Source of the DNA: Methanofastidiosum sp.
GTDB taxonomy: Archaea > Methanobacteriota_B > Thermococci > Methanofastidiosales > Methanofastidiosaceae
NCBI GenBank assembly: GCA_020854815.1
Contig: JAHKLW010000043.1
Span: forward strand, 3,170 to 67,169
Reading direction: 5' to 3'
DNA: 64,000 nt
Positions 1 to 64,000 of the stretch are shown one piece after another (position 1 is the stretch's first letter; the number at the start of each line of letters is the position of its first letter). The position numbers and the translations under genes are program-made. The notes under the pieces are model-generated. The model searched no databases. It was given only the letters and a program-made list of their open reading frames with translations, and was not told the DNA's origin.

Positions 1-1080
1 TAGTCTTTTAGCTATCAGGCCTTCAAGAAGATCCTCAGACTCAGCCTTTTTGGCGAGGCTGATCTCTTTCTTTTGACCTGCAGGAACTGTCTGTGGAGTT
101 CCCTTTCCACTTACCTTTGTAGCATCCTGGGCCAGAACTATTAACGTGGAAAACTCCTTGCTGTAAAGCTCGTCTATTCTGGCCTCAGGATCCACACACT
201 TACCGATCTTTGTTTCCGCCAAAACTATCTGCTTGACAAGTGGCTTTTTTTCGATGGCAATGTTTTTGTTCATCGCCTCCACTTCAGCTAATGCCTTGGC
301 GACCTCTTTGTTGTCTACCATTGTTTTTCCTCCTGCAATGCTCATGGGCATTGCATTTTCAATTACTTTGGATCTATACGGGAATCTAATTGCTGTGTTT
401 GGGTCCTGCGGCAAAAAGCATTTTTTATCTTTTTGGCACTTGGGAATGATTGCTATGTGGTCCGCTATGTCGATGTCCCCAATTGCTACCTTTGGGCTGC
501 TCCCTCCAATCATTGATAGATCCAGATTAGCATGCTTATCGTCTAAAAGAAAATCATACATCATTGCAGTCAAACTAGGCTCGTAGTACGATGCTACAAT
601 TGTTCCAACGTCAGGGCCTTCATGTGTTGACTCTGGTGTTGCAAGATCATGATCAACGTATCGTAACGGCTTGTTTCTAAAAAGTGGCGATATCCTCTCA
701 ACATCCTTTGCTGATAGGGTAACATAAGTTCCATCCTTCGCTTTGTATCTGCCTGGTGTAAGCCCTATTGCAGTGTGAATAGTCTTACCTGTCTTAGGGC
801 ATGGCCTTTCGGCTGCCAGAGTAAATTCAGTCAGGTAATACTGCGCATTCTCTACAAAGTTAGGCTCGTAAGGTGCCAGTACTACGGTGACGGTCTTATC
901 GGGTCCTGGATTTATATCACGGACATTGAAATCTTTTAGGGCCTCTTTGATCTTCTCGACCATGGCCTGATCTAGCTGCTCTATCGGCTCCTGGGACTGT
1001 TGCTCCGGCTGTTGCTGCTGTAGTTCTGGCTTTCCCTGCTCCTGGGCAATATCTGTCATCACGTTCTTTGAGGGTGTCAT
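1..1080 (-). CDS. Putative phage head (capsid/scaffold-like) protein, 3' part outside window; not in supplied ORF track
   Basis: Hand-translated every codon from ATG at 1080..1078 down to position 1 with no stop (about 360 aa, MTPSKNVMTDIAQEQGKPELQQQQ...). Q-rich N-terminus. It lies downstream of the terminase-portal-repeat protein genes in the minus-strand head module. Confidence 0.45.
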   Translation of the reverse strand, partial: MTPSKNVMTDIAQEQGKPELQQQQPEQQSQEPIEQLDQAMVEKIKEALKDFNVRDINPGPDKTVTVVLAPYEPNFVENAQYYLTEFTLAAERPCPKTGKTIHTAIGLTPGRYKAKDGTYVTLSAKDVERISPLFRNKPLRYVDHDLATPESTHEGPDVGTIVASYYEPSLTAMMYDFLLDDKHANLDLSMIGGSSPKVAIGDIDIADHIAIIPKCQKDKKCFLPQDPNTAIRFPYRSKVIENAMPMSIAGGKTMVDNKEVAKALAEVEAMNKNIAIEKKPLVKQIVLAETKIGKCVDPEARIDELYSKEFSTLIVLAQDATKVSGKGTPQTVPAGQKKEISLAKKAESEDLLEGLIAKRL

Positions 1081-1081
1081 T

Positions 1082-2326
1082 TTAGCCCTCCTTTGTCCTG
1101 ATGTACTCGATTGATGTTATTGCTCCTGCGGTCTCCCCAACTGTCCCAGCTGATACCTGTACCTGCACGGCTGCGATTCCGTATAGTTCTGGAATAACTA
1201 CTTCAATTAACTGGTCTGCATCGCTGTCAAGCTCTATGTAGTCCTCAGTCGCTGGTATTGTTGCATATGGGCATTTTACCCTGTTGTGGTCCATCAAGAA
1301 CAGATCCGTGTCGCCTACCTCTGTCTTTGCAAGGAATTTTAATCGTGCATTCTGGGAGCTATTGATCTCCACTTTTACATATAGGGCCAGAGAGTCCCAT
1401 CCCTGGACACCGATTGCATCCCCTATATCGTTGAATGTTGCAGTTAGAGTTGCATAATTCATTGTCATTGCCAAGGCTGTGTTTATTGGTGCTGCTTCAA
1501 ATGCCACTAGCTGGATTGATGCATTTCCTGTATGGGTTGTTACTGCAGTGCATGTCAGGTCTGTTACTGCATCTAGCTCTGCTATCAATTCAGAAAGAAG
1601 ATTTCTATCTGCATGTGTGAGATCATACGTTGCATCTGCCGGGGTGTACGTCAGAGTTTTGGCTGTGTTTATTGGTGCTGCTTCCAAGGTGTCAAGAAGT
1701 GCCGAGTCTGTATCTCCTGATATTTCTGTGGCTATTGTGCATGTCAGGTCGGCCTCTGCATGAAGTATTGCTATGATCTCTGTAAAGGTGTTTTTTGCCG
1801 CATTTGTAAGATCGTGTGTCTCATCTGCCGGGGTGTATGTTGCTGTGACTGCTTCAGCCACTAGATCTGTTTCCACCATTGCATCCAAAAGATTTGAATT
1901 GCTGGCCCCTGTTGCCCCTTCATCTATAGTGCATGTGATCCCTTCAACTGCATTGAGGACCGATACCATCTTTGTGATTGTATCCTTGTCACCGTCTGCA
2001 AATGCATAGTTTGTAGGGGTGCCGTCTATTGTTAGAATTACCTTTGTAGCATCTATTGTGATTGTTGCAGTTTCCTCTGCTGTCGGGGTGTAGCTTATCG
2101 AGAAAGCATGGACGTTGGCCCTTGCTATTGTCAGGGTGTCTGTTGCCTGGGCGACTGTGGCCGTTCCTGTACCTGTGTATGTTAGTGTGAATCCTTCAAC
2201 ATTTGCTCTGGCTATTGTCAGGGTGTTTGCTGCAAGTGCTGCAGTTGCTGTGCCTGTACCTGTGTATGTTAGAGTGAGTGCAGACACGTTTGCTATACTC
2301 AAACTTTGCTTACTATCTCTTACCAT
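1082..2326 (-). CDS. Thr/Ala-rich repeat protein (Ig-like beta repeats); putative head decoration or fibre protein
   Basis: 414 aa with internal protein repeats (LTYTGTGTATAALAANTLTIARANV x2; about 60-aa TYTPAD...EAAPINTA x2). Matching DNA tandem repeats are present. It sits in the head gene block. Confidence 0.45.
   Translation of the reverse strand: MVRDSKQSLSIANVSALTLTYTGTGTATAALAANTLTIARANVEGFTLTYTGTGTATVAQATDTLTIARANVHAFSISYTPTAEETATITIDATKVILTIDGTPTNYAFADGDKDTITKMVSVLNAVEGITCTIDEGATGASNSNLLDAMVETDLVAEAVTATYTPADETHDLTNAAKNTFTEIIAILHAEADLTCTIATEISGDTDSALLDTLEAAPINTAKTLTYTPADATYDLTHADRNLLSELIAELDAVTDLTCTAVTTHTGNASIQLVAFEAAPINTALAMTMNYATLTATFNDIGDAIGVQGWDSLALYVKVEINSSQNARLKFLAKTEVGDTDLFLMDHNRVKCPYATIPATEDYIELDSDADQLIEVVIPELYGIAAVQVQVSAGTVGETAGAITSIEYIRTKEG
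1476..1850. repeat. Intragenic tandem repeat, about 186-nt unit x2
   Basis: gctgtgtttattggtgctgcttc... recurs at about 1476 and about 1662; catctgccggggtgta recurs at about 1632 and about 1822. Confidence 0.6.
2117..2290. repeat. Intragenic tandem repeat, about 87-nt unit x2
   Basis: ggcccttgctattgtcagggtgt...cctgtacctgtgtatgttag recurs with few mismatches. Confidence 0.6.
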
Positions 2327-2331
2327 TTCTT

Positions 2332-2556
2332 TTATTCCCTCCTGTCAAAAAAACTAATTATTGCTGCTAGTGCGGCCATGAGCCCTATGCCAGAGCAGAG
2401 GCCTAAGAGAAATCCGCCAAGGAAATCCCCTAGCATGTTCCCCTCCTGTAAAATTTCCTGATGATTAATATTGGAATAAGCAGAATTAGGGCCAAGATCT
2501 TGACTAGAAAGCCTCTCATCTGATGCCCTCCGTTGATATGTTTCCTGCTTCCTCAA
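2332..2556 (-). CDS. Small membrane protein (provirus)
   Basis: 74 aa with a hydrophobic C-terminal half (GGFLLGLCSGIGLMAALAAIISFF). Confidence 0.3.
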   Translation of the reverse strand: MRKQETYQRRASDERLSSQDLGPNSAYSNINHQEILQEGNMLGDFLGGFLLGLCSGIGLMAALAAIISFFDRRE

Positions 2557-3727
2557 TCAGCCTTGCGACTACTTCCTGAGTGATCTGCTGGGATTCAGGG
2601 CCTAATGGAATCTTTTGGGTCATCTGGGTGTATCTGCCGACAGCATCTGCTATCTCCTGAAGTATGCGGACATTTGTCAGGGCATCCATCTGATTGACCC
2701 TATCAAAGGTGACCGTTGCTTTGACACCGAGATGCTTCAAATAGATGTATTCAATGAAAGTTTTCAGCTTGTCCTGATTGGGCTTTACTGCCTCATAGAT
2801 CATGAGCTTGATCCTTGCCTCTGTATCTGACTTGTAGGCATCTGCCATGAGGGCGGCCTTTGGGAAGGATAGATCGACAAATATCTGATCTGAGGCTGTG
2901 TCAATCAACTTGTCGACATTCATCTGAACATTTCCGGGGCCCTTGAACTCTACCTCCCAATCCATCGGCACCATGTAGAATGAATCATAGCTCTCATCCT
3001 GGCCCATCTCGTAGACATCGGCTTTCTCTTCATCTGAGGCAGTGTCAGGATATTTGAAAATTGCAAAAGGTTTCCAGAATCTCTTCATCAAGGTCTTTGA
3101 GCCTTTCTTAATTTCCAGGAGCTGCTCAACTGTATGGAAGGCCGGGAGAGCTGCAGAGATGCCATATAAATCGTCTGAAAAGAGCCTCTTCATTATGAAT
3201 ATCTCTATGTTGTTCTTGTCTAAAAACTGGTGATTTCCCTGCTGGGAGATCTCTTTTATCAGCTGCTTTTCATCATCCCAATCTACAATGAAGCTTCTAG
3301 GATCCCTGATCTTGAAGAGGTCCTCTCCTATTTCCACAACCGCACGGCCAAAGATCAGGGCATTTAGAACTAACATCTTTGCCTTGTCGGCCATCATGAC
3401 CTTTTGATTGAATAGATCTATCATGGTCTGCGAGGCCTCATCCTCTGCCCTAGCCTCAAATCCCTTGGCCGTTGCATCTGCAAGCATGTTGAAGGCGGTG
3501 TTCACCTGCCCGCACTTCATGTAGGCATTTAGCCCCAGCTGCATCATTCTCTCTGGGGCAAGGGGCAGGACCTGATCCTCTGCGGTCTTTTTTGTCTCTG
3601 TAAAGAAAGGCCTTGCAAAGGAGAATATCCTGGATACCCCCCTTGCTATAATGTTCTGTTGTTTTTTCTCAGGTGTCTTTCTGGAAAAAGGATTTCTCAT
3701 TGTATATCTATATGTTTGGAGATGCAT
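2516..3727 (-). CDS. Putative portal protein
   Basis: 403 aa. It is the first large gene after the large terminase in the minus-strand head module. Size and position fit a portal, but no motif-level proof. Confidence 0.4.
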   Translation of the reverse strand: MHLQTYRYTMRNPFSRKTPEKKQQNIIARGVSRIFSFARPFFTETKKTAEDQVLPLAPERMMQLGLNAYMKCGQVNTAFNMLADATAKGFEARAEDEASQTMIDLFNQKVMMADKAKMLVLNALIFGRAVVEIGEDLFKIRDPRSFIVDWDDEKQLIKEISQQGNHQFLDKNNIEIFIMKRLFSDDLYGISAALPAFHTVEQLLEIKKGSKTLMKRFWKPFAIFKYPDTASDEEKADVYEMGQDESYDSFYMVPMDWEVEFKGPGNVQMNVDKLIDTASDQIFVDLSFPKAALMADAYKSDTEARIKLMIYEAVKPNQDKLKTFIEYIYLKHLGVKATVTFDRVNQMDALTNVRILQEIADAVGRYTQMTQKIPLGPESQQITQEVVARLIEEAGNISTEGIR

Positions 3728-3747
3728 ATTAAGAAAGGTGTGAAATT

Positions 3748-3784
3748 ATTTAGGCCCTAAAAATGAAATTTAGGCCCTAAATTT
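3748..3784. repeat. Two direct copies of atttaggccctaaa (20-bp period) in the provirus AT-rich intergenic region
   Basis: Copies at 3748-3761 and 3768-3781, plus a third GGCCCTA at 3829-3835. This is the core of the provirus-wide TTAGGGCC motif. Confidence 0.6.
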
Positions 3785-4068
3785 GAACAAATGTCCAGTT
3801 TTATAAATCTGTCAAGAGGTCAAATCGAGGCCCTATTTTTAGGGGTAGGGGTTTGCGGGTTACAGCGGACATAAAAAAATTATATACCTAGTAGTAATAT
3901 ACTATAATTCTGGCCTTAAAAATAGAATTATTTATATTTTGTCAACACTAAATAAAACTCTAATTAACTTAAAAATTATCAATGGTATATGCAAAATGAA
4001 AATATAAATGAATACTAGGGGAGTAAGAAGCAATAATATAACTTTACCTATCCTCATAATATCTCCTA

Positions 4069-4197
4069 CTAATTTTTTAATCTGGCCAGTTCTACCTCTC
4101 GTCTTGGTATAAGGATGTGGCACTCGCTATAGTCCTCAGCGCTGCAGATCTCCTGCCAGTCGCACCCTATACAGTTACAAGGGGTATTATTTTCCAT
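4069..4197 (-). CDS. Small Cys-rich protein (42 aa), hypothetical
   Basis: MENNTPCNCIGCDWQEICSAEDYSECHILIPRREVELARLKN. Its start overlaps the stop of the upstream small ORF (ATGGAAAATAA). Below the ORF-track size cutoff. Confidence 0.25.
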   Translation of the reverse strand: MENNTPCNCIGCDWQEICSAEDYSECHILIPRREVELARLKN

Positions 4198-4339
4198 CTT
4201 TCTCCTCATCGTCTATGATCTGGACCCTTACTTTTCGGCCAATCCAATCTCTTGGTACGGTGACAGCTCCCCCGCCTCCGCTTTTTGTTACCGTGGCCTC
4301 AAGCCATCCTTTTTCCTTATCAAATCGTATTACCGCCAT
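4187..4339 (-). CDS. AbrB/MazE/SpoVT-like small DNA-binding protein (50 aa)
   Basis: MAVIRFDKEKGWLEATVTKSGGGGAVTVPRDWIGRKVRVQIIDDEEKDGK. The VTVPRDWIG...V.V segment resembles a swapped-hairpin AbrB/MazE fold. Below the ORF-track size cutoff. Confidence 0.35.
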   Translation of the reverse strand: MAVIRFDKEKGWLEATVTKSGGGGAVTVPRDWIGRKVRVQIIDDEEKDGK

Positions 4340-4443
4340 GATGTATATTCCTTTATTTATCTTTATATATCTTTCCGTGTTTAGACCGAAAGCTTTATAT
4401 ATAAGTAATAGTAAGGATTAATAAGGATAAATAAAGAGGTAAT

Positions 4444-4635
4444 ATGATGGATAAGCAAACTGCAATTAGAATGTTTGAAGCAAGAAAGACCTCTATTGAA
4501 GGGGCCATAAAAACTAGATCTGAAGGTAAGAACGACTTCTCCAACTGGAGGCTTGTGTCAGATGAGAAGCTTGAAGGAATACTCTTTGAGGTCAAGAACG
4601 TCCTCAATATACTAAATTTTGTGGAGGGGAATTAA
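4444..4635 (+). CDS. Hypothetical protein (provirus, plus-strand module)
   Basis: 63 aa. First of three translationally coupled plus-strand ORFs, with AT-rich upstream promoter-like sequence. Confidence 0.4.
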   Translation: MMDKQTAIRMFEARKTSIEGAIKTRSEGKNDFSNWRLVSDEKLEGILFEVKNVLNILNFVEGN

Positions 4636-4886
4636 TGAGCCTCTCCAAGGACGATTTGAGATCACTCAGGAGGTACCTCAAGAAGAACTGCCCAGGCCTT
4701 AAAATTACCACTGGCCGGGGTGGATGGCACAGGATGACCTACGTCAGGGGCTCTGGCGAGGGGCAGAAATTCACAGAAGAGGAAGTCCAATTCCTCACTA
4801 AGATAGGGCTTTTACCCTGCAGGAACTTCTCCAGCATTAATATGTTCCAGGCGGAAAAAATATTAGAGGAGGTGATTAGAGCATGA
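4635..4886 (+). CDS. Hypothetical protein (provirus)
   Basis: 83 aa. Overlaps the previous stop (ATGA coupling). Confidence 0.4.
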   Translation: MSLSKDDLRSLRRYLKKNCPGLKITTGRGGWHRMTYVRGSGEGQKFTEEEVQFLTKIGLLPCRNFSSINMFQAEKILEEVIRA

Positions 4887-5263
4887 GCATTGAAGAAGAT
4901 GCTATTAGGATAGTAAATGAGATGGTCAAGCAGATAGGAGATCTTGGAATACCTACACCCGATATGGTCCTTGACTGCTATACTAGAGTTTGGTCCACAA
5001 TGTACATCCAGAGCTCAAAGAACTGCTATGGCAATTCTGGCCCTAGAAATGAGGCCAAGCCAGTAACTCCAGGACCTGAAGATGACCCTATCGTTGCTGC
5101 ACTAAAGAGCATGGACGGATGGGGATATCCTGACAAGATTGCAAAGGCCCTGAATAGCACAGAGTCAGCCGTTGTCCCCCTGATAGAAAATGCACTTGCC
5201 AACGGTAAGATCTACCAGGCCAAGAAGGGCTACTATTCTTTGACTGACAAGCCTAAAAAGTAA
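4883..5263 (+). CDS. Hypothetical protein, possible wHTH C-terminus (provirus)
   Basis: 126 aa. Coupled to the previous ORF and convergent with the terminase gene. Confidence 0.4.
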   Translation: MSIEEDAIRIVNEMVKQIGDLGIPTPDMVLDCYTRVWSTMYIQSSKNCYGNSGPRNEAKPVTPGPEDDPIVAALKSMDGWGYPDKIAKALNSTESAVVPLIENALANGKIYQAKKGYYSLTDKPKK

Positions 5264-6740
5264 ATGCATTTTTATTTTTATATTTCCCTTTTATTATCCT
5301 GCTTCCTTTTATTTGAGGCTTTTTAAATCTCAGGACCCCCATGGCGATTAATAGTGTATCAACATGATCATCATGCTGGCCGACTAGATGGGTGAATCTC
5401 ACATTTCCTGCTGCAGTTACTTCCTTTGTGAAGTCTAAAAATTCTTTTTTTATCTTATCGTCAGTTGAATAGATCTTAATCCTTCCCTCATGGAAATACC
5501 TTGCAAGTGCTTCTACTGCGGTGTTCTTTGATATGGTCCTTCTCTTTACACCGTGTTCCACTCTCTGGTGCTCGGATATTCCAGCAGAGAGCATGCAGCC
5601 TTCGACATTGATATTTTTAGGGCCAAGGGCAGCGGTCAGGACCTCTATCTGATTCTCGCCAACTCCAATATCTGGGAAGATCGCATAAGGCTTTGGCCCT
5701 AATTTTAAGGCCAGCTCTATTGTCTTCTTTGTGACGTATGTATAGGGAGACTGGAAAGAGTGATATTGGACCACTGCAATGTTTTCAGGATCTGTCACGT
5801 CAATAATGGCTATTACCGATTTGTCTCCTGTCAAGAGGGATTTGCCCCAGTCTATGCAGTAGATATATTTTCTCTGCGGATCAGGAGGGACGTACTCTCC
5901 AGGAACAAAAGCCGCCTCAACTTCATCGTAGTCAAAGGGATTGTCTAGGCCTCCTTCAAAGGAGTTCTCATACTGCATTTGGAATATGATCGGGTTGTCA
6001 TCTTTTGCCGATTTGAGGAAGTCCTCCTGCTGTTTGTACTCCTGCTTTGTTATGTATTTTTTCTGCTGCTCTAATGCCTCCCAGCAGCTCACTTTATGGA
6101 CACTGTATTTCCCTGATGTCACGATGTTGTACCAGTCCGCACCCTTCCCGTACTTTCCCCAGGAAGAGGATGCAAGTATCAGTTTACCGCCAGTCTTTAG
6201 TAGTGTTGGCCTTAAAACTGAGGATATGATCGAATCCGCATTCTGTATCCTTCCGACCTCATCAACTAGGGCCAGATGTGTTGAATCCCCTACAGCCGAT
6301 TCCCCGTCTTCAGATAGGGCCATTGCTACCATGCCAGAGCCGTTTGAAAGGGATATCTCCGTCTTTGCCCATCTCAAATCCGTATCTCCGCCCTTTCTAG
6401 TCATTGGCTTTATCAGGTCATTCCAATATGGGGAGCTCCTCAAAAGCTTCTTTGTCCTGTCAAGGATCCTTACCCCATGTTTTAGCCTTACTCCAGTTGC
6501 TGTTATGAAAAAATAATCGTTCAATAACAGCTGCGATGCCGCCTTGACGGATAGTGTCATAGTCTTCCCGGTCTGCCTTGACTGGAGCCATGCCTGGAAC
6601 TGCGAATCATCCCTGATGAATTCCCTCTCATAGGGATATAAGAAAAGCTCCTTCCCTTCCCAGGTGAAAAAATCTGTTGCAAAGTCCTCTGGAAATTTTT
6701 TATAATACTCGTTAATCTTCTGGGAAAGTCCGGGTATCAT
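5253..6740 (-). CDS. terL: Terminase large subunit
   Basis: 495 aa. Walker A QSRQTGKT, Walker B-like LALVDE, nuclease-domain acidic motifs YCIDWG and HDDHVD. Confidence 0.85.
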   Translation of the reverse strand: MIPGLSQKINEYYKKFPEDFATDFFTWEGKELFLYPYEREFIRDDSQFQAWLQSRQTGKTMTLSVKAASQLLLNDYFFITATGVRLKHGVRILDRTKKLLRSSPYWNDLIKPMTRKGGDTDLRWAKTEISLSNGSGMVAMALSEDGESAVGDSTHLALVDEVGRIQNADSIISSVLRPTLLKTGGKLILASSSWGKYGKGADWYNIVTSGKYSVHKVSCWEALEQQKKYITKQEYKQQEDFLKSAKDDNPIIFQMQYENSFEGGLDNPFDYDEVEAAFVPGEYVPPDPQRKYIYCIDWGKSLLTGDKSVIAIIDVTDPENIAVVQYHSFQSPYTYVTKKTIELALKLGPKPYAIFPDIGVGENQIEVLTAALGPKNINVEGCMLSAGISEHQRVEHGVKRRTISKNTAVEALARYFHEGRIKIYSTDDKIKKEFLDFTKEVTAAGNVRFTHLVGQHDDHVDTLLIAMGVLRFKKPQIKGSRIIKGKYKNKNAFTF

Positions 6741-6748
6741 CCATGCAC

Positions 6749-7267
6749 TTACTCCAGTATGAATGACTTAAAATAGGTGAAGAATCCCGCCTGGATATCT
6801 TCCTCGGGGATATTTAAATTTTGGGCCAAAAGCTTACGGTACCAGTAGAGCTGCGAGCCTACGTTATAGTTCCTGTAATTCTTGAAGTCCCATATCTCAA
6901 TCTTTCCGGCATTGAATCTTATGATGTCTATGTGGCCAGAGACGTTGTCAAAGAAGGAGTATATCGGGACCTCTGCTGCTACCGTCAGATCGTCATGATC
7001 TATCATGTAGTTCTCCACCTGATCATGTGGGCTCCCAGGGTAGAGGCGGAAGGCTTCTTTGGCCATCTCCGGGAGCTCTGTATCAATCTCTATGTAGTGC
7101 TTGTACTTCGGCTCCCTCATCACTGAGGCCCTGCCCATGAAAGGGAAGAGTTCTTTATGCCACCTGTCGCCTTCCTCATAGACTTTTTTTAGGTAACTAT
7201 CCAGGCTATCTATAGTTTTTTTATTCACTTTGTGCTGGAAAAGGTAATACGGGGCCTTTACCCCCAT
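6749..7267 (-). CDS. Hypothetical protein between TerS-like and TerL
   Basis: 172 aa, no recognizable motif. Confidence 0.4.
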   Translation of the reverse strand: MGVKAPYYLFQHKVNKKTIDSLDSYLKKVYEEGDRWHKELFPFMGRASVMREPKYKHYIEIDTELPEMAKEAFRLYPGSPHDQVENYMIDHDDLTVAAEVPIYSFFDNVSGHIDIIRFNAGKIEIWDFKNYRNYNVGSQLYWYRKLLAQNLNIPEEDIQAGFFTYFKSFILE

Positions 7268-7293
7268 CTTTTTTGTAATGATCTCATCATCTG

Positions 7294-7827
7294 TTATTTG
7301 AAATCCCTCCTCTTCATTCTTAGGGCCACAATGGCCTCAATCTCCGTGATGCTTGCCGGGGGCTTTTCTCCGCCGTCCTGGTCCAGTTCATCTAATATCT
7401 GCATGATAGTCTTTGCTATTGCGGAAACATTGTCAAGGGGAACGTCAAGATATGTGAGGTACTGCATCCTTGCCATGAGCTTTATCAGGGTGTCCATCCT
7501 CACTTGAGTTGCCGCAGCTTCTGGATCCAATTCAAATTCTGGCAGGAGACTTTCGGCAATCTCCTTGTAGTACTTGCTCTTGTCCATCGAGTTCTGCAGT
7601 AACTTGCTATACTTGCCATGCTTTGTGTGGGTGAGTGCGACTTTCAATCTGCCCTGAGCAGTTTTAGGGCCAGTAGAAGATCCGCCGTGGAGCTTGCATC
7701 TCCCCTCACCCGGGTGATCAGTGCCCCACCCTGCAGGCCTCTTGCACGGCTTTTTCGATTGCTTTGCATTTGCCCCGCATGTAGGATAGGTAACTTCCTT
7801 TTCTTCCCCCGGCCCTAGTAGCAGCAT
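7294..7827 (-). CDS. Terminase small subunit-like protein (Zn-ribbon CxnC...GRCKLHGG motif)
   Basis: CGANAKQSKKPCKRPAGWGTDHPGEGRCKLHGGSSTGPKT matches the GWGTDH...GRCxxHGG signature of a widespread phage small-terminase family. Lies upstream of terL. Confidence 0.5.
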   Translation of the reverse strand: MLLLGPGEEKEVTYPTCGANAKQSKKPCKRPAGWGTDHPGEGRCKLHGGSSTGPKTAQGRLKVALTHTKHGKYSKLLQNSMDKSKYYKEIAESLLPEFELDPEAAATQVRMDTLIKLMARMQYLTYLDVPLDNVSAIAKTIMQILDELDQDGGEKPPASITEIEAIVALRMKRRDFK

Positions 7828-7866
7828 CTAGTTTTTCTCCTTTGAAAATAAAAAAAATAATAAGGC

Positions 7867-8187
7867 CTATGAGCAGGGCGGGCTTACAGTGCGGTCAACT
7901 TTAGGGCAGTTGACGGTGACAGTTCCAGTTATGACGTACTTGTAAATCTCCTGAGTCCTGTTCAGATTGTCGATGTACTCCGTTGCCTTAAGCCATCCAG
8001 CAGCCTTGAACTGCAGGAATACCTTTGATTCCTTGTAATTACTGTTGCTTGTATTCAGCCCAGCTGGCTCCCTTAGCTGGTACCAGAACTCGTTGCCCTC
8101 CCTATTCAGGGTATTGACTAGAACTCCCCTCACCCAGACCTTATTCTTTCTCAACTTGTCGAGATATTCTTTTGCCGATTCAAACAT
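7867..8187 (-). CDS. Hypothetical protein (provirus)
   Basis: 106 aa. Confidence 0.35.
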   Translation of the reverse strand: MFESAKEYLDKLRKNKVWVRGVLVNTLNREGNEFWYQLREPAGLNTSNSNYKESKVFLQFKAAGWLKATEYIDNLNRTQEIYKYVITGTVTVNCPKVDRTVSPPCS

Positions 8188-8200
8188 TGCAACACCTCGT

Positions 8201-8434
8201 TTACTCCTTTATCAGTTTGGCCTTGAGCATGGCAGCTCTTAGCTTCTTAGCCTCCGCCTCTACTTTGTCTAATTGGACCAATCCGAATAGAACTAAGATA
8301 GATATGACTGCTGACCCTATCGTTTGCAGTAGATCTGCATAGTTGCTGAAGCCTAACTGGCCCACGAGATTCACTAGAATTGCAAGGATTGCCAATAATT
8401 GTGTTTTATTCAGTGCCATAGCAAACACCTCCAT
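8201..8434 (-). CDS. Small two-TM membrane protein (holin-like?)
   Basis: 77 aa with two hydrophobic segments and a charged C-terminus. Confidence 0.3.
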   Translation of the reverse strand: MEVFAMALNKTQLLAILAILVNLVGQLGFSNYADLLQTIGSAVISILVLFGLVQLDKVEAEAKKLRAAMLKAKLIKE

Positions 8435-8630
8435 ATAGCTAAAGTGCTTATGGGCATATTAAGAAAGGTGTGAGAAAAAAAGAAAAATTATTTCTTGATT
8501 CTATCTCTGCAACGGCTACATAGATTTTCTGCTTGCCCGTGATAATTGTCTCCTTGCCGAACTGGCTCAGTCCAATAACACCCTCCTGGACATGCATAGT
8601 GATCAGAACATCCGCAAATTCTACATACTG

Positions 8631-8867
8631 TCAATTTATCAATCCCTGCAGCCAATTCTCAAATATTTTAACAGAATGTACAGCCCATACCCTATCCTGT
8701 TCTTTTTGTTCTTCTGTTAGATCAATATAATCTATCCATAATTGCTGCCATCGATTGAATCTTTCAAGGCTTATTTTCTCAGTTTCTGCTATGTTTTTAC
8801 TCCAGTTCATCCACTGCTTATGCTCCAAGTCTGATAGCCTTTCAATTAGTTCCTGTCTTGAATTCAT
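8631..8867 (-). CDS. Hypothetical protein (provirus)
   Basis: 78 aa, coupled to the upstream ORF. Confidence 0.35.
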   Translation of the reverse strand: MNSRQELIERLSDLEHKQWMNWSKNIAETEKISLERFNRWQQLWIDYIDLTEEQKEQDRVWAVHSVKIFENWLQGLIN

Positions 8868-9232
8868 TTCATCCCCCGTATGAATCTGATCACCTGTGAG
8901 TCTGAGAACTGCTTGAAGGCCTCGGGCATGGCTTTGACGACTTCCTTCATCTGTGCGATATCGACTTCCTTTTCACCCTTCTCTAGCTCCGTTAAAATTA
9001 GGGCCAGAGCTTCTGGAGAGATTGGCGGCTCGTCAACATTGATGTCCTTTTCCAGGAGGTCTAAGATCTTCTTTATCATCTCGTCATGGCTTTTGAGCTG
9101 CACTTTTATGTCGAAAAGCTCCGACTCAATTTTAGGGCCAGTGTCGATGGTGATGGTGGAGTACGGTACCTCAGGGTATTTTGAGAGCCGGGCATCGGGC
9201 CTGTTTTTAGGGCCAGTTTCAGTGGGCCTCAT
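8864..9232 (-). CDS. Hypothetical protein (provirus)
   Basis: 122 aa. Contains three copies of the TTAGGGCCAG motif. Confidence 0.4.
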   Translation of the reverse strand: MRPTETGPKNRPDARLSKYPEVPYSTITIDTGPKIESELFDIKVQLKSHDEMIKKILDLLEKDINVDEPPISPEALALILTELEKGEKEVDIAQMKEVVKAMPEAFKQFSDSQVIRFIRGMK

Positions 9233-9410
9233 GATGGTATCTTTTGCATTTGCTTTCTCAACTATACCTATTTTACCATCTCCTTTTTCACTGTCTTTAG
9301 AAGCTCCTCTACCCCGGCCTTATCTGGGCCCTCGCACTGGATGTTGATCTTTGTGCCTGTGAATGGATTGTTTTCCTTGTAGAATATCTTCCAGGGTGTT
9401 GCTTCTTCTG

Positions 9411-9764
9411 TCAAGTTGAGGCCTCCAAGATTGTCTTTTGCCCTTCTGGCAGCAGGAATTTAGCTATGTCTGCAAATGTTAATTCTGGAAAATCAGAAGA
9501 AAAAAATAGATTATCCCTAGTTACCTTGTCGCCCATCCTCTGGAGTATTCCATCATGCCCCTGCCAATCGCCTATAATCCTTTCAATGTCTTGGAGAACT
9601 CTTTCAAGATTTTCCTTCGTGATCTCTTTCATGTAGCCATTGTAATGACAATTCCCGTAATGCTTGCCAGCTGAATAGTTGAATCTCTCTTTCCCGGCAT
9701 ATGTTGTTTTTTCTATCGTGATGGTGTACTTTGTTCCTTTTGGAATCTTGTAGTCCCTGCTCAT
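9411..9764 (-). CDS. Hypothetical protein (provirus)
   Basis: 117 aa. Confidence 0.35.
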   Translation of the reverse strand: MSRDYKIPKGTKYTITIEKTTYAGKERFNYSAGKHYGNCHYNGYMKEITKENLERVLQDIERIIGDWQGHDGILQRMGDKVTRDNLFFSSDFPELTFADIAKFLLPEGQKTILEAST

Positions 9765-10057
9765 TTAATTTCCTCAAAGTAGTGCATCCATCCTTTCTCG
9801 TCAGGACTATACTTGCCATAAAGCTCTGTCCAGAACTTGACAAAATCCTCGGCTGTTTTGAATCCGCACCTCGGGTAAAGGAAGGCCTCTATCGTCTTTA
9901 AGTGGCACTCGAACACGTTGGTGAACTTGTAGGTCTTGCCGAATGCCTCGAATGTGTCTCCATTATCGCCCTTCTTTTCAGTCCTTATGGTTGCTACCTT
10001 TGTGCCTTTCTTAAGCGGGGCCTTGAATCTCTCGTTGAATTTGAGCTCTACTTTCAT
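9761..10057 (-). CDS. ASCH-domain-like protein
   Basis: 98 aa. LKKGTKVATIR fits the ASCH GxKxxExR motif. Confidence 0.4.
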   Translation of the reverse strand: MKVELKFNERFKAPLKKGTKVATIRTEKKGDNGDTFEAFGKTYKFTNVFECHLKTIEAFLYPRCGFKTAEDFVKFWTELYGKYSPDEKGWMHYFEEIK

Positions 10058-10332
10058 CCCGCTGCCACTTCCTTCTCCTTTGATGGAGTGTGGTCAAGCT
10101 TCTGCTGGAAATCTTCCTCGAGGGAGTCTTCCTTGTGGAGCTCTGCCATGATGCTCATTATCCTGTTCATGTATATCCTCTTGCAGTCCTCGCAAAGAGG
10201 CGAGCCTTTCACCTTGTCAACGTAGGCCACTGCCCCGTACTCCTTCGGCTTTGAAATCTCGAATGTGATCTTGGCTTCGTATGTCGCTAGATATCCACAT
10301 ATGACACATGGGTCCAACTCGTCATCAGTCAT
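10054..10332 (-). CDS. Zn-ribbon protein
   Basis: 92 aa, with CVICG...CEDCKR. Confidence 0.35.
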   Translation of the reverse strand: MTDDELDPCVICGYLATYEAKITFEISKPKEYGAVAYVDKVKGSPLCEDCKRIYMNRIMSIMAELHKEDSLEEDFQQKLDHTPSKEKEVAAG

Positions 10333-10448
10333 TCACTAGCCTCTTTGCCTCTTCCATGTGCCATTCTTTTCTTCCTGGCATGTTTTCTGATAAGGGATCT
10401 TCTGCAAGCTCCCTGTGTGCTTTTGCAGATTCAAGATCTGCTATTCTT

Positions 10449-10718
10449 TCACTTTCTGTTCTTTTTTCCATTTCTTTTTTCATCTCCTATTTTTTCTAAT
10501 TTCAGTACATGTATGCAGGGCCTCTTCCTGTTGTACGAATCAGGACATGAGCACCAGTAGTCCGGCCACCCTTCATCAGGCTTGAGATCTATCGATGCGA
10601 TATGCCCCTTCGTAGTTATGCCCCAGAGAAACGAGCCTGCCCTGCCTGTGGCCTTAAATTCAACTTCTGGAATCTTGGCCAGCTGCCCTTTTGTCGGCTC
10701 GTACTCGGATAGCTTCAT
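10449..10718 (-). CDS. SWIM zinc-finger protein
   Basis: 89 aa. WCSCPDSYNRKRPCIHV fits the CxCxnCxH SWIM pattern. Confidence 0.45.
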   Translation of the reverse strand: MKLSEYEPTKGQLAKIPEVEFKATGRAGSFLWGITTKGHIASIDLKPDEGWPDYWCSCPDSYNRKRPCIHVLKLEKIGDEKRNGKKNRK

Positions 10719-11077
10719 TTACCACCTCTAGTTAATTTTAGGGCCAGCTCACAGTCTGGATGTGCCCCGTGCTTCAATTCTGCAAATGTCTGGTAGAATA
10801 GTCCGCAGATTGGGCATGTTTCCTTAGGGGTAATTCTTGATTCGATTTTGAATATGAATCTCCTGTTTGATAATAGAATTGTTACAAGACTTAGACGGTA
10901 GTAATAGATTCCAAATAATCTATCATCCTGTCTTTCTTTCCTTCCAATATCGACATTAATAAAAAATGAGAATATCTTCAGAAAGAAGTAGCCACGTCTG
11001 ATGATCATGTCAAAATGCCTAATGGTCTTCATGGCCTGCCCCCGATGTTCTTCACTTTGAAATAGAAGCCCTTCCAC
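10715..11077 (-). CDS. Hypothetical protein with C-terminal Zn finger
   Basis: 120 aa, with CPICG...HPDC. Confidence 0.35.
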   Translation of the reverse strand: MEGLLFQSEEHRGQAMKTIRHFDMIIRRGYFFLKIFSFFINVDIGRKERQDDRLFGIYYYRLSLVTILLSNRRFIFKIESRITPKETCPICGLFYQTFAELKHGAHPDCELALKLTRGGK

Positions 11078-11523
11078 TGCGATAATGCCCTCTCAACTAT
11101 GCCCCTGAGCTGCTGCTCCTTGTCATATGTGGGCATCTGCTCTAAAGTTCTCAACGTGAGAGACACCTGAATTAGATCAGATATCAGGAGGTCCAACTGT
11201 TCTGGCCCTAACTTTATCATCTGTGTGATTTCCCTCTTGCCGTCAGAATCAATCTTTGGGAAAAGAGATATCGATATGAAGGCCTTGTTATTCATCGTGC
11301 CACGTTCAGGGAGTATTCCTGCAGAGGCTGTGACAAAGTATTTATCCAGAGGGTAGCCGTTCCTGATCTCAAGTTCTACCCCATTCTTTGAAGTTATGAG
11401 GGCCGTTTCCCTCCTGTCTCTCGATAATCCTTTTCTCGGTGTGTCAGGAATGCCAGCGAATAGCTTCTGCTGTGCCACGTCAAGGGGATCTTCTACCTTA
11501 TAGGTCAGAAAAATCCCTCCCAA
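11029..11523 (-). CDS. Hypothetical protein (provirus)
   Basis: 164 aa. Confidence 0.35.
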   Translation of the reverse strand: MGGIFLTYKVEDPLDVAQQKLFAGIPDTPRKGLSRDRRETALITSKNGVELEIRNGYPLDKYFVTASAGILPERGTMNNKAFISISLFPKIDSDGKREITQMIKLGPEQLDLLISDLIQVSLTLRTLEQMPTYDKEQQLRGIVERALSQWKGFYFKVKNIGGRP

Positions 11524-12478
11524 GCCTTGAATTCAAGAAGTCCATCTGTGCATGAAGCCCCTCTCCATAAGCCTCAATCTTTGACCTGTGGGCATCACAT
11601 GCAGTAAATCCATACATTATTGTAGTGGCCTTATTACTGCAGAAGGCGCATGTATAGCTACTGGCCTTAGAATTAAGATCTAATTTCTCCAGGTATGCTA
11701 GAATAGCTTTTAGATATAGCGGCATCCTGGCAAAGTCCATGGCGGCTTCCGGTGTCTCAAACTCTAGCTCAGTGCCTTCCTGATCTGAATCGTCCATGTG
11801 GCAGTCCTGGCCTTGTATGGTGAACTGGTCGAATTTTCCAAAGTTGAATTTAGGATCTTCAAGTACAAAGTGGGGCTTTCTATTGATCTTCCCAAAAGAA
11901 AGCTTTAGGCCAAGGAAACTGTTCTCTAGCTTCTGTGCATAGACGTTTGCAAGATTCAAAGCCTCGCTAAGTAGATCATAGGAGTTTGATTTCCTCTCAA
12001 TCTTGGGGTAAATTATCACACTTTTGGTAGTTTTTTCTATTGTTACAGCTGGCAGTTTTGTGTATTCCTTGGCCCAATTGTTCAAGTTTACCTCTTTGTC
12101 AAGGGTAAATGTGCTAGGAGCGGACAAGATATCATATCTTATGCCTATATTATGCATGGAAAATGAGGCTTTTGTGTTCTCATCCCCAGTGAGGGATTTA
12201 TTGGAACATTGGAACTTTGATGGAACTTTGTTCCCAGTATTGCTTAACACCCTGTATAGCTTAGGCCACTCCGATACCTGTTCGATTAATCCAGACTTTT
12301 CCAGCCTTTGAATTGCCCTAGATACTTTATTCCTTCTTATTCCCATGTTTCGGGCAATCTGTGCAGGATAAAGGCCAGAGTCCAGAAGTGATAAAATCCT
12401 CTCATCTACCAAAGTTCCATCTATTGTTCCACTCTCTGGAACTTTCTGCCCTGCACGATTGGAAGCTTTGCCCTGCAC
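11498..12478 (-). CDS. Winged-helix DNA-binding protein with C-terminal Cys cluster (regulator or replication-associated)
   Basis: 326 aa. wHTH-like LYPAQIARNMGIRRNKVSRAIQRLEKSGLIEQ, plus CAFCSNK...CDAH. Confidence 0.4.
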   Translation of the reverse strand: MQGKASNRAGQKVPESGTIDGTLVDERILSLLDSGLYPAQIARNMGIRRNKVSRAIQRLEKSGLIEQVSEWPKLYRVLSNTGNKVPSKFQCSNKSLTGDENTKASFSMHNIGIRYDILSAPSTFTLDKEVNLNNWAKEYTKLPAVTIEKTTKSVIIYPKIERKSNSYDLLSEALNLANVYAQKLENSFLGLKLSFGKINRKPHFVLEDPKFNFGKFDQFTIQGQDCHMDDSDQEGTELEFETPEAAMDFARMPLYLKAILAYLEKLDLNSKASSYTCAFCSNKATTIMYGFTACDAHRSKIEAYGEGLHAQMDFLNSRLGRDFSDL

Positions 12479-12480
12479 GA

Positions 12481-12906
12481 TTACGACCTCATGCTTTCCC
12501 TTACGGAGAGGTACTGCTCCCCTCTCTTGGTGACGTAGTATTTCCTCGCTTCATCACAGGAGACCAATCGGTCCATGAAGGCCTTGTCAAATGCGGAAAA
12601 TGAGGGGCACTCTGGATTCTTCTTTATGTCTATGATTGAAGTTGGCCCTAATTTTAGAAGCAGCTTTACGAGCCTGTACTCCTGGTCCGCCATGCTCTCC
12701 CACTGGTAGATGGGCTTATCGTTAGACTTCTGGCCAATCTCTACGTCCCGCCTCTTCATCATCTTCTTCAGCCATTCACATTGGGCTGTGGCTGGCATCT
12801 TCTCCCAGATCATCTCCCGAAGATCGTCATGGTCAAGGAAGTTTACGGCCTCTTCCATGGAGAGTGTGATCTTAATCTCCTCACATTTCCCTGGCAGAAA
12901 TATCAC
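12481..12906 (-). CDS. Hypothetical protein (provirus)
   Basis: 141 aa. Confidence 0.35.
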   Translation of the reverse strand: MIFLPGKCEEIKITLSMEEAVNFLDHDDLREMIWEKMPATAQCEWLKKMMKRRDVEIGQKSNDKPIYQWESMADQEYRLVKLLLKLGPTSIIDIKKNPECPSFSAFDKAFMDRLVSCDEARKYYVTKRGEQYLSVRESMRS

Positions 12907-14006
12907 CCGAATGTGAACTTTGTCTTAAGCGAATCCATAACTAGGCCTATCGGATTTGCAAGGGTGATAACGTCAGAGCCTGCAAACAATAGGGCCACAG
13001 GCCTTCCGTCCATATCCATTATGAGGCTTCCAGAATCTCCGCCGTCTGAGAAGGGGTAGGGATTACCTGATTCGATTACTATCTGGCTCTCAAATAGTAT
13101 GCTCCCGCAGTCGTACCATATCCTTGATGCTGCATTTATTCCCGTTATCTTTCCCTCGGTGTAGAATGTTGTCCTTCCCACCTTGTTGACCCTTAGGCCG
13201 ACCTTTGGATTTAGCAGCGGCGATTTAATCGGGAGATCTCCATACTGCCCTAGCTTGCTCTCTATGTCCTTGTTGATCTTTGCTAGGCAGCAATCTACAT
13301 AGTTCACCCCGTTAGGATCTATAAGCACTGCTTCATGCACTGTGGCAACTGCATCATCAGGGCTTACTCCATCGTCATAGTCCCCAGGCTGTATGACCGT
13401 ATCTCCTTTCTTTCCTTTGTTCTCGTTGTTTAAGACATGAAGATTTGAGAGAATGAATCTCTCTCCTGTTTCTATCTCAGGGGGATCTTCTGGATCTGGT
13501 GTTGGAGGTTCGGGGGTATCATCATTAAAAAAAAGCCTCATTAGCCAGTTCCATATCCTGCTTAAGATACTGCCACCTGAAAGAGATCTCTTTACAGCAC
13601 TTCTAATTCCAATGACTACAGCACCTAAAGTTCCGGCTGTGATGTCAATATGCCCTACTGAGATGCCTGCCTTAATCGGCCTCCATCTCTCCTGCTGCGG
13701 CTCTTTTGTTTGTGTCCTGATTGGGGGATTTGCATATATCCTTCCCACCTGAACTACGTCTGTAATCTTTCCGTCAAGCTTTCTAGGGAGCATGTCTATC
13801 TTCTGCTTTTTGAGCTCCTTTGGCGATAGCTTCTTTTCTACCCCGATTACTATGGCATGTACAGGTTTGCCGTTTTCATCGTAGACTGTCTTCTCTTCCT
13901 TCTTCTTGACACCCTCATAGATTATCTGGACGTTGGGATTAGTTTTCAGAATGTCAATATTGCTCAGATGATCCCCTCCTGGAAGTACCTGGAGTATGAG
14001 CTGCAC
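12903..14006 (-). CDS. Trypsin-like (S1 family) serine peptidase with Pro/Glu-rich linker
   Basis: 367 aa. GDSGS active-site Ser motif with upstream candidate His (TVHEA) and Asp (DCCLAK). PEPPTPDPEDPPE linker. Confidence 0.55.
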   Translation of the reverse strand: MQLILQVLPGGDHLSNIDILKTNPNVQIIYEGVKKKEEKTVYDENGKPVHAIVIGVEKKLSPKELKKQKIDMLPRKLDGKITDVVQVGRIYANPPIRTQTKEPQQERWRPIKAGISVGHIDITAGTLGAVVIGIRSAVKRSLSGGSILSRIWNWLMRLFFNDDTPEPPTPDPEDPPEIETGERFILSNLHVLNNENKGKKGDTVIQPGDYDDGVSPDDAVATVHEAVLIDPNGVNYVDCCLAKINKDIESKLGQYGDLPIKSPLLNPKVGLRVNKVGRTTFYTEGKITGINAASRIWYDCGSILFESQIVIESGNPYPFSDGGDSGSLIMDMDGRPVALLFAGSDVITLANPIGLVMDSLKTKFTFG

Positions 14007-14440
14007 TCAATTTTTCTTATTCTAAAAATAGGGCCAAAATTGTCAACTGCCTTGATGTATGTGAGATCTCCAAAAATAGAAAGGCCTTTTATCATCCTCT
14101 TCAGCTGGGCCATCTTGTAGCTTTTTGGCGGCAGGGCTGTCATTGCATCAGTTAAGTATGCTGCAGCTGCCAGCTGCTTGGCCTTGTTGATCATGTCCCT
14201 GATCTCTATCCTTTGAGGATTTATGTCGCCCTCTTTGTTCTGGAGGTCATTTTTCAAGTAGATGTGGTAGAAGATAGCATCGCTTGGAGGGAGCCTTACC
14301 TCGCTTAAGATATCGACAGTCTCACCCCTGGCATTCTTCAAGGGCATGACGTAGGCATTTGGGATTGTGATATCCTCGGCTATTTCTATGCTTGTGGAGA
14401 GTATGAGCCTGTTGTCATTTGTCCCAACTATATGTATCAA
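13964..14440 (-). CDS. Hypothetical protein near att/tRNA end
   Basis: 158 aa, no integrase motifs recognized. Confidence 0.35.
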   Translation of the reverse strand: MIHIVGTNDNRLILSTSIEIAEDITIPNAYVMPLKNARGETVDILSEVRLPPSDAIFYHIYLKNDLQNKEGDINPQRIEIRDMINKAKQLAAAAYLTDAMTALPPKSYKMAQLKRMIKGLSIFGDLTYIKAVDNFGPIFRIRKIECSSYSRYFQEGII

Positions 14441-14787
14441 GTGGAGGCCTCCTCTTTTGCATAGCAGAATAGGAGCATGCCATTGTGGTAATGGTATGGG
14501 ATGTATGTTGGCTGAAGACTTCCATCCTTTCTTCTTGATAGTATGGGCTTGACATTTTCCGCTATGGTGATTGGCACAGACACATATGTCCTCTTGGTAT
14601 TTGAGTAATGGACCGGGAGATTCTTAGCATCCATCTCCTCATCAAACGATAAGGCCACCCATTTCATGTTCTCGTCTATTAAAAATCGGACATAACGAGG
14701 CTTCAGCTGCTGCTCTTCTAGGGCCCTGTTGATGTACATTCTTCTCGGGTAGAGCAAGATCTTGCCCTCTCCTTTGGAGTGCTTCAT
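14437..14787 (-). CDS. Hypothetical protein adjacent to tRNA-Leu
   Basis: 116 aa, coupled (ATGA) to the downstream ORF. Confidence 0.35.
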   Translation of the reverse strand: MKHSKGEGKILLYPRRMYINRALEEQQLKPRYVRFLIDENMKWVALSFDEEMDAKNLPVHYSNTKRTYVSVPITIAENVKPILSRRKDGSLQPTYIPYHYHNGMLLFCYAKEEAST

Positions 14788-14939
14788 CTCCTTTAAGGTA
14801 GGCTCTACCTCTCTAAATTCAAACTTTCCAAAATCGATTTCTTCTTTGGCAAGATTTGTCCTGCCGGGTATTACAAGTTTTTTTTCTTCCGTTTAAGACA
14901 CCTTTGGGATTAGTCCCCAAAGAGTAAAGAAAAGACCAG

Positions 14940-15027
14940 TGGTGCGGGAGCTGGGATTTGAACCCAGGAAGACCTACATCACAGGGTCCTAAGCCCTGCA
15001 CCTTTGACCAGGCTCGGCAACCCCCGC
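14940..15027 (-). tRNA. tRNA-Leu (anticodon UAG), type II long variable arm, CCA encoded
   Basis: Reverse complement folds as a cloverleaf: acceptor GCGGGGG/CTCCCGC, anticodon stem CAGGG/CCCTG with loop CTTAGGA, 14-nt variable arm, T-arm CTGGGTTCAAATCCCAG. The GC jump occurs exactly at its 3' end. Confidence 0.85.
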
Positions 15028-15047
15028 ATGGTAATTAAATCCAAACC

Positions 15048-15062
15048 ATATATTTTGAAGTG
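15048..15062 (-). promoter_or_regulatory. Putative TATA box for tRNA-Leu
   Basis: aaaatatat on the minus strand, about 25-35 nt upstream of the tRNA 5' end. Confidence 0.3.
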
Positions 15063-15149
15063 CCTTATAAATGTAACGATGATACATACGTCAATTAAAT
15101 ACAGTGAAACTTTTATACTAATTTAATAATTATTTTTCAGGTGTGACAA

Positions 15150-15650
15150 ATGGAACATTTAATGGCCGATAAGGCAAAAGATATTTTAGGTATACTAAAG
15201 GTATTCTCTATCGATCCTCTTGAGGTTAAAAATTGTAGTTTCCCAGAGCATAAGGGAAGTGATATTGGTGACAGTAGTATTGGTTTTTTAGAACAGACTG
15301 AAGAAAAAAATATCTATTCCATAAATTCCGTTCACTATTGCAGAGAACATAGGGATATACCCCTCGCAGAAATTGAAAAAAAACTTAAAGAAAAAATTAA
15401 AGGTATTACTTCCAATAAAGGCTCTATACTGATAGCAAGAATTAAGATTGACCCAGATAGTTTCCCTGAAAAAGATATACTCGGCAAAAAGATTAGTATT
15501 GATAAAAGAACTCCAATTCTAATTAATAAAGGTAATTTAGGATTTTTAATGAATATCCCTGAAGAAGCAAAAGATATGACCTTAAAATCTGTTATCGATA
15601 AAATAATGAATCTAGAGATAGAATTCGATATTGAGTGGGAGGAATTCTAA
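15150..15650 (+). CDS. Hypothetical protein (host, low GC)
   Basis: 166 aa. AT-rich codon usage typical of the host side. Confidence 0.4.
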   Translation: MEHLMADKAKDILGILKVFSIDPLEVKNCSFPEHKGSDIGDSSIGFLEQTEEKNIYSINSVHYCREHRDIPLAEIEKKLKEKIKGITSNKGSILIARIKIDPDSFPEKDILGKKISIDKRTPILINKGNLGFLMNIPEEAKDMTLKSVIDKIMNLEIEFDIEWEEF

Positions 15651-17053
15651 ATTTGAAGAAAACAAAAATTGTATGCACAATAGGACCAAGTGTATCAAAT
15701 CATGAAATGATAAATAAACTCGTCAGTTCCGGGATGGACGTAGCAAGATTAAATTTTTCACATGGCACTCATTCTGAACATCTTAAAGTGATAGATCTAA
15801 TCAAAGAAGTATCAGAAGATACTAACAAGAAAATCGGGATTTTACTAGATACAAAAGGACCAGATATTAGAATTGGTGAATTTGATAATAATATCCATAT
15901 TTTTACAGACAAAGAATACATACTTTCTGTGAATAAAGGAAAAGATATTATCCCCTTACAAAATGACGTATCTCAATTTTTAAAACCTAATGATAAAGTC
16001 CTAGTTGATGATGGAACATTGATCTTTTCTGTACTTAGAATTGAAGATAAGGACATATACCTTAGAGCGCTAAATGAAGGAAATCTCAGGCAAAAGGTGA
16101 GCATAAACATCCCTGAAAATAGTTATTGTCCTTCAGCAGTCACGAACAATGACATTGTTGATATAAAATTTGGAATAAAACAAGATGTTGATTTTATAGC
16201 ACTGTCTTTTGCATCGACTAAAGAGGATATAATAAAAACTAGAGAGATACTAAAAGAAGAAAATGGGGAACAGTGGATAATCTCAAAGATAGAGTCTAAT
16301 TTTGGTATTAAAAATATAGATGACTTAATAGAATATTCTGAAGGTATAATGGTGGCAAGGGGCGATTTGGGTGTCGAGATTGATCTTTCTAAAATTCCAA
16401 GTGTTCAGAGATCTATAATTGAAAAATGTAATGTAAAAGGTAGGCCGGTAATTGTTGCAACTCAAATGTTAAACTCTATGATAGAAAATCCAAGGCCAAC
16501 AAGAGCAGAAGTTGAAGACATTGCCAGTGCGATATACAGTGGCGCTGACGCTGTTATGTTGTCTGGTGAAACAGCGATTGGAAAATATCCTCTAGAAAGT
16601 GTCGAAATGATGGTAAAGGTTGCAATAGAAACTGAAAAAGAGTTAAAATCAAGATCGGAATATGGCCCTTCCAAAAGGGTAACAGATGTTATTTCATCAC
16701 TTGTAGCTAAATCGGTATTGTTATCCAATGTCAAGGCAATCGTGACTTCAACTAGGTCAGGGTATACTGCATGTATGGTTTCCAGACACAAACTTTCAGT
16801 GCCCACATATGGTATGACAAATAATACTGCTACTGCAAGAAAGCTTTCTATTGTATGGGGGATAAATGAAGTCTATCTAGACCAAGAGAAAGGAGGAATC
16901 TCAGAAGCTGTGCTACATGCTGCCAAATTTTTAAAAAATGAAGGGTTAAAAGATAATGACCTTTTTGTTTTTACTGCAGGGATAAGTAACTCAAAGAAAC
17001 CAAGAACAAACTTGTTAGAAATAAGAGAAATAGGCGAAGTCCTATCTTCTTGA
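15635..17053 (+). CDS. pyk: Pyruvate kinase
   Basis: KIVCTIGP, ARLNFSHG, LLDTKGPDIR, MVARGDLGVEI and MLSGETA motifs. True start is possibly the TTG at about 15653. Confidence 0.9.
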   Translation: MGGILNLKKTKIVCTIGPSVSNHEMINKLVSSGMDVARLNFSHGTHSEHLKVIDLIKEVSEDTNKKIGILLDTKGPDIRIGEFDNNIHIFTDKEYILSVNKGKDIIPLQNDVSQFLKPNDKVLVDDGTLIFSVLRIEDKDIYLRALNEGNLRQKVSINIPENSYCPSAVTNNDIVDIKFGIKQDVDFIALSFASTKEDIIKTREILKEENGEQWIISKIESNFGIKNIDDLIEYSEGIMVARGDLGVEIDLSKIPSVQRSIIEKCNVKGRPVIVATQMLNSMIENPRPTRAEVEDIASAIYSGADAVMLSGETAIGKYPLESVEMMVKVAIETEKELKSRSEYGPSKRVTDVISSLVAKSVLLSNVKAIVTSTRSGYTACMVSRHKLSVPTYGMTNNTATARKLSIVWGINEVYLDQEKGGISEAVLHAAKFLKNEGLKDNDLFVFTAGISNSKKPRTNLLEIREIGEVLSS

Positions 17054-17986
17054 TAGTAGCATCAAAGAAAAAGTTGCAATTAAACCGAATAATGTCAAAA
17101 CTAGTACGGCTTCCTGTAGCATCGTATAAACTGATTTTTGAACTTTAGGGGATGAAGTTGTTTGTTCAGCTTTAACTTCAGTATTATTGACTTCAGTTGT
17201 TGGTATCTCAGTCGGAGTGCCATCCAATCTAACAACTTCAACTGTGTTAACTATCATTTTAATTGGAAATTTCAAATAGGTTGATTTATTATTTGCATCT
17301 TTTATTTCTAAATTTAGATAAATTGTGTAATCCCCTGGGACTTCAGGTAATTTAGTGACTAATATATCTTTTTTAGTTAAAGAAGTAATTGCTCCAACAT
17401 CCTCAGTATAATCAATATTAAACTTAGATTTATCGTATTCTATTAGTATAGAAGAACTTTTTACTGCTGCGCCCCTGTTCACTATAAAAAGGGGTAATGT
17501 ATATGGAACTTCTTTTATCTCAAAGCTTCTAACTCTTAAATCAATTATGGGTGTTCTAACGCCTTCTATTTTAAATGGAACTTCTAGTAGAAATCCCTCA
17601 GAAGTATAATCACACTGCACACCCGAACAGTATACCTGGTAAGAGTATTGTGTTGTTACTTTCAATGGATAAGTTCCAGTATCTATTGCTCTAACTGTGT
17701 ATTGAATCTTTTCAACTTTTTTTTGACCAGGTTGTAGTTCTCCATAAATAAACTTATTTTTAGCGAATTCGAAATATTCATCTTTTACATAAATATTAAT
17801 ATTTTTTAGAATGCTATTACTTGTGTTCTCAAATACTAATGTAAATTCTCCGCTATCTCCAGAGTAAAAAGATGGAGTTTTTTCAAAATAAACACTCATT
17901 TTCTCATTTGGTGCAGTTATGCCAGTGATTGAGAATAAGCCAAATCCTAAAAAACTTATAAATATTATGGCATAGAGTTTTCTCAT
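17042..17986 (-). CDS. Secreted/cell-surface protein with signal peptide, Thr-rich linker and C-terminal TM anchor
   Basis: N-terminal hydrophobic signal, TPTEIPTTEV...TTSSP linker, C-terminal LVLTLFGLIATFSLMLLSRR. Confidence 0.5.
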   Translation of the reverse strand: MRKLYAIIFISFLGFGLFSITGITAPNEKMSVYFEKTPSFYSGDSGEFTLVFENTSNSILKNINIYVKDEYFEFAKNKFIYGELQPGQKKVEKIQYTVRAIDTGTYPLKVTTQYSYQVYCSGVQCDYTSEGFLLEVPFKIEGVRTPIIDLRVRSFEIKEVPYTLPLFIVNRGAAVKSSSILIEYDKSKFNIDYTEDVGAITSLTKKDILVTKLPEVPGDYTIYLNLEIKDANNKSTYLKFPIKMIVNTVEVVRLDGTPTEIPTTEVNNTEVKAEQTTSSPKVQKSVYTMLQEAVLVLTLFGLIATFSLMLLSRR

Positions 17987-18039
17987 ATAATAAATAGTTA
18001 ACAGAACATTTTAAAAGCTTTATTCTTATAAGTTATAAA

Positions 18040-18459
18040 ATGAATCCTAATAAATTCGAATATTTCGATGTTACGGCAGATATTGGTGTTAAAGTATGGG
18101 GGTATAATCTTAATGAGATATTCGAAAATGCGGCTATTGCTGTTACAAAATTAATGTTAGATCCTCGTACAATAGAAAAAAAGATAGTAAAAGATTTATT
18201 TATACAAGGGAATGACCTACCTTCTCTATTAGTAAACTGGATTACTGAACTCCTCGTACTTAGAGATAGCGAAGGAATTATTTTTTCATCTTTTAACATA
18301 AACGTTTCAAACGATGGAAGATCGCTTAATGCAATAAGTTATGGAGATTATATCATCGGAAAAAATTTAGAAATGGACATAAAGGCCATCACTTATTCTT
18401 TATTCAAATTGGAAAAAATTGATAAACAATATTATTTACAATTTGTTCTGGATATCTAA
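18040..18459 (+). CDS. Archease
   Basis: FEYFDVTADIG...AAIAV N-terminal signature. Confidence 0.75.
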   Translation: MNPNKFEYFDVTADIGVKVWGYNLNEIFENAAIAVTKLMLDPRTIEKKIVKDLFIQGNDLPSLLVNWITELLVLRDSEGIIFSSFNINVSNDGRSLNAISYGDYIIGKNLEMDIKAITYSLFKLEKIDKQYYLQFVLDI

Positions 18460-18584
18460 TAGTATGTGATAAATAAACTAATAGTTTATACTAGTTTTAG
18501 GAAATATTACAGCGATTAAAGAAGTTTTTTTTATATAATAGAAAAACTTTTATATTTGAATAATCTATAATATATGGTGATATT

Positions 18585-19097
18585 ATGGCTGAATTAATAA
18601 AGAAGATATTGGTTCCAGTAGATGGATCTAAAATTTCGGAGAAAGCTCTAGAATATGCGTCTTGGGTGGCAGGCAAAACAGGGGCACAAGTTACTCTGTT
18701 ACACGTAGTAGACGCAGATAAATTAAAACTGACATATGAGGCAATGGATAAATTCTTGCCCGAGTGGAAAGATAAAGTTAAAGGTGACGACATAAAAAGA
18801 TACTCTCCATTCTTTGAGGAACAGCTTAGCTGTATGATGGAAGATCCGTTGTGTAAGAGAGGAAACAATGTATTGAAAGAAATGACAAAGTATGCAGAAA
18901 AAAATGGATTGAAGGTCAAGACAATTCTAAAGATGGGAAGAGTTGTAGATACAATAGTCCAGACAGCAGATGATGAACATACTGACCACATTATTATGGG
19001 AAAAACAGGCCTCACAGGTATAAAGAGATTGGCTATGGGTCATGTGGCAGAAGACGTGGCCAAATACGCAGGCGTCAGAGTCACTCTTGTTCCTTAA
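18585..19097 (+). CDS. Universal stress protein (UspA family)
   Basis: ILVPVDGS...LHVV...IIMGKTGLTGIKRLAMGHVAEDV. Confidence 0.8.
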   Translation: MAELIKKILVPVDGSKISEKALEYASWVAGKTGAQVTLLHVVDADKLKLTYEAMDKFLPEWKDKVKGDDIKRYSPFFEEQLSCMMEDPLCKRGNNVLKEMTKYAEKNGLKVKTILKMGRVVDTIVQTADDEHTDHIIMGKTGLTGIKRLAMGHVAEDVAKYAGVRVTLVP

Positions 19098-19194
19098 ATT
19101 ACAATAATTTTAGTTTTTTTATAAATTATTCTATTTTATAAAAATTGTATAATTTATTGTAGGTAGTATTATATAGACCAAAGTTTATTTATTA

Positions 19195-19956
19195 ATGATG
19201 ATAGATCCAATATTATTAGCTCCTGTGGCCGCTATATTGTTATTCATTTTAGCGGGTATCCGAGTGATAAAGCAATATGAAAGAGCCGTTAAATTTAGAT
19301 TAGGTAAATTTGTAGGTATACTAGGGCCAGGATTAAAATGGATAATTCCTGGTGTAGACAGAATAGAAAAAGTAGATTTAAGGGTGGTCACCGTAGATAT
19401 ACCTGCTCAGGAAGTCATATCTAAAGATAATGTTCCAATGAAGGTGAACGGAGTAGTCTTCTTTAAAGTTACAAATGCTGACAAGGCTATACTAGAAGTT
19501 GAACAGTATAAATTTGCGATATCTCAGCTTTCGCAATCTGCACTGAGGGATATGGCAGGAAAATCTGACCTAGATACAATTCTTGCCAAGAGGGAAGAAA
19601 TAGGTGAAAAGATAAGAGCAATTGTAGATATTGAGACTGACCCATGGGGAATAAAAGTAACAGATGTAAAAATAAAAGATATAGAACTTCCAGACAATAT
19701 GAAAAGGGCGATGGCACATCAAGCAGAAGCTGAAAGAGATAGAAGGGCAAGAATAATTCTTGCAGAAGCAGAAGAACAGGCTGCACAAAGATTGGCAAAT
19801 GCAGGTGACATAATAGACAAATCACCAGCTGCATTAAAGTTAAGATTGTATCAAACTTTAGCTGAAATAGCTTCTGAGAAAAACTCTACAATAGTATTTC
19901 CATTTCCTGAAGAAATGATGGAATTCCTACAAAAAAAGAGAGAACAGAAAAAATAA
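19195..19956 (+). CDS. SPFH/band-7 (stomatin/prohibitin-like) membrane protein
   Basis: N-terminal TM, YERAVKFRLGK, coiled-coil AEAERDRRARIILAEAEEQAA. Confidence 0.85.
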   Translation: MMIDPILLAPVAAILLFILAGIRVIKQYERAVKFRLGKFVGILGPGLKWIIPGVDRIEKVDLRVVTVDIPAQEVISKDNVPMKVNGVVFFKVTNADKAILEVEQYKFAISQLSQSALRDMAGKSDLDTILAKREEIGEKIRAIVDIETDPWGIKVTDVKIKDIELPDNMKRAMAHQAEAERDRRARIILAEAEEQAAQRLANAGDIIDKSPAALKLRLYQTLAEIASEKNSTIVFPFPEEMMEFLQKKREQKK

Positions 19957-19972
19957 TCTAATGTAGATTTCA

Positions 19973-20233
19973 ATGGAATTTGAAGTTGGAAAGAAATACC
20001 GGATTATCAAAGAAGGCAGTTCAATATCCTGGACAGAAACTAATTGCGTGCCAGAATTTAAGACAATCACTAAAGAATTGAAGTTAGGGGAAGTTGTAGA
20101 ATATAAAGGAAAAAAGGATTTTCCGGGATGCGATGTTTCATACGACATATTTGGAATAGGCCAGAATGAAGGTGTATTTTGGCCAAATCAATTTGGCGGA
20201 GCAAAGACGGAGTTCTTTAAGAAAATTATTTAA
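19973..20233 (+). CDS. Hypothetical protein
   Basis: 86 aa. Confidence 0.35.
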   Translation: MEFEVGKKYRIIKEGSSISWTETNCVPEFKTITKELKLGEVVEYKGKKDFPGCDVSYDIFGIGQNEGVFWPNQFGGAKTEFFKKII

Positions 20234-20318
20234 TTTATTTTTTATTTTTTGGTTTAGAAAAAGATTCATTTTTTTAAAGGCCAATATTTAAAAATAAGGA
20301 ATAGTAACAAAATTTCGA

Positions 20319-20906
20319 GTGACGATGAAATATTATAATAAAAACGAACTTCTAAAGAAAATTATATACAAGTTTGCAAGGAAAAGGGCAGAAATAATAT
20401 ATAATGCGCTTGAAGGATTTATAAGAAAAGAAGAGATAATCTTAGATGTTGGTTGCGGTAGTTGTAATATAATAGAAATTTTAAAAGAAAGGAATTACAA
20501 TGTTGTTCCCCTAGATATAGGCGATAATAGCATTATAGAAGGAATTAATCCAGTAGTATACGATGGAGAAAAAATGCCGTTTAAGGAAAATACTTTTGAT
20601 AAAAGTATGATATTGGCGGTACTACATCATACCAATCAACAAAAGATATTAATTAAGGAAGTAATGAGAGTAACGAAGAAAAGAATAATAATCATAGAAG
20701 ATGTATATACAAATAAAATCGATAAATTAGTAACAAAATTTGTAGACAGCTTAATAAATCTTGAATTTAATGGGATTCAGTCAAATAGAACTGATTCCGA
20801 ATGGAGAAATTTCTTTAATACAAATGGATTAAGAATCGTAAATGTCAAATTCCTGAAAAGATATCTAGTTTTTAAACCAGTAATTTATGAATTAGAAATA
20901 AAGTAG
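20319..20906 (+). CDS. Class I SAM-dependent methyltransferase
   Basis: ILDVGCGSCNI motif I. Confidence 0.6.
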   Translation: MTMKYYNKNELLKKIIYKFARKRAEIIYNALEGFIRKEEIILDVGCGSCNIIEILKERNYNVVPLDIGDNSIIEGINPVVYDGEKMPFKENTFDKSMILAVLHHTNQQKILIKEVMRVTKKRIIIIEDVYTNKIDKLVTKFVDSLINLEFNGIQSNRTDSEWRNFFNTNGLRIVNVKFLKRYLVFKPVIYELEIK

Positions 20907-20910
20907 ATTT

Positions 20911-21909
20911 TTAGATCTTAGCCCCAAGATACTCAAATATTTCTTTTTCAAAATCTTTTGATATACGCATAGTAAGTATATCCCCCTCTTCAATCTTAGT
21001 ATCAGCTCTTGGAGAGTTAAGATATTTATCCCCTCTTTTAACATAAAGAATATATGCTCCAAAAGTCTCACCAAGTTTTGTTTCTTTTATGGTAAGACCT
21101 TTTACTTTCGAATCTTTTTCTATTTTAACACTGATAAACTCTGTAGTAATGTCCCCTTCCTCTGTTACGGAATCCATGAAATCTATTATAAAAGGTCTTG
21201 TTAGAGATTCTGCCATTATACGGGCCCCTATGTCATCAGGCATTATCACTCTATTTGCCCCTATCTGATACAATTTTTCTCTTACTTTATCTGAAGACCC
21301 TCTGGCAACAATATGTAAATTAGGATTTAAAGATCTTGCAGTTATAACAATATAGACATTTTCAGCATCATCTAAGACTGTTGTTACAAGCCCTTTTGCC
21401 TTAGTTATCCCCGCTTCATTTAATATCTTCTCGTCTGTTGCGTCGCCTTCAATATAAGGTATGTTAGCAAGTTTAATTTTATCACAACTATCTTTATTTT
21501 TTTCGATAACTACGATATCAAATTTTTTTGATTCTTTTAATCTCTTAGCAATTCTTTCGCCGACATTTCCATATCCACAAATAATATAATGATTTTTCAT
21601 TTTTTTTAATGATGATTCCATTTTTCGCCACCCATAAATATTTTTTAATTCTCCCTCTACAATAAAATTGACAATAAATGTTAAAGTGTACAAGACTATT
21701 CCTATTCCGCCAAACATTATAAAGAGACTAAATATCTTGCTTAAACTAGAATTTGGATGAAGATCTCCGTAACCAACTGTTGAAATGGTAGAACTTGTTA
21801 AATAAAGAGAGTCTAAAAAAGATAATCCCTCGATATAATGAAATCCTATTGTTCCCAAAACAATTAAGAATATTGGTCCAATTAAAACAAAAATAAACTT
21901 TTTATTCAC
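20911..21909 (-). CDS. K+ channel with RCK/TrkA-N domain (MthK-like)
   Basis: TVGYGD selectivity filter, two TM segments, Rossmann HYIICGYGNVGERIAKRL. Confidence 0.8.
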   Translation of the reverse strand: MNKKFIFVLIGPIFLIVLGTIGFHYIEGLSFLDSLYLTSSTISTVGYGDLHPNSSLSKIFSLFIMFGGIGIVLYTLTFIVNFIVEGELKNIYGWRKMESSLKKMKNHYIICGYGNVGERIAKRLKESKKFDIVVIEKNKDSCDKIKLANIPYIEGDATDEKILNEAGITKAKGLVTTVLDDAENVYIVITARSLNPNLHIVARGSSDKVREKLYQIGANRVIMPDDIGARIMAESLTRPFIIDFMDSVTEEGDITTEFISVKIEKDSKVKGLTIKETKLGETFGAYILYVKRGDKYLNSPRADTKIEEGDILTMRISKDFEKEIFEYLGAKI

Positions 21910-21981
21910 GATATTATTGTTATATTCATATATTTAAATTTGTTATGACTAAGGGATAAGTTTTTAATTAAAAAAAAACAG

Positions 21982-22440
21982 TTGCATACTATGCCAAGAG
22001 CAAGAAAAAAAAGATGCATTTATTTGGATACAAATGCTCGTTATTTTAAGCCAAGGGGGGTCCCCCTTGAACAACTTGACATTATTAGACTTACATTTGA
22101 AGAGCTTGAGGCTATTAGGCTAAAAGATTTGATTGGATTAGAACAGACCGAAGCTTCTGAAAAAATGGGAATTTCACAGCCGACGTTTCATAGAATCCTA
22201 AAAGAAGCTAGAAACAAAGTTTCTGAAGCTTTAGTTAATTCTAAGGCTATTGAAATTTTTGGTGGCGACTATGAAATGGGAAATGATCAATTTAGATGTA
22301 TAAATTGTGGCCATTTCTGGGAGACGGATACTGACTCTAAAGAAGATGCCATAAGATGTCCAAAATGTAATGGAACAAATGTCAAAAACATTAATAGTTG
22401 CATCCACAACTGCGAAGGGATAAAATCCAATAAAATATAG
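21982..22440 (+). CDS. DUF134/UPF0251-family DNA-binding protein with C-terminal Zn ribbon
   Basis: HTH QTEASEKMGISQPTFHRIL and CINCG...CPKCNG. Confidence 0.55.
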   Translation: MHTMPRARKKRCIYLDTNARYFKPRGVPLEQLDIIRLTFEELEAIRLKDLIGLEQTEASEKMGISQPTFHRILKEARNKVSEALVNSKAIEIFGGDYEMGNDQFRCINCGHFWETDTDSKEDAIRCPKCNGTNVKNINSCIHNCEGIKSNKI

Positions 22441-22478
22441 AATAGAGTAAAACAAATTTTGAATTATAAGGTAAGTAT

Positions 22479-22847
22479 ATGAAAGTTGCAATACCTACAG
22501 ATTCAAAAGGTGGTCTTTCAGATACCGTTTTCAATCATTTTGGTATGGCTCCAACTTACACAGTTATTGAAATAAATGAAAACAAAGTTGGAAATTTAGA
22601 AGTAATAGATAATACTAGTGACCATTTTGGGGGTTCTGAAAGTCCTGTTGAATTACTTCTTAAAAGGAATGTGGGAATTGTAATTTGCTCTAATCTAGGA
22701 CCTCGTGCTATGGAAGTTCTAACTTGTCAAGGATTTGATCTCTTTTTTACAAAAAGAGAAAAAGTTCAGGACGTCATTAACAAATTTATTAAAGGGGAAT
22801 TAGAAAGATTTTCTGGCGAGAAAATCTCCTGTAGCGCCCATAAATAA
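22479..22847 (+). CDS. NifX/NafY-like dinitrogenase FeMo-cofactor-binding domain protein
   Basis: MKVAIPTD...FGMAP...IVICSNLGPRAMEVL pattern. Typical partner of DUF134. Confidence 0.65.
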   Translation: MKVAIPTDSKGGLSDTVFNHFGMAPTYTVIEINENKVGNLEVIDNTSDHFGGSESPVELLLKRNVGIVICSNLGPRAMEVLTCQGFDLFFTKREKVQDVINKFIKGELERFSGEKISCSAHK

Positions 22848-23444
22848 TTATTCGAATTTATGATTCCTTATCTTTTTAATCCAATAATTTGAATAAATAG
22901 CCCCTACGGGATTATGTGCTAGAACTCTATCTTTTACTATGAGTACAGTAGTTGGAGCTTTTGAATATTTAATAAATAATGAATCATGACCCACGCATAG
23001 CCCTACGACTATATTGAATTCAGTTTCTTCTTTTTCTAATAATCTAGCTTGGCCAACGGGATTACATGAAGATTCGCTTAGTTTTCCGGATAGAGTTTTA
23101 CTAACTCCAAATTCTCCCTTTCCGATACCACATGTTTTACATATGGCAAGGGAAACTTCAAATCCTTTTTCTTCAAGTAAATCCGTGAGAGTTTGAGATT
23201 CATTTTTTAAGCCGACACAAGATGCGATTCCAAGTTTTTTGTAATTCATTCTTTTAGAAAATTCAATTAATTCCAATACTCGAGGCATTTTCATATATGC
23301 ATCGACTTCAAGTTCAGTTGAAGTAATGTAAAAATTGAGATTTTCTTCTTTTCTTATTTCTTTTTCGGCATATTTTCTTATTTCTTTATCATAGCAGTTA
23401 ATGCCGTCCATACAGAACGAGTCTTCACAATCATTGCATCTCAT
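22848..23444 (-). CDS. DUF1847-like Cys-rich metal-binding protein
   Basis: CKTCGIGK...CNPVGQA...VVGLCVGHD pattern. Confidence 0.45.
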   Translation of the reverse strand: MRCNDCEDSFCMDGINCYDKEIRKYAEKEIRKEENLNFYITSTELEVDAYMKMPRVLELIEFSKRMNYKKLGIASCVGLKNESQTLTDLLEEKGFEVSLAICKTCGIGKGEFGVSKTLSGKLSESSCNPVGQARLLEKEETEFNIVVGLCVGHDSLFIKYSKAPTTVLIVKDRVLAHNPVGAIYSNYWIKKIRNHKFE

Positions 23445-23479
23445 AAAAAGAGATAAAGAAACTAATTTAAAAAAGTTAC

Positions 23480-24451
23480 TTATTTTATGCCCGTAATTAT
23501 GTCTGTTTTAAAATCGAATAGAGTCTTTGTTTTATTTTTATCGACCAAACTCATTGTGTTGTCATTTGTAACTTTTCCTATAACTCTAGCTTCAATTTTT
23601 TGCTGTTTAAAAAGATTTAGTATTTTGTCTGTATTCTCAGGAGTTGAAGTCAAAGTGAATCCATAGCCAGGGTATATTTTTAACCAGTCTATAAAATCCA
23701 TATTTTCTGGCCTTTGTATATCGTCAATATTGATAATTGCCCCTTTTCTTGAGGTTTCGAGAAGCATTCCAATTGTACCCAGTATTCCTGGATTAGAGAT
23801 ATCTTTAGCTGCAAACGAAAGTTCTTTTTCAGCTATTTCGTTCATTATACTAAGCTTTGATATGCACTCTTCAGAAGATTTTTTTAGGGTGGTGTCCCAG
23901 TTAAGAAAATTGTTATAGCGTCGACCGTCCATATCCATTGCTAGTATTATATCTTCTCCTTCTTTTGCAGAGAAGCTTGAAAGTATCTTTGATGTATTTC
24001 CCATTATTGAGACAGATACTGTTGTTGTTTCAGTATCTGGATGAAGGTGTCCCCCCACCATCGGAACTTTAAATTTGTCACAGCCTGTCTTAATTCCTTC
24101 AAGTAAATCCTTACAGTTATCAGTCTTTTTTAAAGACATAATATTGACCATAGCGATGGGTTTACCCCCCATTGCATAGATATCATTTACATTTACAAGT
24201 ACGGCACAATATCCTGCCCAGAAAAGATCATTTAAGAGATTTGCCCAAATTCCGTCTGCGGCAAAAAGAAGATAATTACCTTCAGCTTTTAAAACAGCGG
24301 CGTCGTCACCAAAATCAATAATAGTATTTCCATAATTAGAAAAGGGTTTGAATTGATTAATTAGATGCTTAATTGGATTTTTTCTTTTAACACCCTCGTA
24401 GTTTCGAATTTCCTGAACAATTCTGTTTAGGTCTGTCATACTTTTCAACAT
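23480..24451 (-). CDS. AIR synthase-related (PurM-like) protein, resembles methanogen marker protein 2 subfamily
   Basis: DFGDDAAV...ADG and MVGGHLHPD PurM-fold motifs. Confidence 0.6.
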
Positions 24452-24483
24452 GCGGTTAAAGACTAATTTATTTATAAAAGTTG

Positions 24484-25044
24484 TTATTTCAAAATGCTTT
24501 CCATAAATTTTCTAATCTCTGTAGGTGTAGAAGACTCGAGGCCATAAATTTGAGAAAATTTGGGTGTTGTTTTAAGGATCTTTGTTTTACCACAAGGCTC
24601 CGCATCTAATAGCCCTGCTTCAACTAAGATTTTGACATGTTCGTAACACTGACTTCCCCTATATTTGACTAAATCTGATTTTTTTAGAGGTTGTTTGTAT
24701 GCTATAATTGCCAAAGTTTTTAGAACTGCCCCTCTTATTTCTGATTTTGGGGCAAAATCAGCAGTTAATAAGGAATACTCATTTCTTACTTGCATAGTAT
24801 ATCTGTCCTCTAAAGCCCTAACTACTTCAAGAGAACTTCCTCTATCCTTATAGTCTTTAGAAAGATTTTCAATCAAACCCTCTACATATTCCCTATCTTT
24901 CACACCAAGTTTTTTTAACAGCTTAGATATGGGGACAGGTTCACCTGAAATGAAAAGAATTGCCTCAATAGAAGCCTTGTCCTTTGCTATGTCCATATAC
25001 TTCATATATTTCATATATTTAAATGGTTTGCAGGTTATGCCCAA
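24484..25044 (-). CDS. scpB: Segregation and condensation protein B
   Basis: ASIEAILFISGEPV and RGAVLKTLAIIAYKQP wHTH pair. Likely true start is MDIAKD at about 24996. Confidence 0.7.
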   Translation of the reverse strand: MGITCKPFKYMKYMKYMDIAKDKASIEAILFISGEPVPISKLLKKLGVKDREYVEGLIENLSKDYKDRGSSLEVVRALEDRYTMQVRNEYSLLTADFAPKSEIRGAVLKTLAIIAYKQPLKKSDLVKYRGSQCYEHVKILVEAGLLDAEPCGKTKILKTTPKFSQIYGLESSTPTEIRKFMESILK

Positions 25045-25103
25045 TAAATCGAAATATAAGAAACTTTTTTAATGTCCTAACCTTTGTTTAATTAGGTGTA
25101 GAG

Positions 25104-26378
25104 ATGGAATTAGAAGAAATTACTCATAAAACAACGAAGCTTATAGATTCAGATGGGGAAATTTTTGCGCAGAAAATAAAAGTTATTTCTTACGATATTG
25201 AAAAAAATAATGTAGAGATTGGCGAAGAAAAAGAGACTATAGGTATAGGCGTAAGAGTAGTTGAGGGGAAAAAACAGGGATTTTCGTTTACAAACAATAT
25301 AAATAACCTAGAAGAATGTGTTAAGACAGCATACAAAGTTCTGAAAGTATCTAGAGATAGGGAAGATTTTACTGGTCTGCCTACTCCAAAGGAAATAAAA
25401 AAGAGAAATCTTGTCGACAAATCTTTGTATTCCATAACTTCTGAAGATTTGATGACTTTCTCAATGGACATGATTAAAGGCTGTGAGGAAAAAGGAGGAA
25501 CACCATCATCTGGAAGCACGAATCTTACATTTCACGAAGAAAACATTTCGACATCGACCGGCATCTCATTAAGTCAGAAATATGTCACGCTTTTTGGTTA
25601 CATATCCGCTATTTACAAGAATGGTGATGTATCCACAGGATTTGATTATAATATTATGAGAAGTAAATTTGAGTTTGCCTCCATCGGAGAAAAGGCTGCG
25701 TTTAAAGCTAAAGAAACTAGCAATGCCAAAAAAATCCAATCTATGAACTGTGATGTCATTTTAGAACCTGAAGCAGTTTCTTCATTGCTTTCAAATACTT
25801 TTATTTCTCATCTTTTTGCTGAAAGTGTGGATAAGAATAGAAGTTTTTTAAAAGGAAAAATTGGGGAAAAAATAACTGACCTTACTATGATAGATGACGG
25901 CACTATTGATTATGGCGTGGCTTCTTCCGAATTTGATGGAGATGGAAATCCGACTAAACGAAATATTGTCTTAGAGAAAGGGGTGTTGAAAGAATATCTT
26001 TATGACGATTTTTATGCAAAAAAGTTTGGGGTTGAATCTACTGGAAACTCCGAAAGAGATTATAAATCTCTCCCTTCTATTAGCACTACTAACTTCATTA
26101 TCGAAGGCAATAGAATAGAAGGAATAAAAGAAGGATTTATCATTAATGAACTGAGGGGCGCTCATACTGCAAATCCAATTTCTGGAGATTTCTCCGTTGA
26201 AATTTCCAGTGGTTTTTACATAAAAAATGGGGAGAAAGTTCATCCAATAAAACATGGGATGATAGCGGGGAATGTATTTAATCTTTTGAGCAAAGTTAAA
26301 GGAGTTTACGGGGATATTAAAAATACAGGCGGGATGATTACTCCATCTATTGTTTCAGAAGCTAAGGTGATAGGATGA
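25104..26378 (+). CDS. TldD/PmbA family metallopeptidase
   Basis: 424 aa, with GDGNPT...GN and HTANPISGDFS C-terminal family motifs. Confidence 0.8.
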   Translation: MELEEITHKTTKLIDSDGEIFAQKIKVISYDIEKNNVEIGEEKETIGIGVRVVEGKKQGFSFTNNINNLEECVKTAYKVLKVSRDREDFTGLPTPKEIKKRNLVDKSLYSITSEDLMTFSMDMIKGCEEKGGTPSSGSTNLTFHEENISTSTGISLSQKYVTLFGYISAIYKNGDVSTGFDYNIMRSKFEFASIGEKAAFKAKETSNAKKIQSMNCDVILEPEAVSSLLSNTFISHLFAESVDKNRSFLKGKIGEKITDLTMIDDGTIDYGVASSEFDGDGNPTKRNIVLEKGVLKEYLYDDFYAKKFGVESTGNSERDYKSLPSISTTNFIIEGNRIEGIKEGFIINELRGAHTANPISGDFSVEISSGFYIKNGEKVHPIKHGMIAGNVFNLLSKVKGVYGDIKNTGGMITPSIVSEAKVIG

Positions 26379-26902
26379 TAGCTGTTGTAGGTATGCCCGG
26401 ATCAGGAAAAAGTGAATTTGTCAATGTAGCTCTAAGCTTAGGTTACAGATTCATATCTATGGGGGATATAGTACGAGAAGAAACTGTGAAGAGGGGTTAC
26501 CCACTTGAAGAAAGTGGAAAAGTAGCACAAATGCTTAGAGATAAAGAAGGGCTTGATGCAATAGCTGTTTTAACTTTAGATAAAATTAGAGAAACTCATT
26601 ACACCAAATTTTTAATTGAAGGCATAAGAGGTATAAAAGAAATTGAAAGATTTAGAAATGAAATTGATTTTACACTAGTTGGTATACATTCTTCACCGCA
26701 TATACGATTTGAAAGATTAAAAAACAGAGGGCGAGAAGATGACCCAAAAATCATTGAAGATTTTCATAAAAGAGATTTACGAGAGCTATCGTGGGGATTA
26801 GGTGAAGCTCTTGCACTATCAGATTTTATAATAGATAATAATGGCACCTTAGAAGAATATAGAGCCAATATTGATAAGGTGATAAAAAAATATGAGCTTT
26901 AA
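26375..26902 (+). CDS. P-loop nucleotide kinase, UPF0200 family (dephospho-CoA kinase/adenylate kinase-like)
   Basis: Walker A VVGMPGSGKSEF. Confidence 0.55.
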   Translation: MIAVVGMPGSGKSEFVNVALSLGYRFISMGDIVREETVKRGYPLEESGKVAQMLRDKEGLDAIAVLTLDKIRETHYTKFLIEGIRGIKEIERFRNEIDFTLVGIHSSPHIRFERLKNRGREDDPKIIEDFHKRDLRELSWGLGEALALSDFIIDNNGTLEEYRANIDKVIKKYEL

Positions 26903-27269
26903 ATTAAAAGTATTCGCCGAGGTAAAATCAACAGAAACCAATGAAAAGGTAAAAAGATCGATATTAAATATTTTTCCAGATATCAATATCGAAGAAAAAG
27001 AAAAAGAAATTATTGGTTATTCTGAAGATGATGGGGTTCTTTCAAGATTTATCGAATTAGTATATTCTGAAGCAATTAGGGATAGTGTGAATATGGTATT
27101 AAAGGAGGGTACACAAGGTGCGAAAATATCATTTTCTGTGAATAAGCAAGCTGCTTTTGCAGGTAGGGTAAATCTATCTCGAGTATCCCCACTGGGATCC
27201 ATTAAAGTAAAAATCTATGTGGATGATCCTTATGATTTCATCGATAAAATAGTTCCTAAAACACTTTGA
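26892..27269 (+). CDS. UPF0201-like protein (partner of UPF0200)
   Basis: 125 aa, coupled to the upstream kinase. Confidence 0.4.
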   Translation: MSFKLKVFAEVKSTETNEKVKRSILNIFPDINIEEKEKEIIGYSEDDGVLSRFIELVYSEAIRDSVNMVLKEGTQGAKISFSVNKQAAFAGRVNLSRVSPLGSIKVKIYVDDPYDFIDKIVPKTL

Positions 27270-27289
27270 TTTAAAGTATTATTTTTAAA

Positions 27290-28018
27290 TTATCTTTTAT
27301 GGTTCCACTCTTCTGTTTCATATTTCTTCTTAGATAATTCTTTTGCAAGGTTTAATTCGTCTCTAGAAATATTCTTCACTTTTGTTTTCCCAAATACTTC
27401 TTCAAATCCTTGTTTTAAACAATTAATTAAATCTTGTTTGTTCAACTTATATCCTTCATCCGATAGTGTTGTAACTCTTTTTTTTATTTCTATTTTTTTA
27501 TCTGAGATCTTAAGAACTTTTTCCATTAATCCTATGTTAGTGTTGTACATTAGGGTTCCATGCTGTAAAATAACTCCGGATTTTCTTGTTTGGGCAGATC
27601 CCGATATTTTTTTTGAATTGAATACAATATCATTAAGTGGCTTAAATTCGACCTTGATATTAAGTTTTTTTAAACCTTCAATAATGCCTCCATAAATAAA
27701 CTCAAATGAATCTAGGATATCTTCAGGTGCATTTTCTTCGGACATCACGACTGAATAGGTAATTTCGCCCAAAGAATCATGAAAGACATTTCCACCTCCA
27801 GTTATTCTTCGGACATAGTCGATATTGTTTTTTTTACAGAAATCTAAATCAATTGAAGATTCTAACCTCTGGAAGTAACCAATAGAAACACATGACGGTA
27901 GAAATGAATAAAATCTAAATGTATCTGGTATTTTATCATTAGCTCTTAACAATAATAAAGCTTCATCTAGGCCCATTGAAAGATACCCATTATCTTCCCT
28001 ATATCCTAAATATATCAC
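27290..28018 (-). CDS. lplA: Lipoate-protein ligase A, catalytic N-terminal domain
   Basis: BPL/LPL catalytic domain pattern RFYSF...VSIGYFQ...RRITGGG. Confidence 0.75.
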   Translation of the reverse strand: MIYLGYREDNGYLSMGLDEALLLLRANDKIPDTFRFYSFLPSCVSIGYFQRLESSIDLDFCKKNNIDYVRRITGGGNVFHDSLGEITYSVVMSEENAPEDILDSFEFIYGGIIEGLKKLNIKVEFKPLNDIVFNSKKISGSAQTRKSGVILQHGTLMYNTNIGLMEKVLKISDKKIEIKKRVTTLSDEGYKLNKQDLINCLKQGFEEVFGKTKVKNISRDELNLAKELSKKKYETEEWNHKR

Positions 28019-28167
28019 AGAGAAAATACTATCGAAAACTATTTATAGGTTTACATAAACATCATTTATGGGAAGGGAAATGGAGGAAAAATTTAGAATC
28101 CTCTCATATTTTTTCACCTCTAGTGCTAGATTTCCCTTCCCTCGTTAAGGGCTTTAGGAGGCATCTT

Positions 28168-28389
28168 ATGTATCAAAGAATTTTAAAACTGCTTGAGAAT
28201 GAAGAATCTCCTCTTTCTTCAGAGACGATCAGTGAAAAAACAAAAGAAAGTTTAATGAAAACAAAATCTCTTTTATTGCGATTGCAGGAAGAAGGAAAAG
28301 TTGAAAGTACAAAAAAAGATGACATTATAGTATGGCAGATAAAGAAAAAGGATGATGTTGAGAAGAAATTTGAAAAGATGGGAAGATAA
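28168..28389 (+). CDS. Small wHTH-like protein
   Basis: Internal start MYQRILKLLENEESPLSSETISEKT... chosen. The longer ORF-track version overlaps lplA. Confidence 0.3.
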   Translation: MYQRILKLLENEESPLSSETISEKTKESLMKTKSLLLRLQEEGKVESTKKDDIIVWQIKKKDDVEKKFEKMGR

Positions 28390-30596
28390 TGCCTTTTTCT
28401 CACCCCTTTATTAAAGGGGAGATATCACCTAGAACCTACCAAGAAACTATTTTTGTGAATAGTAAAGATAAAAATACCTTAGTTATTTTACCGACAGGCC
28501 TTGGGAAAACATATATCGGGATTTTACTTGCAGCCTATACTCTACACTCTTTAGAAAAGAAAGTTTTGGTCTTAGCACCAACAAAACCACTAGCCGAACA
28601 ACATTTGAAATCATTTTCAGATATATTAAATATTGAAAAAGAAAGTTTTTCTCTTCTGACTGGAACAGTGGCTCCCACTAGAAGAAATGAGCTTTATATA
28701 AAATCTTTAGTTGTGATTGCTACCCCCCAAGTAATAGAGAATGATATATTGGGTGGAAGAATAACTTTAGAAGATTATGGTCTTATTATTTTTGATGAAG
28801 CCCATCGTGCAAGTGGAGACTATGCTTATACCTACATAGCGGAAAAAGCTATATCAAAAAATATCAGAATTATGGGATTGACTGCTTCGCCTGCCTCAGA
28901 TAAAGAAAAGATGAAGGAAATCATTCATAATCTTGGAATAGAAAATATAGAAATTAGGAATGAAACCTCATCCGATGTCAAATCTTATGTTCAAGACATA
29001 AATATATCGTGGGTTTCAGTTAAACTTCCTGATGAATTTCTTGAAATAAAAAAGTTGCTTGAGATATTACTAAAAAAAGAGATTACAGCACTGAAAGATC
29101 TTGGATTTGTTTCATCCCAAGATGTTTCAAAAAAAGAGATATTGAGCACTGTAATCAAAATAAATAATAAAATTAAAGAAGTTCCACCACATGAAAAATC
29201 TGTTTACTATGGTGCTCTGAAATCACAAGCAAAAGCCCTAAAGGTATATCATGCCTTGGAATTATTGGAAACCCAAGGTATATCGCCATTAATATCCTAT
29301 TTCAAAAGAATGAGGGATGGTAAAAGCCGTTCTTCGTTAGAGTTGCTTTCTGAAAAAACTATTATGAAGATAATAACAATGGCCAATAATTTGAATCAAC
29401 AGGGAATTGAACATCCAAAACTTTCAAAATTATTTGAAATTGTTGTAAAAGAAGTTAATGATGGAAAAAATATAATAATATTTTCCCATTACAGAGACAC
29501 CACAATGAGGATTGTAAAAGAGTTAGATAGCTTTGAAGGTGTAAAAGTTGAAAGATTCGTTGGTCAAGCCTCAAAAAAAGGAGATATGGGTTTATCTCAG
29601 AAAAAACAGAAAGAGATAATTGAAAGATTTAGATTAGGAGAGTTTAATGTTCTTGTTGCAACTTCAGTTGCTGAAGAAGGTCTTGATATTCCTGAAGTGG
29701 ATATGGTTATACTGTTTGAGCCTGTGCCTTCCGAGATAAGGTCAATTCAGAGGAGAGGCCGAACTGCTAGGAGAAGAAGTGGGGAAGTTATAATTCTCAT
29801 GGCAGAAAATACTAGAGACGAAGGTTATTATTGGGCAAGTAAGAAGAAAGAAAAGCAAATGAAACTTACTGTAATGGAATTAAAAAGAGATTTTAGGAAA
29901 AGTGATGAAATGATTATGGCAGAAAAGGGTCAAAGTAAATTAAAAGATTTTGTCAACATGCCAGATATCATAGCAGATGATAGAGAAGACAAAAAGGTGT
30001 TAAAAATTTTATCAGAAAACGCTAATATCAAAATAAATCGTTTAGAAGTTGGGGACTACATACTCTCAAACAGAGTTGGAGTTGAAAGAAAATCTTCTAA
30101 TGATTTTGTTGAATCACTTATCAATGGAACTCTTTTCCCACAAATTTTATCGCTGGCCAATAATTTTGAAGTCCCAATATTGATAGTAGAAGGGGAAGAT
30201 GTTTATTCTATAAGGAATATGGATAAAAAATCTATCCGTGGCGCAATTATCTCGGCCATGGTAGATTTCAGAGTTAGACCTATTTTTACAAAAAATCCGG
30301 AAGAAACTGTCAATTTTCTCGTTGATATTTCATTAAGAGAACAGAAAGAAAAAGATAGGATGCCCATAATCAGAGGAGAAAAAAAAGTAATGAGCCTAAG
30401 GGAAAAACAGTTATTTATTGTAGAAGGTCTTCCTGAAGTATCTTCAATACTTTCCAGAAGGTTACTACAAAAGTTTGGCAGTGTGCTTGGAGTTTTTAAT
30501 GCTGATGAAATCGAACTTAAGGAAGTTGAAGGTGTTGGAGAAATAAAGGCAAAGAAGATACGAGAAATTGTAGATTCCTTGTATGAAGAAATCTAA
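28389..30596 (+). CDS. hef: Hef (helicase-associated endonuclease for fork-structured DNA), long form
   Basis: LPTGLGKT, DEAH (IIFDEAHRASG), helicase-C QRRGRTAR, ERCC4 nuclease ERKSSNDFVESLINGTLFPQ, C-terminal HhH2. Confidence 0.9.
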   Translation: MPFSHPFIKGEISPRTYQETIFVNSKDKNTLVILPTGLGKTYIGILLAAYTLHSLEKKVLVLAPTKPLAEQHLKSFSDILNIEKESFSLLTGTVAPTRRNELYIKSLVVIATPQVIENDILGGRITLEDYGLIIFDEAHRASGDYAYTYIAEKAISKNIRIMGLTASPASDKEKMKEIIHNLGIENIEIRNETSSDVKSYVQDINISWVSVKLPDEFLEIKKLLEILLKKEITALKDLGFVSSQDVSKKEILSTVIKINNKIKEVPPHEKSVYYGALKSQAKALKVYHALELLETQGISPLISYFKRMRDGKSRSSLELLSEKTIMKIITMANNLNQQGIEHPKLSKLFEIVVKEVNDGKNIIIFSHYRDTTMRIVKELDSFEGVKVERFVGQASKKGDMGLSQKKQKEIIERFRLGEFNVLVATSVAEEGLDIPEVDMVILFEPVPSEIRSIQRRGRTARRRSGEVIILMAENTRDEGYYWASKKKEKQMKLTVMELKRDFRKSDEMIMAEKGQSKLKDFVNMPDIIADDREDKKVLKILSENANIKINRLEVGDYILSNRVGVERKSSNDFVESLINGTLFPQILSLANNFEVPILIVEGEDVYSIRNMDKKSIRGAIISAMVDFRVRPIFTKNPEETVNFLVDISLREQKEKDRMPIIRGEKKVMSLREKQLFIVEGLPEVSSILSRRLLQKFGSVLGVFNADEIELKEVEGVGEIKAKKIREIVDSLYEEI

Positions 30597-30971
30597 TTTC
30601 TTTATTGCTAATCAATAATTAACCAAAAGATTTAAATATTAATAAGCAATAATATATATTAGCATTAATAGGTGATGAATTATGCGAGGAAATAACGATG
30701 TCGAAGCAAGAAAATTCTTTAAACAAGCAAAAAGAATGAAAGATAGGGCAGAAGTAAATATAAAAAAGAGAAACTTCGTTTTAGCTTCTATTGAAATAGG
30801 TGTTGCAAACAAACTTCTTGAAGAAGGAAGTAAGTTTCTCTAAATTTTATTTTTAATTTTGATATTCTCTCCTAATGTTATTGATCCTGTGCTACTTCTA
30901 TGAAGAAATTTAAATAAACATCCTATATTTATACCATAGTCTTATATATAAAATATATAAAATCTAAAACA

Positions 30972-31652
30972 ATGTTATCCGGCGATATACTCGGCCTAAT
31001 AATAGTCTATGGCTATGTGGCCGTTTTACTCTTTATCTCTGAAAAACTGTTGAGCAAATATAAAGTATTTAGCCGAAAATTCCTCCACATAATGGTTGGA
31101 AATGTAATGTTTATATTACCTATATTCGAAACAAAATTTGCGATGACTTTTCTTGCTGCTGCCCCGTTTATACCTCTAACATTTTTAATGAGCCCACATT
31201 CGCCTTTAAAAATCAAAGATAAAATATCATCTTCAGGACACGGACTTGGATTGGTATACTATGCTATTTCATGGACCGTTCTTGCATTTTTATTTTTTGA
31301 TCGGCCATGGATTATAGCTGTAGGTATAGCTGCTATGTCATATGGAGATGGAATGGCATCCTTAATCGGGACCAGATTTGGAAAAAGAAAATACCATTTC
31401 TTTGGAGAAACTAAGAGTATTGAAGGGTCAATAACAATGTATCTTACACTAGTTACTGTTATGTGGATTGTATTGAAATACTACAATAATATTTTTGTAA
31501 ATGTTAGTTTAGTACCGATCAATTACTTAATCCTATTATTTGTTCCACTTGTTGCAACTTTATTCGAAGCTGTTACACCCAAAGGACTGGATAATTTGAC
31601 TGCATGTTTTTCTGCAACAATTCTTTATTACATATTGATACTGGTGGGATAA
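30972..31652 (+). CDS. Polyprenol/dolichol kinase-like membrane protein (CdsA/Sec59 family)
   Basis: Multi-TM protein with SYGDGMASLIGTRFGKRKY motif. Confidence 0.5.
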   Translation: MLSGDILGLIIVYGYVAVLLFISEKLLSKYKVFSRKFLHIMVGNVMFILPIFETKFAMTFLAAAPFIPLTFLMSPHSPLKIKDKISSSGHGLGLVYYAISWTVLAFLFFDRPWIIAVGIAAMSYGDGMASLIGTRFGKRKYHFFGETKSIEGSITMYLTLVTVMWIVLKYYNNIFVNVSLVPINYLILLFVPLVATLFEAVTPKGLDNLTACFSATILYYILILVG

Positions 31653-32263
31653 TGAGATTTATTATAATTGATGGATTAGATGGTGCTGGCAAAGACACTC
31701 ATGCTAATTTAATTCGTAATCGATACGTAACTAGAGGTAATAATGTCATTTTAAGGTCACATCCAGAAAATGATAATACTTTTGGAATAAAAGCAAAAAA
31801 CTCACTTTTAGGTAAGGGAAAATTAAATTATATTAAAGCATCAATTTACTATGCTTTTGATGTTATAAGATCTGTAAGGAAGTATTATAAAAAAGGTGAT
31901 GATACATTGATTGTTGTACGTTACCTAATGGGTGTTGCCTATTTGCCATTGCCTTTGGCTAAATTATTCTACAAATTTTTTTCAACTATACTCCCCACTT
32001 CAGAGTATATGTTCTTTTTAGATGTTGAGCCACAAGAGTCTCTAAGAAGATTATCTAAAAGAAATGAAAAAGAAATGTTTGAGAATCTAAACGATCTTGT
32101 AAATGTAAGGGAGAAAGCATTGAAATTAGCAAATAATTGGAACATTATAAATACAGGACACACAATAAATGAAGTCCAAAAGGAAATAGAAAAAATACTA
32201 GATAGATTGGATAATGGAAAAGATACGAAAACAGAATATATCTCAAATCGAATCCAAAATTAA
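31652..32263 (+). CDS. tmk: Thymidylate kinase family protein
   Basis: P-loop DGLDGAGKDT and VVRYLMGVAY (DRY-like). Start set at MRFIIIDG, overlapping the upstream stop. Confidence 0.55.
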   Translation: MRFIIIDGLDGAGKDTHANLIRNRYVTRGNNVILRSHPENDNTFGIKAKNSLLGKGKLNYIKASIYYAFDVIRSVRKYYKKGDDTLIVVRYLMGVAYLPLPLAKLFYKFFSTILPTSEYMFFLDVEPQESLRRLSKRNEKEMFENLNDLVNVREKALKLANNWNIINTGHTINEVQKEIEKILDRLDNGKDTKTEYISNRIQN

Positions 32264-32283
32264 TAAAAAAATATTATAAGATA

Positions 32284-33396
32284 TTATAATTTTTCAAATC
32301 TCTTTTCAAGTTCTCTTAGAACTTTAGGAAGAGTTGTGTATTCCATATCTTCACATGGTAATCTGTGTGGTTCAAATGGCCCATGCCGTCTCATATAGTC
32401 AGCGACTCTTTGTGCTTTTCTTCTAGCTTCATCATATGCAGGATCGTCAAATAGATCAACTGGCCCAACTAGTTTTCCGTTTGCTATCTGAAATCCAAGG
32501 GCTATAACTCTTGGAGGCCCATCAAATCTAGTACATACTGCATTCTTTTGACTAACTGGCATTATTGGGCCGTTGTGAGACCCTCTCATCCAGCCGGCCA
32601 CTAAGTGGGGGAATGCGAAAGGCTCGAGTATTTCGCCAACTGCAGGAAGACCTGATTGCCCCCTTACCAGTGCCACAGGATCATCTTTTCCCACATAATC
32701 TCCAGCTATCTTGTAAAGCTTTTCAGTGCTGATGTTTGCAACTGCTTCGTCAGCAGGTAATTTTCCACCTTTTTTTGGATAAACTCTTTTTATTACATAT
32801 CTCGATTTGGCACCAATCAAAGCAAGCATTTTGTATAGCTCTTCTGGACAATCCATGAATACTCTCTTACTTTCTAAGATATCCCATATCTCGAATCTAA
32901 ATCCTGCTGCTGCACTTGGGTCTATTACTAACCCTATTGTGTTAAAAGGGTCTGCAAATATCTTATATATCGGTAAATTAAAGGCCCCAGGATCAGTCTT
33001 GTCCATCATAAATGCAATAACTGGCTCTGCTTTTCTTTCTTCAAATTCGAGTTCTGCAATTCCAGGACCCAACCCTCTAACATTTCCGCTAAATGCATCA
33101 GCTAATAGGTCTTGGCCTGCACCGTAAAGCTTCAATTCCCTAGCGACTTCTGTTGCTTTTTCAAAAGTATTCCACGCAAGATGATGAACTTCTTCAGAAT
33201 CAATACCTTTTCTATGTGTCATTAATAGTTCTAGATCGTCTCCACAATTTGTAACGTGGAAATCAATTAGAAGTTTACCTTTTTCTTTTTCTAATTCTTT
33301 TTGTGCTTTTTGAATTAAATCTGGATGAACCTTGGCATGGCCAGGCCATCCTCCAACATCTGCTTTAATAAGAGAAACAGTTATTTTTTCTCCCAT
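32284..33396 (-). CDS. fbp: Fructose-1,6-bisphosphate aldolase/phosphatase (class V FBPase)
   Basis: N-terminus ITVSLIKADVGGWPGH...HPDLI. Confidence 0.9.
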   Translation of the reverse strand: MGEKITVSLIKADVGGWPGHAKVHPDLIQKAQKELEKEKGKLLIDFHVTNCGDDLELLMTHRKGIDSEEVHHLAWNTFEKATEVARELKLYGAGQDLLADAFSGNVRGLGPGIAELEFEERKAEPVIAFMMDKTDPGAFNLPIYKIFADPFNTIGLVIDPSAAAGFRFEIWDILESKRVFMDCPEELYKMLALIGAKSRYVIKRVYPKKGGKLPADEAVANISTEKLYKIAGDYVGKDDPVALVRGQSGLPAVGEILEPFAFPHLVAGWMRGSHNGPIMPVSQKNAVCTRFDGPPRVIALGFQIANGKLVGPVDLFDDPAYDEARRKAQRVADYMRRHGPFEPHRLPCEDMEYTTLPKVLRELEKRFEKL

Positions 33397-34005
33397 TTAA
33401 TCCTCCTCGTCTTTTGATTTGAAATCATCAATTGAGAATGGAGGTTCTTCACCGTCTTTTATCTGACCTTTAGCTTTCATCATTTCTCTGGCAATAAGGT
33501 AGTAAACAAGCGCTAAGGCTTTTTTACCTTTGTTATTTGTTGGTACAACTAAATCAACGTTTGACAGATAATTTTCAGAGTCGCATAGTGCAACTACAGG
33601 TATTTTTGCAAGGCCGGCTTCCCTTAGTATCTGATAATCTGCTCTTGGATCTGTCAAGATTACTACTTCAGGCTCCATAAAATCTTCACAGTTTGGATTT
33701 GTTAGAGATCCTGGAATAAATCTCTTTGTAATTGTTTTTGCGCCTATTTTCTGACCAAAAGCTAATACTGGTTTAAATCCATAGATTCTTGAAGAAACTA
33801 CTAGAATTTTCTCTGGCTCAAATTTAGCAAGAAACTTCCCAACTTTTTCAATCTTCTTATTTGTTTCGTTTATATCAAGGATATATAGACCATCTTGTCT
33901 TATCCTAAATATGTACCTTTCCATGTCCCTTGTTTTTTGAGTTGTCCCAATATGTATTCCTGATGCAAGGTACAAATCAAGAGGTACAAGCATTTCATCA
34001 CTCAT
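33397..34005 (-). CDS. rps2: 30S ribosomal protein S2
   Basis: LASGIHIGT...DGLYILDI...VLAFGQKIG pattern. Confidence 0.9.
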   Translation of the reverse strand: MSDEMLVPLDLYLASGIHIGTTQKTRDMERYIFRIRQDGLYILDINETNKKIEKVGKFLAKFEPEKILVVSSRIYGFKPVLAFGQKIGAKTITKRFIPGSLTNPNCEDFMEPEVVILTDPRADYQILREAGLAKIPVVALCDSENYLSNVDLVVPTNNKGKKALALVYYLIAREMMKAKGQIKDGEEPPFSIDDFKSKDEED

Positions 34006-34604
34006 TAAATCTCCTCTCCCAAATATTCTTTAATTCTTATTAGTTCATTTATTATTTGGATATTATCTTCCATTAATTCCAAATATCTAAGATTAAATGC
34101 TAGAGATATATGACATATCCCTTCATCAACTGCAGAGATTATGCAGTTCTTATCATCTTTTGATGCAGCATAAATATTAGATATTGTATCTAGCTCAATT
34201 TTTTTTGGTTTTTGATTGTTTTTTAACTCTTTTAGATCGAAGTTAAATATTTTTCCCCCTATATTCAATAGAGGCATTTGCCCCTCGTATATGCCTCCAA
34301 GATATCTAAAAAGAGGTAACGAATAAAAAGAAGATGCTGCTTTGGCAGATGCCAAAGATAAAGCGAATCTTATTTGAGTATAGGGCGTTATTTCGCAAAG
34401 CAACTCATCTAGTGATTTTTGTTCAATTGCATCCAATCCTATGAGTTCCGGTAAAACAACTTCTTCTATCTCAGAGATTTCTTCTTCAAAAGGCACAGAG
34501 GCTCTCCCAAAACTTGAAGAGGTATATACATCTATTTCTACTATACTCTTCTCTTTATTGCTGTTGTAAACCTTCCTTGCCCTTATATCCTCTATTACGG
34601 TCAA
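34005..34604 (-). CDS. Enolase N-terminal-domain-only protein (truncated, non-catalytic enolase paralog or remnant)
   Basis: IEDIRARKVYNSNKEKSIVEIDVYT..FGRASVP resembles I..V.AREILDSRGNPTVEV.V....GRA.VPSGAS. ALSLASAKAASSFYSLPLFRYLGG resembles enolase LAVAKAAA..LGIPLYRYLGG. Only 199 aa, and rps2 starts at its stop. Confidence 0.6.
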   Translation of the reverse strand: MTVIEDIRARKVYNSNKEKSIVEIDVYTSSSFGRASVPFEEEISEIEEVVLPELIGLDAIEQKSLDELLCEITPYTQIRFALSLASAKAASSFYSLPLFRYLGGIYEGQMPLLNIGGKIFNFDLKELKNNQKPKKIELDTISNIYAASKDDKNCIISAVDEGICHISLAFNLRYLELMEDNIQIINELIRIKEYLGEEI

Positions 34605-34630
34605 TATTTCCTCTCCTTCTCCATTTCCTA

Positions 34631-34708
34631 TGGTGGGGCCGTCGGGATTTGAACCCGAGTTTCCACCACCCCAAGGTGAGAGGCTAGTCCAAGCTACCCC
34701 ACGGCCCC
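34631..34708 (-). tRNA. tRNA-Pro (anticodon GGG), CCA encoded
   Basis: Reverse complement GGGGCCG...anticodon loop TTGGGGT...T-arm TCGGGTTCAAATCCCGA...CGGCCCC ACCA. Long D-loop. Confidence 0.8.
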
Positions 34709-34743
34709 ATGTGAAATCGACTATAAACTATTAAAATATAAAA

Positions 34744-34938
34744 TTATATTTTATAGTCGAGCAGTTCATCTATAAGATCAACATGGGTAAGAAGCATTCT
34801 TCTGCAGCAATATCTGGTTAGTCCCATGTCGTCCAATATTTTTTCTGTTTTTTCCCCTTTGCTTACTCTAGCTAGATAAGGCTCATAAAGATGTCCAATC
34901 ACTTTTCCACAGGTAAAGCATCTTACAGGGATAATCAA
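34744..34938 (-). CDS. rpoN: DNA-directed RNA polymerase subunit N (Rpb10)
   Basis: [12 protein letters not shown]...RYCCRRM. Confidence 0.85.
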
Positions 34939-34942
34939 AAGA

Positions 34943-35347
34943 TCACCTGTAAGATTTCTGTCTTCTTGCTCTTGGTCCTTTAGAAGACTTACTTGGCTTG
35001 TGCTCTTCAGTTCTCCTTGAATCTCCCCTTAATAGGATTCTGTCGTATCCTAGATAAGCTTCTTTCAAAGAGTTATCCTGAGTGAATTCGACAAGACCTC
35101 TTGCGATTGCTATTCTGCATGCATCAGCTTGCCCCATAATTCCTCCACCTCGGACATCAATGTCAATATCAACTGTATTTGCTGTATCTCCTGCAAGGAG
35201 AATTGGTTCAAACATTTTGATTCTTACCAATTCAGGTTCAACTATGGGAAGCGGTTTGCTATTAATTCTGACTCTCCCCTTCCCTTCTTTTACAGTTGCC
35301 CTTGCAACAGCTTTTTTTCTTTTACCTACTGATTGAATAATTTTCAT
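34943..35347 (-). CDS. rps9: 30S ribosomal protein S9
   Basis: [19 protein letters not shown] and C-terminal RRQKSYR. Confidence 0.9.
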
Positions 35348-35769
35348 ACACGCCCCCCAAGGAAGGATGATATTTCTTTTACTCTAAAATATTTCTTAGT
35401 TCTTAATTTTGAAACATCAGCTTCGTTGAATCTAACGAATTCTTTTCCAGTTAAATCTTCAGGTATACCAACATATACCTTTAGTTTCTTGTATGCCTGT
35501 CTTCCTTTGTCTTTTTTCCAAGGTAACATTCCCCTTACTGCCCTTCTGACTATTCTGTCAGATCTTTTTGGGAAAAATGAACCTCTCAAAGGATTTGCGA
35601 TATCTTTGAATTGTGCTCTTTTCTTGTAAAGGTCAAAGAAATAATCCCTATTCCCCGTAATTATAACTTCTTCAGCATTGACTATATAAATTTCTTCCCC
35701 TTCTAAAAGTTTTTTAGCAGCAACTGATGCCATTCTGCCCAGAATCTGATCTTTTCCATCGATTATCAT
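35344..35769 (-). CDS. rpl13: 50S ribosomal protein L13
   Basis: [32 protein letters not shown]. Confidence 0.9.
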
Positions 35770-35773
35770 GAGA

Positions 35774-36142
35774 TCACTCCATTATCCTTACACCGCTACC
35801 TCTCGGATTCTCTTTGTAAAGGTCATAAAGAGTTATTGCTCTTCCATTTTTGTTTATCTTTTCCATGGCGGATTTAGAAAACTTGAATGCAGAAATTGTA
35901 ACTTTATGATCTAGTTCTCCACTGCCCAATACTTTTCCGGGAACAACTACTGTGTCTCCATCTTGTGAATATCTATTGATTTTTGATAAATTCACTTGGG
36001 GTAAATGCCTTGTAGGCCTTTTGAACCTCTTAGAAAGGTCAATCCACAAGGGAGTTTTTTCAGAATATCCTTTGTCTATAAAAAAATCTATAAGACTTAA
36101 TATATTTGGATTTGTTTTATTCAATTTTTTCATTAGTTTCAC
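35774..36142 (-). CDS. rpl18e: 50S ribosomal protein L18e
   Basis: Size and sequence pattern, and conserved position upstream of L13/S9/RpoN. Confidence 0.8.
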   Translation of the reverse strand: MKLMKKLNKTNPNILSLIDFFIDKGYSEKTPLWIDLSKRFKRPTRHLPQVNLSKINRYSQDGDTVVVPGKVLGSGELDHKVTISAFKFSKSAMEKINKNGRAITLYDLYKENPRGSGVRIME

Positions 36143-36267
36143 CTCTCAAACTCTTGCGCTTTCGCTCGCCTGAGATTAACATTGATATTTTAATACCCTA
36201 TTTAAACGTTTCGATGAATTTTTAAATAGAGGAAATATTTTGAAAAAGAAGAAAAATAAATTATTAT

Positions 36268-37422
36268 TTATCTTTTCCAGATTGGATTTAGAATAGAAGG
36301 AAGTTCAGTATCGTATCCAAGATCTTTTAAAGCCATTTGAAGACAGGCCATAGTAACTATTATTTCCTTTTCCGAAACACTTCCCATGTGTCCAATTCTA
36401 ATTATCTTCCCTTTAAGATGGTCTTGTCCACCAGCTATTATCACGCCGTACTTTTCTCTCATTGTTTTAACGAGTTCTTGTCCATCAATTCCTTCTGGAA
36501 CTTTAATAGATGTGACTGTGTTTGAACATGTCTTTTCTTCCTGGGGAAATAATTTAAGGCCTATGGATTTTGCAGCTTCTCTTGTTGCCTTAGCCATTTT
36601 TTCATGTTTTTTGATCCAGTTGTCAAATCCGCATTCATCTATTATATCCAATGCTTCTTTTAATCCGTAAGCCATCGATACAGGTTGAGTGTATGGAGCC
36701 TTGTATTTGTTATTTTTATATTTCTTCAGGTTAAGATAGTAGCATGTTTCGTCAGTTTTTTCAATTATATCCCAAGCCTTCTGGCTAACGGAGATAAATG
36801 ACATCCCTGGGGGGAGTCCGATACACTTCTGGCTACCCGATGCACATAGATCAACTCCCCAATTATCAACTTCAATATTGTCTCCACCAAGTGATGAAAT
36901 AGTATCTACAACTAATAGAGCATTACTACCCTTTACAATCTTTCCAATGTCTGCTACTGGGTTTCTAACTCCTGTGGAGGTTTCATTGTGTACCATTGTT
37001 ACTGCCTTGATGGCCGGGTCTTTTTCTAATGCTTTTTTAACATCTTCTGTCTTTATAGGCATTCCCCAGTCATATTTTAATTCAATTACAGCTCCCTTGT
37101 AAGCCTTGACAATGTCTCTAAATCGCTCTCCAAACTTACCTGATGTAATACATAAGACCTTGTCTCCTGGTTGAACAATGTTAGCTATTGCAGCGTCCAT
37201 TGCAGCTGTACCAGAACCGGCAATTATAAAAACATCATTTTTAGTTTTAAAGATTTTTTTCATTCTTTCGGATTGCTCCATAAAGAGCTTGTTAAATTCA
37301 TCGCTTCTATGGGGCATGATTTTCATTGACATGGCCCTAAATACCCTAGGGTGAACTGGTATCGGACCAGGTATCATTAGTAAAAAATCCTCATTCATAT
37401 AACCACGACACTGTTTTAACAA
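36268..37422 (-). CDS. Class V PLP-dependent aminotransferase (serine-pyruvate/alanine-glyoxylate family)
   Basis: LLMIPGP N-terminus and PLP-lysine SGSQKCIGLPPG. Likely start at MNEDF, about 37398. Confidence 0.8.
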   Translation of the reverse strand: MLKQCRGYMNEDFLLMIPGPIPVHPRVFRAMSMKIMPHRSDEFNKLFMEQSERMKKIFKTKNDVFIIAGSGTAAMDAAIANIVQPGDKVLCITSGKFGERFRDIVKAYKGAVIELKYDWGMPIKTEDVKKALEKDPAIKAVTMVHNETSTGVRNPVADIGKIVKGSNALLVVDTISSLGGDNIEVDNWGVDLCASGSQKCIGLPPGMSFISVSQKAWDIIEKTDETCYYLNLKKYKNNKYKAPYTQPVSMAYGLKEALDIIDECGFDNWIKKHEKMAKATREAAKSIGLKLFPQEEKTCSNTVTSIKVPEGIDGQELVKTMREKYGVIIAGGQDHLKGKIIRIGHMGSVSEKEIIVTMACLQMALKDLGYDTELPSILNPIWKR

Positions 37423-37506
37423 AAATAAACATATATAAGATTATCTTATCTAACTGTAAATTAAAAGTGTTAGAATAGAATAAATCTCAAGAAGATTAAA
37501 ACAAAA

Positions 37507-37704
37507 TTACATTATTTCTTTGTGTGTCATTAGTCTTGTTGTGTAACCTGCGATTCTATTCAAAAGTTTATGTGTAGGTACATCGAGTAAGTCTTTAATT
37601 ACTAATTTGTTCTCTTCAAAATCTTTTGTAAGTTCGCCTCTGTGTTTTTCAACTAACTGTCTTGAAATTCTTTTTATAAATGATGGTCTGATTCTTCCCA
37701 ACAT
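37507..37704 (-). CDS. rps17e: 30S ribosomal protein S17e
   Basis: MLGRIRPSFIKRISRQLVEKH...NRIAGYTTRLM. Confidence 0.85.
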   Translation of the reverse strand: MLGRIRPSFIKRISRQLVEKHRGELTKDFEENKLVIKDLLDVPTHKLLNRIAGYTTRLMTHKEIM

Positions 37705-37762
37705 TACACCTCCATTTTAAAAGAAATGGTATAGTGGGCTTTTTAAAATTATCGTCAGATTA

Positions 37763-38578
37763 TTGATTTTTTTCAATTTTAGGCCTTATTGTCTGTATTA
37801 TTGCAGAAATTATTTAAAGATTAACTATCGAAATAAATCCATGCTTGACATTATTAAGAGTCGAATTGATCCAAATCTTACAATTGGAATAGGAGCTTAT
37901 GATGACCCAGAAAAAGTTCAAGATGCGGTAAACAGTATCGATTTTTGTAATGTAAAAATTTTCAATACATCTGCCAAGATCATCGCTTCCCTACAAAAAG
38001 GCGAAATAGACGCTATTGTCCGAGGTACGCTTCAAAGTTCAGATTTCATAAAAGAAGTAAAAAATAGTTTTAAAATTGATAAGATTTATAGAATTGGCCT
38101 TTTAGGAACCTATGACAAAAAATATTTCTTTTTTGCGCCTCTTGGCGTTGATGAGGGTGAAAACCTAAAAGAAAAAGAAATGCTAGTTGAATATGCTAAG
38201 GATTTGTTAAAAAGATTCAAAATTGAGCCAAAAATATCAGTCCTTTCTGGTGGACGAAAAAAAGATATAGGAAGATCTGAAAGGGTTGATAATACGATAC
38301 TTGAAGCAGAAGCTTTGGCAGAGAAGTATGGCGTAAAACATTCTGAAATTTTAATTGAAAATGCAATAAAATATTCGAATTTTATACTTGCGCCGGATGG
38401 AATATCAGGCAATTTAATTTACAGGACTTTAATTCATCTTGGCGGAGGCACTTCCCATGGAGCACTCTATTATCCTCTAGCTATTAAAGGCACAGTCATT
38501 GTTGATACTTCAAGAGCTGGCCCCAAAGAAGAGTATATTTCATCAATCGCTCTTGCAAATGCTATTAAAAATTATTAA
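37763..38578 (+). CDS. Phosphate acetyl/butyryltransferase (PTA/PTB) family protein, resembles methanogen marker protein 4 type
   Basis: ILAPDGISGNLIYRTLIHLGGG...LAIKGTVIVDTSRAGP matches the PTA_PTB C-terminal pattern. Confidence 0.55.
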   Translation: MIFFNFRPYCLYYCRNYLKINYRNKSMLDIIKSRIDPNLTIGIGAYDDPEKVQDAVNSIDFCNVKIFNTSAKIIASLQKGEIDAIVRGTLQSSDFIKEVKNSFKIDKIYRIGLLGTYDKKYFFFAPLGVDEGENLKEKEMLVEYAKDLLKRFKIEPKISVLSGGRKKDIGRSERVDNTILEAEALAEKYGVKHSEILIENAIKYSNFILAPDGISGNLIYRTLIHLGGGTSHGALYYPLAIKGTVIVDTSRAGPKEEYISSIALANAIKNY

Positions 38579-39363
38579 TCAAAAAAATCAATTATTTTTT
38601 CTAAATTAACTACATTCTTCCAAGATACCAGTTCATTATGGTTTGTTGCGTCAAGATGGATTGGAGTTAATGATACCTTGTTCTGCTTTATTGCTGAATA
38701 ATCTGTACCTTCTTCAACAAATCCTCCAGGGGGTTTACCAAAGACTTTAAAATACATCTTGCCTTCCTTTTTGTTTGTTTCAAATGGCTCATCATAGTAA
38801 ACTCTTCTCCCAAGTCTCGTCACTTCAACTCCTTTTAGTTCATTAAATGGAACAGAAGGTACGTTTATGTTTAGAAGCGTGTCAGTAGGCAATTTCTTAA
38901 AATTCCAAGAATCAAAAAGTATTTCCAAGAATTTTGTTGCAGTGTCAAACATTGGGTTATAATAATCTGATGAAGAAATAGCTAGCGAAGGTATTCCATT
39001 TATTATTCCTTCTCTGGCAGCAGAAACTGTTCCAGAGTAATATATATCATAGGATATGTTCTCTCCATGATTTATCCCTGAAAGTATCAGATCAATTTTT
39101 TCTCTCATGAAATGTCTTATAGCAAGAGCTACACAGTCGACAGGAGTTCCAGAAACGAGATAATCTGTTCTTTGTTTATCTGGTAAATAAAGACTCTCAA
39201 CTTCAATTTTTTTAAATATAGAATAACTATGGCCGATTCCACTACAATTTTCTTTTGGAGCTATGACAACAACTTCGCCTAAAGACTCAGCAACCTCTGT
39301 GAGTCTCTTTATTCCTTCTCTTCCATACCCGTCATCATTAGTTACTAGTATTCTCATTTGCAC
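38575..39363 (-). CDS. surE: 5'/3'-nucleotidase SurE
   Basis: MRILVTNDDG N-terminal signature. Confidence 0.9.
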   Translation of the reverse strand: MQMRILVTNDDGYGREGIKRLTEVAESLGEVVVIAPKENCSGIGHSYSIFKKIEVESLYLPDKQRTDYLVSGTPVDCVALAIRHFMREKIDLILSGINHGENISYDIYYSGTVSAAREGIINGIPSLAISSSDYYNPMFDTATKFLEILFDSWNFKKLPTDTLLNINVPSVPFNELKGVEVTRLGRRVYYDEPFETNKKEGKMYFKVFGKPPGGFVEEGTDYSAIKQNKVSLTPIHLDATNHNELVSWKNVVNLEKIIDFFD

Positions 39364-39391
39364 TAAAGAGGCAGTAAGATACTTTTAAAGG

Positions 39392-40519
39392 TTATTCCTT
39401 AATTATTTCTAGTATTGCTTCTTTAGGAACTCTTAGGTGGATAAGATTTTGCTTTCCACGCCCTCTTGACTGAGCCCTTTGAATGTCGACTATCTTAAGA
39501 TTTTCAAGTTTTGATGTTGCCTTTCTAAAGAGTTCGTATGACATCTCTTCTTCTAAGATATGGAAGAAATCACTTGCTTTTGTGAATTTACCAGAGTTTT
39601 CAGCTAAAACTTTCAGGACTTTTTTGTCTGTTTTTGATAGTCCATCGAAGACATTTTTGACATGCAGAGAAGAGCTGATACGTTCTATTGCTTTTTCAAC
39701 ATCATCGATAATTATTTTTTTTCGTCCATCGAGTTCTGCCAACATTGCAGCGTCCTTTATTCCTCTTATCCCAAGTCTTAAGTCGCCTTTCTCAAAAGTT
39801 ATTTCTGCAATTTTGTCTAAGACTTCCGCTCCCATCACTCCAGGATAAAGTCCAATTTCAGAACGGTATTCAAGAATATCATGTATTGTATCTTGAGAAT
39901 AAGATTTAAAGTGAACTTCATTTGGCATGAACACAGTCCTAATTTTTTCTGAAACTTTAAATGAAAACGCATTGTCTGTTATAATACCGATAATTCCTGT
40001 TTTAACTCCAGGATATATCTCATGCGCCCTTAGAATTTTATAAAGAATATTTTCTGCAATATTAACATGAAATAAAAAATCCACATCGTCCAATGCTACT
40101 AGTAATGTTTTATTTTTTTTCTGTAGTTCTCCCATTGTATATTCATAAAGAGTCGTTAATGGTTTTCCGGTTTCTACGGGGGGATATCCAAAAAGTCCTC
40201 TGAAAATCTGAGACATTATTGAGAATTCTCGGTAATGAAATTGACAATTTATGTAGACTGGAACAACATTATTTGAAACTTCAGTTATTTCTTTAAAGAG
40301 TAATTTGATTGAAGTGGTCTTTCCTGTGCCTGTTGGCCCTAAAACGATAGTATTTGTTGGAAAATCTCCTTTTATTAAAGGTTTTACGTTGTGAGAGATT
40401 GCTTCAAGTTCATTGTCCCTATGTTTGAAAACCTCCGGTATGTAACTAAGATCAAAGACTTCGGGATTTCTGAAAAGCGATTCATCCCACATCAAAATAT
40501 CCTTTATTTTGCTTGACAT
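39392..40519 (-). CDS. cdc6: Orc1/Cdc6 replication initiator
   Basis: AAA+ Walker A VLGPTGTGKTT and C-terminal winged helix. Confidence 0.9.
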   Translation of the reverse strand: MSSKIKDILMWDESLFRNPEVFDLSYIPEVFKHRDNELEAISHNVKPLIKGDFPTNTIVLGPTGTGKTTSIKLLFKEITEVSNNVVPVYINCQFHYREFSIMSQIFRGLFGYPPVETGKPLTTLYEYTMGELQKKNKTLLVALDDVDFLFHVNIAENILYKILRAHEIYPGVKTGIIGIITDNAFSFKVSEKIRTVFMPNEVHFKSYSQDTIHDILEYRSEIGLYPGVMGAEVLDKIAEITFEKGDLRLGIRGIKDAAMLAELDGRKKIIIDDVEKAIERISSSLHVKNVFDGLSKTDKKVLKVLAENSGKFTKASDFFHILEEEMSYELFRKATSKLENLKIVDIQRAQSRGRGKQNLIHLRVPKEAILEIIKE

Positions 40520-41231
40520 AACTAAATAAAAAAATTATTTTAAGTTTTTATACTTTAGCTACTTCCATGAATATGTTTGATAAGACAAAGTTCTTATCAT
40601 TTCTTTCAGAGTTCGCATGTTCTATTGCCTTTTCGATTAATAAAGGAAAAGGAACTTTTTTTGAGTTTTTGTATTCCTGCATATAATCACCAATTAGTAT
40701 ATCACCGGCGGCAATATAAACTAAGCCTTAGTGAGATATTTGATTTTTTATTAATTTAAAGTTCCATTGTTCCCTCAAATCATTTAAATAGTAATTAATA
40801 TCCTTATTATTAAATTTTAAGAAATAATATATTCTAGAATAACCAATAGAAAGATATATAATCCCAAATAGAATAATTAATCATATGAGATCTGAAGAAA
40901 GAAAGAAACTTATGTTAGTTGTTATGACGATTATAGTATGTGGAATGTTATTAATGTCTTCTCTACAGATATTCTTCTTTTTTAGATAGTACTTTATTAT
41001 TTGATATCGGATTCATATAAAGTTCTCAACATAATAGCAAAAAAATACTGCTGCCAAGCTAAGAACAAATATAGTATATCCAAATATCAAATCTGCTATT
41101 TCTTCTCCTTTCAAAGAATCCCCATTATACTAGGATTGATAGTAAATAAAGTTTACTGCAAAAAAGAATATAAAATAAAAAATATGTCAGACCGCCCATC
41201 TCTCATCATCAGTCAGACGCTGTCGGTTTCC

Positions 41232-42455
41232 TCATCCATACATACCAATTAACGAATTATTTTGATATTCCGGTGATGTAATTCTTGATACTGAGCATTT
41301 AAAGTCTTCGGGAGTGACGTAATCTCTATCTTCCCTGATTGCGGCCATTCCTGCTTCAGTGCACAGTGACCTAATCTCTGCACCTGAAAGTCCATTTACT
41401 AGATCAATAATTTCGGAGTAATCAAGATTCTTAATGTTCATATTCCTAGAATGAATCTTAAATATGTCAAGGCAAGCCTCTTTTGTGGGTGGCGGTATTT
41501 CAATCAATCTGTCAAATCTGCCAGGCCGTAAGAGTGCAGGATCTAACATATCCACTCTGTTCGTAGCACCAATAATTTTAACATGCCCCCTTGGATCAAA
41601 ACCGTCAAGCTCAGCTAGAAGTTGCATCATTGTCCTTGCAACTTCTCGATCTCCGCTTATACCAGTATCAACACGCCTTGCCCCTATAGCGTCTATCTCA
41701 TCAATAAATAGAATTGAAGGAGCTTTTTCCCTTGATAGATTGAAAACTTCCCTTACCATCCGAGCTCCTTCCCCTATATATTTTCTAACAAACTCAGAGC
41801 CAACAACTCTTATGAATGTGGAATCAGTTTCATTTGCAACTGCCTTGACAATTAACGTTTTACCGTTTCCAGGTGGTCCGTGTAACAAAACTCCGTGTGG
41901 TGGCTCTATACCGACTTTATCGAAAAGTTCCGGTTTCTTTAGAGGTAATTCCACAGTTTCTTTTATCTTATTTATTTGATCAGTTAATCCACCAATATGA
42001 GAATAGGTTACACATGTTTTATCCAAAACTTCCATTCCACATACTTCTGGATCTTTTGTTGATGGTAGAACTTCCATTATAGAAAGATTTCTTTGATTAC
42101 ACGCCACTAGTGCACCAGGAATGAGATCATTAATATTAACATTAGAACAAGCACCAACAACAAATTTTGGTCCACTTGAACTCTTAATGATGATTTTGGA
42201 TGGATCTATTGCCTCAACTATAACTCCTGTTATCAGCGGGGGTGCATTTAATCTGTCCAACTCTTTTTTGAGGTTCTCATTTTCTTTTTCTAATCTAATT
42301 TTCTCAGTTATAAAGCTTCGATTTTGTATTTCAAGAATTTTTAATCTTTCTAGTATCTTATCATTATACTGGGCATCATTTTCATAAACATCTTCTTCGT
42401 CAAGTCTTTTTGTCCTATACTTAATACTACTGTCCACTATTAGCACCCCAAACAT
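41232..42455 (-). CDS. pan: Proteasome-activating nucleotidase PAN
   Basis: N-terminal coiled coil, Walker A GPPGNGKT, Walker B FIDEIDA, AAA second region. Confidence 0.9.
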   Translation of the reverse strand: MFGVLIVDSSIKYRTKRLDEEDVYENDAQYNDKILERLKILEIQNRSFITEKIRLEKENENLKKELDRLNAPPLITGVIVEAIDPSKIIIKSSSGPKFVVGACSNVNINDLIPGALVACNQRNLSIMEVLPSTKDPEVCGMEVLDKTCVTYSHIGGLTDQINKIKETVELPLKKPELFDKVGIEPPHGVLLHGPPGNGKTLIVKAVANETDSTFIRVVGSEFVRKYIGEGARMVREVFNLSREKAPSILFIDEIDAIGARRVDTGISGDREVARTMMQLLAELDGFDPRGHVKIIGATNRVDMLDPALLRPGRFDRLIEIPPPTKEACLDIFKIHSRNMNIKNLDYSEIIDLVNGLSGAEIRSLCTEAGMAAIREDRDYVTPEDFKCSVSRITSPEYQNNSLIGMYG

Positions 42456-42613
42456 GATGTATTAGATTTCACATCTTTATAAATGTTTCTACATTGAGTA
42501 TCATTATTATGAGAAATATTTAAAAAAAATCTTACAATGATGATTATCATTTTTAAGAATAATTCAAAGTTCAAAACCCTTATAAACATTTAATTTGAAC
42601 AACTGTTGATAAG

Positions 42614-43108
42614 ATGATATGCGAAATATGTGGAAAGACCATACAAGGAAAAATCTTCAATGTAAGAGTTGAAGGTGCCAGTGTAAAGGTTTGTGATAAA
42701 TGTTCGAGATTTGGAACAGACCGCCAGAGTTGGTCAAAATTTGGCAAAGGCCCTGCGAGTTCAGATGGATTAGTGCTACCATCAAGACCAAAATTTAGTG
42801 GCGGGCCAGTGAAAACGAGAGAAGAATATAGTCTAGTAGATGACTACCATCTAGTTATAAAGGATGCTCGAGAAGCCAAGGGATGGTCTCAGAAAGATCT
42901 TGCTAGGAAAATGAATGAAAAAGAATCTATAATCCATCATATTGAAACAGAAGGTTTCGCGCTTTCTAATGAACTTATCCAGAAACTTGAAAGAGTACTG
43001 AATATTAAACTCAAAGATAAATCAGATGAAGGCATTGAAATATCCAAATATAAACAAAATTTAAAGGAAACAACAATAGGCGATATAATCAAGATAAAGA
43101 AGAAGTGA
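42614..43108 (+). CDS. mbf1: Archaeal multiprotein bridging factor 1 (aMBF1)
   Basis: N-terminal Zn ribbon CEICG...CDKC plus C-terminal XRE-type HTH KGWSQKDLARKMNEKESIIHHIE. Confidence 0.8.
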   Translation: MICEICGKTIQGKIFNVRVEGASVKVCDKCSRFGTDRQSWSKFGKGPASSDGLVLPSRPKFSGGPVKTREEYSLVDDYHLVIKDAREAKGWSQKDLARKMNEKESIIHHIETEGFALSNELIQKLERVLNIKLKDKSDEGIEISKYKQNLKETTIGDIIKIKKK

Positions 43109-44234
43109 GGCATCTAATGAAAACTGTCGCATATTCGCCTTTATAGAGAAAGAATTTGAATCTTGCTCCTTCTTCTTCAATGCTGAAAGAAAGATCTTTG
43201 TATCCTCCCAAGATATTCCTATACGCACCGTTAGATGCTAAAAATGGTGCTTCTTTTACACGAAAACTTTCTTTCGATATTCCTTCACTTCCTATTAATT
43301 CCATTGACAACTTTCCCAGAAGAGACTTAGGAATCAAAGAGCTGTAACCAATTAAAGGTGCTATAACATTTATTTCTCCTTTTTTTATACCTTCTTTTAC
43401 CCGCACAAGATTGGATTTATTTACCTGTGTCCTATAGTAGTTGCCCTGTTTTTGCATTGATACAAGATCACCCACCTCAACTTCATTTAGTGGAACTTCT
43501 TTTATTCTTTCGAGAACAACTTGATTGAATATTTTTGCCTGATAAGCATGAACAAAAAGAGAAGAAACTGAGGGAGGTAAAACAATAAAAACTTTGGCGT
43601 AATCTGGTGCTTTTGACAAATATTCCAAGATTTGTTTTTCATTTCTTAATTTTGGATATAATTCAAGTGCTTCTGCATACTTTCCGTCTTTAATTAAATC
43701 AGCTGCCTCTCCACTAAGATTATCCTTTAATAACAAAGTTTCAACTGCCTCTTTGAATTGGCCTTTCAATATAAGTCTCCCAACTTCCTCGTTGCCCCCA
43801 AATCGCTGCCCCCCAAAAAGGTTTGGAAATCCAGATTGTCCTTCTATTTTCTGTATATTGAATTGTATTTTTTCATCAGAATTATTTGGAATGTTCCTCA
43901 CAAGAATGTTAAATTTGTTTCCTACTAGATCACCGATATCAATCTTCTGCCCTTTTGAAAAATCGAATAATTCTGCGTCTTTTAATTCTATACTCTTTAG
44001 AATATCTTCATAGATTCTTTCAATAGAAAAACTCTGGATAGTTACTGCATGCCTATCTTTGAGTCCTGCGTACCCAAATTTACTAAAAGGTATTCCTGTC
44101 TTTCTCGCTATTTCATGAATGACATCAAGCGTGTCTCTATTTATTTTTTTTACCTTGAAAACAAGATATTTGCCTCTTGTGAGATTTATGACTTCCTCTA
44201 CTTGAAAATCTTCGGGATATTTTTTTATTTCCAT
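43089..44234 (-). CDS. truD: tRNA pseudouridine synthase TruD (Pus7 family)
   Basis: PEDFQVEE N-terminus and FGYAGLKDRHAVTIQ catalytic-Asp motif. Confidence 0.8.
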   Translation of the reverse strand: MEIKKYPEDFQVEEVINLTRGKYLVFKVKKINRDTLDVIHEIARKTGIPFSKFGYAGLKDRHAVTIQSFSIERIYEDILKSIELKDAELFDFSKGQKIDIGDLVGNKFNILVRNIPNNSDEKIQFNIQKIEGQSGFPNLFGGQRFGGNEEVGRLILKGQFKEAVETLLLKDNLSGEAADLIKDGKYAEALELYPKLRNEKQILEYLSKAPDYAKVFIVLPPSVSSLFVHAYQAKIFNQVVLERIKEVPLNEVEVGDLVSMQKQGNYYRTQVNKSNLVRVKEGIKKGEINVIAPLIGYSSLIPKSLLGKLSMELIGSEGISKESFRVKEAPFLASNGAYRNILGGYKDLSFSIEEEGARFKFFLYKGEYATVFIRCLTSSLS

Positions 44235-44243
44235 GAAATCGCT

Positions 44244-44897
44244 CTATGTCACGCGAGTACTTAATTCGGTTAAAGTAAAGAAATCCCCTATTCCGGTCCA
44301 CCGGATCCTCAAAGGTCCACCATATAAACCAGGTGTCTGTGTCCTAAGAATTACATCAAATCTTAAATTTTCCCTAGGGATCATTGAATCAATTGTAATC
44401 TCATTGCTGATCAGTCTTACCCTTGCATCCGATACTCTCACTACTTGGAATCCCCTCATATACGACTCAGGTAATGAAATTCTAATATTCTGAGCATTTT
44501 CATTAGATGTATTTGTAAGACTAAAAGATACTGTTACATTTTCACTCGGATGAAAAGTTGAAGATGTCCATTGTACTTCAGTTGCTACCCACACTACAGG
44601 TATGTCCCAAGATTGAAGTTGAAGCTGTAACACTTCATTTTTCTTTAATAGATCCTGAATCTGGAAAGTATAATTTCTGACAACTGAATCATACTGTGAT
44701 TTTTCTGTTTCAAGGACAAGAAGTTTATTCTCAAGAATTGTCTGCTGCCCCTGAAGCTTTGTTATCTCTTGATTTAGAGTGTTTACTCTCTGACTAAGTA
44801 CGGTATTTTGATTGTTCAGAAGGCTTATATTGTATACCGATATTACAAGCCCTACTGCCAAAATAAATGTTGCGACTACAAATACTTCTTTCTGCAT
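44244..44897 (-). CDS. Membrane-anchored coiled-coil protein
   Basis: N-terminal TM VVATFILAVGLVISVY, heptad-rich segment, C-terminal beta-rich domain. Confidence 0.4.
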   Translation of the reverse strand: MQKEVFVVATFILAVGLVISVYNISLLNNQNTVLSQRVNTLNQEITKLQGQQTILENKLLVLETEKSQYDSVVRNYTFQIQDLLKKNEVLQLQLQSWDIPVVWVATEVQWTSSTFHPSENVTVSFSLTNTSNENAQNIRISLPESYMRGFQVVRVSDARVRLISNEITIDSMIPRENLRFDVILRTQTPGLYGGPLRIRWTGIGDFFTLTELSTRVT

Positions 44898-44906
44898 AAA
44901 TCCTCC

Positions 44907-45749
44907 TTAACTTATTATATCCACGGCAAAATCCATAATGATTCTACCAAAGCTTTCTGGTAGAATGTCTATTAGGATGAGTGTCATGTTTTTATTATAT
45001 ACTTTTATTTTATCTTCTCTATATAGTTCTAGTATTTTATAAGATATATCTCTTCTTGTTTGTTTATCATATTCGGCCAAATTGAGCATATTTAAGGATA
45101 TTTCCCCTATTATCTTGCTCTTAACTCTCCAAAGACTTGTTTCGGGAACATCTTTGATAGCTGTCGGATCAACTATTGGGAAGGCTTTCCCCTGGACAAT
45201 CTGTTTAGCCATTATTCCAGTAACATTACCTTTTGCAGTGATATCCTTCTGCTGCCCCAATATCGTAATCTGTTGAGTAAAATCAATAGGAACATATCCA
45301 ACTACATCGACTAATTCCTTTAACGTATCAGAATCTATAACAACTACCCTTGTAATATCAATTTCAGATTGCCCTTTTGAAATTTGCTTTGCGTGGCTCA
45401 CCCCAGTTCGTATATCAGATGCTTTTATCAAAGAGTTGTTAATGTTTATCCCCAAAGAACTTAGAGCAGGATTTGTTGATAATGGATCTATATCCACACT
45501 GCTTCCATTTGGCCTCAAATTAGAGAAAATAATGACAGAAGAAACTTCTAGCGTTCCAGGATTACCTTTCTCTTCGTCTATGAAAAGGAATAGAGTATTA
45601 TCATTTCCCAATCTATAAACGTCATAAAATACCCCGGCAAATAGAAGTGCCACTAATAGGACGAAAATTATGGGCCATTTCCAACCTACTGATTTTTTCT
45701 TTGAATCTTTTTTTTGATTTTTGGCTTTTGTATCATTATTTTTTGCCAT
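44907..45749 (-). CDS. Membrane-anchored extracytoplasmic protein, unknown family
   Basis: Lys-rich N-terminus, then TM WPIIFVLLVALLFAGVF. 280 aa. Confidence 0.4.
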   Translation of the reverse strand: MAKNNDTKAKNQKKDSKKKSVGWKWPIIFVLLVALLFAGVFYDVYRLGNDNTLFLFIDEEKGNPGTLEVSSVIIFSNLRPNGSSVDIDPLSTNPALSSLGININNSLIKASDIRTGVSHAKQISKGQSEIDITRVVVIDSDTLKELVDVVGYVPIDFTQQITILGQQKDITAKGNVTGIMAKQIVQGKAFPIVDPTAIKDVPETSLWRVKSKIIGEISLNMLNLAEYDKQTRRDISYKILELYREDKIKVYNKNMTLILIDILPESFGRIIMDFAVDIIS

Positions 45750-45822
45750 ATTTTCTCACCAATAAGTTCCTATCTACTATTTATTCCTAAAAATATTTAA
45801 AATTACCTATCAAGATAGCATT

Positions 45823-46761
45823 ATGAAGATACTTTGCCCCAACTGTAGGGCCACAATACTCTTCAAAGGTGATGAAAAATATCTACTTTGCTCAAACTGT
45901 AGAATTAAAATAAAGATGCCTACAAAGAAGGATTACCCAAATATAACGCCAAATCTTATTGAAAAATGTTCTATATGTGAAAAGGTAATAAAATCTTCCA
46001 AAAACAAAAGAAGATGCCCTGTTTGTGGACAAAAAGTATGCTCTTCATGTTGGAATTATTCAAGACTTGTTTGTAAGAGGTGTCTTGAAGAAGGTATAAC
46101 TTCCAAGCCGCTTTACACACTTAAAGAGAAGAATTCAAGGCCAAAACTATTCTTAAGAGAAGAGTTCCTTGAAGATATAAAAGAAGGAGAGATAGCATCG
46201 ATACCTATCAAGGTAAAAAACCTAGGAGATGAAGATGCTTTAAATGTTAAGGTAGAGGTAAGATCTTCTCCAAATATTAAAACAATTGAATCAGCCGACA
46301 TAGGAAAAATAGAAATGGAAAAGGAAAAGCGATGCATATTGAGATTTACTCCAAAGTATAGCGGTAAGGGTAGTATTGAGATTCTTTTATCATATGAGGA
46401 TTATGGCAAAAACAAGTTTTTTGAAAGTGTTAAATCAGAGTTTGATATCAAAGAGAAAAAGAAACGAGAAGAGAAAAGATGGGATTACCAGAAATGGAAC
46501 TATGACTCCAAAAAAGAAAAACGGAGAGAAGAGCCAATCAAAAAAGATAGCGATTCTCTTGAAGTGCTATTAAAACAGTTTGGATGCGCTCCCGATGCAT
46601 CAATTGAAGATATTAAAAAGAGGAAGAAAGTGCTAAACATGATGTACCATCCTGATTTCAATGTGAATAAGCCAGATCAAGTCAAGAAAGAAATGGAAGA
46701 TATGTTAAAGGAAATAAATGAAATCTATCAAAAAATCTTGAATAAAAAAGGAGAAAAATAA
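45823..46761 (+). CDS. J-domain protein with N-terminal multi-Zn-ribbon and central beta-sandwich (CARDB-like) region
   Basis: Four CxxC pairs in the N-terminus. IPIKVKNLGDEDALNVKVEV-type middle domain. C-terminal J domain with HPD (LNMMYHPDFN...EINEIYQKI). Confidence 0.6.
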   Translation: MKILCPNCRATILFKGDEKYLLCSNCRIKIKMPTKKDYPNITPNLIEKCSICEKVIKSSKNKRRCPVCGQKVCSSCWNYSRLVCKRCLEEGITSKPLYTLKEKNSRPKLFLREEFLEDIKEGEIASIPIKVKNLGDEDALNVKVEVRSSPNIKTIESADIGKIEMEKEKRCILRFTPKYSGKGSIEILLSYEDYGKNKFFESVKSEFDIKEKKKREEKRWDYQKWNYDSKKEKRREEPIKKDSDSLEVLLKQFGCAPDASIEDIKKRKKVLNMMYHPDFNVNKPDQVKKEMEDMLKEINEIYQKILNKKGEK

Positions 46762-46876
46762 TCAACTTATAGTTTTACTAAAATTATTTAGATTACAATT
46801 TTACGAGAATTTTTATATTGCTCTTTTATAATTGATAATAAAAATCTATTTAATTCTATATAAAAATCAACTAAAT

Positions 46877-47473
46877 ATGGCCCACAAATTCGATGTAAAA
46901 GAAATGCATAGATTGGATTCCCCTGAAAGAAGAAAAATATTACCTCCTGAAGAAAATCTAATTAAAGCTGGCCTAAAAACTAAGGATATCATTATAGATA
47001 TTGGATGTGGGATAGGTTATTTCTCTATACCTGCTTCAATAATTATAGGGAATGAAGGTAAAGTATTTTCTCTTGATACCTCTAGCGAAATGTTAGAAGA
47101 ACTTGAAAGAAGGGTATATGAAAAAAAGATAAAAAATATAACACCAATTCTTTCAGAATCTTACAAATTTCCATTAGAATCTAATATTGGAACATTTGCT
47201 TTAATGTCAAATGTCCTTCATGAAGTTGATGACAAACTTAGCTTTCTAAAAGAAACAAATAGAGTTTTATCTAACCGAGGAACCCTCTGTATAATCGAAT
47301 GGCAGAAAAAAGAAACTGAAAGAGGCCCACCATTAGAAGATAAACTCAATGCATCAGAAATAAAAGATTTATTAGAAAAAACAAATTTCAAACTAAGTAA
47401 TAGCTTTCCAATAGGTGAGAATTTTTCTGCTTATATATCTAAGAAAGGATCAGATGAACTTCAAAAGATTTAA
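46877..47473 (+). CDS. Class I SAM-dependent methyltransferase
   Basis: IIDIGCGIGYFS motif I. Start chosen at MAHKFD. Confidence 0.6.
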   Translation: MAHKFDVKEMHRLDSPERRKILPPEENLIKAGLKTKDIIIDIGCGIGYFSIPASIIIGNEGKVFSLDTSSEMLEELERRVYEKKIKNITPILSESYKFPLESNIGTFALMSNVLHEVDDKLSFLKETNRVLSNRGTLCIIEWQKKETERGPPLEDKLNASEIKDLLEKTNFKLSNSFPIGENFSAYISKKGSDELQKI

Positions 47474-47908
47474 ACCTATCTCATCACTAAACTTTCTTTC
47501 AACTTCCCCTTCAATTGCGTCAATTATAACTTCAACTGTTGCGCTAACAAATGCTGAATTTAAATGTCCTGCAAATGACTTATGCTCTTCATTTCCAAGA
47601 TTTACGTGAAGGTGTAAATAGACTTCTCCGTTCATAGTTGTAATGTTCCCATAAAGTGGGGCAATTTCATGATTTCCAACTAATTCTTTAGAAAAATACT
47701 TTTTTGATTGGGCTTCAAAAAGTCCAATTGTAACTTTGTTTGTAGCTCCAAGTCCAGTTATTGTTCCTAGTTTGATATTATTCTTGATACAAAATTTCTT
47801 TAGGATTTCTACTACTTCTTCTCCTTTATCGATTCTAATTATATATTTGTTGCCAAATTTCCTGTATTCCATATTATTGAATAAAATTAGAAGTATAAAA
47901 ATCTTCAC
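47450..47908 (-). CDS. PPC-domain (DUF296) DNA-binding protein
   Basis: GEEVVEIL...TITGLGA...GEVYLHLHV pattern. Confidence 0.55.
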   Translation of the reverse strand: MKIFILLILFNNMEYRKFGNKYIIRIDKGEEVVEILKKFCIKNNIKLGTITGLGATNKVTIGLFEAQSKKYFSKELVGNHEIAPLYGNITTMNGEVYLHLHVNLGNEEHKSFAGHLNSAFVSATVEVIIDAIEGEVERKFSDEIGLNLLKFI

Positions 47909-48477
47909 TTGCCTTTTCTTAAAGATCTAAAGGTTCCCATAAATCGCTTTTTCTTTAAGGGGATTCCTACAAATTCTTCTTTGCTTACGGATTTGACATC
48001 TTCAATTGAAACAAAGGAATTTGGCGCATACTTATCGATAGCTTCGTATATAGGCTCAAGTTTCTTTCTTTTTATGACAGTAAATAATATCTTTACTTCA
48101 CCTTTTTTGCCATATGCATCAACAATTGTGACACCACATTTTTCTTTTCTTAAGAAATCAATGATCTTATCGGTATTCTCTTTAGTAATTATTCTTGCAA
48201 TTACATGTCCAACGGCAAGCCTCTCTTCTATTACTATTCCAACATAATTTCCCGCTGCAAAGCCAGCAGCGTATGCCAAATAATGTATTATGCTATTGAC
48301 ATTCTGCATGACTTGGCCAATAACATTAATCCAGATAAATACTTCAAAAAACCCAACAATAGGTGCAAGTTTCTTAAGATTCTTTGATACAAATATGATT
48401 CTCATAGTGCCAAGACTAACATCTAGCACTCTTGCAAGAAAGATTAGTAGGGGTAATAGCCAGAACATCATATCCAT
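47905..48477 (-). CDS. UPF0316/DUF2179 family membrane protein
   Basis: N-terminal TM segments plus C-terminal DUF2179-like domain (GVTIVDAYGKKGE). Confidence 0.5.
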   Translation of the reverse strand: MDMMFWLLPLLIFLARVLDVSLGTMRIIFVSKNLKKLAPIVGFFEVFIWINVIGQVMQNVNSIIHYLAYAAGFAAGNYVGIVIEERLAVGHVIARIITKENTDKIIDFLRKEKCGVTIVDAYGKKGEVKILFTVIKRKKLEPIYEAIDKYAPNSFVSIEDVKSVSKEEFVGIPLKKKRFMGTFRSLRKGK

Positions 48478-48627
48478 CTAAACGCCTTTGAATACAGCAT
48501 TTTCAATTAGTTTATAAGGATTTACTTACTAATCTAAATACTATACATAAAAGCTACTTATAAGTCATTAATATTTCTTCTAAGTCGAAATATTTTTAAG
48601 CAAGAATTTATTAATCTTGTTGATATC

Positions 48628-49266
48628 ATGCCCAAAGTATTTCCAGATTACAGAGAAGAAGCTAAGAACAGAATAGTAAAAGAATCTGTAAAGTTCTTTT
48701 CTGAAAAAGGATACCACAAAACTAAGATGGCAGAAATCGCCGAAGGTCTTGGTGTCAGTAAAGGAGCAATATACCAGTATTTTAACAGTAAGGAAGAACT
48801 GTTTTTAGAGGTAATCAAATATTACGTTGAATACACTCAGAAAGAGTTAGTATCGTTCCTAGATTTAAAGGAGCCTCAAAATATATCCACGGATGAATTT
48901 TTTGATATTATGTTTAACATTGAGCAATCGCAATCAGTTGAGAATCTTAATCTTTTAGACAGATTATTCCCGCCTCTTGATTTTAATCTAGCTATCTCTG
49001 AGCTAATGACCAGTAACCCTTCTCTGAAGAAAGAAATGACAAAGTACTATAAAGATTCAATTAAATTAATGGCTGATTACTTTGAAGACTATAAAAAAAG
49101 AGGAGTTATCAAAAAAAACTTGGATACATTCTCCCTATCTATGGGGATAGCATCTCTCCAAGATGGGCTCATGGCTGCAATACAAATGGGGATAGAAATA
49201 TCAGAAATAAGAAAAACCTGGAAAGAAATCACTGAAATGATGTTAAAAAGTGCTTTGGTAGATTAG
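48628..49266 (+). CDS. TetR family transcriptional regulator
   Basis: HTH KMAEIAEGLGVSKGAIYQYFNSKEELF. Confidence 0.8.
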   Translation: MPKVFPDYREEAKNRIVKESVKFFSEKGYHKTKMAEIAEGLGVSKGAIYQYFNSKEELFLEVIKYYVEYTQKELVSFLDLKEPQNISTDEFFDIMFNIEQSQSVENLNLLDRLFPPLDFNLAISELMTSNPSLKKEMTKYYKDSIKLMADYFEDYKKRGVIKKNLDTFSLSMGIASLQDGLMAAIQMGIEISEIRKTWKEITEMMLKSALVD

Positions 49267-49274
49267 TATTTAAT

Positions 49275-49496
49275 TCAACGCTTCTTCCATGCAATAGAGA
49301 TTAATATAACTGCAACTAGAAACTGTACAAGAGACAACATTGATACAACTCCTTTTATAATTCCAATTTCAAAAAATCCCATTAAAACAACGACCACCTC
49401 TATAATTGAAATTACAAAGAGTATTATTGCTAATCCAAATATAAATTTGGATATGTCTTTTTTCTTTGTTATGATATCTTCAATTGGATGGATCAT
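49275..49496 (-). CDS. Small two-TM membrane protein
   Basis: 73 aa, hydrophobic. Confidence 0.3.
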   Translation of the reverse strand: MIHPIEDIITKKKDISKFIFGLAIILFVISIIEVVVVLMGFFEIGIIKGVVSMLSLVQFLVAVILISIAWKKR

Positions 49497-49649
49497 ATCA
49501 TCTTCAAGATTAATCTTTTCTTTGCTTTTTGTCTTAGAAACATGATTAATATTCTTTTTTATCTTTAATAAATTTTCTTATTGGAATAGATTCCAATAGG
49601 TTTAAATTTAGATTAATTCTATGAATTAAAAATACCAAATGTTTGACAA

Positions 49650-50468
49650 ATGATATATATGGAGAATATTCCCTTTTCAGTCAGAATGCTTTCAAAACTA
49701 TTTCCACTCAGATTCTTCTTTGCAAAATTTACTAAGTTACCTTTGATTGGAAACGTAATGGATAAAATGTTTTTTGAGAATGATAGACTCTTCTATATCC
49801 CAAAAGATAAAGTAATCACGATCAATCAGAAAATCGATGAAGATGACTCAATTTTAATTCCCTCTGAGATTTTAAATTATTATATAGATAGATCAAAGCA
49901 TCACGTCATAATGAATTTCTGTATATGTAGAAAGTCGAAGAAATGTGAACATTACCCCCAAGACTTTGGTTGTCTGTTCCTTGGTGAGGCTGCATTAAAT
50001 ATAGACCCAAAACTTGGAAAACTGGTAACGAAAAATGAAGCAAAAGAATACGTAAAAAAATGTCGTGAAGCTGGACTTGTTCATTTAATTGGTCGAAATA
50101 AGCTAGATTCCGTATGGTTAAAGGCTAAGCCTCCAGAGAAGTTGCTTACAATATGCAACTGTTGTGAGTGCTGTTGTCTTTGGATGATGTTACCGAATCT
50201 CTCTAACGAAATCGGCTCTAAGGTAAAAAAGCTATCAGACCTTGAAATCCACGTATCTGAAAAATGTACAGGATGCAAAAAATGTGTTGAAGTTTGTTTT
50301 GTCAAGGCCATAGAAGTTCACGATACAAAGGCCCAAATAAACGATAATTGTAGAGGGTGTGGGCGATGCGTCGATGTGTGCAAATTTAATGCTATTACAA
50401 TTTATCTTGCTAAAAACTCTTTAGAAGACTCTATTAGTAATATCTCTGATACTATAGAGTTATCCTAA
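49650..50468 (+). CDS. Cys-rich Fe-S protein with two C-terminal 4Fe-4S ferredoxin motifs
   Basis: CTGCKKCVEVC and CRGCGRCVDVC, plus a CNCCECCC cluster. Confidence 0.5.
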   Translation: MIYMENIPFSVRMLSKLFPLRFFFAKFTKLPLIGNVMDKMFFENDRLFYIPKDKVITINQKIDEDDSILIPSEILNYYIDRSKHHVIMNFCICRKSKKCEHYPQDFGCLFLGEAALNIDPKLGKLVTKNEAKEYVKKCREAGLVHLIGRNKLDSVWLKAKPPEKLLTICNCCECCCLWMMLPNLSNEIGSKVKKLSDLEIHVSEKCTGCKKCVEVCFVKAIEVHDTKAQINDNCRGCGRCVDVCKFNAITIYLAKNSLEDSISNISDTIELS

Positions 50469-50524
50469 AAACATAATAAGTCAAACTAAATCTTTATATA
50501 GAAAATAGCTACATATCGTTAATT

Positions 50525-51853
50525 ATGTATGTAATAGTCGTAGGTGGTGGCCTTACTGGTTTCAATATTGCAAAGCTTCTTGTTGAAGAAGGTATTGGCG
50601 TCGTTGTTATAGAAAAGGATCTTGTAAGGTGTCAAGAAATTTCAAAAAAGATAGACGCTCTTGTTATACAAGGCAACGGCTCAAATCCTAAAGTTCTTGT
50701 TGAAGCTGGCGCAAAAGATGCTGATCTTTTGGTAGCAGTTACTAATTCTTCTGAAGTTAATTTAATATCATGCATAACGGGAAAAAATCTTGGAGCTAGA
50801 AAAACAGTTGCAAAGATTGCAATCGAATATAATTTCACAGAAGATATTGATCTGACTAAAGTCGGAGTAGACTATTCCTTCTCACCAGGTACCATTATCG
50901 CTTATGATGTTGAAAGAATTCTAGAACTTCCAAGTGCTCTTGCAATTCAGGCTTTAGCTGAAGGAAAAGTAACAATGGCAGAATTCTTAGTCAAAAGTGA
51001 CTCTAAATACATAGGTAGGGCCTTAAAAGAAAAAATATTTCCAGATGAAACAATAATAGGTGCCGTTCTTAAAGATGAAGATACGATAATACCTACAGGA
51101 GATTATACTTTTGAAGAAGGTGACAAAACTTTCATTTTGGGTAAACCAAAACTAGTTGAGAAAGTTATAGAAAGATGTAGTGACTGCCAAAGAATCAGAA
51201 AAGTAATGATAGTTGGTGCAAGTAATACTGCCGTTCAACTTGCAAAAATGCTTGAAAGAAGTATGTCAGTGAAACTTATTGATAGTGATGCAAAAAGATG
51301 TGAAGAAATATCCAAAATCTTGCAGAAAACTTTAGTGATAAAGGGGGACATAATGGATCTTTCCCTATTGAAAGATGAAGGAATTGGAGATGTAGATGCT
51401 TTCATTTCATTAACTAAATATGACCAATTAAATTTATTTTCATGCTTGATAGGCAAATATTTGGGAGCTTCAAAAACAATTGCAAGAGTTGAAAATATTG
51501 AATTGATTAAATTCTTTGAGGATATGGGAGTTGATATAGCCTTAAGCCCAAAAATATCTACAGCCGAACACGTTATGAGATTTATTAGAATGGGCGGCCT
51601 TAAATCACTTATAATACTTCCAACTGGTGAAGCTGAAATTATTGAACTATCCCCTACGAACAGCGCCAAAATTCTTGGGAAACCTTTAAGAGATATAAAT
51701 CTTCCAGAAGAGATCCTATTCTTGATTATCGTAAGGGGTGATAAGCTCATCATACCAAGAGGGGACGATATTATTCAAATAGACGACAAAGTCATAATAT
51801 CTGCAAAAGTAGAGAAAATTAAAAAGGTAAAGGAATTATTTGGACAATATTAA
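50525..51853 (+). CDS. trkA: Trk system NAD-binding subunit TrkA (two RCK domains)
   Basis: VIVVGGGLTGFNIAKLL and a second Rossmann motif VMIVGASNTAVQLAKML. Confidence 0.85.
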   Translation: MYVIVVGGGLTGFNIAKLLVEEGIGVVVIEKDLVRCQEISKKIDALVIQGNGSNPKVLVEAGAKDADLLVAVTNSSEVNLISCITGKNLGARKTVAKIAIEYNFTEDIDLTKVGVDYSFSPGTIIAYDVERILELPSALAIQALAEGKVTMAEFLVKSDSKYIGRALKEKIFPDETIIGAVLKDEDTIIPTGDYTFEEGDKTFILGKPKLVEKVIERCSDCQRIRKVMIVGASNTAVQLAKMLERSMSVKLIDSDAKRCEEISKILQKTLVIKGDIMDLSLLKDEGIGDVDAFISLTKYDQLNLFSCLIGKYLGASKTIARVENIELIKFFEDMGVDIALSPKISTAEHVMRFIRMGGLKSLIILPTGEAEIIELSPTNSAKILGKPLRDINLPEEILFLIIVRGDKLIIPRGDDIIQIDDKVIISAKVEKIKKVKELFGQY

Positions 51854-52252
51854 TTATTTCTTATTTTTATATGCTATGCAGGATATTTCTATGTCCGAGT
51901 TTTTTGGTAATTTTGATACCTCTACCGTAACTCTAGCTGGTTTTATAGTTGAGGTAAGTCTTTTCTCATAAATCTTATTAAATTTGTCAAAATTTCCAAT
52001 ATCTTTAAGATATACTTCTGATTTAACAATATCTTCAAGTGAAAGATTTTCTTCTTTTAGAATAGCTTCAATGTTGTCAAGTACAACTTCTGTTGCTTTT
52101 TCAATATTGTCTAGAATAAGTTCTCCGGATTTCTGAATCGGGATTTGGCCTGAAACAAATACAAAATCCCCTGCAAGTACCCCTTGCGAATATGGCCCAA
52201 CTGGAGATGGGGCATTGGTAGTTTTTAGTACTTTTTTCATATAAAACACCAT
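51854..52252 (-). CDS. ridA: RidA/YjgF family protein
   Basis: APSPVGPYSQG...FVSGQIP. Confidence 0.8.
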   Translation of the reverse strand: MVFYMKKVLKTTNAPSPVGPYSQGVLAGDFVFVSGQIPIQKSGELILDNIEKATEVVLDNIEAILKEENLSLEDIVKSEVYLKDIGNFDKFNKIYEKRLTSTIKPARVTVEVSKLPKNSDIEISCIAYKNKK

Positions 52253-52407
52253 GACCTAAATTAATCAATAATATGTGAATAACTATATTAAATTATTCTA
52301 TTGAAAAATAGTATGAAAGTATTAGTAAATAATATTGAGCGTGAAGGGCCTAGGCTTATTTTAAATAATTTTATAAATACTATAAATACTAAGATATACT
52401 AGATTAA

Positions 52408-53841
52408 ATGAGATTAAATCCAGTTTTGCATATACTAGGACAACTTCTCCAGATGGTTGGAATCTCAATGATAATTCCCCTACTGTGGGGAATATACTAT
52501 CACGAAGCTGAATCTTACATATTTTTAATTTGTTTTTTAATTACATTATTAACTGGTTCTTCTTTAAAATTAATTTTCAAAGAGGAGGATATTAGACTGA
52601 TTGAAGGATTTGGAGTCGTTTCTTTTTGCTGGATAATAATTCCTATTTTTGGCGCTCTTCCATTTTATCTCTCGGGAGAATTAAGTTTTATTGATGCATA
52701 TTTTGAAGCAATATCTGGATTTACAACAACAGGCGCTTCTGTTATTAACAATATAGAAATATTGCCAAAATGCATTTTATTTTGGAGATCTTTTACCCAC
52801 TGGTTAGGGGGTATAGGAATAGTTGTTCTTGCTTTGATAATACTACCCGCCCTTTCAGTTGGAGGCAGACAGATTTTTTTACCTGAACCGTCTGGACCAA
52901 AATTAGACAAATTAAAACCTCAAGTTAGAGAAGTTGGAAAAATTATATATGGAATATATATTTTGTTCACAGGCATCCAAATTGTTCTATTGACAATTGC
53001 GGGTATGACTCTTTTTGATGCATCTTGCCACTCTTTTGCAGCACTTGCAACTGGGGGCTTCTCAACTAAGAATGCAAGTATTGGATTTTATAATAGCTCA
53101 TTAATTGAAGGGATAATAATTCTGTTTATGTTTCTTGGTGCAACAAGTTTCTCTCTGCACTATGCGGCGTTAAAAGGAAAGATAAATTACTTAAAAGATA
53201 ATGAATTTATTTTATATTTCTCTATTTTGGCTTTTTCTATCCTCATCGTAACATTAGACATTACTTACCAACTACATGAAAATATTTTATTGGCTTTTAG
53301 ACATGCCATATTTAATGTAATAAGTATATCTAGCACTACAGGGTATGCAACGACGGATTTTAATTTATGGCCTGATCTCTCAAAATTGATACTGATTATA
53401 CTAATGCTAATAGGTGGGTGTGCCGGTGGAACGGCAGGTGCTATGAAAGTCTTAAGAGTACTTTTATTAATTAAAATAGGATTAAGAGAACTCTATAAAA
53501 TTATACATCCCAATGCAATCTTCCAGATTAAATTTAATGGTAAAATAATATCTGAAGATATTCTTCATGGCGTAGGAGGATTTTATTTTTTCTACATGGT
53601 CACTTTTGGCTTATGTAGTTTAATCATGCTTGGCTTTGGCAATGATTTTCTAACTTCTATTTCTTCCGTTGCTGCCACTTTAGGGGGGGTAGGGCCGGGA
53701 TTTAGCCTTGTTGGGCCGATGGCTACATATAGTTTTTTACATCCAATTGCTAAACTTGTTCTGTGCTTCTGTATGTTAGCGGGAAGGCTTGAGTTATTTA
53801 CATTGTTCGTATTATTTGTTCCAAGTTACTGGAGAGAGTAA
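52408..53841 (+). CDS. trkH: Trk/Ktr K+ transporter membrane subunit TrkH
   Basis: 477 aa polytopic protein with repeated GFTTTG/TGGFST selectivity-like motifs. Confidence 0.85.
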   Translation: MRLNPVLHILGQLLQMVGISMIIPLLWGIYYHEAESYIFLICFLITLLTGSSLKLIFKEEDIRLIEGFGVVSFCWIIIPIFGALPFYLSGELSFIDAYFEAISGFTTTGASVINNIEILPKCILFWRSFTHWLGGIGIVVLALIILPALSVGGRQIFLPEPSGPKLDKLKPQVREVGKIIYGIYILFTGIQIVLLTIAGMTLFDASCHSFAALATGGFSTKNASIGFYNSSLIEGIIILFMFLGATSFSLHYAALKGKINYLKDNEFILYFSILAFSILIVTLDITYQLHENILLAFRHAIFNVISISSTTGYATTDFNLWPDLSKLILIILMLIGGCAGGTAGAMKVLRVLLLIKIGLRELYKIIHPNAIFQIKFNGKIISEDILHGVGGFYFFYMVTFGLCSLIMLGFGNDFLTSISSVAATLGGVGPGFSLVGPMATYSFLHPIAKLVLCFCMLAGRLELFTLFVLFVPSYWRE

Positions 53842-53901
53842 ATTTAATAAGCTAATCAAAGAAATAGGGATAAGGTATTTTCGATTTCATGAGGGCTATC
53901 G

Positions 53902-55338
53902 ATGCGAACTAGAACTGTTCTAAAGATTATAGGAAGATTACTAATGATGATAGCTGTTTCGATGATATTCCCCGTAATATGGGCATTTTATTATGGAGAA
54001 GAAGAATTGCTCGTATTTATTGTTTCGATAGCGATAACATTTTTATTTGGATACGTTTTAAGTGAAATCAAAGAAAAAGGCGAAGGGCTAAGACTAATTG
54101 AAGGTTTAGGTGTTGTATCCTTAGGATGGGCTGCAATTTCAGCCTTTGGAGCCCTTCCTTTTTATCTATCGGGAACATTAGGATACCTTGATGCATACTT
54201 TGAAACAATGTCTGGTTTCACGACAACTGGTGCAACAGTTATTGTTAATATTGACATATTACCAAAATCAATTCTCTTTTGGAGGGCAATGACACAGTGG
54301 ATTGGAGGCATGGGGATCATTGTTCTTGCAGTGGCAATTCTCCCCGCACTTTCTATTGGAGGAATGCAAATGTTTAATGCAGAATCTCCAGGCCCAAAAC
54401 TTGACAAATTGAAACCACAAATAAGAGAAACTGCAAAGATATTATATGGGGTCTATCTTATTTTTACGGGTGCAGAAATCCTTCTTTTAATTGCAGGAGG
54501 TATGGGATTTTTTGATGCTTCTTGTCACACTTTTTGTACTCTCGCAACTGGAGGATTTTCAACAAGGAATGCAAGCGTTGCATATTATAACAGTCCTTTT
54601 ATTGAAGGAGTTATAGTAATATTTATGTTTTTATCTGGTGCCAACTTTATGCTTCATTATTCTGCATTAAGGGGAAAGCTAGATTACTTCAAAAACAAAG
54701 AATTTTTATTTTATACTTTAATTCTAATATCTTCAATTCTTATAATGACTGCAGATTTAAGATACAGCGTCTTTAATAATTTGAGTGATGCTTTTAGGTA
54801 CTCTTCTTTCCAAGCTACTAGTATAATGACCACTACCGGATTTACAACAAATAATTTTGATGCTTATCCGGCTCTTTCAAGGGTATTATTGATTGTTCTG
54901 ATGTTCGTTGGGGGCTGTGCGGCTTCAACAGGTGGAGGAATTAAAAATATTAGAGTCCTAATAATATTAAAATATTTTTACAGAGAGATTTATCAATTTA
55001 TCCATCCAAATGCAATTTTATCTATTAAAGTTGGAGAGGATACAATTCCCGAGGATGTTCTTAAAGGTATTATAGCCTTTTTTATAGGATATATGATAAT
55101 TTTTATTCTTTCAACGATAATTGTCACTGCATATGGAATTGATATAATAACGGCCATAGCGAGTGTTGCTGCGACTCTAGGTAATGTTGGCCCAGGTCTA
55201 GGGCTTGTCGGACCTATATATACATACGCATTATTGCCTAATTTAATAAAAATAGTACTTACCTTCTGTATGTGGGTCGGAAGGCTTGAAATATTCACAG
55301 TAATGGTTCTTTTTGTACCTGATTTTTGGAAAGAATGA
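53902..55338 (+). CDS. trkH: TrkH paralog (tandem)
   Basis: 478 aa, clearly paralogous to the upstream TrkH (same motif order). Confidence 0.85.
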   Translation: MRTRTVLKIIGRLLMMIAVSMIFPVIWAFYYGEEELLVFIVSIAITFLFGYVLSEIKEKGEGLRLIEGLGVVSLGWAAISAFGALPFYLSGTLGYLDAYFETMSGFTTTGATVIVNIDILPKSILFWRAMTQWIGGMGIIVLAVAILPALSIGGMQMFNAESPGPKLDKLKPQIRETAKILYGVYLIFTGAEILLLIAGGMGFFDASCHTFCTLATGGFSTRNASVAYYNSPFIEGVIVIFMFLSGANFMLHYSALRGKLDYFKNKEFLFYTLILISSILIMTADLRYSVFNNLSDAFRYSSFQATSIMTTTGFTTNNFDAYPALSRVLLIVLMFVGGCAASTGGGIKNIRVLIILKYFYREIYQFIHPNAILSIKVGEDTIPEDVLKGIIAFFIGYMIIFILSTIIVTAYGIDIITAIASVAATLGNVGPGLGLVGPIYTYALLPNLIKIVLTFCMWVGRLEIFTVMVLFVPDFWKE

Positions 55339-55342
55339 AAAA

Positions 55343-56449
55343 TTAAATTAATTCATTCTCAACAAGATTTATTGCTTCATCAATTTTTTTCTTTAAAGCA
55401 ATTGGCAATCCTTTGATTTCAATATCCAAGAAACCTCGAACAATAGCTGCTGTTGCTTCATCGCGAGTAAATCCTCTTGACATTAAATAAAATATTTCTT
55501 CTTCAGCTATTTTTCCAATTGCTGCTTCATGACTTAAGTCCACATTTGGATGTTTTGCTTCTAATTCAGGAATTGCAATTATACTCCCTTGTTCGGATAA
55601 CATCATACCCATGCACTCTAGGTGGCCCTTTGCATCAGGAGATTCTCCAATTATGTCCCCCCTAGAGTAAATAGTGCCACCCTTGCTGATAGCTCTAGAA
55701 AGTATTTCGGCACTGGAACCTTTTCCTTTGATTATAACACGGCTTCCAGTATCAATTATTGAATCTTCCATGGCCACCATTACACTACTCATTATTGCTG
55801 TGGAATTCTCACCATTTAGATGTACAGTGGGATACATTTGGACTATCTTTACGGGATTCATAATAATGTAGTTACTTATGTAAGTTCCACCATCTTCGAC
55901 TATAGCGGCACTTCTTGGTCTAACTTCAATGTTATTTTCCCAATTATGAATCATTGTGAAGGACAGTTTTGCATTCTTTTTAACATAAAATTCAGATATA
56001 CCAAGATGCATACCTGTTGTAAGTCCAGGGTGTGAGGCACACCCAGATATTATATTGAGTTCGGACCCTTCTTCAGCGACAATTATATTATGGACTTTCT
56101 GTTTCTTGGGAGATTTTAGGTATAGACAAGCTTCAACAGGAAAATCTACCTTAGTACCCGGGAGTGATCTGATAAAGTATCCATTTACATCTTCAACGTC
56201 AACTTCTTTTGTATATTCATCCTTATCTTTAGAAACTACTTTCCAGAAATAATCATGAAGCCAATCATACTTTTCGAGAGCTTGTTTGATTCCAATCATC
56301 TCTATGCCTGACGCAAAACTGGAAGATGTTTCAACATTTTGGTCTACTTGGAGAAATATTGCAGATCTCTTATCCTTATCCATTTCTATTCCGACTTTTT
56401 CAAGCTTATCTTTTACATCCTTCTCGAGTTTTGGAATCCTTTCAGGCAT
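55343..56449 (-). CDS. Fe-S cluster assembly SufB/SufD family protein
   Basis: 368 aa SufBD-type protein downstream of sufC. Start may be at MDKDK, about 56383. Confidence 0.7.
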   Translation of the reverse strand: MPERIPKLEKDVKDKLEKVGIEMDKDKRSAIFLQVDQNVETSSSFASGIEMIGIKQALEKYDWLHDYFWKVVSKDKDEYTKEVDVEDVNGYFIRSLPGTKVDFPVEACLYLKSPKKQKVHNIIVAEEGSELNIISGCASHPGLTTGMHLGISEFYVKKNAKLSFTMIHNWENNIEVRPRSAAIVEDGGTYISNYIIMNPVKIVQMYPTVHLNGENSTAIMSSVMVAMEDSIIDTGSRVIIKGKGSSAEILSRAISKGGTIYSRGDIIGESPDAKGHLECMGMMLSEQGSIIAIPELEAKHPNVDLSHEAAIGKIAEEEIFYLMSRGFTRDEATAAIVRGFLDIEIKGLPIALKKKIDEAINLVENELI

Positions 56450-57177
56450 TTTTCAACACACCCCTCGTAACCTTTCTTACTTATTTCTTCGAGCATATCA
56501 TAAGGATCGCCCATGCATGCGACCATGCCCTTGTAAAGAATTAGCCCATAGTCTGCATCAACATAATCTAGAATATGTCCCTGATGAGTAATAATAAGTC
56601 CAGATTTTTTCCTATCGTCTTTACTCTTTTTTCTGTGGAGTAGTTCGCCCATTGCATTTCCAATCAAAGCGATGTTTTCTAAATCGACCCCACTGTCTGG
56701 TTCGTCAAATAATACTAAGTCTGGATTTAAAGTCAATAGTTGAAGTATTTCAGAACGCTTTACTTCCCCTCCAGAAAACCCAACGTTTAAACTCCTATTC
56801 AAGAATTTTTCCATATTTAGCATTTGAGCATATTCATAGATCTTATTCTGGTCTGTACCACTCTGCTTTGCACAGTTAAGTAACATATCAATTAACTTAA
56901 CGCCACTTACCTTGGGGGGGTTCTGAAAACTAATGCCCATGCCCATTTTAACTCTCTGGTCAGTTGTTAGGTCATTAATATCCTGGCCTTTAAACATGAC
57001 CCTGCCATAAGTTATTTGAAATGCAGGATTTCCAATTAAGGTCATTAAAAGAGATGTCTTTCCATTGCCATTTGGTCCAAAAAGAACATAAGTCTGACCT
57101 TCCTTTATGTACAGATTCACATGATCAAGGATAGGATTGCCTTCTACCTCGGCTCCAAGATTTACAACTCTCAACAT
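56413..57177 (-). CDS. sufC: Fe-S cluster assembly ATPase SufC
   Basis: Walker A GPNGNGKTS, ABC signature FSGGEVKR, Walker B LVLFDEPDSG. Confidence 0.85.
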   Translation of the reverse strand: MLRVVNLGAEVEGNPILDHVNLYIKEGQTYVLFGPNGNGKTSLLMTLIGNPAFQITYGRVMFKGQDINDLTTDQRVKMGMGISFQNPPKVSGVKLIDMLLNCAKQSGTDQNKIYEYAQMLNMEKFLNRSLNVGFSGGEVKRSEILQLLTLNPDLVLFDEPDSGVDLENIALIGNAMGELLHRKKSKDDRKKSGLIITHQGHILDYVDADYGLILYKGMVACMGDPYDMLEEISKKGYEGCVEKCLKGFQNSRRM

Positions 57178-57275
57178 AGTTATCCCTGAAAGTTAAATAT
57201 GCAAAGGCTATTTATTTGTTGCTATTAATAATAATAAGGAAAAGTATTATATCACCTTAAATAAAGAATAATACA

Positions 57276-58358
57276 ATGACAAGGATAATAATGCATGTCG
57301 ATCTTGACTCTTTTTATGCTTCTCTAGAAGAAAACAGAAATATTTCTATAAGAGGTAAACCCGTTGTCATATGCGTTTATTCTGGTAGGACTGAAGATAG
57401 TGGTGCTGTTAGTACTTCAAATTACAGAGCCAGAGAATTAGGGATAAAAGCAGGAATGCCGATTATACTCGCAAAGAGGATTGCAAAAGGGAAAGATGTA
57501 ATATTTCTACCCGTTGATATGACTTATTACAGAGAAACATCCGAAAGAATAATGGATTTATTGGAAGATGAATCAGATATAATGGAACAGGTAAGTATTG
57601 ACGAAGCTTATTTAGATGTTACAGAAATGACAAAAGAAAGTTGGGATAGGGCAGTTGAAATAGCAAAAAAGATAAAAGTAAAAATAATCTTTCAAGAAGG
57701 ATTGACTGCATCAGTAGGCATATCTTCTAATAAGTTTGTTGCCAAGATGGCCTCAGATTCTCAAAAACCAAATGGATTAACTATTGTTAAAGAAGGGGAA
57801 ATAATATCATTTTTAGAAAAACTAAATGTCTCAAAATTACATGGGATTGGAGAAAAGACAACTAGTTCCTTAAATGAGCTGGGCATTCAAACTGCAAGTG
57901 ACCTTGCATCATATGATTTAAAAGAACTTGAGGAAATATTTGGTAAAAATAAGGCCAAATTACTTCACGATAAATCATTAGGTGTAGATGAGTCTCCCGT
58001 TAAACCTAGGGACAAGAAGCAACTTTCAAGAATAGGAACTTTAAAAGAAGATACAAAAGACAAAAATTTAATTTTGGAAAAGATAGTTGATTTATCAAAG
58101 GACATTGAACAGCGAATAATAAAAAACAATGTCTCATTTAGGACTGTATCCCTAATAACTATAGATACTGAATTAAAAACTCAAACAAAAAGTGAAACAA
58201 TACCAGAAACGAAGGATACTCAAAAAGTTGTTTCCGTTTCTAAACATCTTCTTGAAAAATACCTTGAGGAAAACGTTGATAAAAAACTTAGAAGGATTGG
58301 AATAAGAATTTCAAACCTAGAATTTTCTAAAAACCAGAAAACTCTTGATGAATTCTAG
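57276..58358 (+). CDS. dbh: Y-family DNA polymerase (Dbh/Dpo4/DinB-like)
   Basis: IIMHVDLDSFYASLE and SIDEAYLDV catalytic motifs. Confidence 0.85.
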   Translation: MTRIIMHVDLDSFYASLEENRNISIRGKPVVICVYSGRTEDSGAVSTSNYRARELGIKAGMPIILAKRIAKGKDVIFLPVDMTYYRETSERIMDLLEDESDIMEQVSIDEAYLDVTEMTKESWDRAVEIAKKIKVKIIFQEGLTASVGISSNKFVAKMASDSQKPNGLTIVKEGEIISFLEKLNVSKLHGIGEKTTSSLNELGIQTASDLASYDLKELEEIFGKNKAKLLHDKSLGVDESPVKPRDKKQLSRIGTLKEDTKDKNLILEKIVDLSKDIEQRIIKNNVSFRTVSLITIDTELKTQTKSETIPETKDTQKVVSVSKHLLEKYLEENVDKKLRRIGIRISNLEFSKNQKTLDEF

Positions 58359-58897
58359 TAATATATTCTATCACTGCTAACTCTCCCTTTTGAGAATACT
58401 ATATATTCATTTTCTAACAATTTCTTTTTCATCTCTAAACCTCCTTGAAATCCTCCAAGGCTACCATCAGATCTTATTGCCCGATGACAGGGTATAATCA
58501 AAGGAAATGGATTATTAGCAAGTGCATTTCCTACTGCTCTAGCACCTTTTGGAACACCTATTGATTTAGCTATTCTAGAATAAGTACTGACAAATCCTCG
58601 CGGAATATTATACTCTGCAATTAGTACTTTTTTCTCAAAATCGGTACAGATATCAAAATCTAAAATATCGAGATTAAATTTTATTTTTTCTCCTGAGATG
58701 AATCTATTTATTTGGGATGATAATTCTTCTAAAGAATTTGATTTTTTTGCATTGTGGTAGTCTTTTTTTATTGTTTGCATTAATAGAGTTTTATCCGTAG
58801 GAAGGAAGATTTTAATTACTTTTCGCTTATTATTCTCTTTCCAAACAATGCCAAATGTACCTAAGCAAGACCTTTTCAGGCAATAGAAATGCTGCAT
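58355..58897 (-). CDS. ogt: Methylated-DNA-protein-cysteine methyltransferase
   Basis: PCHRAI active-site motif. Confidence 0.85.
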   Translation of the reverse strand: MQHFYCLKRSCLGTFGIVWKENNKRKVIKIFLPTDKTLLMQTIKKDYHNAKKSNSLEELSSQINRFISGEKIKFNLDILDFDICTDFEKKVLIAEYNIPRGFVSTYSRIAKSIGVPKGARAVGNALANNPFPLIIPCHRAIRSDGSLGGFQGGLEMKKKLLENEYIVFSKGRVSSDRIYY

Positions 58898-58912
58898 AAA
58901 ATCTTTTTAGTA

Positions 58913-59194
58913 TTATTTAATTAAATCTCCTACTTCTTTTTTACCTTTTTCCATCTCTTGTGCTTGTTGCTTATCCAACATCAGCAACATGGCCTGAAAC
59001 TCCCCAACGTGTGTCTTTTCTTCTTTTGCTATATCTAAGAAAAGTATTTTTATATTTTTATCAGTAGTCATAGCTGCAAGTTGCTCATATAGACTTACTG
59101 CGTCCAATTCAGCTATTATCCCCACTCTTAAAATTTCTTTATCTATCTCTCCTTTTCGTATCTTGTCAAGATTTATTGGTATTTTTGAAAGCAT
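58913..59194 (-). CDS. Small ferritin-like/rubrerythrin-like protein (ExxH motif), hypothetical
   Basis: 93 aa helical protein with AELDAVSLYEQ and EEKTHVGEF. Occupies the slot immediately downstream of rad50. Confidence 0.35.
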   Translation of the reverse strand: MLSKIPINLDKIRKGEIDKEILRVGIIAELDAVSLYEQLAAMTTDKNIKILFLDIAKEEKTHVGEFQAMLLMLDKQQAQEMEKGKKEVGDLIK

Positions 59195-59243
59195 TTATCC
59201 ACCAAAAATTGATATATGTCTAACTTTATATTGCTTTTGAAAA

Positions 59244-61799
59244 TCAAATCCCTATTGTAGTTCTAGAAAGAGAACCTTGATTTTCAACTCTAGATACCCC
59301 GTCTCTTTTTGTAACCTTTAATACATGATCAACGTAGCTTTCAATCTCTGGCTCATGAGAAACTATGATTACTTGATTCATATCAAGCATGTCGAGGACA
59401 TCCCTTACTCTATCAAGTTGTTTTCTTGAAAAACCGTCTGTTGGTTCATCAAGGATTATAAGATCCTGTGTTTTTATTTCGTCGACAAGATTATTTATTA
59501 TTCTATTTAAGGCCAGCCTATATGCAAGCGCAACAGAGGTTCTTTCTCCGCCTGAGAGAGATTCATAGTCTGCATCAAAACCTTCTTGTCTTAAAACTGG
59601 TGTGAAATCCTCATCTATTGTGACTTGTATTTCATCGCCTTCCAATAAATTCTCAAGCCACTTGGAAAAATAAGATTCAAACTGAATTCTAAGTGATTCC
59701 ATAAACTCTTTTTCCATTGTTTCCATTAGACTAATGAAATAAGTGTCAAGCCAATTAGTCATTTTTTCTAATTTTTCTTTTACTCGTAGATATTTTTTCT
59801 TTTCTTCAATCTCTTTGCTCACTCTAATAAAATCATTTCCAAGAAGTTCAAATTCTTTTGATTTTTCTGCTTCTTCTCTTTCTTTTTTGATTTTTTCATC
59901 AGATATTATTTTTAATTCTTGGGAAATTGCTTGTTTTTCAGAATCTATGCCTGAGAACTCTTTTTGTTTTTCTTTTAGAATATGTATATTTCCAAATAAG
60001 GTATTCTTTTTATCATTTAATGTTTTCATTTCTTGCTTAAAATTCAATGCCTCTTTGTAGTTATTTAAAAGCATTAGGTATGAATCCTTATTTTTTTCAA
60101 GTTCATTTATCTCAGATTCGACTGGGGCGAGTTTTTGTATTTCATCTAGTATTTGTTTCTGTTCAAGAGATCTATCCTTAAGTTCTTCATTTAATTTTTT
60201 GAATTGAGATTTTGTGTCATTCAATTCTTTTGTTAGAACTTTAAAAGAATCAGTTTCTTTGATTAACTGTTCGAGTTTTAGTATCTTCTCTTTTTCAAAA
60301 GAAATCAAATTTGTGGATTTATTTTCTAAATCTTTTTCAATTTGTTTTAACTTAGTTTCAACTTTTTTAATAAGTTCATTTGTTTCGTTTAAATTGACTC
60401 CAAGGACATTTTTTTCCTTCTCAATTCTTTTGATCTCGTTCTGTCTATGACCTTTAGATATACTCTGTTTACATAGAGGGCATAAAGCAATCCCTTCAAG
60501 ATTGCTCAATGACTCTAAATCATTTTCAAGAGATCTAATATCTCCACTAATAATGGAACTTTTATCTTTGTATTCTAGAATTTTTGTATTGTATCTTTCC
60601 TTAGATTTCAGTAGCCCATCTATTTCTTTGTTAATTCCTTCTTTCCTCTGATATATTCCCTCTATATTCTTTTGAAGCTCCGATATTTCGGCTTTTATTG
60701 TCTCTGTAGTTCTATCGTAATTAGCATTTAAAGATGAAAGTGCTTCTCCCTTTGATTTAATATCATTAGATAATTTTGATAGCGTCTCATTTTTATTTGA
60801 TAAATCAACTTCAATCTTTCCTGCTTTAACTTTATAATCGTTGAGAAGGTCTCTTTTTTCCTTGGATTCTGAAAGATTATCAAAAATAACTTTAATATTA
60901 TTTTCAATGAATAAAATTTCTTTTTTTATATCTAGATCGTATTTGCCATCTAATATTTGATTAATTTTCGTATCAAGAGCCGATATATTTTGCTCATAGG
61001 TGTTTAGCTCCCCTTCTTTAATAGCGATCTCCTTTGAGAGTTCCTGGAATTTTTTATAATTATATTCTATTTCTTCTGATTTCTGTGTTAATTCCAGTTC
61101 TTTTATCTTAAATCTCTCTAAACACTTTTTTATTTCATACACTTCCTTAGTTAATTCTTCCTTTTTGCCGGAAATGCTTTTCAGTTCCTCATTTTTTTCA
61201 TTTAAACCTTTGGAAAGAAGTTCATAACTTGATGCACTTCGTTTAAGATCGAGTCTTAAATTGTTAGAATTATCTTTTATTATCTTATATCTATCAACTC
61301 CAAAAATCCTTCTTAGGATCTCCATTCTATCTTCTCTTTTGGATACTAGGATCTGTTTCATCTCCTCCTGTGGAGTGTAAACAGTATAACGGTAGATTGG
61401 GTTCTTTTGTTTTGTAAACAATTCTTTAGGATACCCCAATAATGAGAGTATTTCTGCTTTGAGTTCGGTGGGAGTCATGTCTCTCCTATTACCCTCGATT
61501 GAGATATAGCCTGTAGTCTGGGATATTGTTTCTCCTTTTTTTTGTAGACTTCTCCCGACTATTACTTCTTTGCCTTCTAATTCAAATTCTAACCTTACCA
61601 TTGCTTCTCGTTCACCTCTCCTGAGGAGAGAAGAAGCCATTATGTCTCCCAATCCAAATAATGAAAATTCTATTGCAAGTAATATTGTCGATTTACCAAA
61701 TCCAATGTCCCCCGATAATAAAAATGAGCCTTCTGGAAAATCAATCTTTTGATGTTGATAACTTCGTATGTTAAGCATTTCAAGTGCGAGTAACTTCAT
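59244..61799 (-). CDS. rad50: DNA double-strand break repair ATPase Rad50
   Basis: Walker A GDIGFGKST, long coiled coil with CPLC zinc hook, signature LSGGERTSVALAYRLAL, Walker B LIILDEPTDG. Confidence 0.9.
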   Translation of the reverse strand: MKLLALEMLNIRSYQHQKIDFPEGSFLLSGDIGFGKSTILLAIEFSLFGLGDIMASSLLRRGEREAMVRLEFELEGKEVIVGRSLQKKGETISQTTGYISIEGNRRDMTPTELKAEILSLLGYPKELFTKQKNPIYRYTVYTPQEEMKQILVSKREDRMEILRRIFGVDRYKIIKDNSNNLRLDLKRSASSYELLSKGLNEKNEELKSISGKKEELTKEVYEIKKCLERFKIKELELTQKSEEIEYNYKKFQELSKEIAIKEGELNTYEQNISALDTKINQILDGKYDLDIKKEILFIENNIKVIFDNLSESKEKRDLLNDYKVKAGKIEVDLSNKNETLSKLSNDIKSKGEALSSLNANYDRTTETIKAEISELQKNIEGIYQRKEGINKEIDGLLKSKERYNTKILEYKDKSSIISGDIRSLENDLESLSNLEGIALCPLCKQSISKGHRQNEIKRIEKEKNVLGVNLNETNELIKKVETKLKQIEKDLENKSTNLISFEKEKILKLEQLIKETDSFKVLTKELNDTKSQFKKLNEELKDRSLEQKQILDEIQKLAPVESEINELEKNKDSYLMLLNNYKEALNFKQEMKTLNDKKNTLFGNIHILKEKQKEFSGIDSEKQAISQELKIISDEKIKKEREEAEKSKEFELLGNDFIRVSKEIEEKKKYLRVKEKLEKMTNWLDTYFISLMETMEKEFMESLRIQFESYFSKWLENLLEGDEIQVTIDEDFTPVLRQEGFDADYESLSGGERTSVALAYRLALNRIINNLVDEIKTQDLIILDEPTDGFSRKQLDRVRDVLDMLDMNQVIIVSHEPEIESYVDHVLKVTKRDGVSRVENQGSLSRTTIGI

Positions 61800-63036
61800 C
61801 TAAATCCTCCAGAAGTTTATTTTTTGAAAGATAATCAATTGATTCACTTAAAATACCTTTTGTGTAATCATCTTTCTTTTCACCTTCTTTTTTCTCTCTT
61901 GATAAAATAGTCATGAAGGTCTTTAGAAAAGAAACTGTTTCCGTCTTGCAATCCTTGAGTTTGACTTGATCTTTGTGGCGAATTATTACGTCTTCTTCAA
62001 GTTTTTCTTTGGTAAATGAAGAATTTTTTATTTCTTTAAACTCATTAGTTTTGACATCTCTAGTGTCCCTTTTTATTAGAAGTGCCCCTTTATTTTCTAA
62101 ATACAAATTAATCTTCTTGAAATTAATATCCGATAATTTTCCTTCAATTTTTCCCTTGAACTTTACAATGACTATACAACCTTTAATATCATTTTTATCA
62201 GCTACATGTCTAACCTTCTCTTCAATATTAATTGGGTGGATTCCTTCCAAATTAATATCTAAAAGAATTACTTGAGCGACTCTTATAGTTATATATCTTT
62301 TGTTTATATTTCCATTATCATAGTTAACTAAGTAAAATCCCCCTCCCTTAAATGAGAGGAGCTCATCAATGTTATTGGGAAATAATGCGCCAGGAAATAC
62401 AACGTTCTTATAATCTCCCACGTTAAATTCTCCCCTTTCATGGATATGCCCACCAGCATAATAAAAAAATCCTTTAGGTAGTAAAGATATGGGCATTGAT
62501 TCCATTTGGTAAAGACCCTCAGGTTTTAATTCTTCAATAGCAGAGTGAAATAAAAATATTTTCTGACATTGTTCTTTTTCAAGTTCTTCCCTATCAAGTA
62601 CATTATAAGTAGTCTTTTCTAAACTACCTCTTAAGCCAGATATTCCATAAATTTTAGTTTTTGTCTTTTCATCGAAAATCCCATTTAACTTTAACTTTCC
62701 ATCAGTTTCTGTTCCAGAAGTGACTCTTTTAAGGAGTCCAGCTTCTTGAAAAACTTTTAATATTGTTCTTCCTGTTGGTGAAAAATCATGAGATCCTTCA
62801 ATAACGTATACAGGTATTTCTTTAACTCTAAGTTCATACAATTTTTTTGCTGCTTTTGCCATTACTTCAATTGTAGGATTAGATGAATCAAAGAGATCAC
62901 CAGAAACTAAGATAAAGTCAACATTCTCTTGGATAGAAATATCAATAGCTTTTTCAAAAGTTTTAATTCCTATTTCTCTTAAAGTGTCTTCTCTCCAACC
63001 ACCTAAATGGAGATCAGCCATATGCGAAAATTTCAC
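61780..63036 (-). CDS. mre11: DNA double-strand break repair nuclease Mre11
   Basis: Phosphoesterase motifs MADLHLG, VSGDLFD, GSHD, GGHIHE. Confidence 0.9.
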   Translation of the reverse strand: MKFSHMADLHLGGWREDTLREIGIKTFEKAIDISIQENVDFILVSGDLFDSSNPTIEVMAKAAKKLYELRVKEIPVYVIEGSHDFSPTGRTILKVFQEAGLLKRVTSGTETDGKLKLNGIFDEKTKTKIYGISGLRGSLEKTTYNVLDREELEKEQCQKIFLFHSAIEELKPEGLYQMESMPISLLPKGFFYYAGGHIHERGEFNVGDYKNVVFPGALFPNNIDELLSFKGGGFYLVNYDNGNINKRYITIRVAQVILLDINLEGIHPINIEEKVRHVADKNDIKGCIVIVKFKGKIEGKLSDINFKKINLYLENKGALLIKRDTRDVKTNEFKEIKNSSFTKEKLEEDVIIRHKDQVKLKDCKTETVSFLKTFMTILSREKKEGEKKDDYTKGILSESIDYLSKNKLLEDLDEVTRT

Positions 63037-64000
63037 TCTAAGTCGACCCCTCTAACTGTAGTTTTTTCTTTTACAGATGCGCTCTTGTCTTTGAAAAAAT
63101 CATCGAAAAGAGGTATCTTCAATGGTATTGCTAATTTAGAAAATGTAGAAGTCAAGAGTGCTTCACCTATATCAAGACTCGCAATGTTTCTTGATTCCTC
63201 GGAAATATCTTGAGGAGAGCTTTCTATTAATGCACTTCTCTCGTTAGACATCTCGGTTCCCATAATTATTTTTGTGTTCATATTTGCAAGTATTTCTTTT
63301 GGTATGAGACTTGGGAGTTGAGTTATGGCTACAAGTCCTACTCTGAATTTCCTCCCTTCTCTTGCAATCGTTCCAAAAATATTTACTCCCTTATCTAATA
63401 CTTCTTTTCCAAGTACCCTTGGCGCCTCTTCAATTATTATGCTAACACAAGGCTTATTTTCAAGAAATCCTTTTGAACTCAAATCACGATATCTTGAAAA
63501 AATACCCTCTGCAAATATGCCTCCTATCAAAAGTTCAACTTCGCCGCCAAGTTTTGAAGTATCGATAATAACTGTTTTTCCGTTTTCAAGATAATCTACT
63601 ACATTCTTTATTGTAGTTACTCCACTATTATTTGAAAATAAACTACTTCTAAAAGAGATTTTACCACCTTCTGAAGAGATACCAAATATATTATTAAATT
63701 TTCTTTTAAGTACATCAAGTGTAACTGCAGAAACTCCGTCTTCTCTTTCGGCGAGCACAATATTTTCAATCCATTTGCCTCTATCTTTGTTGTAGAATAG
63801 ATAAATACACTCTACTTGAGCTTCTGTTAAAGATACTATTCCTGTTAGGTGCCATGGTTTTATTGTTTTTAAATCAAGAATGAGTGTACTTGTGCCAGGT
63901 GGGGGATTGGTCGAATAATAAATAATTTTATTTCTGGCGTTAGGATGATCCTTCAACCCTTTTTTTGTTCTTCCATAGTATTCGTCGTGGGGGTCTATAA
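63033..64000 (-). CDS. herA: HerA helicase (C-terminal part; N-terminus beyond window end)
   Basis: Frame stays open upstream of the listed TTG start to position 64000 (..IDPHDEYYGRTKKG..), with the HerA-type DPHxEY motif. IIIEEAPRV and VAITQLPSLIP match the HerA/FtsK-like ATPase. Coupled to mre11. Confidence 0.8.
   Translation of the reverse strand, partial: IDPHDEYYGRTKKGLKDHPNARNKIIYYSTNPPPGTSTLILDLKTIKPWHLTGIVSLTEAQVECIYLFYNKDRGKWIENIVLAEREDGVSAVTLDVLKRKFNNIFGISSEGGKISFRSSLFSNNSGVTTIKNVVDYLENGKTVIIDTSKLGGEVELLIGGIFAEGIFSRYRDLSSKGFLENKPCVSIIIEEAPRVLGKEVLDKGVNIFGTIAREGRKFRVGLVAITQLPSLIPKEILANMNTKIIMGTEMSNERSALIESSPQDISEESRNIASLDIGEALLTSTFSKLAIPLKIPLFDDFFKDKSASVKEKTTVRGVDLE

Follow-up and report, generated by a model that had tools for sequence, protein, structure and literature searches.

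A C-terminal J-domain protein with N-terminal zinc modules in Candidatus Methanofastidiosum, a probable class C co-chaperone

J-domain proteins other than DnaJ set where and on what Hsp70 acts, and few of them have been described in archaea. The 64,000-nt stretch of DNA from Candidatus Methanofastidiosum that we analyzed, hereafter the window, carries a gene for a candidate protein of this kind beside the genes of two proteins with membrane anchors (p280 and p217), and raises the question of whether its J domain is genuine, which partner that domain would serve and whether the two neighbors have any part in its work. The J-protein gene (45823..46761, forward strand) encodes 312 residues that comprise, in order, a zinc ribbon, an eight-Cys FYVE/RING-like module, an Ig-like beta-sandwich, a Lys/Glu-rich linker and a C-terminal J domain. 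Our preferred reading, to which we assign a probability of about 0.65, is that of a lineage-specific J-domain co-chaperone of class C (type III), which resides in the cytoplasm and steers Hsp70 to a specific target.

The J domain (residues 246–312; 46558..46758, forward strand), which an earlier note had read from the sequence, was found to be genuine based on profile matches, its predicted fold, an invariant HPD motif and strong purifying selection (dN/dS 0.035). Pfam DnaJ (PF00226) matched the protein of the window with an E value of 8.3e-6 and 26.3 bits, 1.5 bits short of the gathering score of 27.8, and the same model is precomputed on eight of the 11 orthologues and flagged 'weak' on the identical gene. 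The NCBIfam DnaJ and ActJ models also match the protein, and all 24 PDB hits of a 12-orthologue profile were J domains, the best with an E value of 7e-4. An AF2 model of residues 236–312 (pLDDT 82.5, pTM 0.64) is compact and helical, its helices II and III forming an antiparallel hairpin and helix IV being merged into helix III, and nearly all of its best ~49 Foldseek hits in the PDB were J domains (TM 0.5–0.68). Helix I spans residues 246–253, and the H276-P277-D278 motif, invariant in 12/12 sequences, is set in the model between the basic helix II (261–274) and the long helix III/IV (285–309). Superposition of the model on E. coli DnaJ in its complex with DnaK (5nro_B) gave an rmsd of 1.8 Å over 55 columns at 36% identity. 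Helix II reads IKKRKKVL (I264-KKRKK-V270), its K265 and K269 correspond in the alignment to R22 and K26 of DnaJ, and we take it as established from the 5NRO complex that helix II of DnaJ contacts the Hsp70 nucleotide-binding domain. The helix III motif KEINEIYQKIL corresponds to KEIKEAYEVL. The position of DnaJ Y25 is occupied by Lys, which, like the sub-threshold Pfam score and the merging of helices III and IV in the model, counts against the preferred reading.

The N-terminal part of the protein contains six CxxC pairs, at residues 5, 23, 49, 65, 73 and 84, and not the four that had been counted earlier, and all 12 of their cysteines are invariant or nearly so among 12 orthologues. This cysteine layout, together with hairpins in the AF2 model and weak ribbon matches, agrees with the previously proposed zinc-binding N-terminus, and from it we infer that zinc is bound. 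The zinc ribbon (residues 1–33, C5-x2-C8 ... C23-x2-C26; 45823..45921, forward strand) was delimited by cysteine conservation and two-strand hairpins in the AF2 model, and has weak matches to zf_Rg and DZR_2 in Pfam and to the eS27 and RPA12 ribbons in the PDB. The eight-Cys FYVE/RING-like module (residues 46–90; 45958..46092, forward strand) has the pattern CxxC-x12-CxxCG-x3-CxxC-x7-CxxC, presumably binds two zincs and, with a dN/dS of 0.033, is under tighter constraint than the rest of the protein. Every weak match to this module was a cross-brace zinc finger, including Prok-RING_2 (E 0.0095), B-box, FYVE and IBR in Pfam, and comparison with FYVE domains in the PDB (RUFY1, Vps27, EEA1 and ZFYVE19) gave E values of 0.03–0.7, the best being 0.027 for RUFY1. 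Its likeness to FYVE, RING and B-box fingers and to Prok-RING_2 consists of eight Cys arranged as four CxxC pairs with similar spacing, and its basic KNKRRCPVCG...VCSSC...LVCKRC resembles the FYVE motifs R(R/K)HHCRxCG...C..C...RVC..C. In contrast to those fingers, the module has neither WxxD nor the His pair, the matches are below significance (E 0.01–0.7), and a lipid or E2 partner cannot be inferred from the FYVE/RING-like spacing. The same 12-Cys layout also occurs in an unrelated 170-aa protein, P0031.

The zinc modules are followed by an Ig-like, seven-stranded beta-sandwich (residues 119–209; 46177..46449, forward strand). A CARDB-like sandwich had been proposed for this segment, and its beta-sandwich is present in the AF2 model (strands at residues 125–209), but the name CARDB (PF07705) falls below threshold, as the Pfam match (E 0.0011) scores 19.6 bits against a gathering score of 22.7. 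Foldseek neighbors of the sandwich are generic Ig-like domains, among them appendage domains, C3 MG domains and FixG-related domains. The Lys/Glu-rich linker (residues 210–245; 46450..46557, forward strand), which also contains Trp and Tyr, is predicted to be disordered (pLDDT <50 at 211–242) and has a dN/dS of 0.22, with only the first linker being less constrained. The protein is soluble, and hydropathy analysis identified no hydrophobic 19-mer, transmembrane segment or signal peptide in it.

Comparison with known systems indicates how unusual this combination of modules is. The protein shares with class A DnaJ/Hsp40 a J domain (33% identity to the E. coli DnaJ domain), a Cys4 zinc module and a beta-sandwich, but these elements come in the opposite order, the J domain being at the C-terminus (246–312), and there is no G/F region. 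Neither DnaJ_C nor DnaJ_CXXCXGXG of Pfam matched the protein at E values up to 1, its six CxxC motifs all lack a following GxG, and it is not a member of class A/B DnaJ. With the class C protein DjlA of E. coli, which has a TerB-DnaJ architecture (PMC10410713), it has in common a C-terminal J domain joined through a flexible linker to an unrelated targeting module, the HPD motif, the basic helix II and a presumed role in local recruitment of Hsp70, whereas it lacks a transmembrane or TerB module, in whose place it carries the zinc ribbon, the eight-Cys module and the Ig-like sandwich. DnaJ-Fer of the Thaumarchaeota (PMC3564930) is likewise a non-canonical archaeal J domain fused to a metal-binding module, but it is a ferredoxin fusion of plant origin that occurs widely across its phylum, and only the J domains are related. 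The protein is a new architectural variant among class C J-domain proteins. Its 11 orthologues are 75–92% identical to it, one of them being annotated as 'DnaJ domain protein [Ca. Methanofastidiosum methylothiophilum]', and when 1.84 billion representatives were scanned exhaustively with HMMER, the full-length architecture was returned as a single 50%-identity cluster, which confines this architecture to the Methanofastidiosum genus.

The closest J domains found are those of the P0013 family in other Methanofastidiosia MAGs, which are 42–50% identical and belong to differently built proteins. The two families share a 5-residue insertion after HPD, the signature LLK.FGC..A ... HPDFN.xKP, the C-terminal position of the J domain and an aromatic, charged linker ahead of it. 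The P0013 proteins differ in having an N-terminus of their own, composed of transmembrane helices and an OB-like domain rather than zinc modules and an Ig sandwich, and in their gene neighborhoods, which contain LTD, SNase and STAND-ATPase genes and neither p217 nor p280. The presence of the same J subtype on otherwise different proteins is what would be expected if a common partner has been kept across the class. A protein with a zinc ribbon and an LTD domain that is encoded after a P0013-type J gene was considered as an unfused N-terminal half ('Rosetta stone') and ruled out on its transmembrane segment and extracellular LTD. Similarly, P0020, the best-scoring N-terminal J protein, was rejected as the canonical DnaJ of the lineage, as its 2.4-kb contig carries no taxonomic information.

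The three ORFs that the earlier note had placed at this locus are all present, with the J-protein gene accompanied on the reverse strand by the genes of p280 (44907..45749; 280 aa) and p217 (44244..44897; 217 aa). Median dN/dS values across ~10 genomes of 0.06 for the J-protein gene, 0.08 for p280 and 0.09 for p217 (0.10 for truD) demonstrate that these are real genes and not chance ORFs. The p280 gene has a GGTGA ribosome-binding site upstream, and the p217 gene has GGAGG 9 nt before its ATG, directly past the p280 stop codon. The description of the membrane genes as divergently oriented applies only with respect to the J-protein gene, from which they are separated by 73 bp, as p280, p217 and truD (tRNA pseudouridine synthase D; 43089..44234, reverse strand; PF01142 in syntenic loci) are co-oriented, with gaps of 9 nt at both the p280/p217 and p217/truD junctions. 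The three genes are probably one operon divergent from the J-protein gene, with truD as its last gene. Within the 73-bp spacer, the promoter block CTAAAAATATTTAARAYTACCTAT (45787..45810, forward strand) is invariant in 13 genomes, and the rest of the spacer varies. It contains a TATA-like element, TATTTAAA (45794–45801), whose center is ~26 nt upstream of the ATG of the J-protein gene, a distance that implies a leaderless mRNA; the J-protein gene is monocistronic and its mRNA probably leaderless. The element is nearly palindromic and, judging by this symmetry, could also serve the divergent p280 operon. A scan for bacterial sigma-70 promoters and terminators gave no excess over shuffled sequences, its model being a bacterial one that is unsuited to an archaeal host.

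Both neighbors are membrane-anchored, as had been proposed, each having one N-terminal hydrophobic segment by hydropathy (residues ~5–27 in p217 and ~23–45 in p280). The p280 protein has a Lys-rich cytoplasmic tail of 22 residues, one transmembrane helix and an extracytoplasmic domain of ~230 residues, and gave no Pfam, NCBIfam, PHROG or PDB match. Its 88 homologues are all at least 67% identical and come from Methanofastidiosum/Methanofastidiosa wherever they are named. An assignment of p280 as LCP/DUF4012-like was rejected, the Pfam match being of just 13 bits and the PDB yielding nothing. In p217, the transmembrane helix is followed by a coiled coil (~28–95) and a C-terminal beta-rich domain (~100–217); the coiled coil had been noted earlier, and the sole weak matches to residues ~25–95 were FtsL, spanin, BRE1 and other coiled coils. 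At the sensitivity used, the J protein, p280 and p217 were found only in this genus/class.

The possibility that the J protein, p280 and p217 cooperate as a three-gene envelope module, for example by drawing Hsp70 to the membrane on its cytoplasmic side to assist the insertion, secretion or turnover of p280, p217 or other envelope proteins, with co-regulation from the shared 73-bp spacer, had been raised in the earlier note in the form of a functional unit, and we consider it unlikely. The three genes do occur together, adjoining one another in 18/18 loci that span the region, but all of these loci are from one collinear genus and their co-occurrence is uninformative on function. Every genome found keeps the order of the entire PAN-MBF1-TruD-p217-p280-J block, and since PAN, MBF1 and TruD are equally collinear within this single genus, adjacency says nothing about function. 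Cooperation would fit with all three genes being lineage-specific, and so forming an island between housekeeping genes, with the near-palindromic TATA block, the only conserved element of the spacer, which could fire both ways, and with the strongly basic character of both the FYVE-like module and the p280 tail. However, the two membrane proteins expose only ~4 (p217) and ~22 (p280) residues to the cytoplasm, which is little to bind, the P0013-type J proteins are encoded in unrelated neighborhoods lacking both genes, and the p217 beta domain was rejected as a homologue of the J protein's sandwich (hhalign probability 0.3%). By analogy with zuotin, the protein might instead be tethered to RNA, DNA or the ribosome through its basic zinc ribbons and Lys/Glu-rich region and place Hsp70 at such a site, a reading to which we give the least credence. 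The net charges of the zinc modules (+5 and +7) and the linker (+5), the overall pI of 9.25 and weak matches of the N-terminus to the L37Ae, eS27, S29, RPA12 and RpoM ribbons and the reverse-gyrase zinc finger are consistent with it, yet those matches have E values >0.01, reflect cysteine spacing and are at least equaled by FYVE/RING-type ones; in addition, there was no match to an RNA-binding domain and no neighborhood link apart from truD.

A further question is whether the J domain has an Hsp70 to work with. There is no dnaK or grpE within the 64-kb window, whose only two ORFs of at least 550 aa encode a Hef-like helicase/nuclease and a Rad50-type ATPase (a look-up of the latter, to reach past the end of the window, gave no exact record), and a literature search returned nothing usable on dnaK, Hsp70 or chaperones of Methanofastidios*. 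GTDB places the Methanofastidiosum lineage with the Thermococci, which counts against an Hsp70 partner; 'uncultured Thermococci archaeon' appears in record titles, and, to our knowledge, cultured Thermococci/Thermococcales lack Hsp70 (DnaK/DnaJ/GrpE). This classification favors an orphan J domain that signals to PAN, Cdc48/VAT or the thermosome, or is a plain interaction module, a reading we hold to be less probable than the envelope module. Also in its favor are the insertion and the HPDFN in place of HPDRN or HPDKN, which mark a distinct subfamily, and the location of the PAN gene 3.4 kb from the J-protein gene. The DnaK/DnaJ/GrpE cluster is carried by nearly all mesophilic archaea, and the exception, most Methanococcales (PMC3564930, PMC12874294), again suits an orphan J domain, but the near-universality of the cluster means that the prior favors a DnaK partner, as does the general presence of DnaK in mesophilic archaea, whose growth optima average near 37 °C (PMC12874294). 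Moreover, the domain superposes on a DnaK-bound J domain, and there is no known Hsp70-independent role that keeps HPD and a basic helix II invariant at a dN/dS of ~0.035. The more specific proposal, that Methanofastidiosia, as mesophilic relatives of the Hsp70-less Thermococcales, are without DnaK and that an HPDFN J subfamily, varied in its modules by genus, would activate PAN, Cdc48 or the thermosome, is more doubtful still.

On the preferred reading of a class C co-chaperone, the C-terminal J domain would dock on Hsp70 (DnaK) via its HPD loop and basic helix II and, once docked, would trigger ATP hydrolysis by Hsp70. The zinc ribbon, the basic FYVE/RING-like module and the Ig-like sandwich would bind a specific client, partner or surface, and Hsp70 would thereby be recruited to the place bound by these N-terminal modules, with the disordered linker acting as a tether. 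We infer the Hsp70 partnership, as well as the zinc binding and targeting role of the N-terminal modules, from the features described above.

These findings suggest that an uncultured methanogen lineage has built its own specialized J proteins by joining one J-domain subtype to different targeting modules. The practical value of the protein is limited, as its family is restricted to a single uncultured genus. If DnaK is present in the lineage, the protein would be a handle on a lineage-specific Hsp70 client, and if it is not, the protein would be a pointer to a hitherto undescribed partner of J domains. Should that partner be a non-Hsp70 machine, this would be the first prokaryotic case of an intact HPD J domain put to a conserved use that does not depend on Hsp70.

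The 312-residue protein encoded at 45823–46761 (+), referred to here as the J protein, ends in a genuine J domain at residues 246–312. Against the Pfam DnaJ model the protein scored an E of 8.3e-6, 1.5 bits short of the curated cut-off; the NCBIfam DnaJ and ActJ models cover the same residues, 8 of 11 orthologues carry a precomputed PF00226 assignment, and the PDB sequences matched by a profile of 12 orthologues were J domains in all 24 cases. An AF2 model of residues 236–312 was confident (pLDDT 82.5), and J domains were nearly all of its best ~49 Foldseek matches in the PDB, including that of DnaK-bound E. coli DnaJ (5nro_B), which superposes with an rmsd of 1.8 Å across 55 aligned columns at 36% identity. 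The HPD motif is invariant among orthologues, helix II is basic, with K265 and K269 aligning with R22 and K26 of DnaJ, and helix III carries KEINEIYQKIL where DnaJ has KEIKEAYEVL. Within the protein, dN/dS is lowest in an eight-cysteine module (0.033) and the J domain (0.035), all such ratios being rough because dS is saturated. The bona fide J domain recognized in an earlier note on this DNA was thus borne out by profiles, fold, the invariant HPD, the basic helix II and constraint, while an HPD occurring by chance is ruled out by the sequence-profile, structural and conservation evidence together.

The J protein is basic (pI 9.25) and has no hydrophobic segment. It has six CxxC pairs, rather than the four counted previously, distributed between a four-Cys zinc ribbon (residues 1–33) and the eight-Cys module (residues 46–90; CxxC-x12-CxxCG-x3-CxxC-x7-CxxC). 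None of the weak matches to the latter was significant; all were cross-brace fingers, namely Prok-RING_2, B-box, FYVE and IBR in Pfam and several FYVE domains (E 0.03–0.7) in the PDB. The same twelve-Cys layout recurs in P0031, an otherwise unrelated 170-aa database protein, and the region is therefore an independent module. Residues 119–209 are predicted to form a seven-stranded Ig-like sandwich with generic structural neighbours; this agrees with the beta-sandwich proposed in the earlier note, and the Pfam CARDB match fell short of significance, at 19.6 bits against a threshold of 22.7. A Lys/Glu-rich segment with Trp and Tyr (residues 210–245), predicted to be disordered and weakly constrained, leads into the J domain. 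The same kinds of parts (J domain, Cys-rich zinc module, beta-sandwich) make up class A DnaJ, but in reversed order, and as the G/F region, CxxCxGxG motifs and DnaJ_C are absent, the J protein is not a class A DnaJ. Like DjlA-type class C proteins, it couples a C-terminal J domain to a putative N-terminal targeting module, although it has none of their targeting domains.

The best-supported reading, to which we give a probability of about 0.65, is that the J protein is a class C J-domain co-chaperone. Its J domain would trigger ATP hydrolysis in a putative Hsp70 partner, an established activity of J domains, while the zinc modules and sandwich may select the client or location. An orphan J domain, with no Hsp70 partner in Methanofastidiosum, is quite unlikely; it retains a slim chance because, to our knowledge, Hsp70 is absent from the cultured Thermococcales, which are classified as relatives of this lineage. 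However, genes for DnaK, DnaJ and GrpE were found in all mesophilic and thermophilic archaea surveyed except most Methanococcales (PMC3564930), and the mean growth optimum is ~37 °C for archaea with DnaK versus ~78 °C for those without (PMC12874294); the prior therefore favours the presence of DnaK and GrpE in Methanofastidiosum.

Next to the J gene lie genes for two single-pass membrane proteins, p280 (280 aa; 44907–45749, −) and p217 (217 aa; 44244–44897, −), and ORF calling reproduced the previously proposed positions of all three exactly. Judged by substitution patterns among about ten genomes, the three evolve as real genes, with median pairwise dN/dS, again rough given saturated dS, of 0.06 (J gene), 0.08 (p280) and 0.09 (p217), compared with 0.10, 0.09 and 0.04 for the housekeeping neighbours truD, MBF1 and PAN. 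By hydropathy, a single transmembrane helix in p280 joins a Lys-rich tail of 22 residues to an extracellular domain of ~230 residues; in p217 the transmembrane helix is followed by a ~70-residue coiled coil and then by a beta-rich domain. No family match beyond coiled-coil noise was obtained for either in Pfam, NCBIfam, PHROG or PDB. The p280 protein matches 'hypothetical protein KO464_05900 [Candidatus Methanofastidiosum sp.]' at 100% identity, and all 88 of its homologues share at least 67% identity with it. The two membrane proteins had been described as divergently oriented; both diverge from the J gene, but they are co-oriented with each other and with truD (tRNA pseudouridine synthase D; 43089–44234, −), with 9-nt gaps and a GGAGG before p217, and p280-p217-truD is probably one transcription unit. 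The 73-bp spacer between the J gene and p280 contains one invariant block, CTAAAAATATTTAARAYTACCTAT, whose TATA-like core has its centre ~26 nt before the start codon of the J gene, implying a leaderless J-gene transcript. This block is nearly palindromic and so is possibly a bidirectional promoter. Although the region is collinear elsewhere, the downstream flank of the J gene differs among genomes, and the J gene is therefore monocistronic. Some genomes have, directly 3' of it, an inserted gene for a protein with PQQ/beta-propeller-like 'YAINPNGTQKWRF' repeats; in L008 (11040–12052, between the J gene and the methyltransferase gene) it contains a masked/unresolved N run.

A functional unit of the J protein, p280 and p217, as the earlier note suggested, appears improbable, if somewhat less so than an orphan J domain. 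The sole argument for it, a mild one, is that the three adjacent genes have the same genus-restricted distribution. They are indeed adjacent in all 18 loci covering the region, but so are PAN, MBF1 and TruD, and co-occurrence cannot discriminate because all the genomes belong to one collinear genus. Against a unit, p217 and p280 expose only ~4 and ~22 residues, respectively, to the cytoplasm, related J proteins from the rest of the class are encoded beside other genes, and the p217 beta domain is unrelated to the sandwich of the J protein.

Elsewhere in the window, positions 1–14500 have 43–47% G+C, versus ~33% in the host (the value from 15 kb onward), and encode a portal protein (2516–3727), large (5253–6740) and small (7294–7827) terminases, an HTH regulator (11498–12478) and a phage-type protease (12903–14006), all on the minus strand. 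This stretch, whose left end lies beyond the window, adjoins a tRNA-Leu (14940–15027, −) and is probably a head-tailed provirus integrated there in the Methanofastidiosum genome. The window also carries genes for replication and repair: a Hef-type helicase/ERCC4 nuclease (28389–30596, +), Orc1/Cdc6 (39392–40519, −; ~5 kb from the J gene) and, at 59244–63036 (−), a Rad50-type ATPase whose gene overlaps that of a calcineurin-type phosphoesterase, the latter Mre11-like by position.

Methanofastidiosum is an uncultured genus of methyl-reducing methanogens, also called WSA2. When the family profile was run exhaustively with HMMER against 1.84 billion representatives at 50% identity, only one full-length representative was returned; a k-mer search gave 11 clusters at 75–92% identity, and a scan of 185,579 species genomes gave 14 loci. 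Those loci identified below class level were from Methanofastidiosum or Methanofastidiosia, the others having higher-rank titles only (uncultured Thermococci, Methanobacteriota). On these results, the architecture is confined to the genus. The best partial HMMER matches (E 1e-14) were proteins of 183–281 aa with transmembrane helices and an OB-like domain in their N-terminal parts and a C-terminal J domain that shares with the J protein a 5-residue insertion after HPD and the signature LLK.FGC..A...HPDFN.xKP. The only named one is from 'Candidatus Methanofastidiosia archaeon', and their gene neighbourhoods are unrelated to the J-gene locus. Around the P0013 family of such proteins (L025:5126–12533 and L023:8922–11679, in other Methanofastidiosia) there are three further genes, encoding a zinc ribbon plus LTD membrane protein, a staphylococcal-nuclease-like protein and a 1284-aa AAA_16/STAND-type ATPase, a neighbourhood that resembles a variable or defence-type island. 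In P0012 (183 aa, ENA), a Gar1-like N-terminal part (PF04410) is followed by the C-terminal half of a J protein of the P0013 type; the gene lies on a 1.1-kb contig and represents a genuine fusion or else a chimeric gene call.

An orthologue with 90% identity to the J protein is already annotated publicly as 'DnaJ domain protein [Candidatus Methanofastidiosum methylothiophilum]'. The novelty lies in the architecture of the J protein and in its belonging to a J subfamily specific to the class. The Methanofastidiosia thus seem to own a J-domain subtype that is attached to differing targeting modules, and its occurrence on such varied modules is consistent with conservation of a partner throughout the class.
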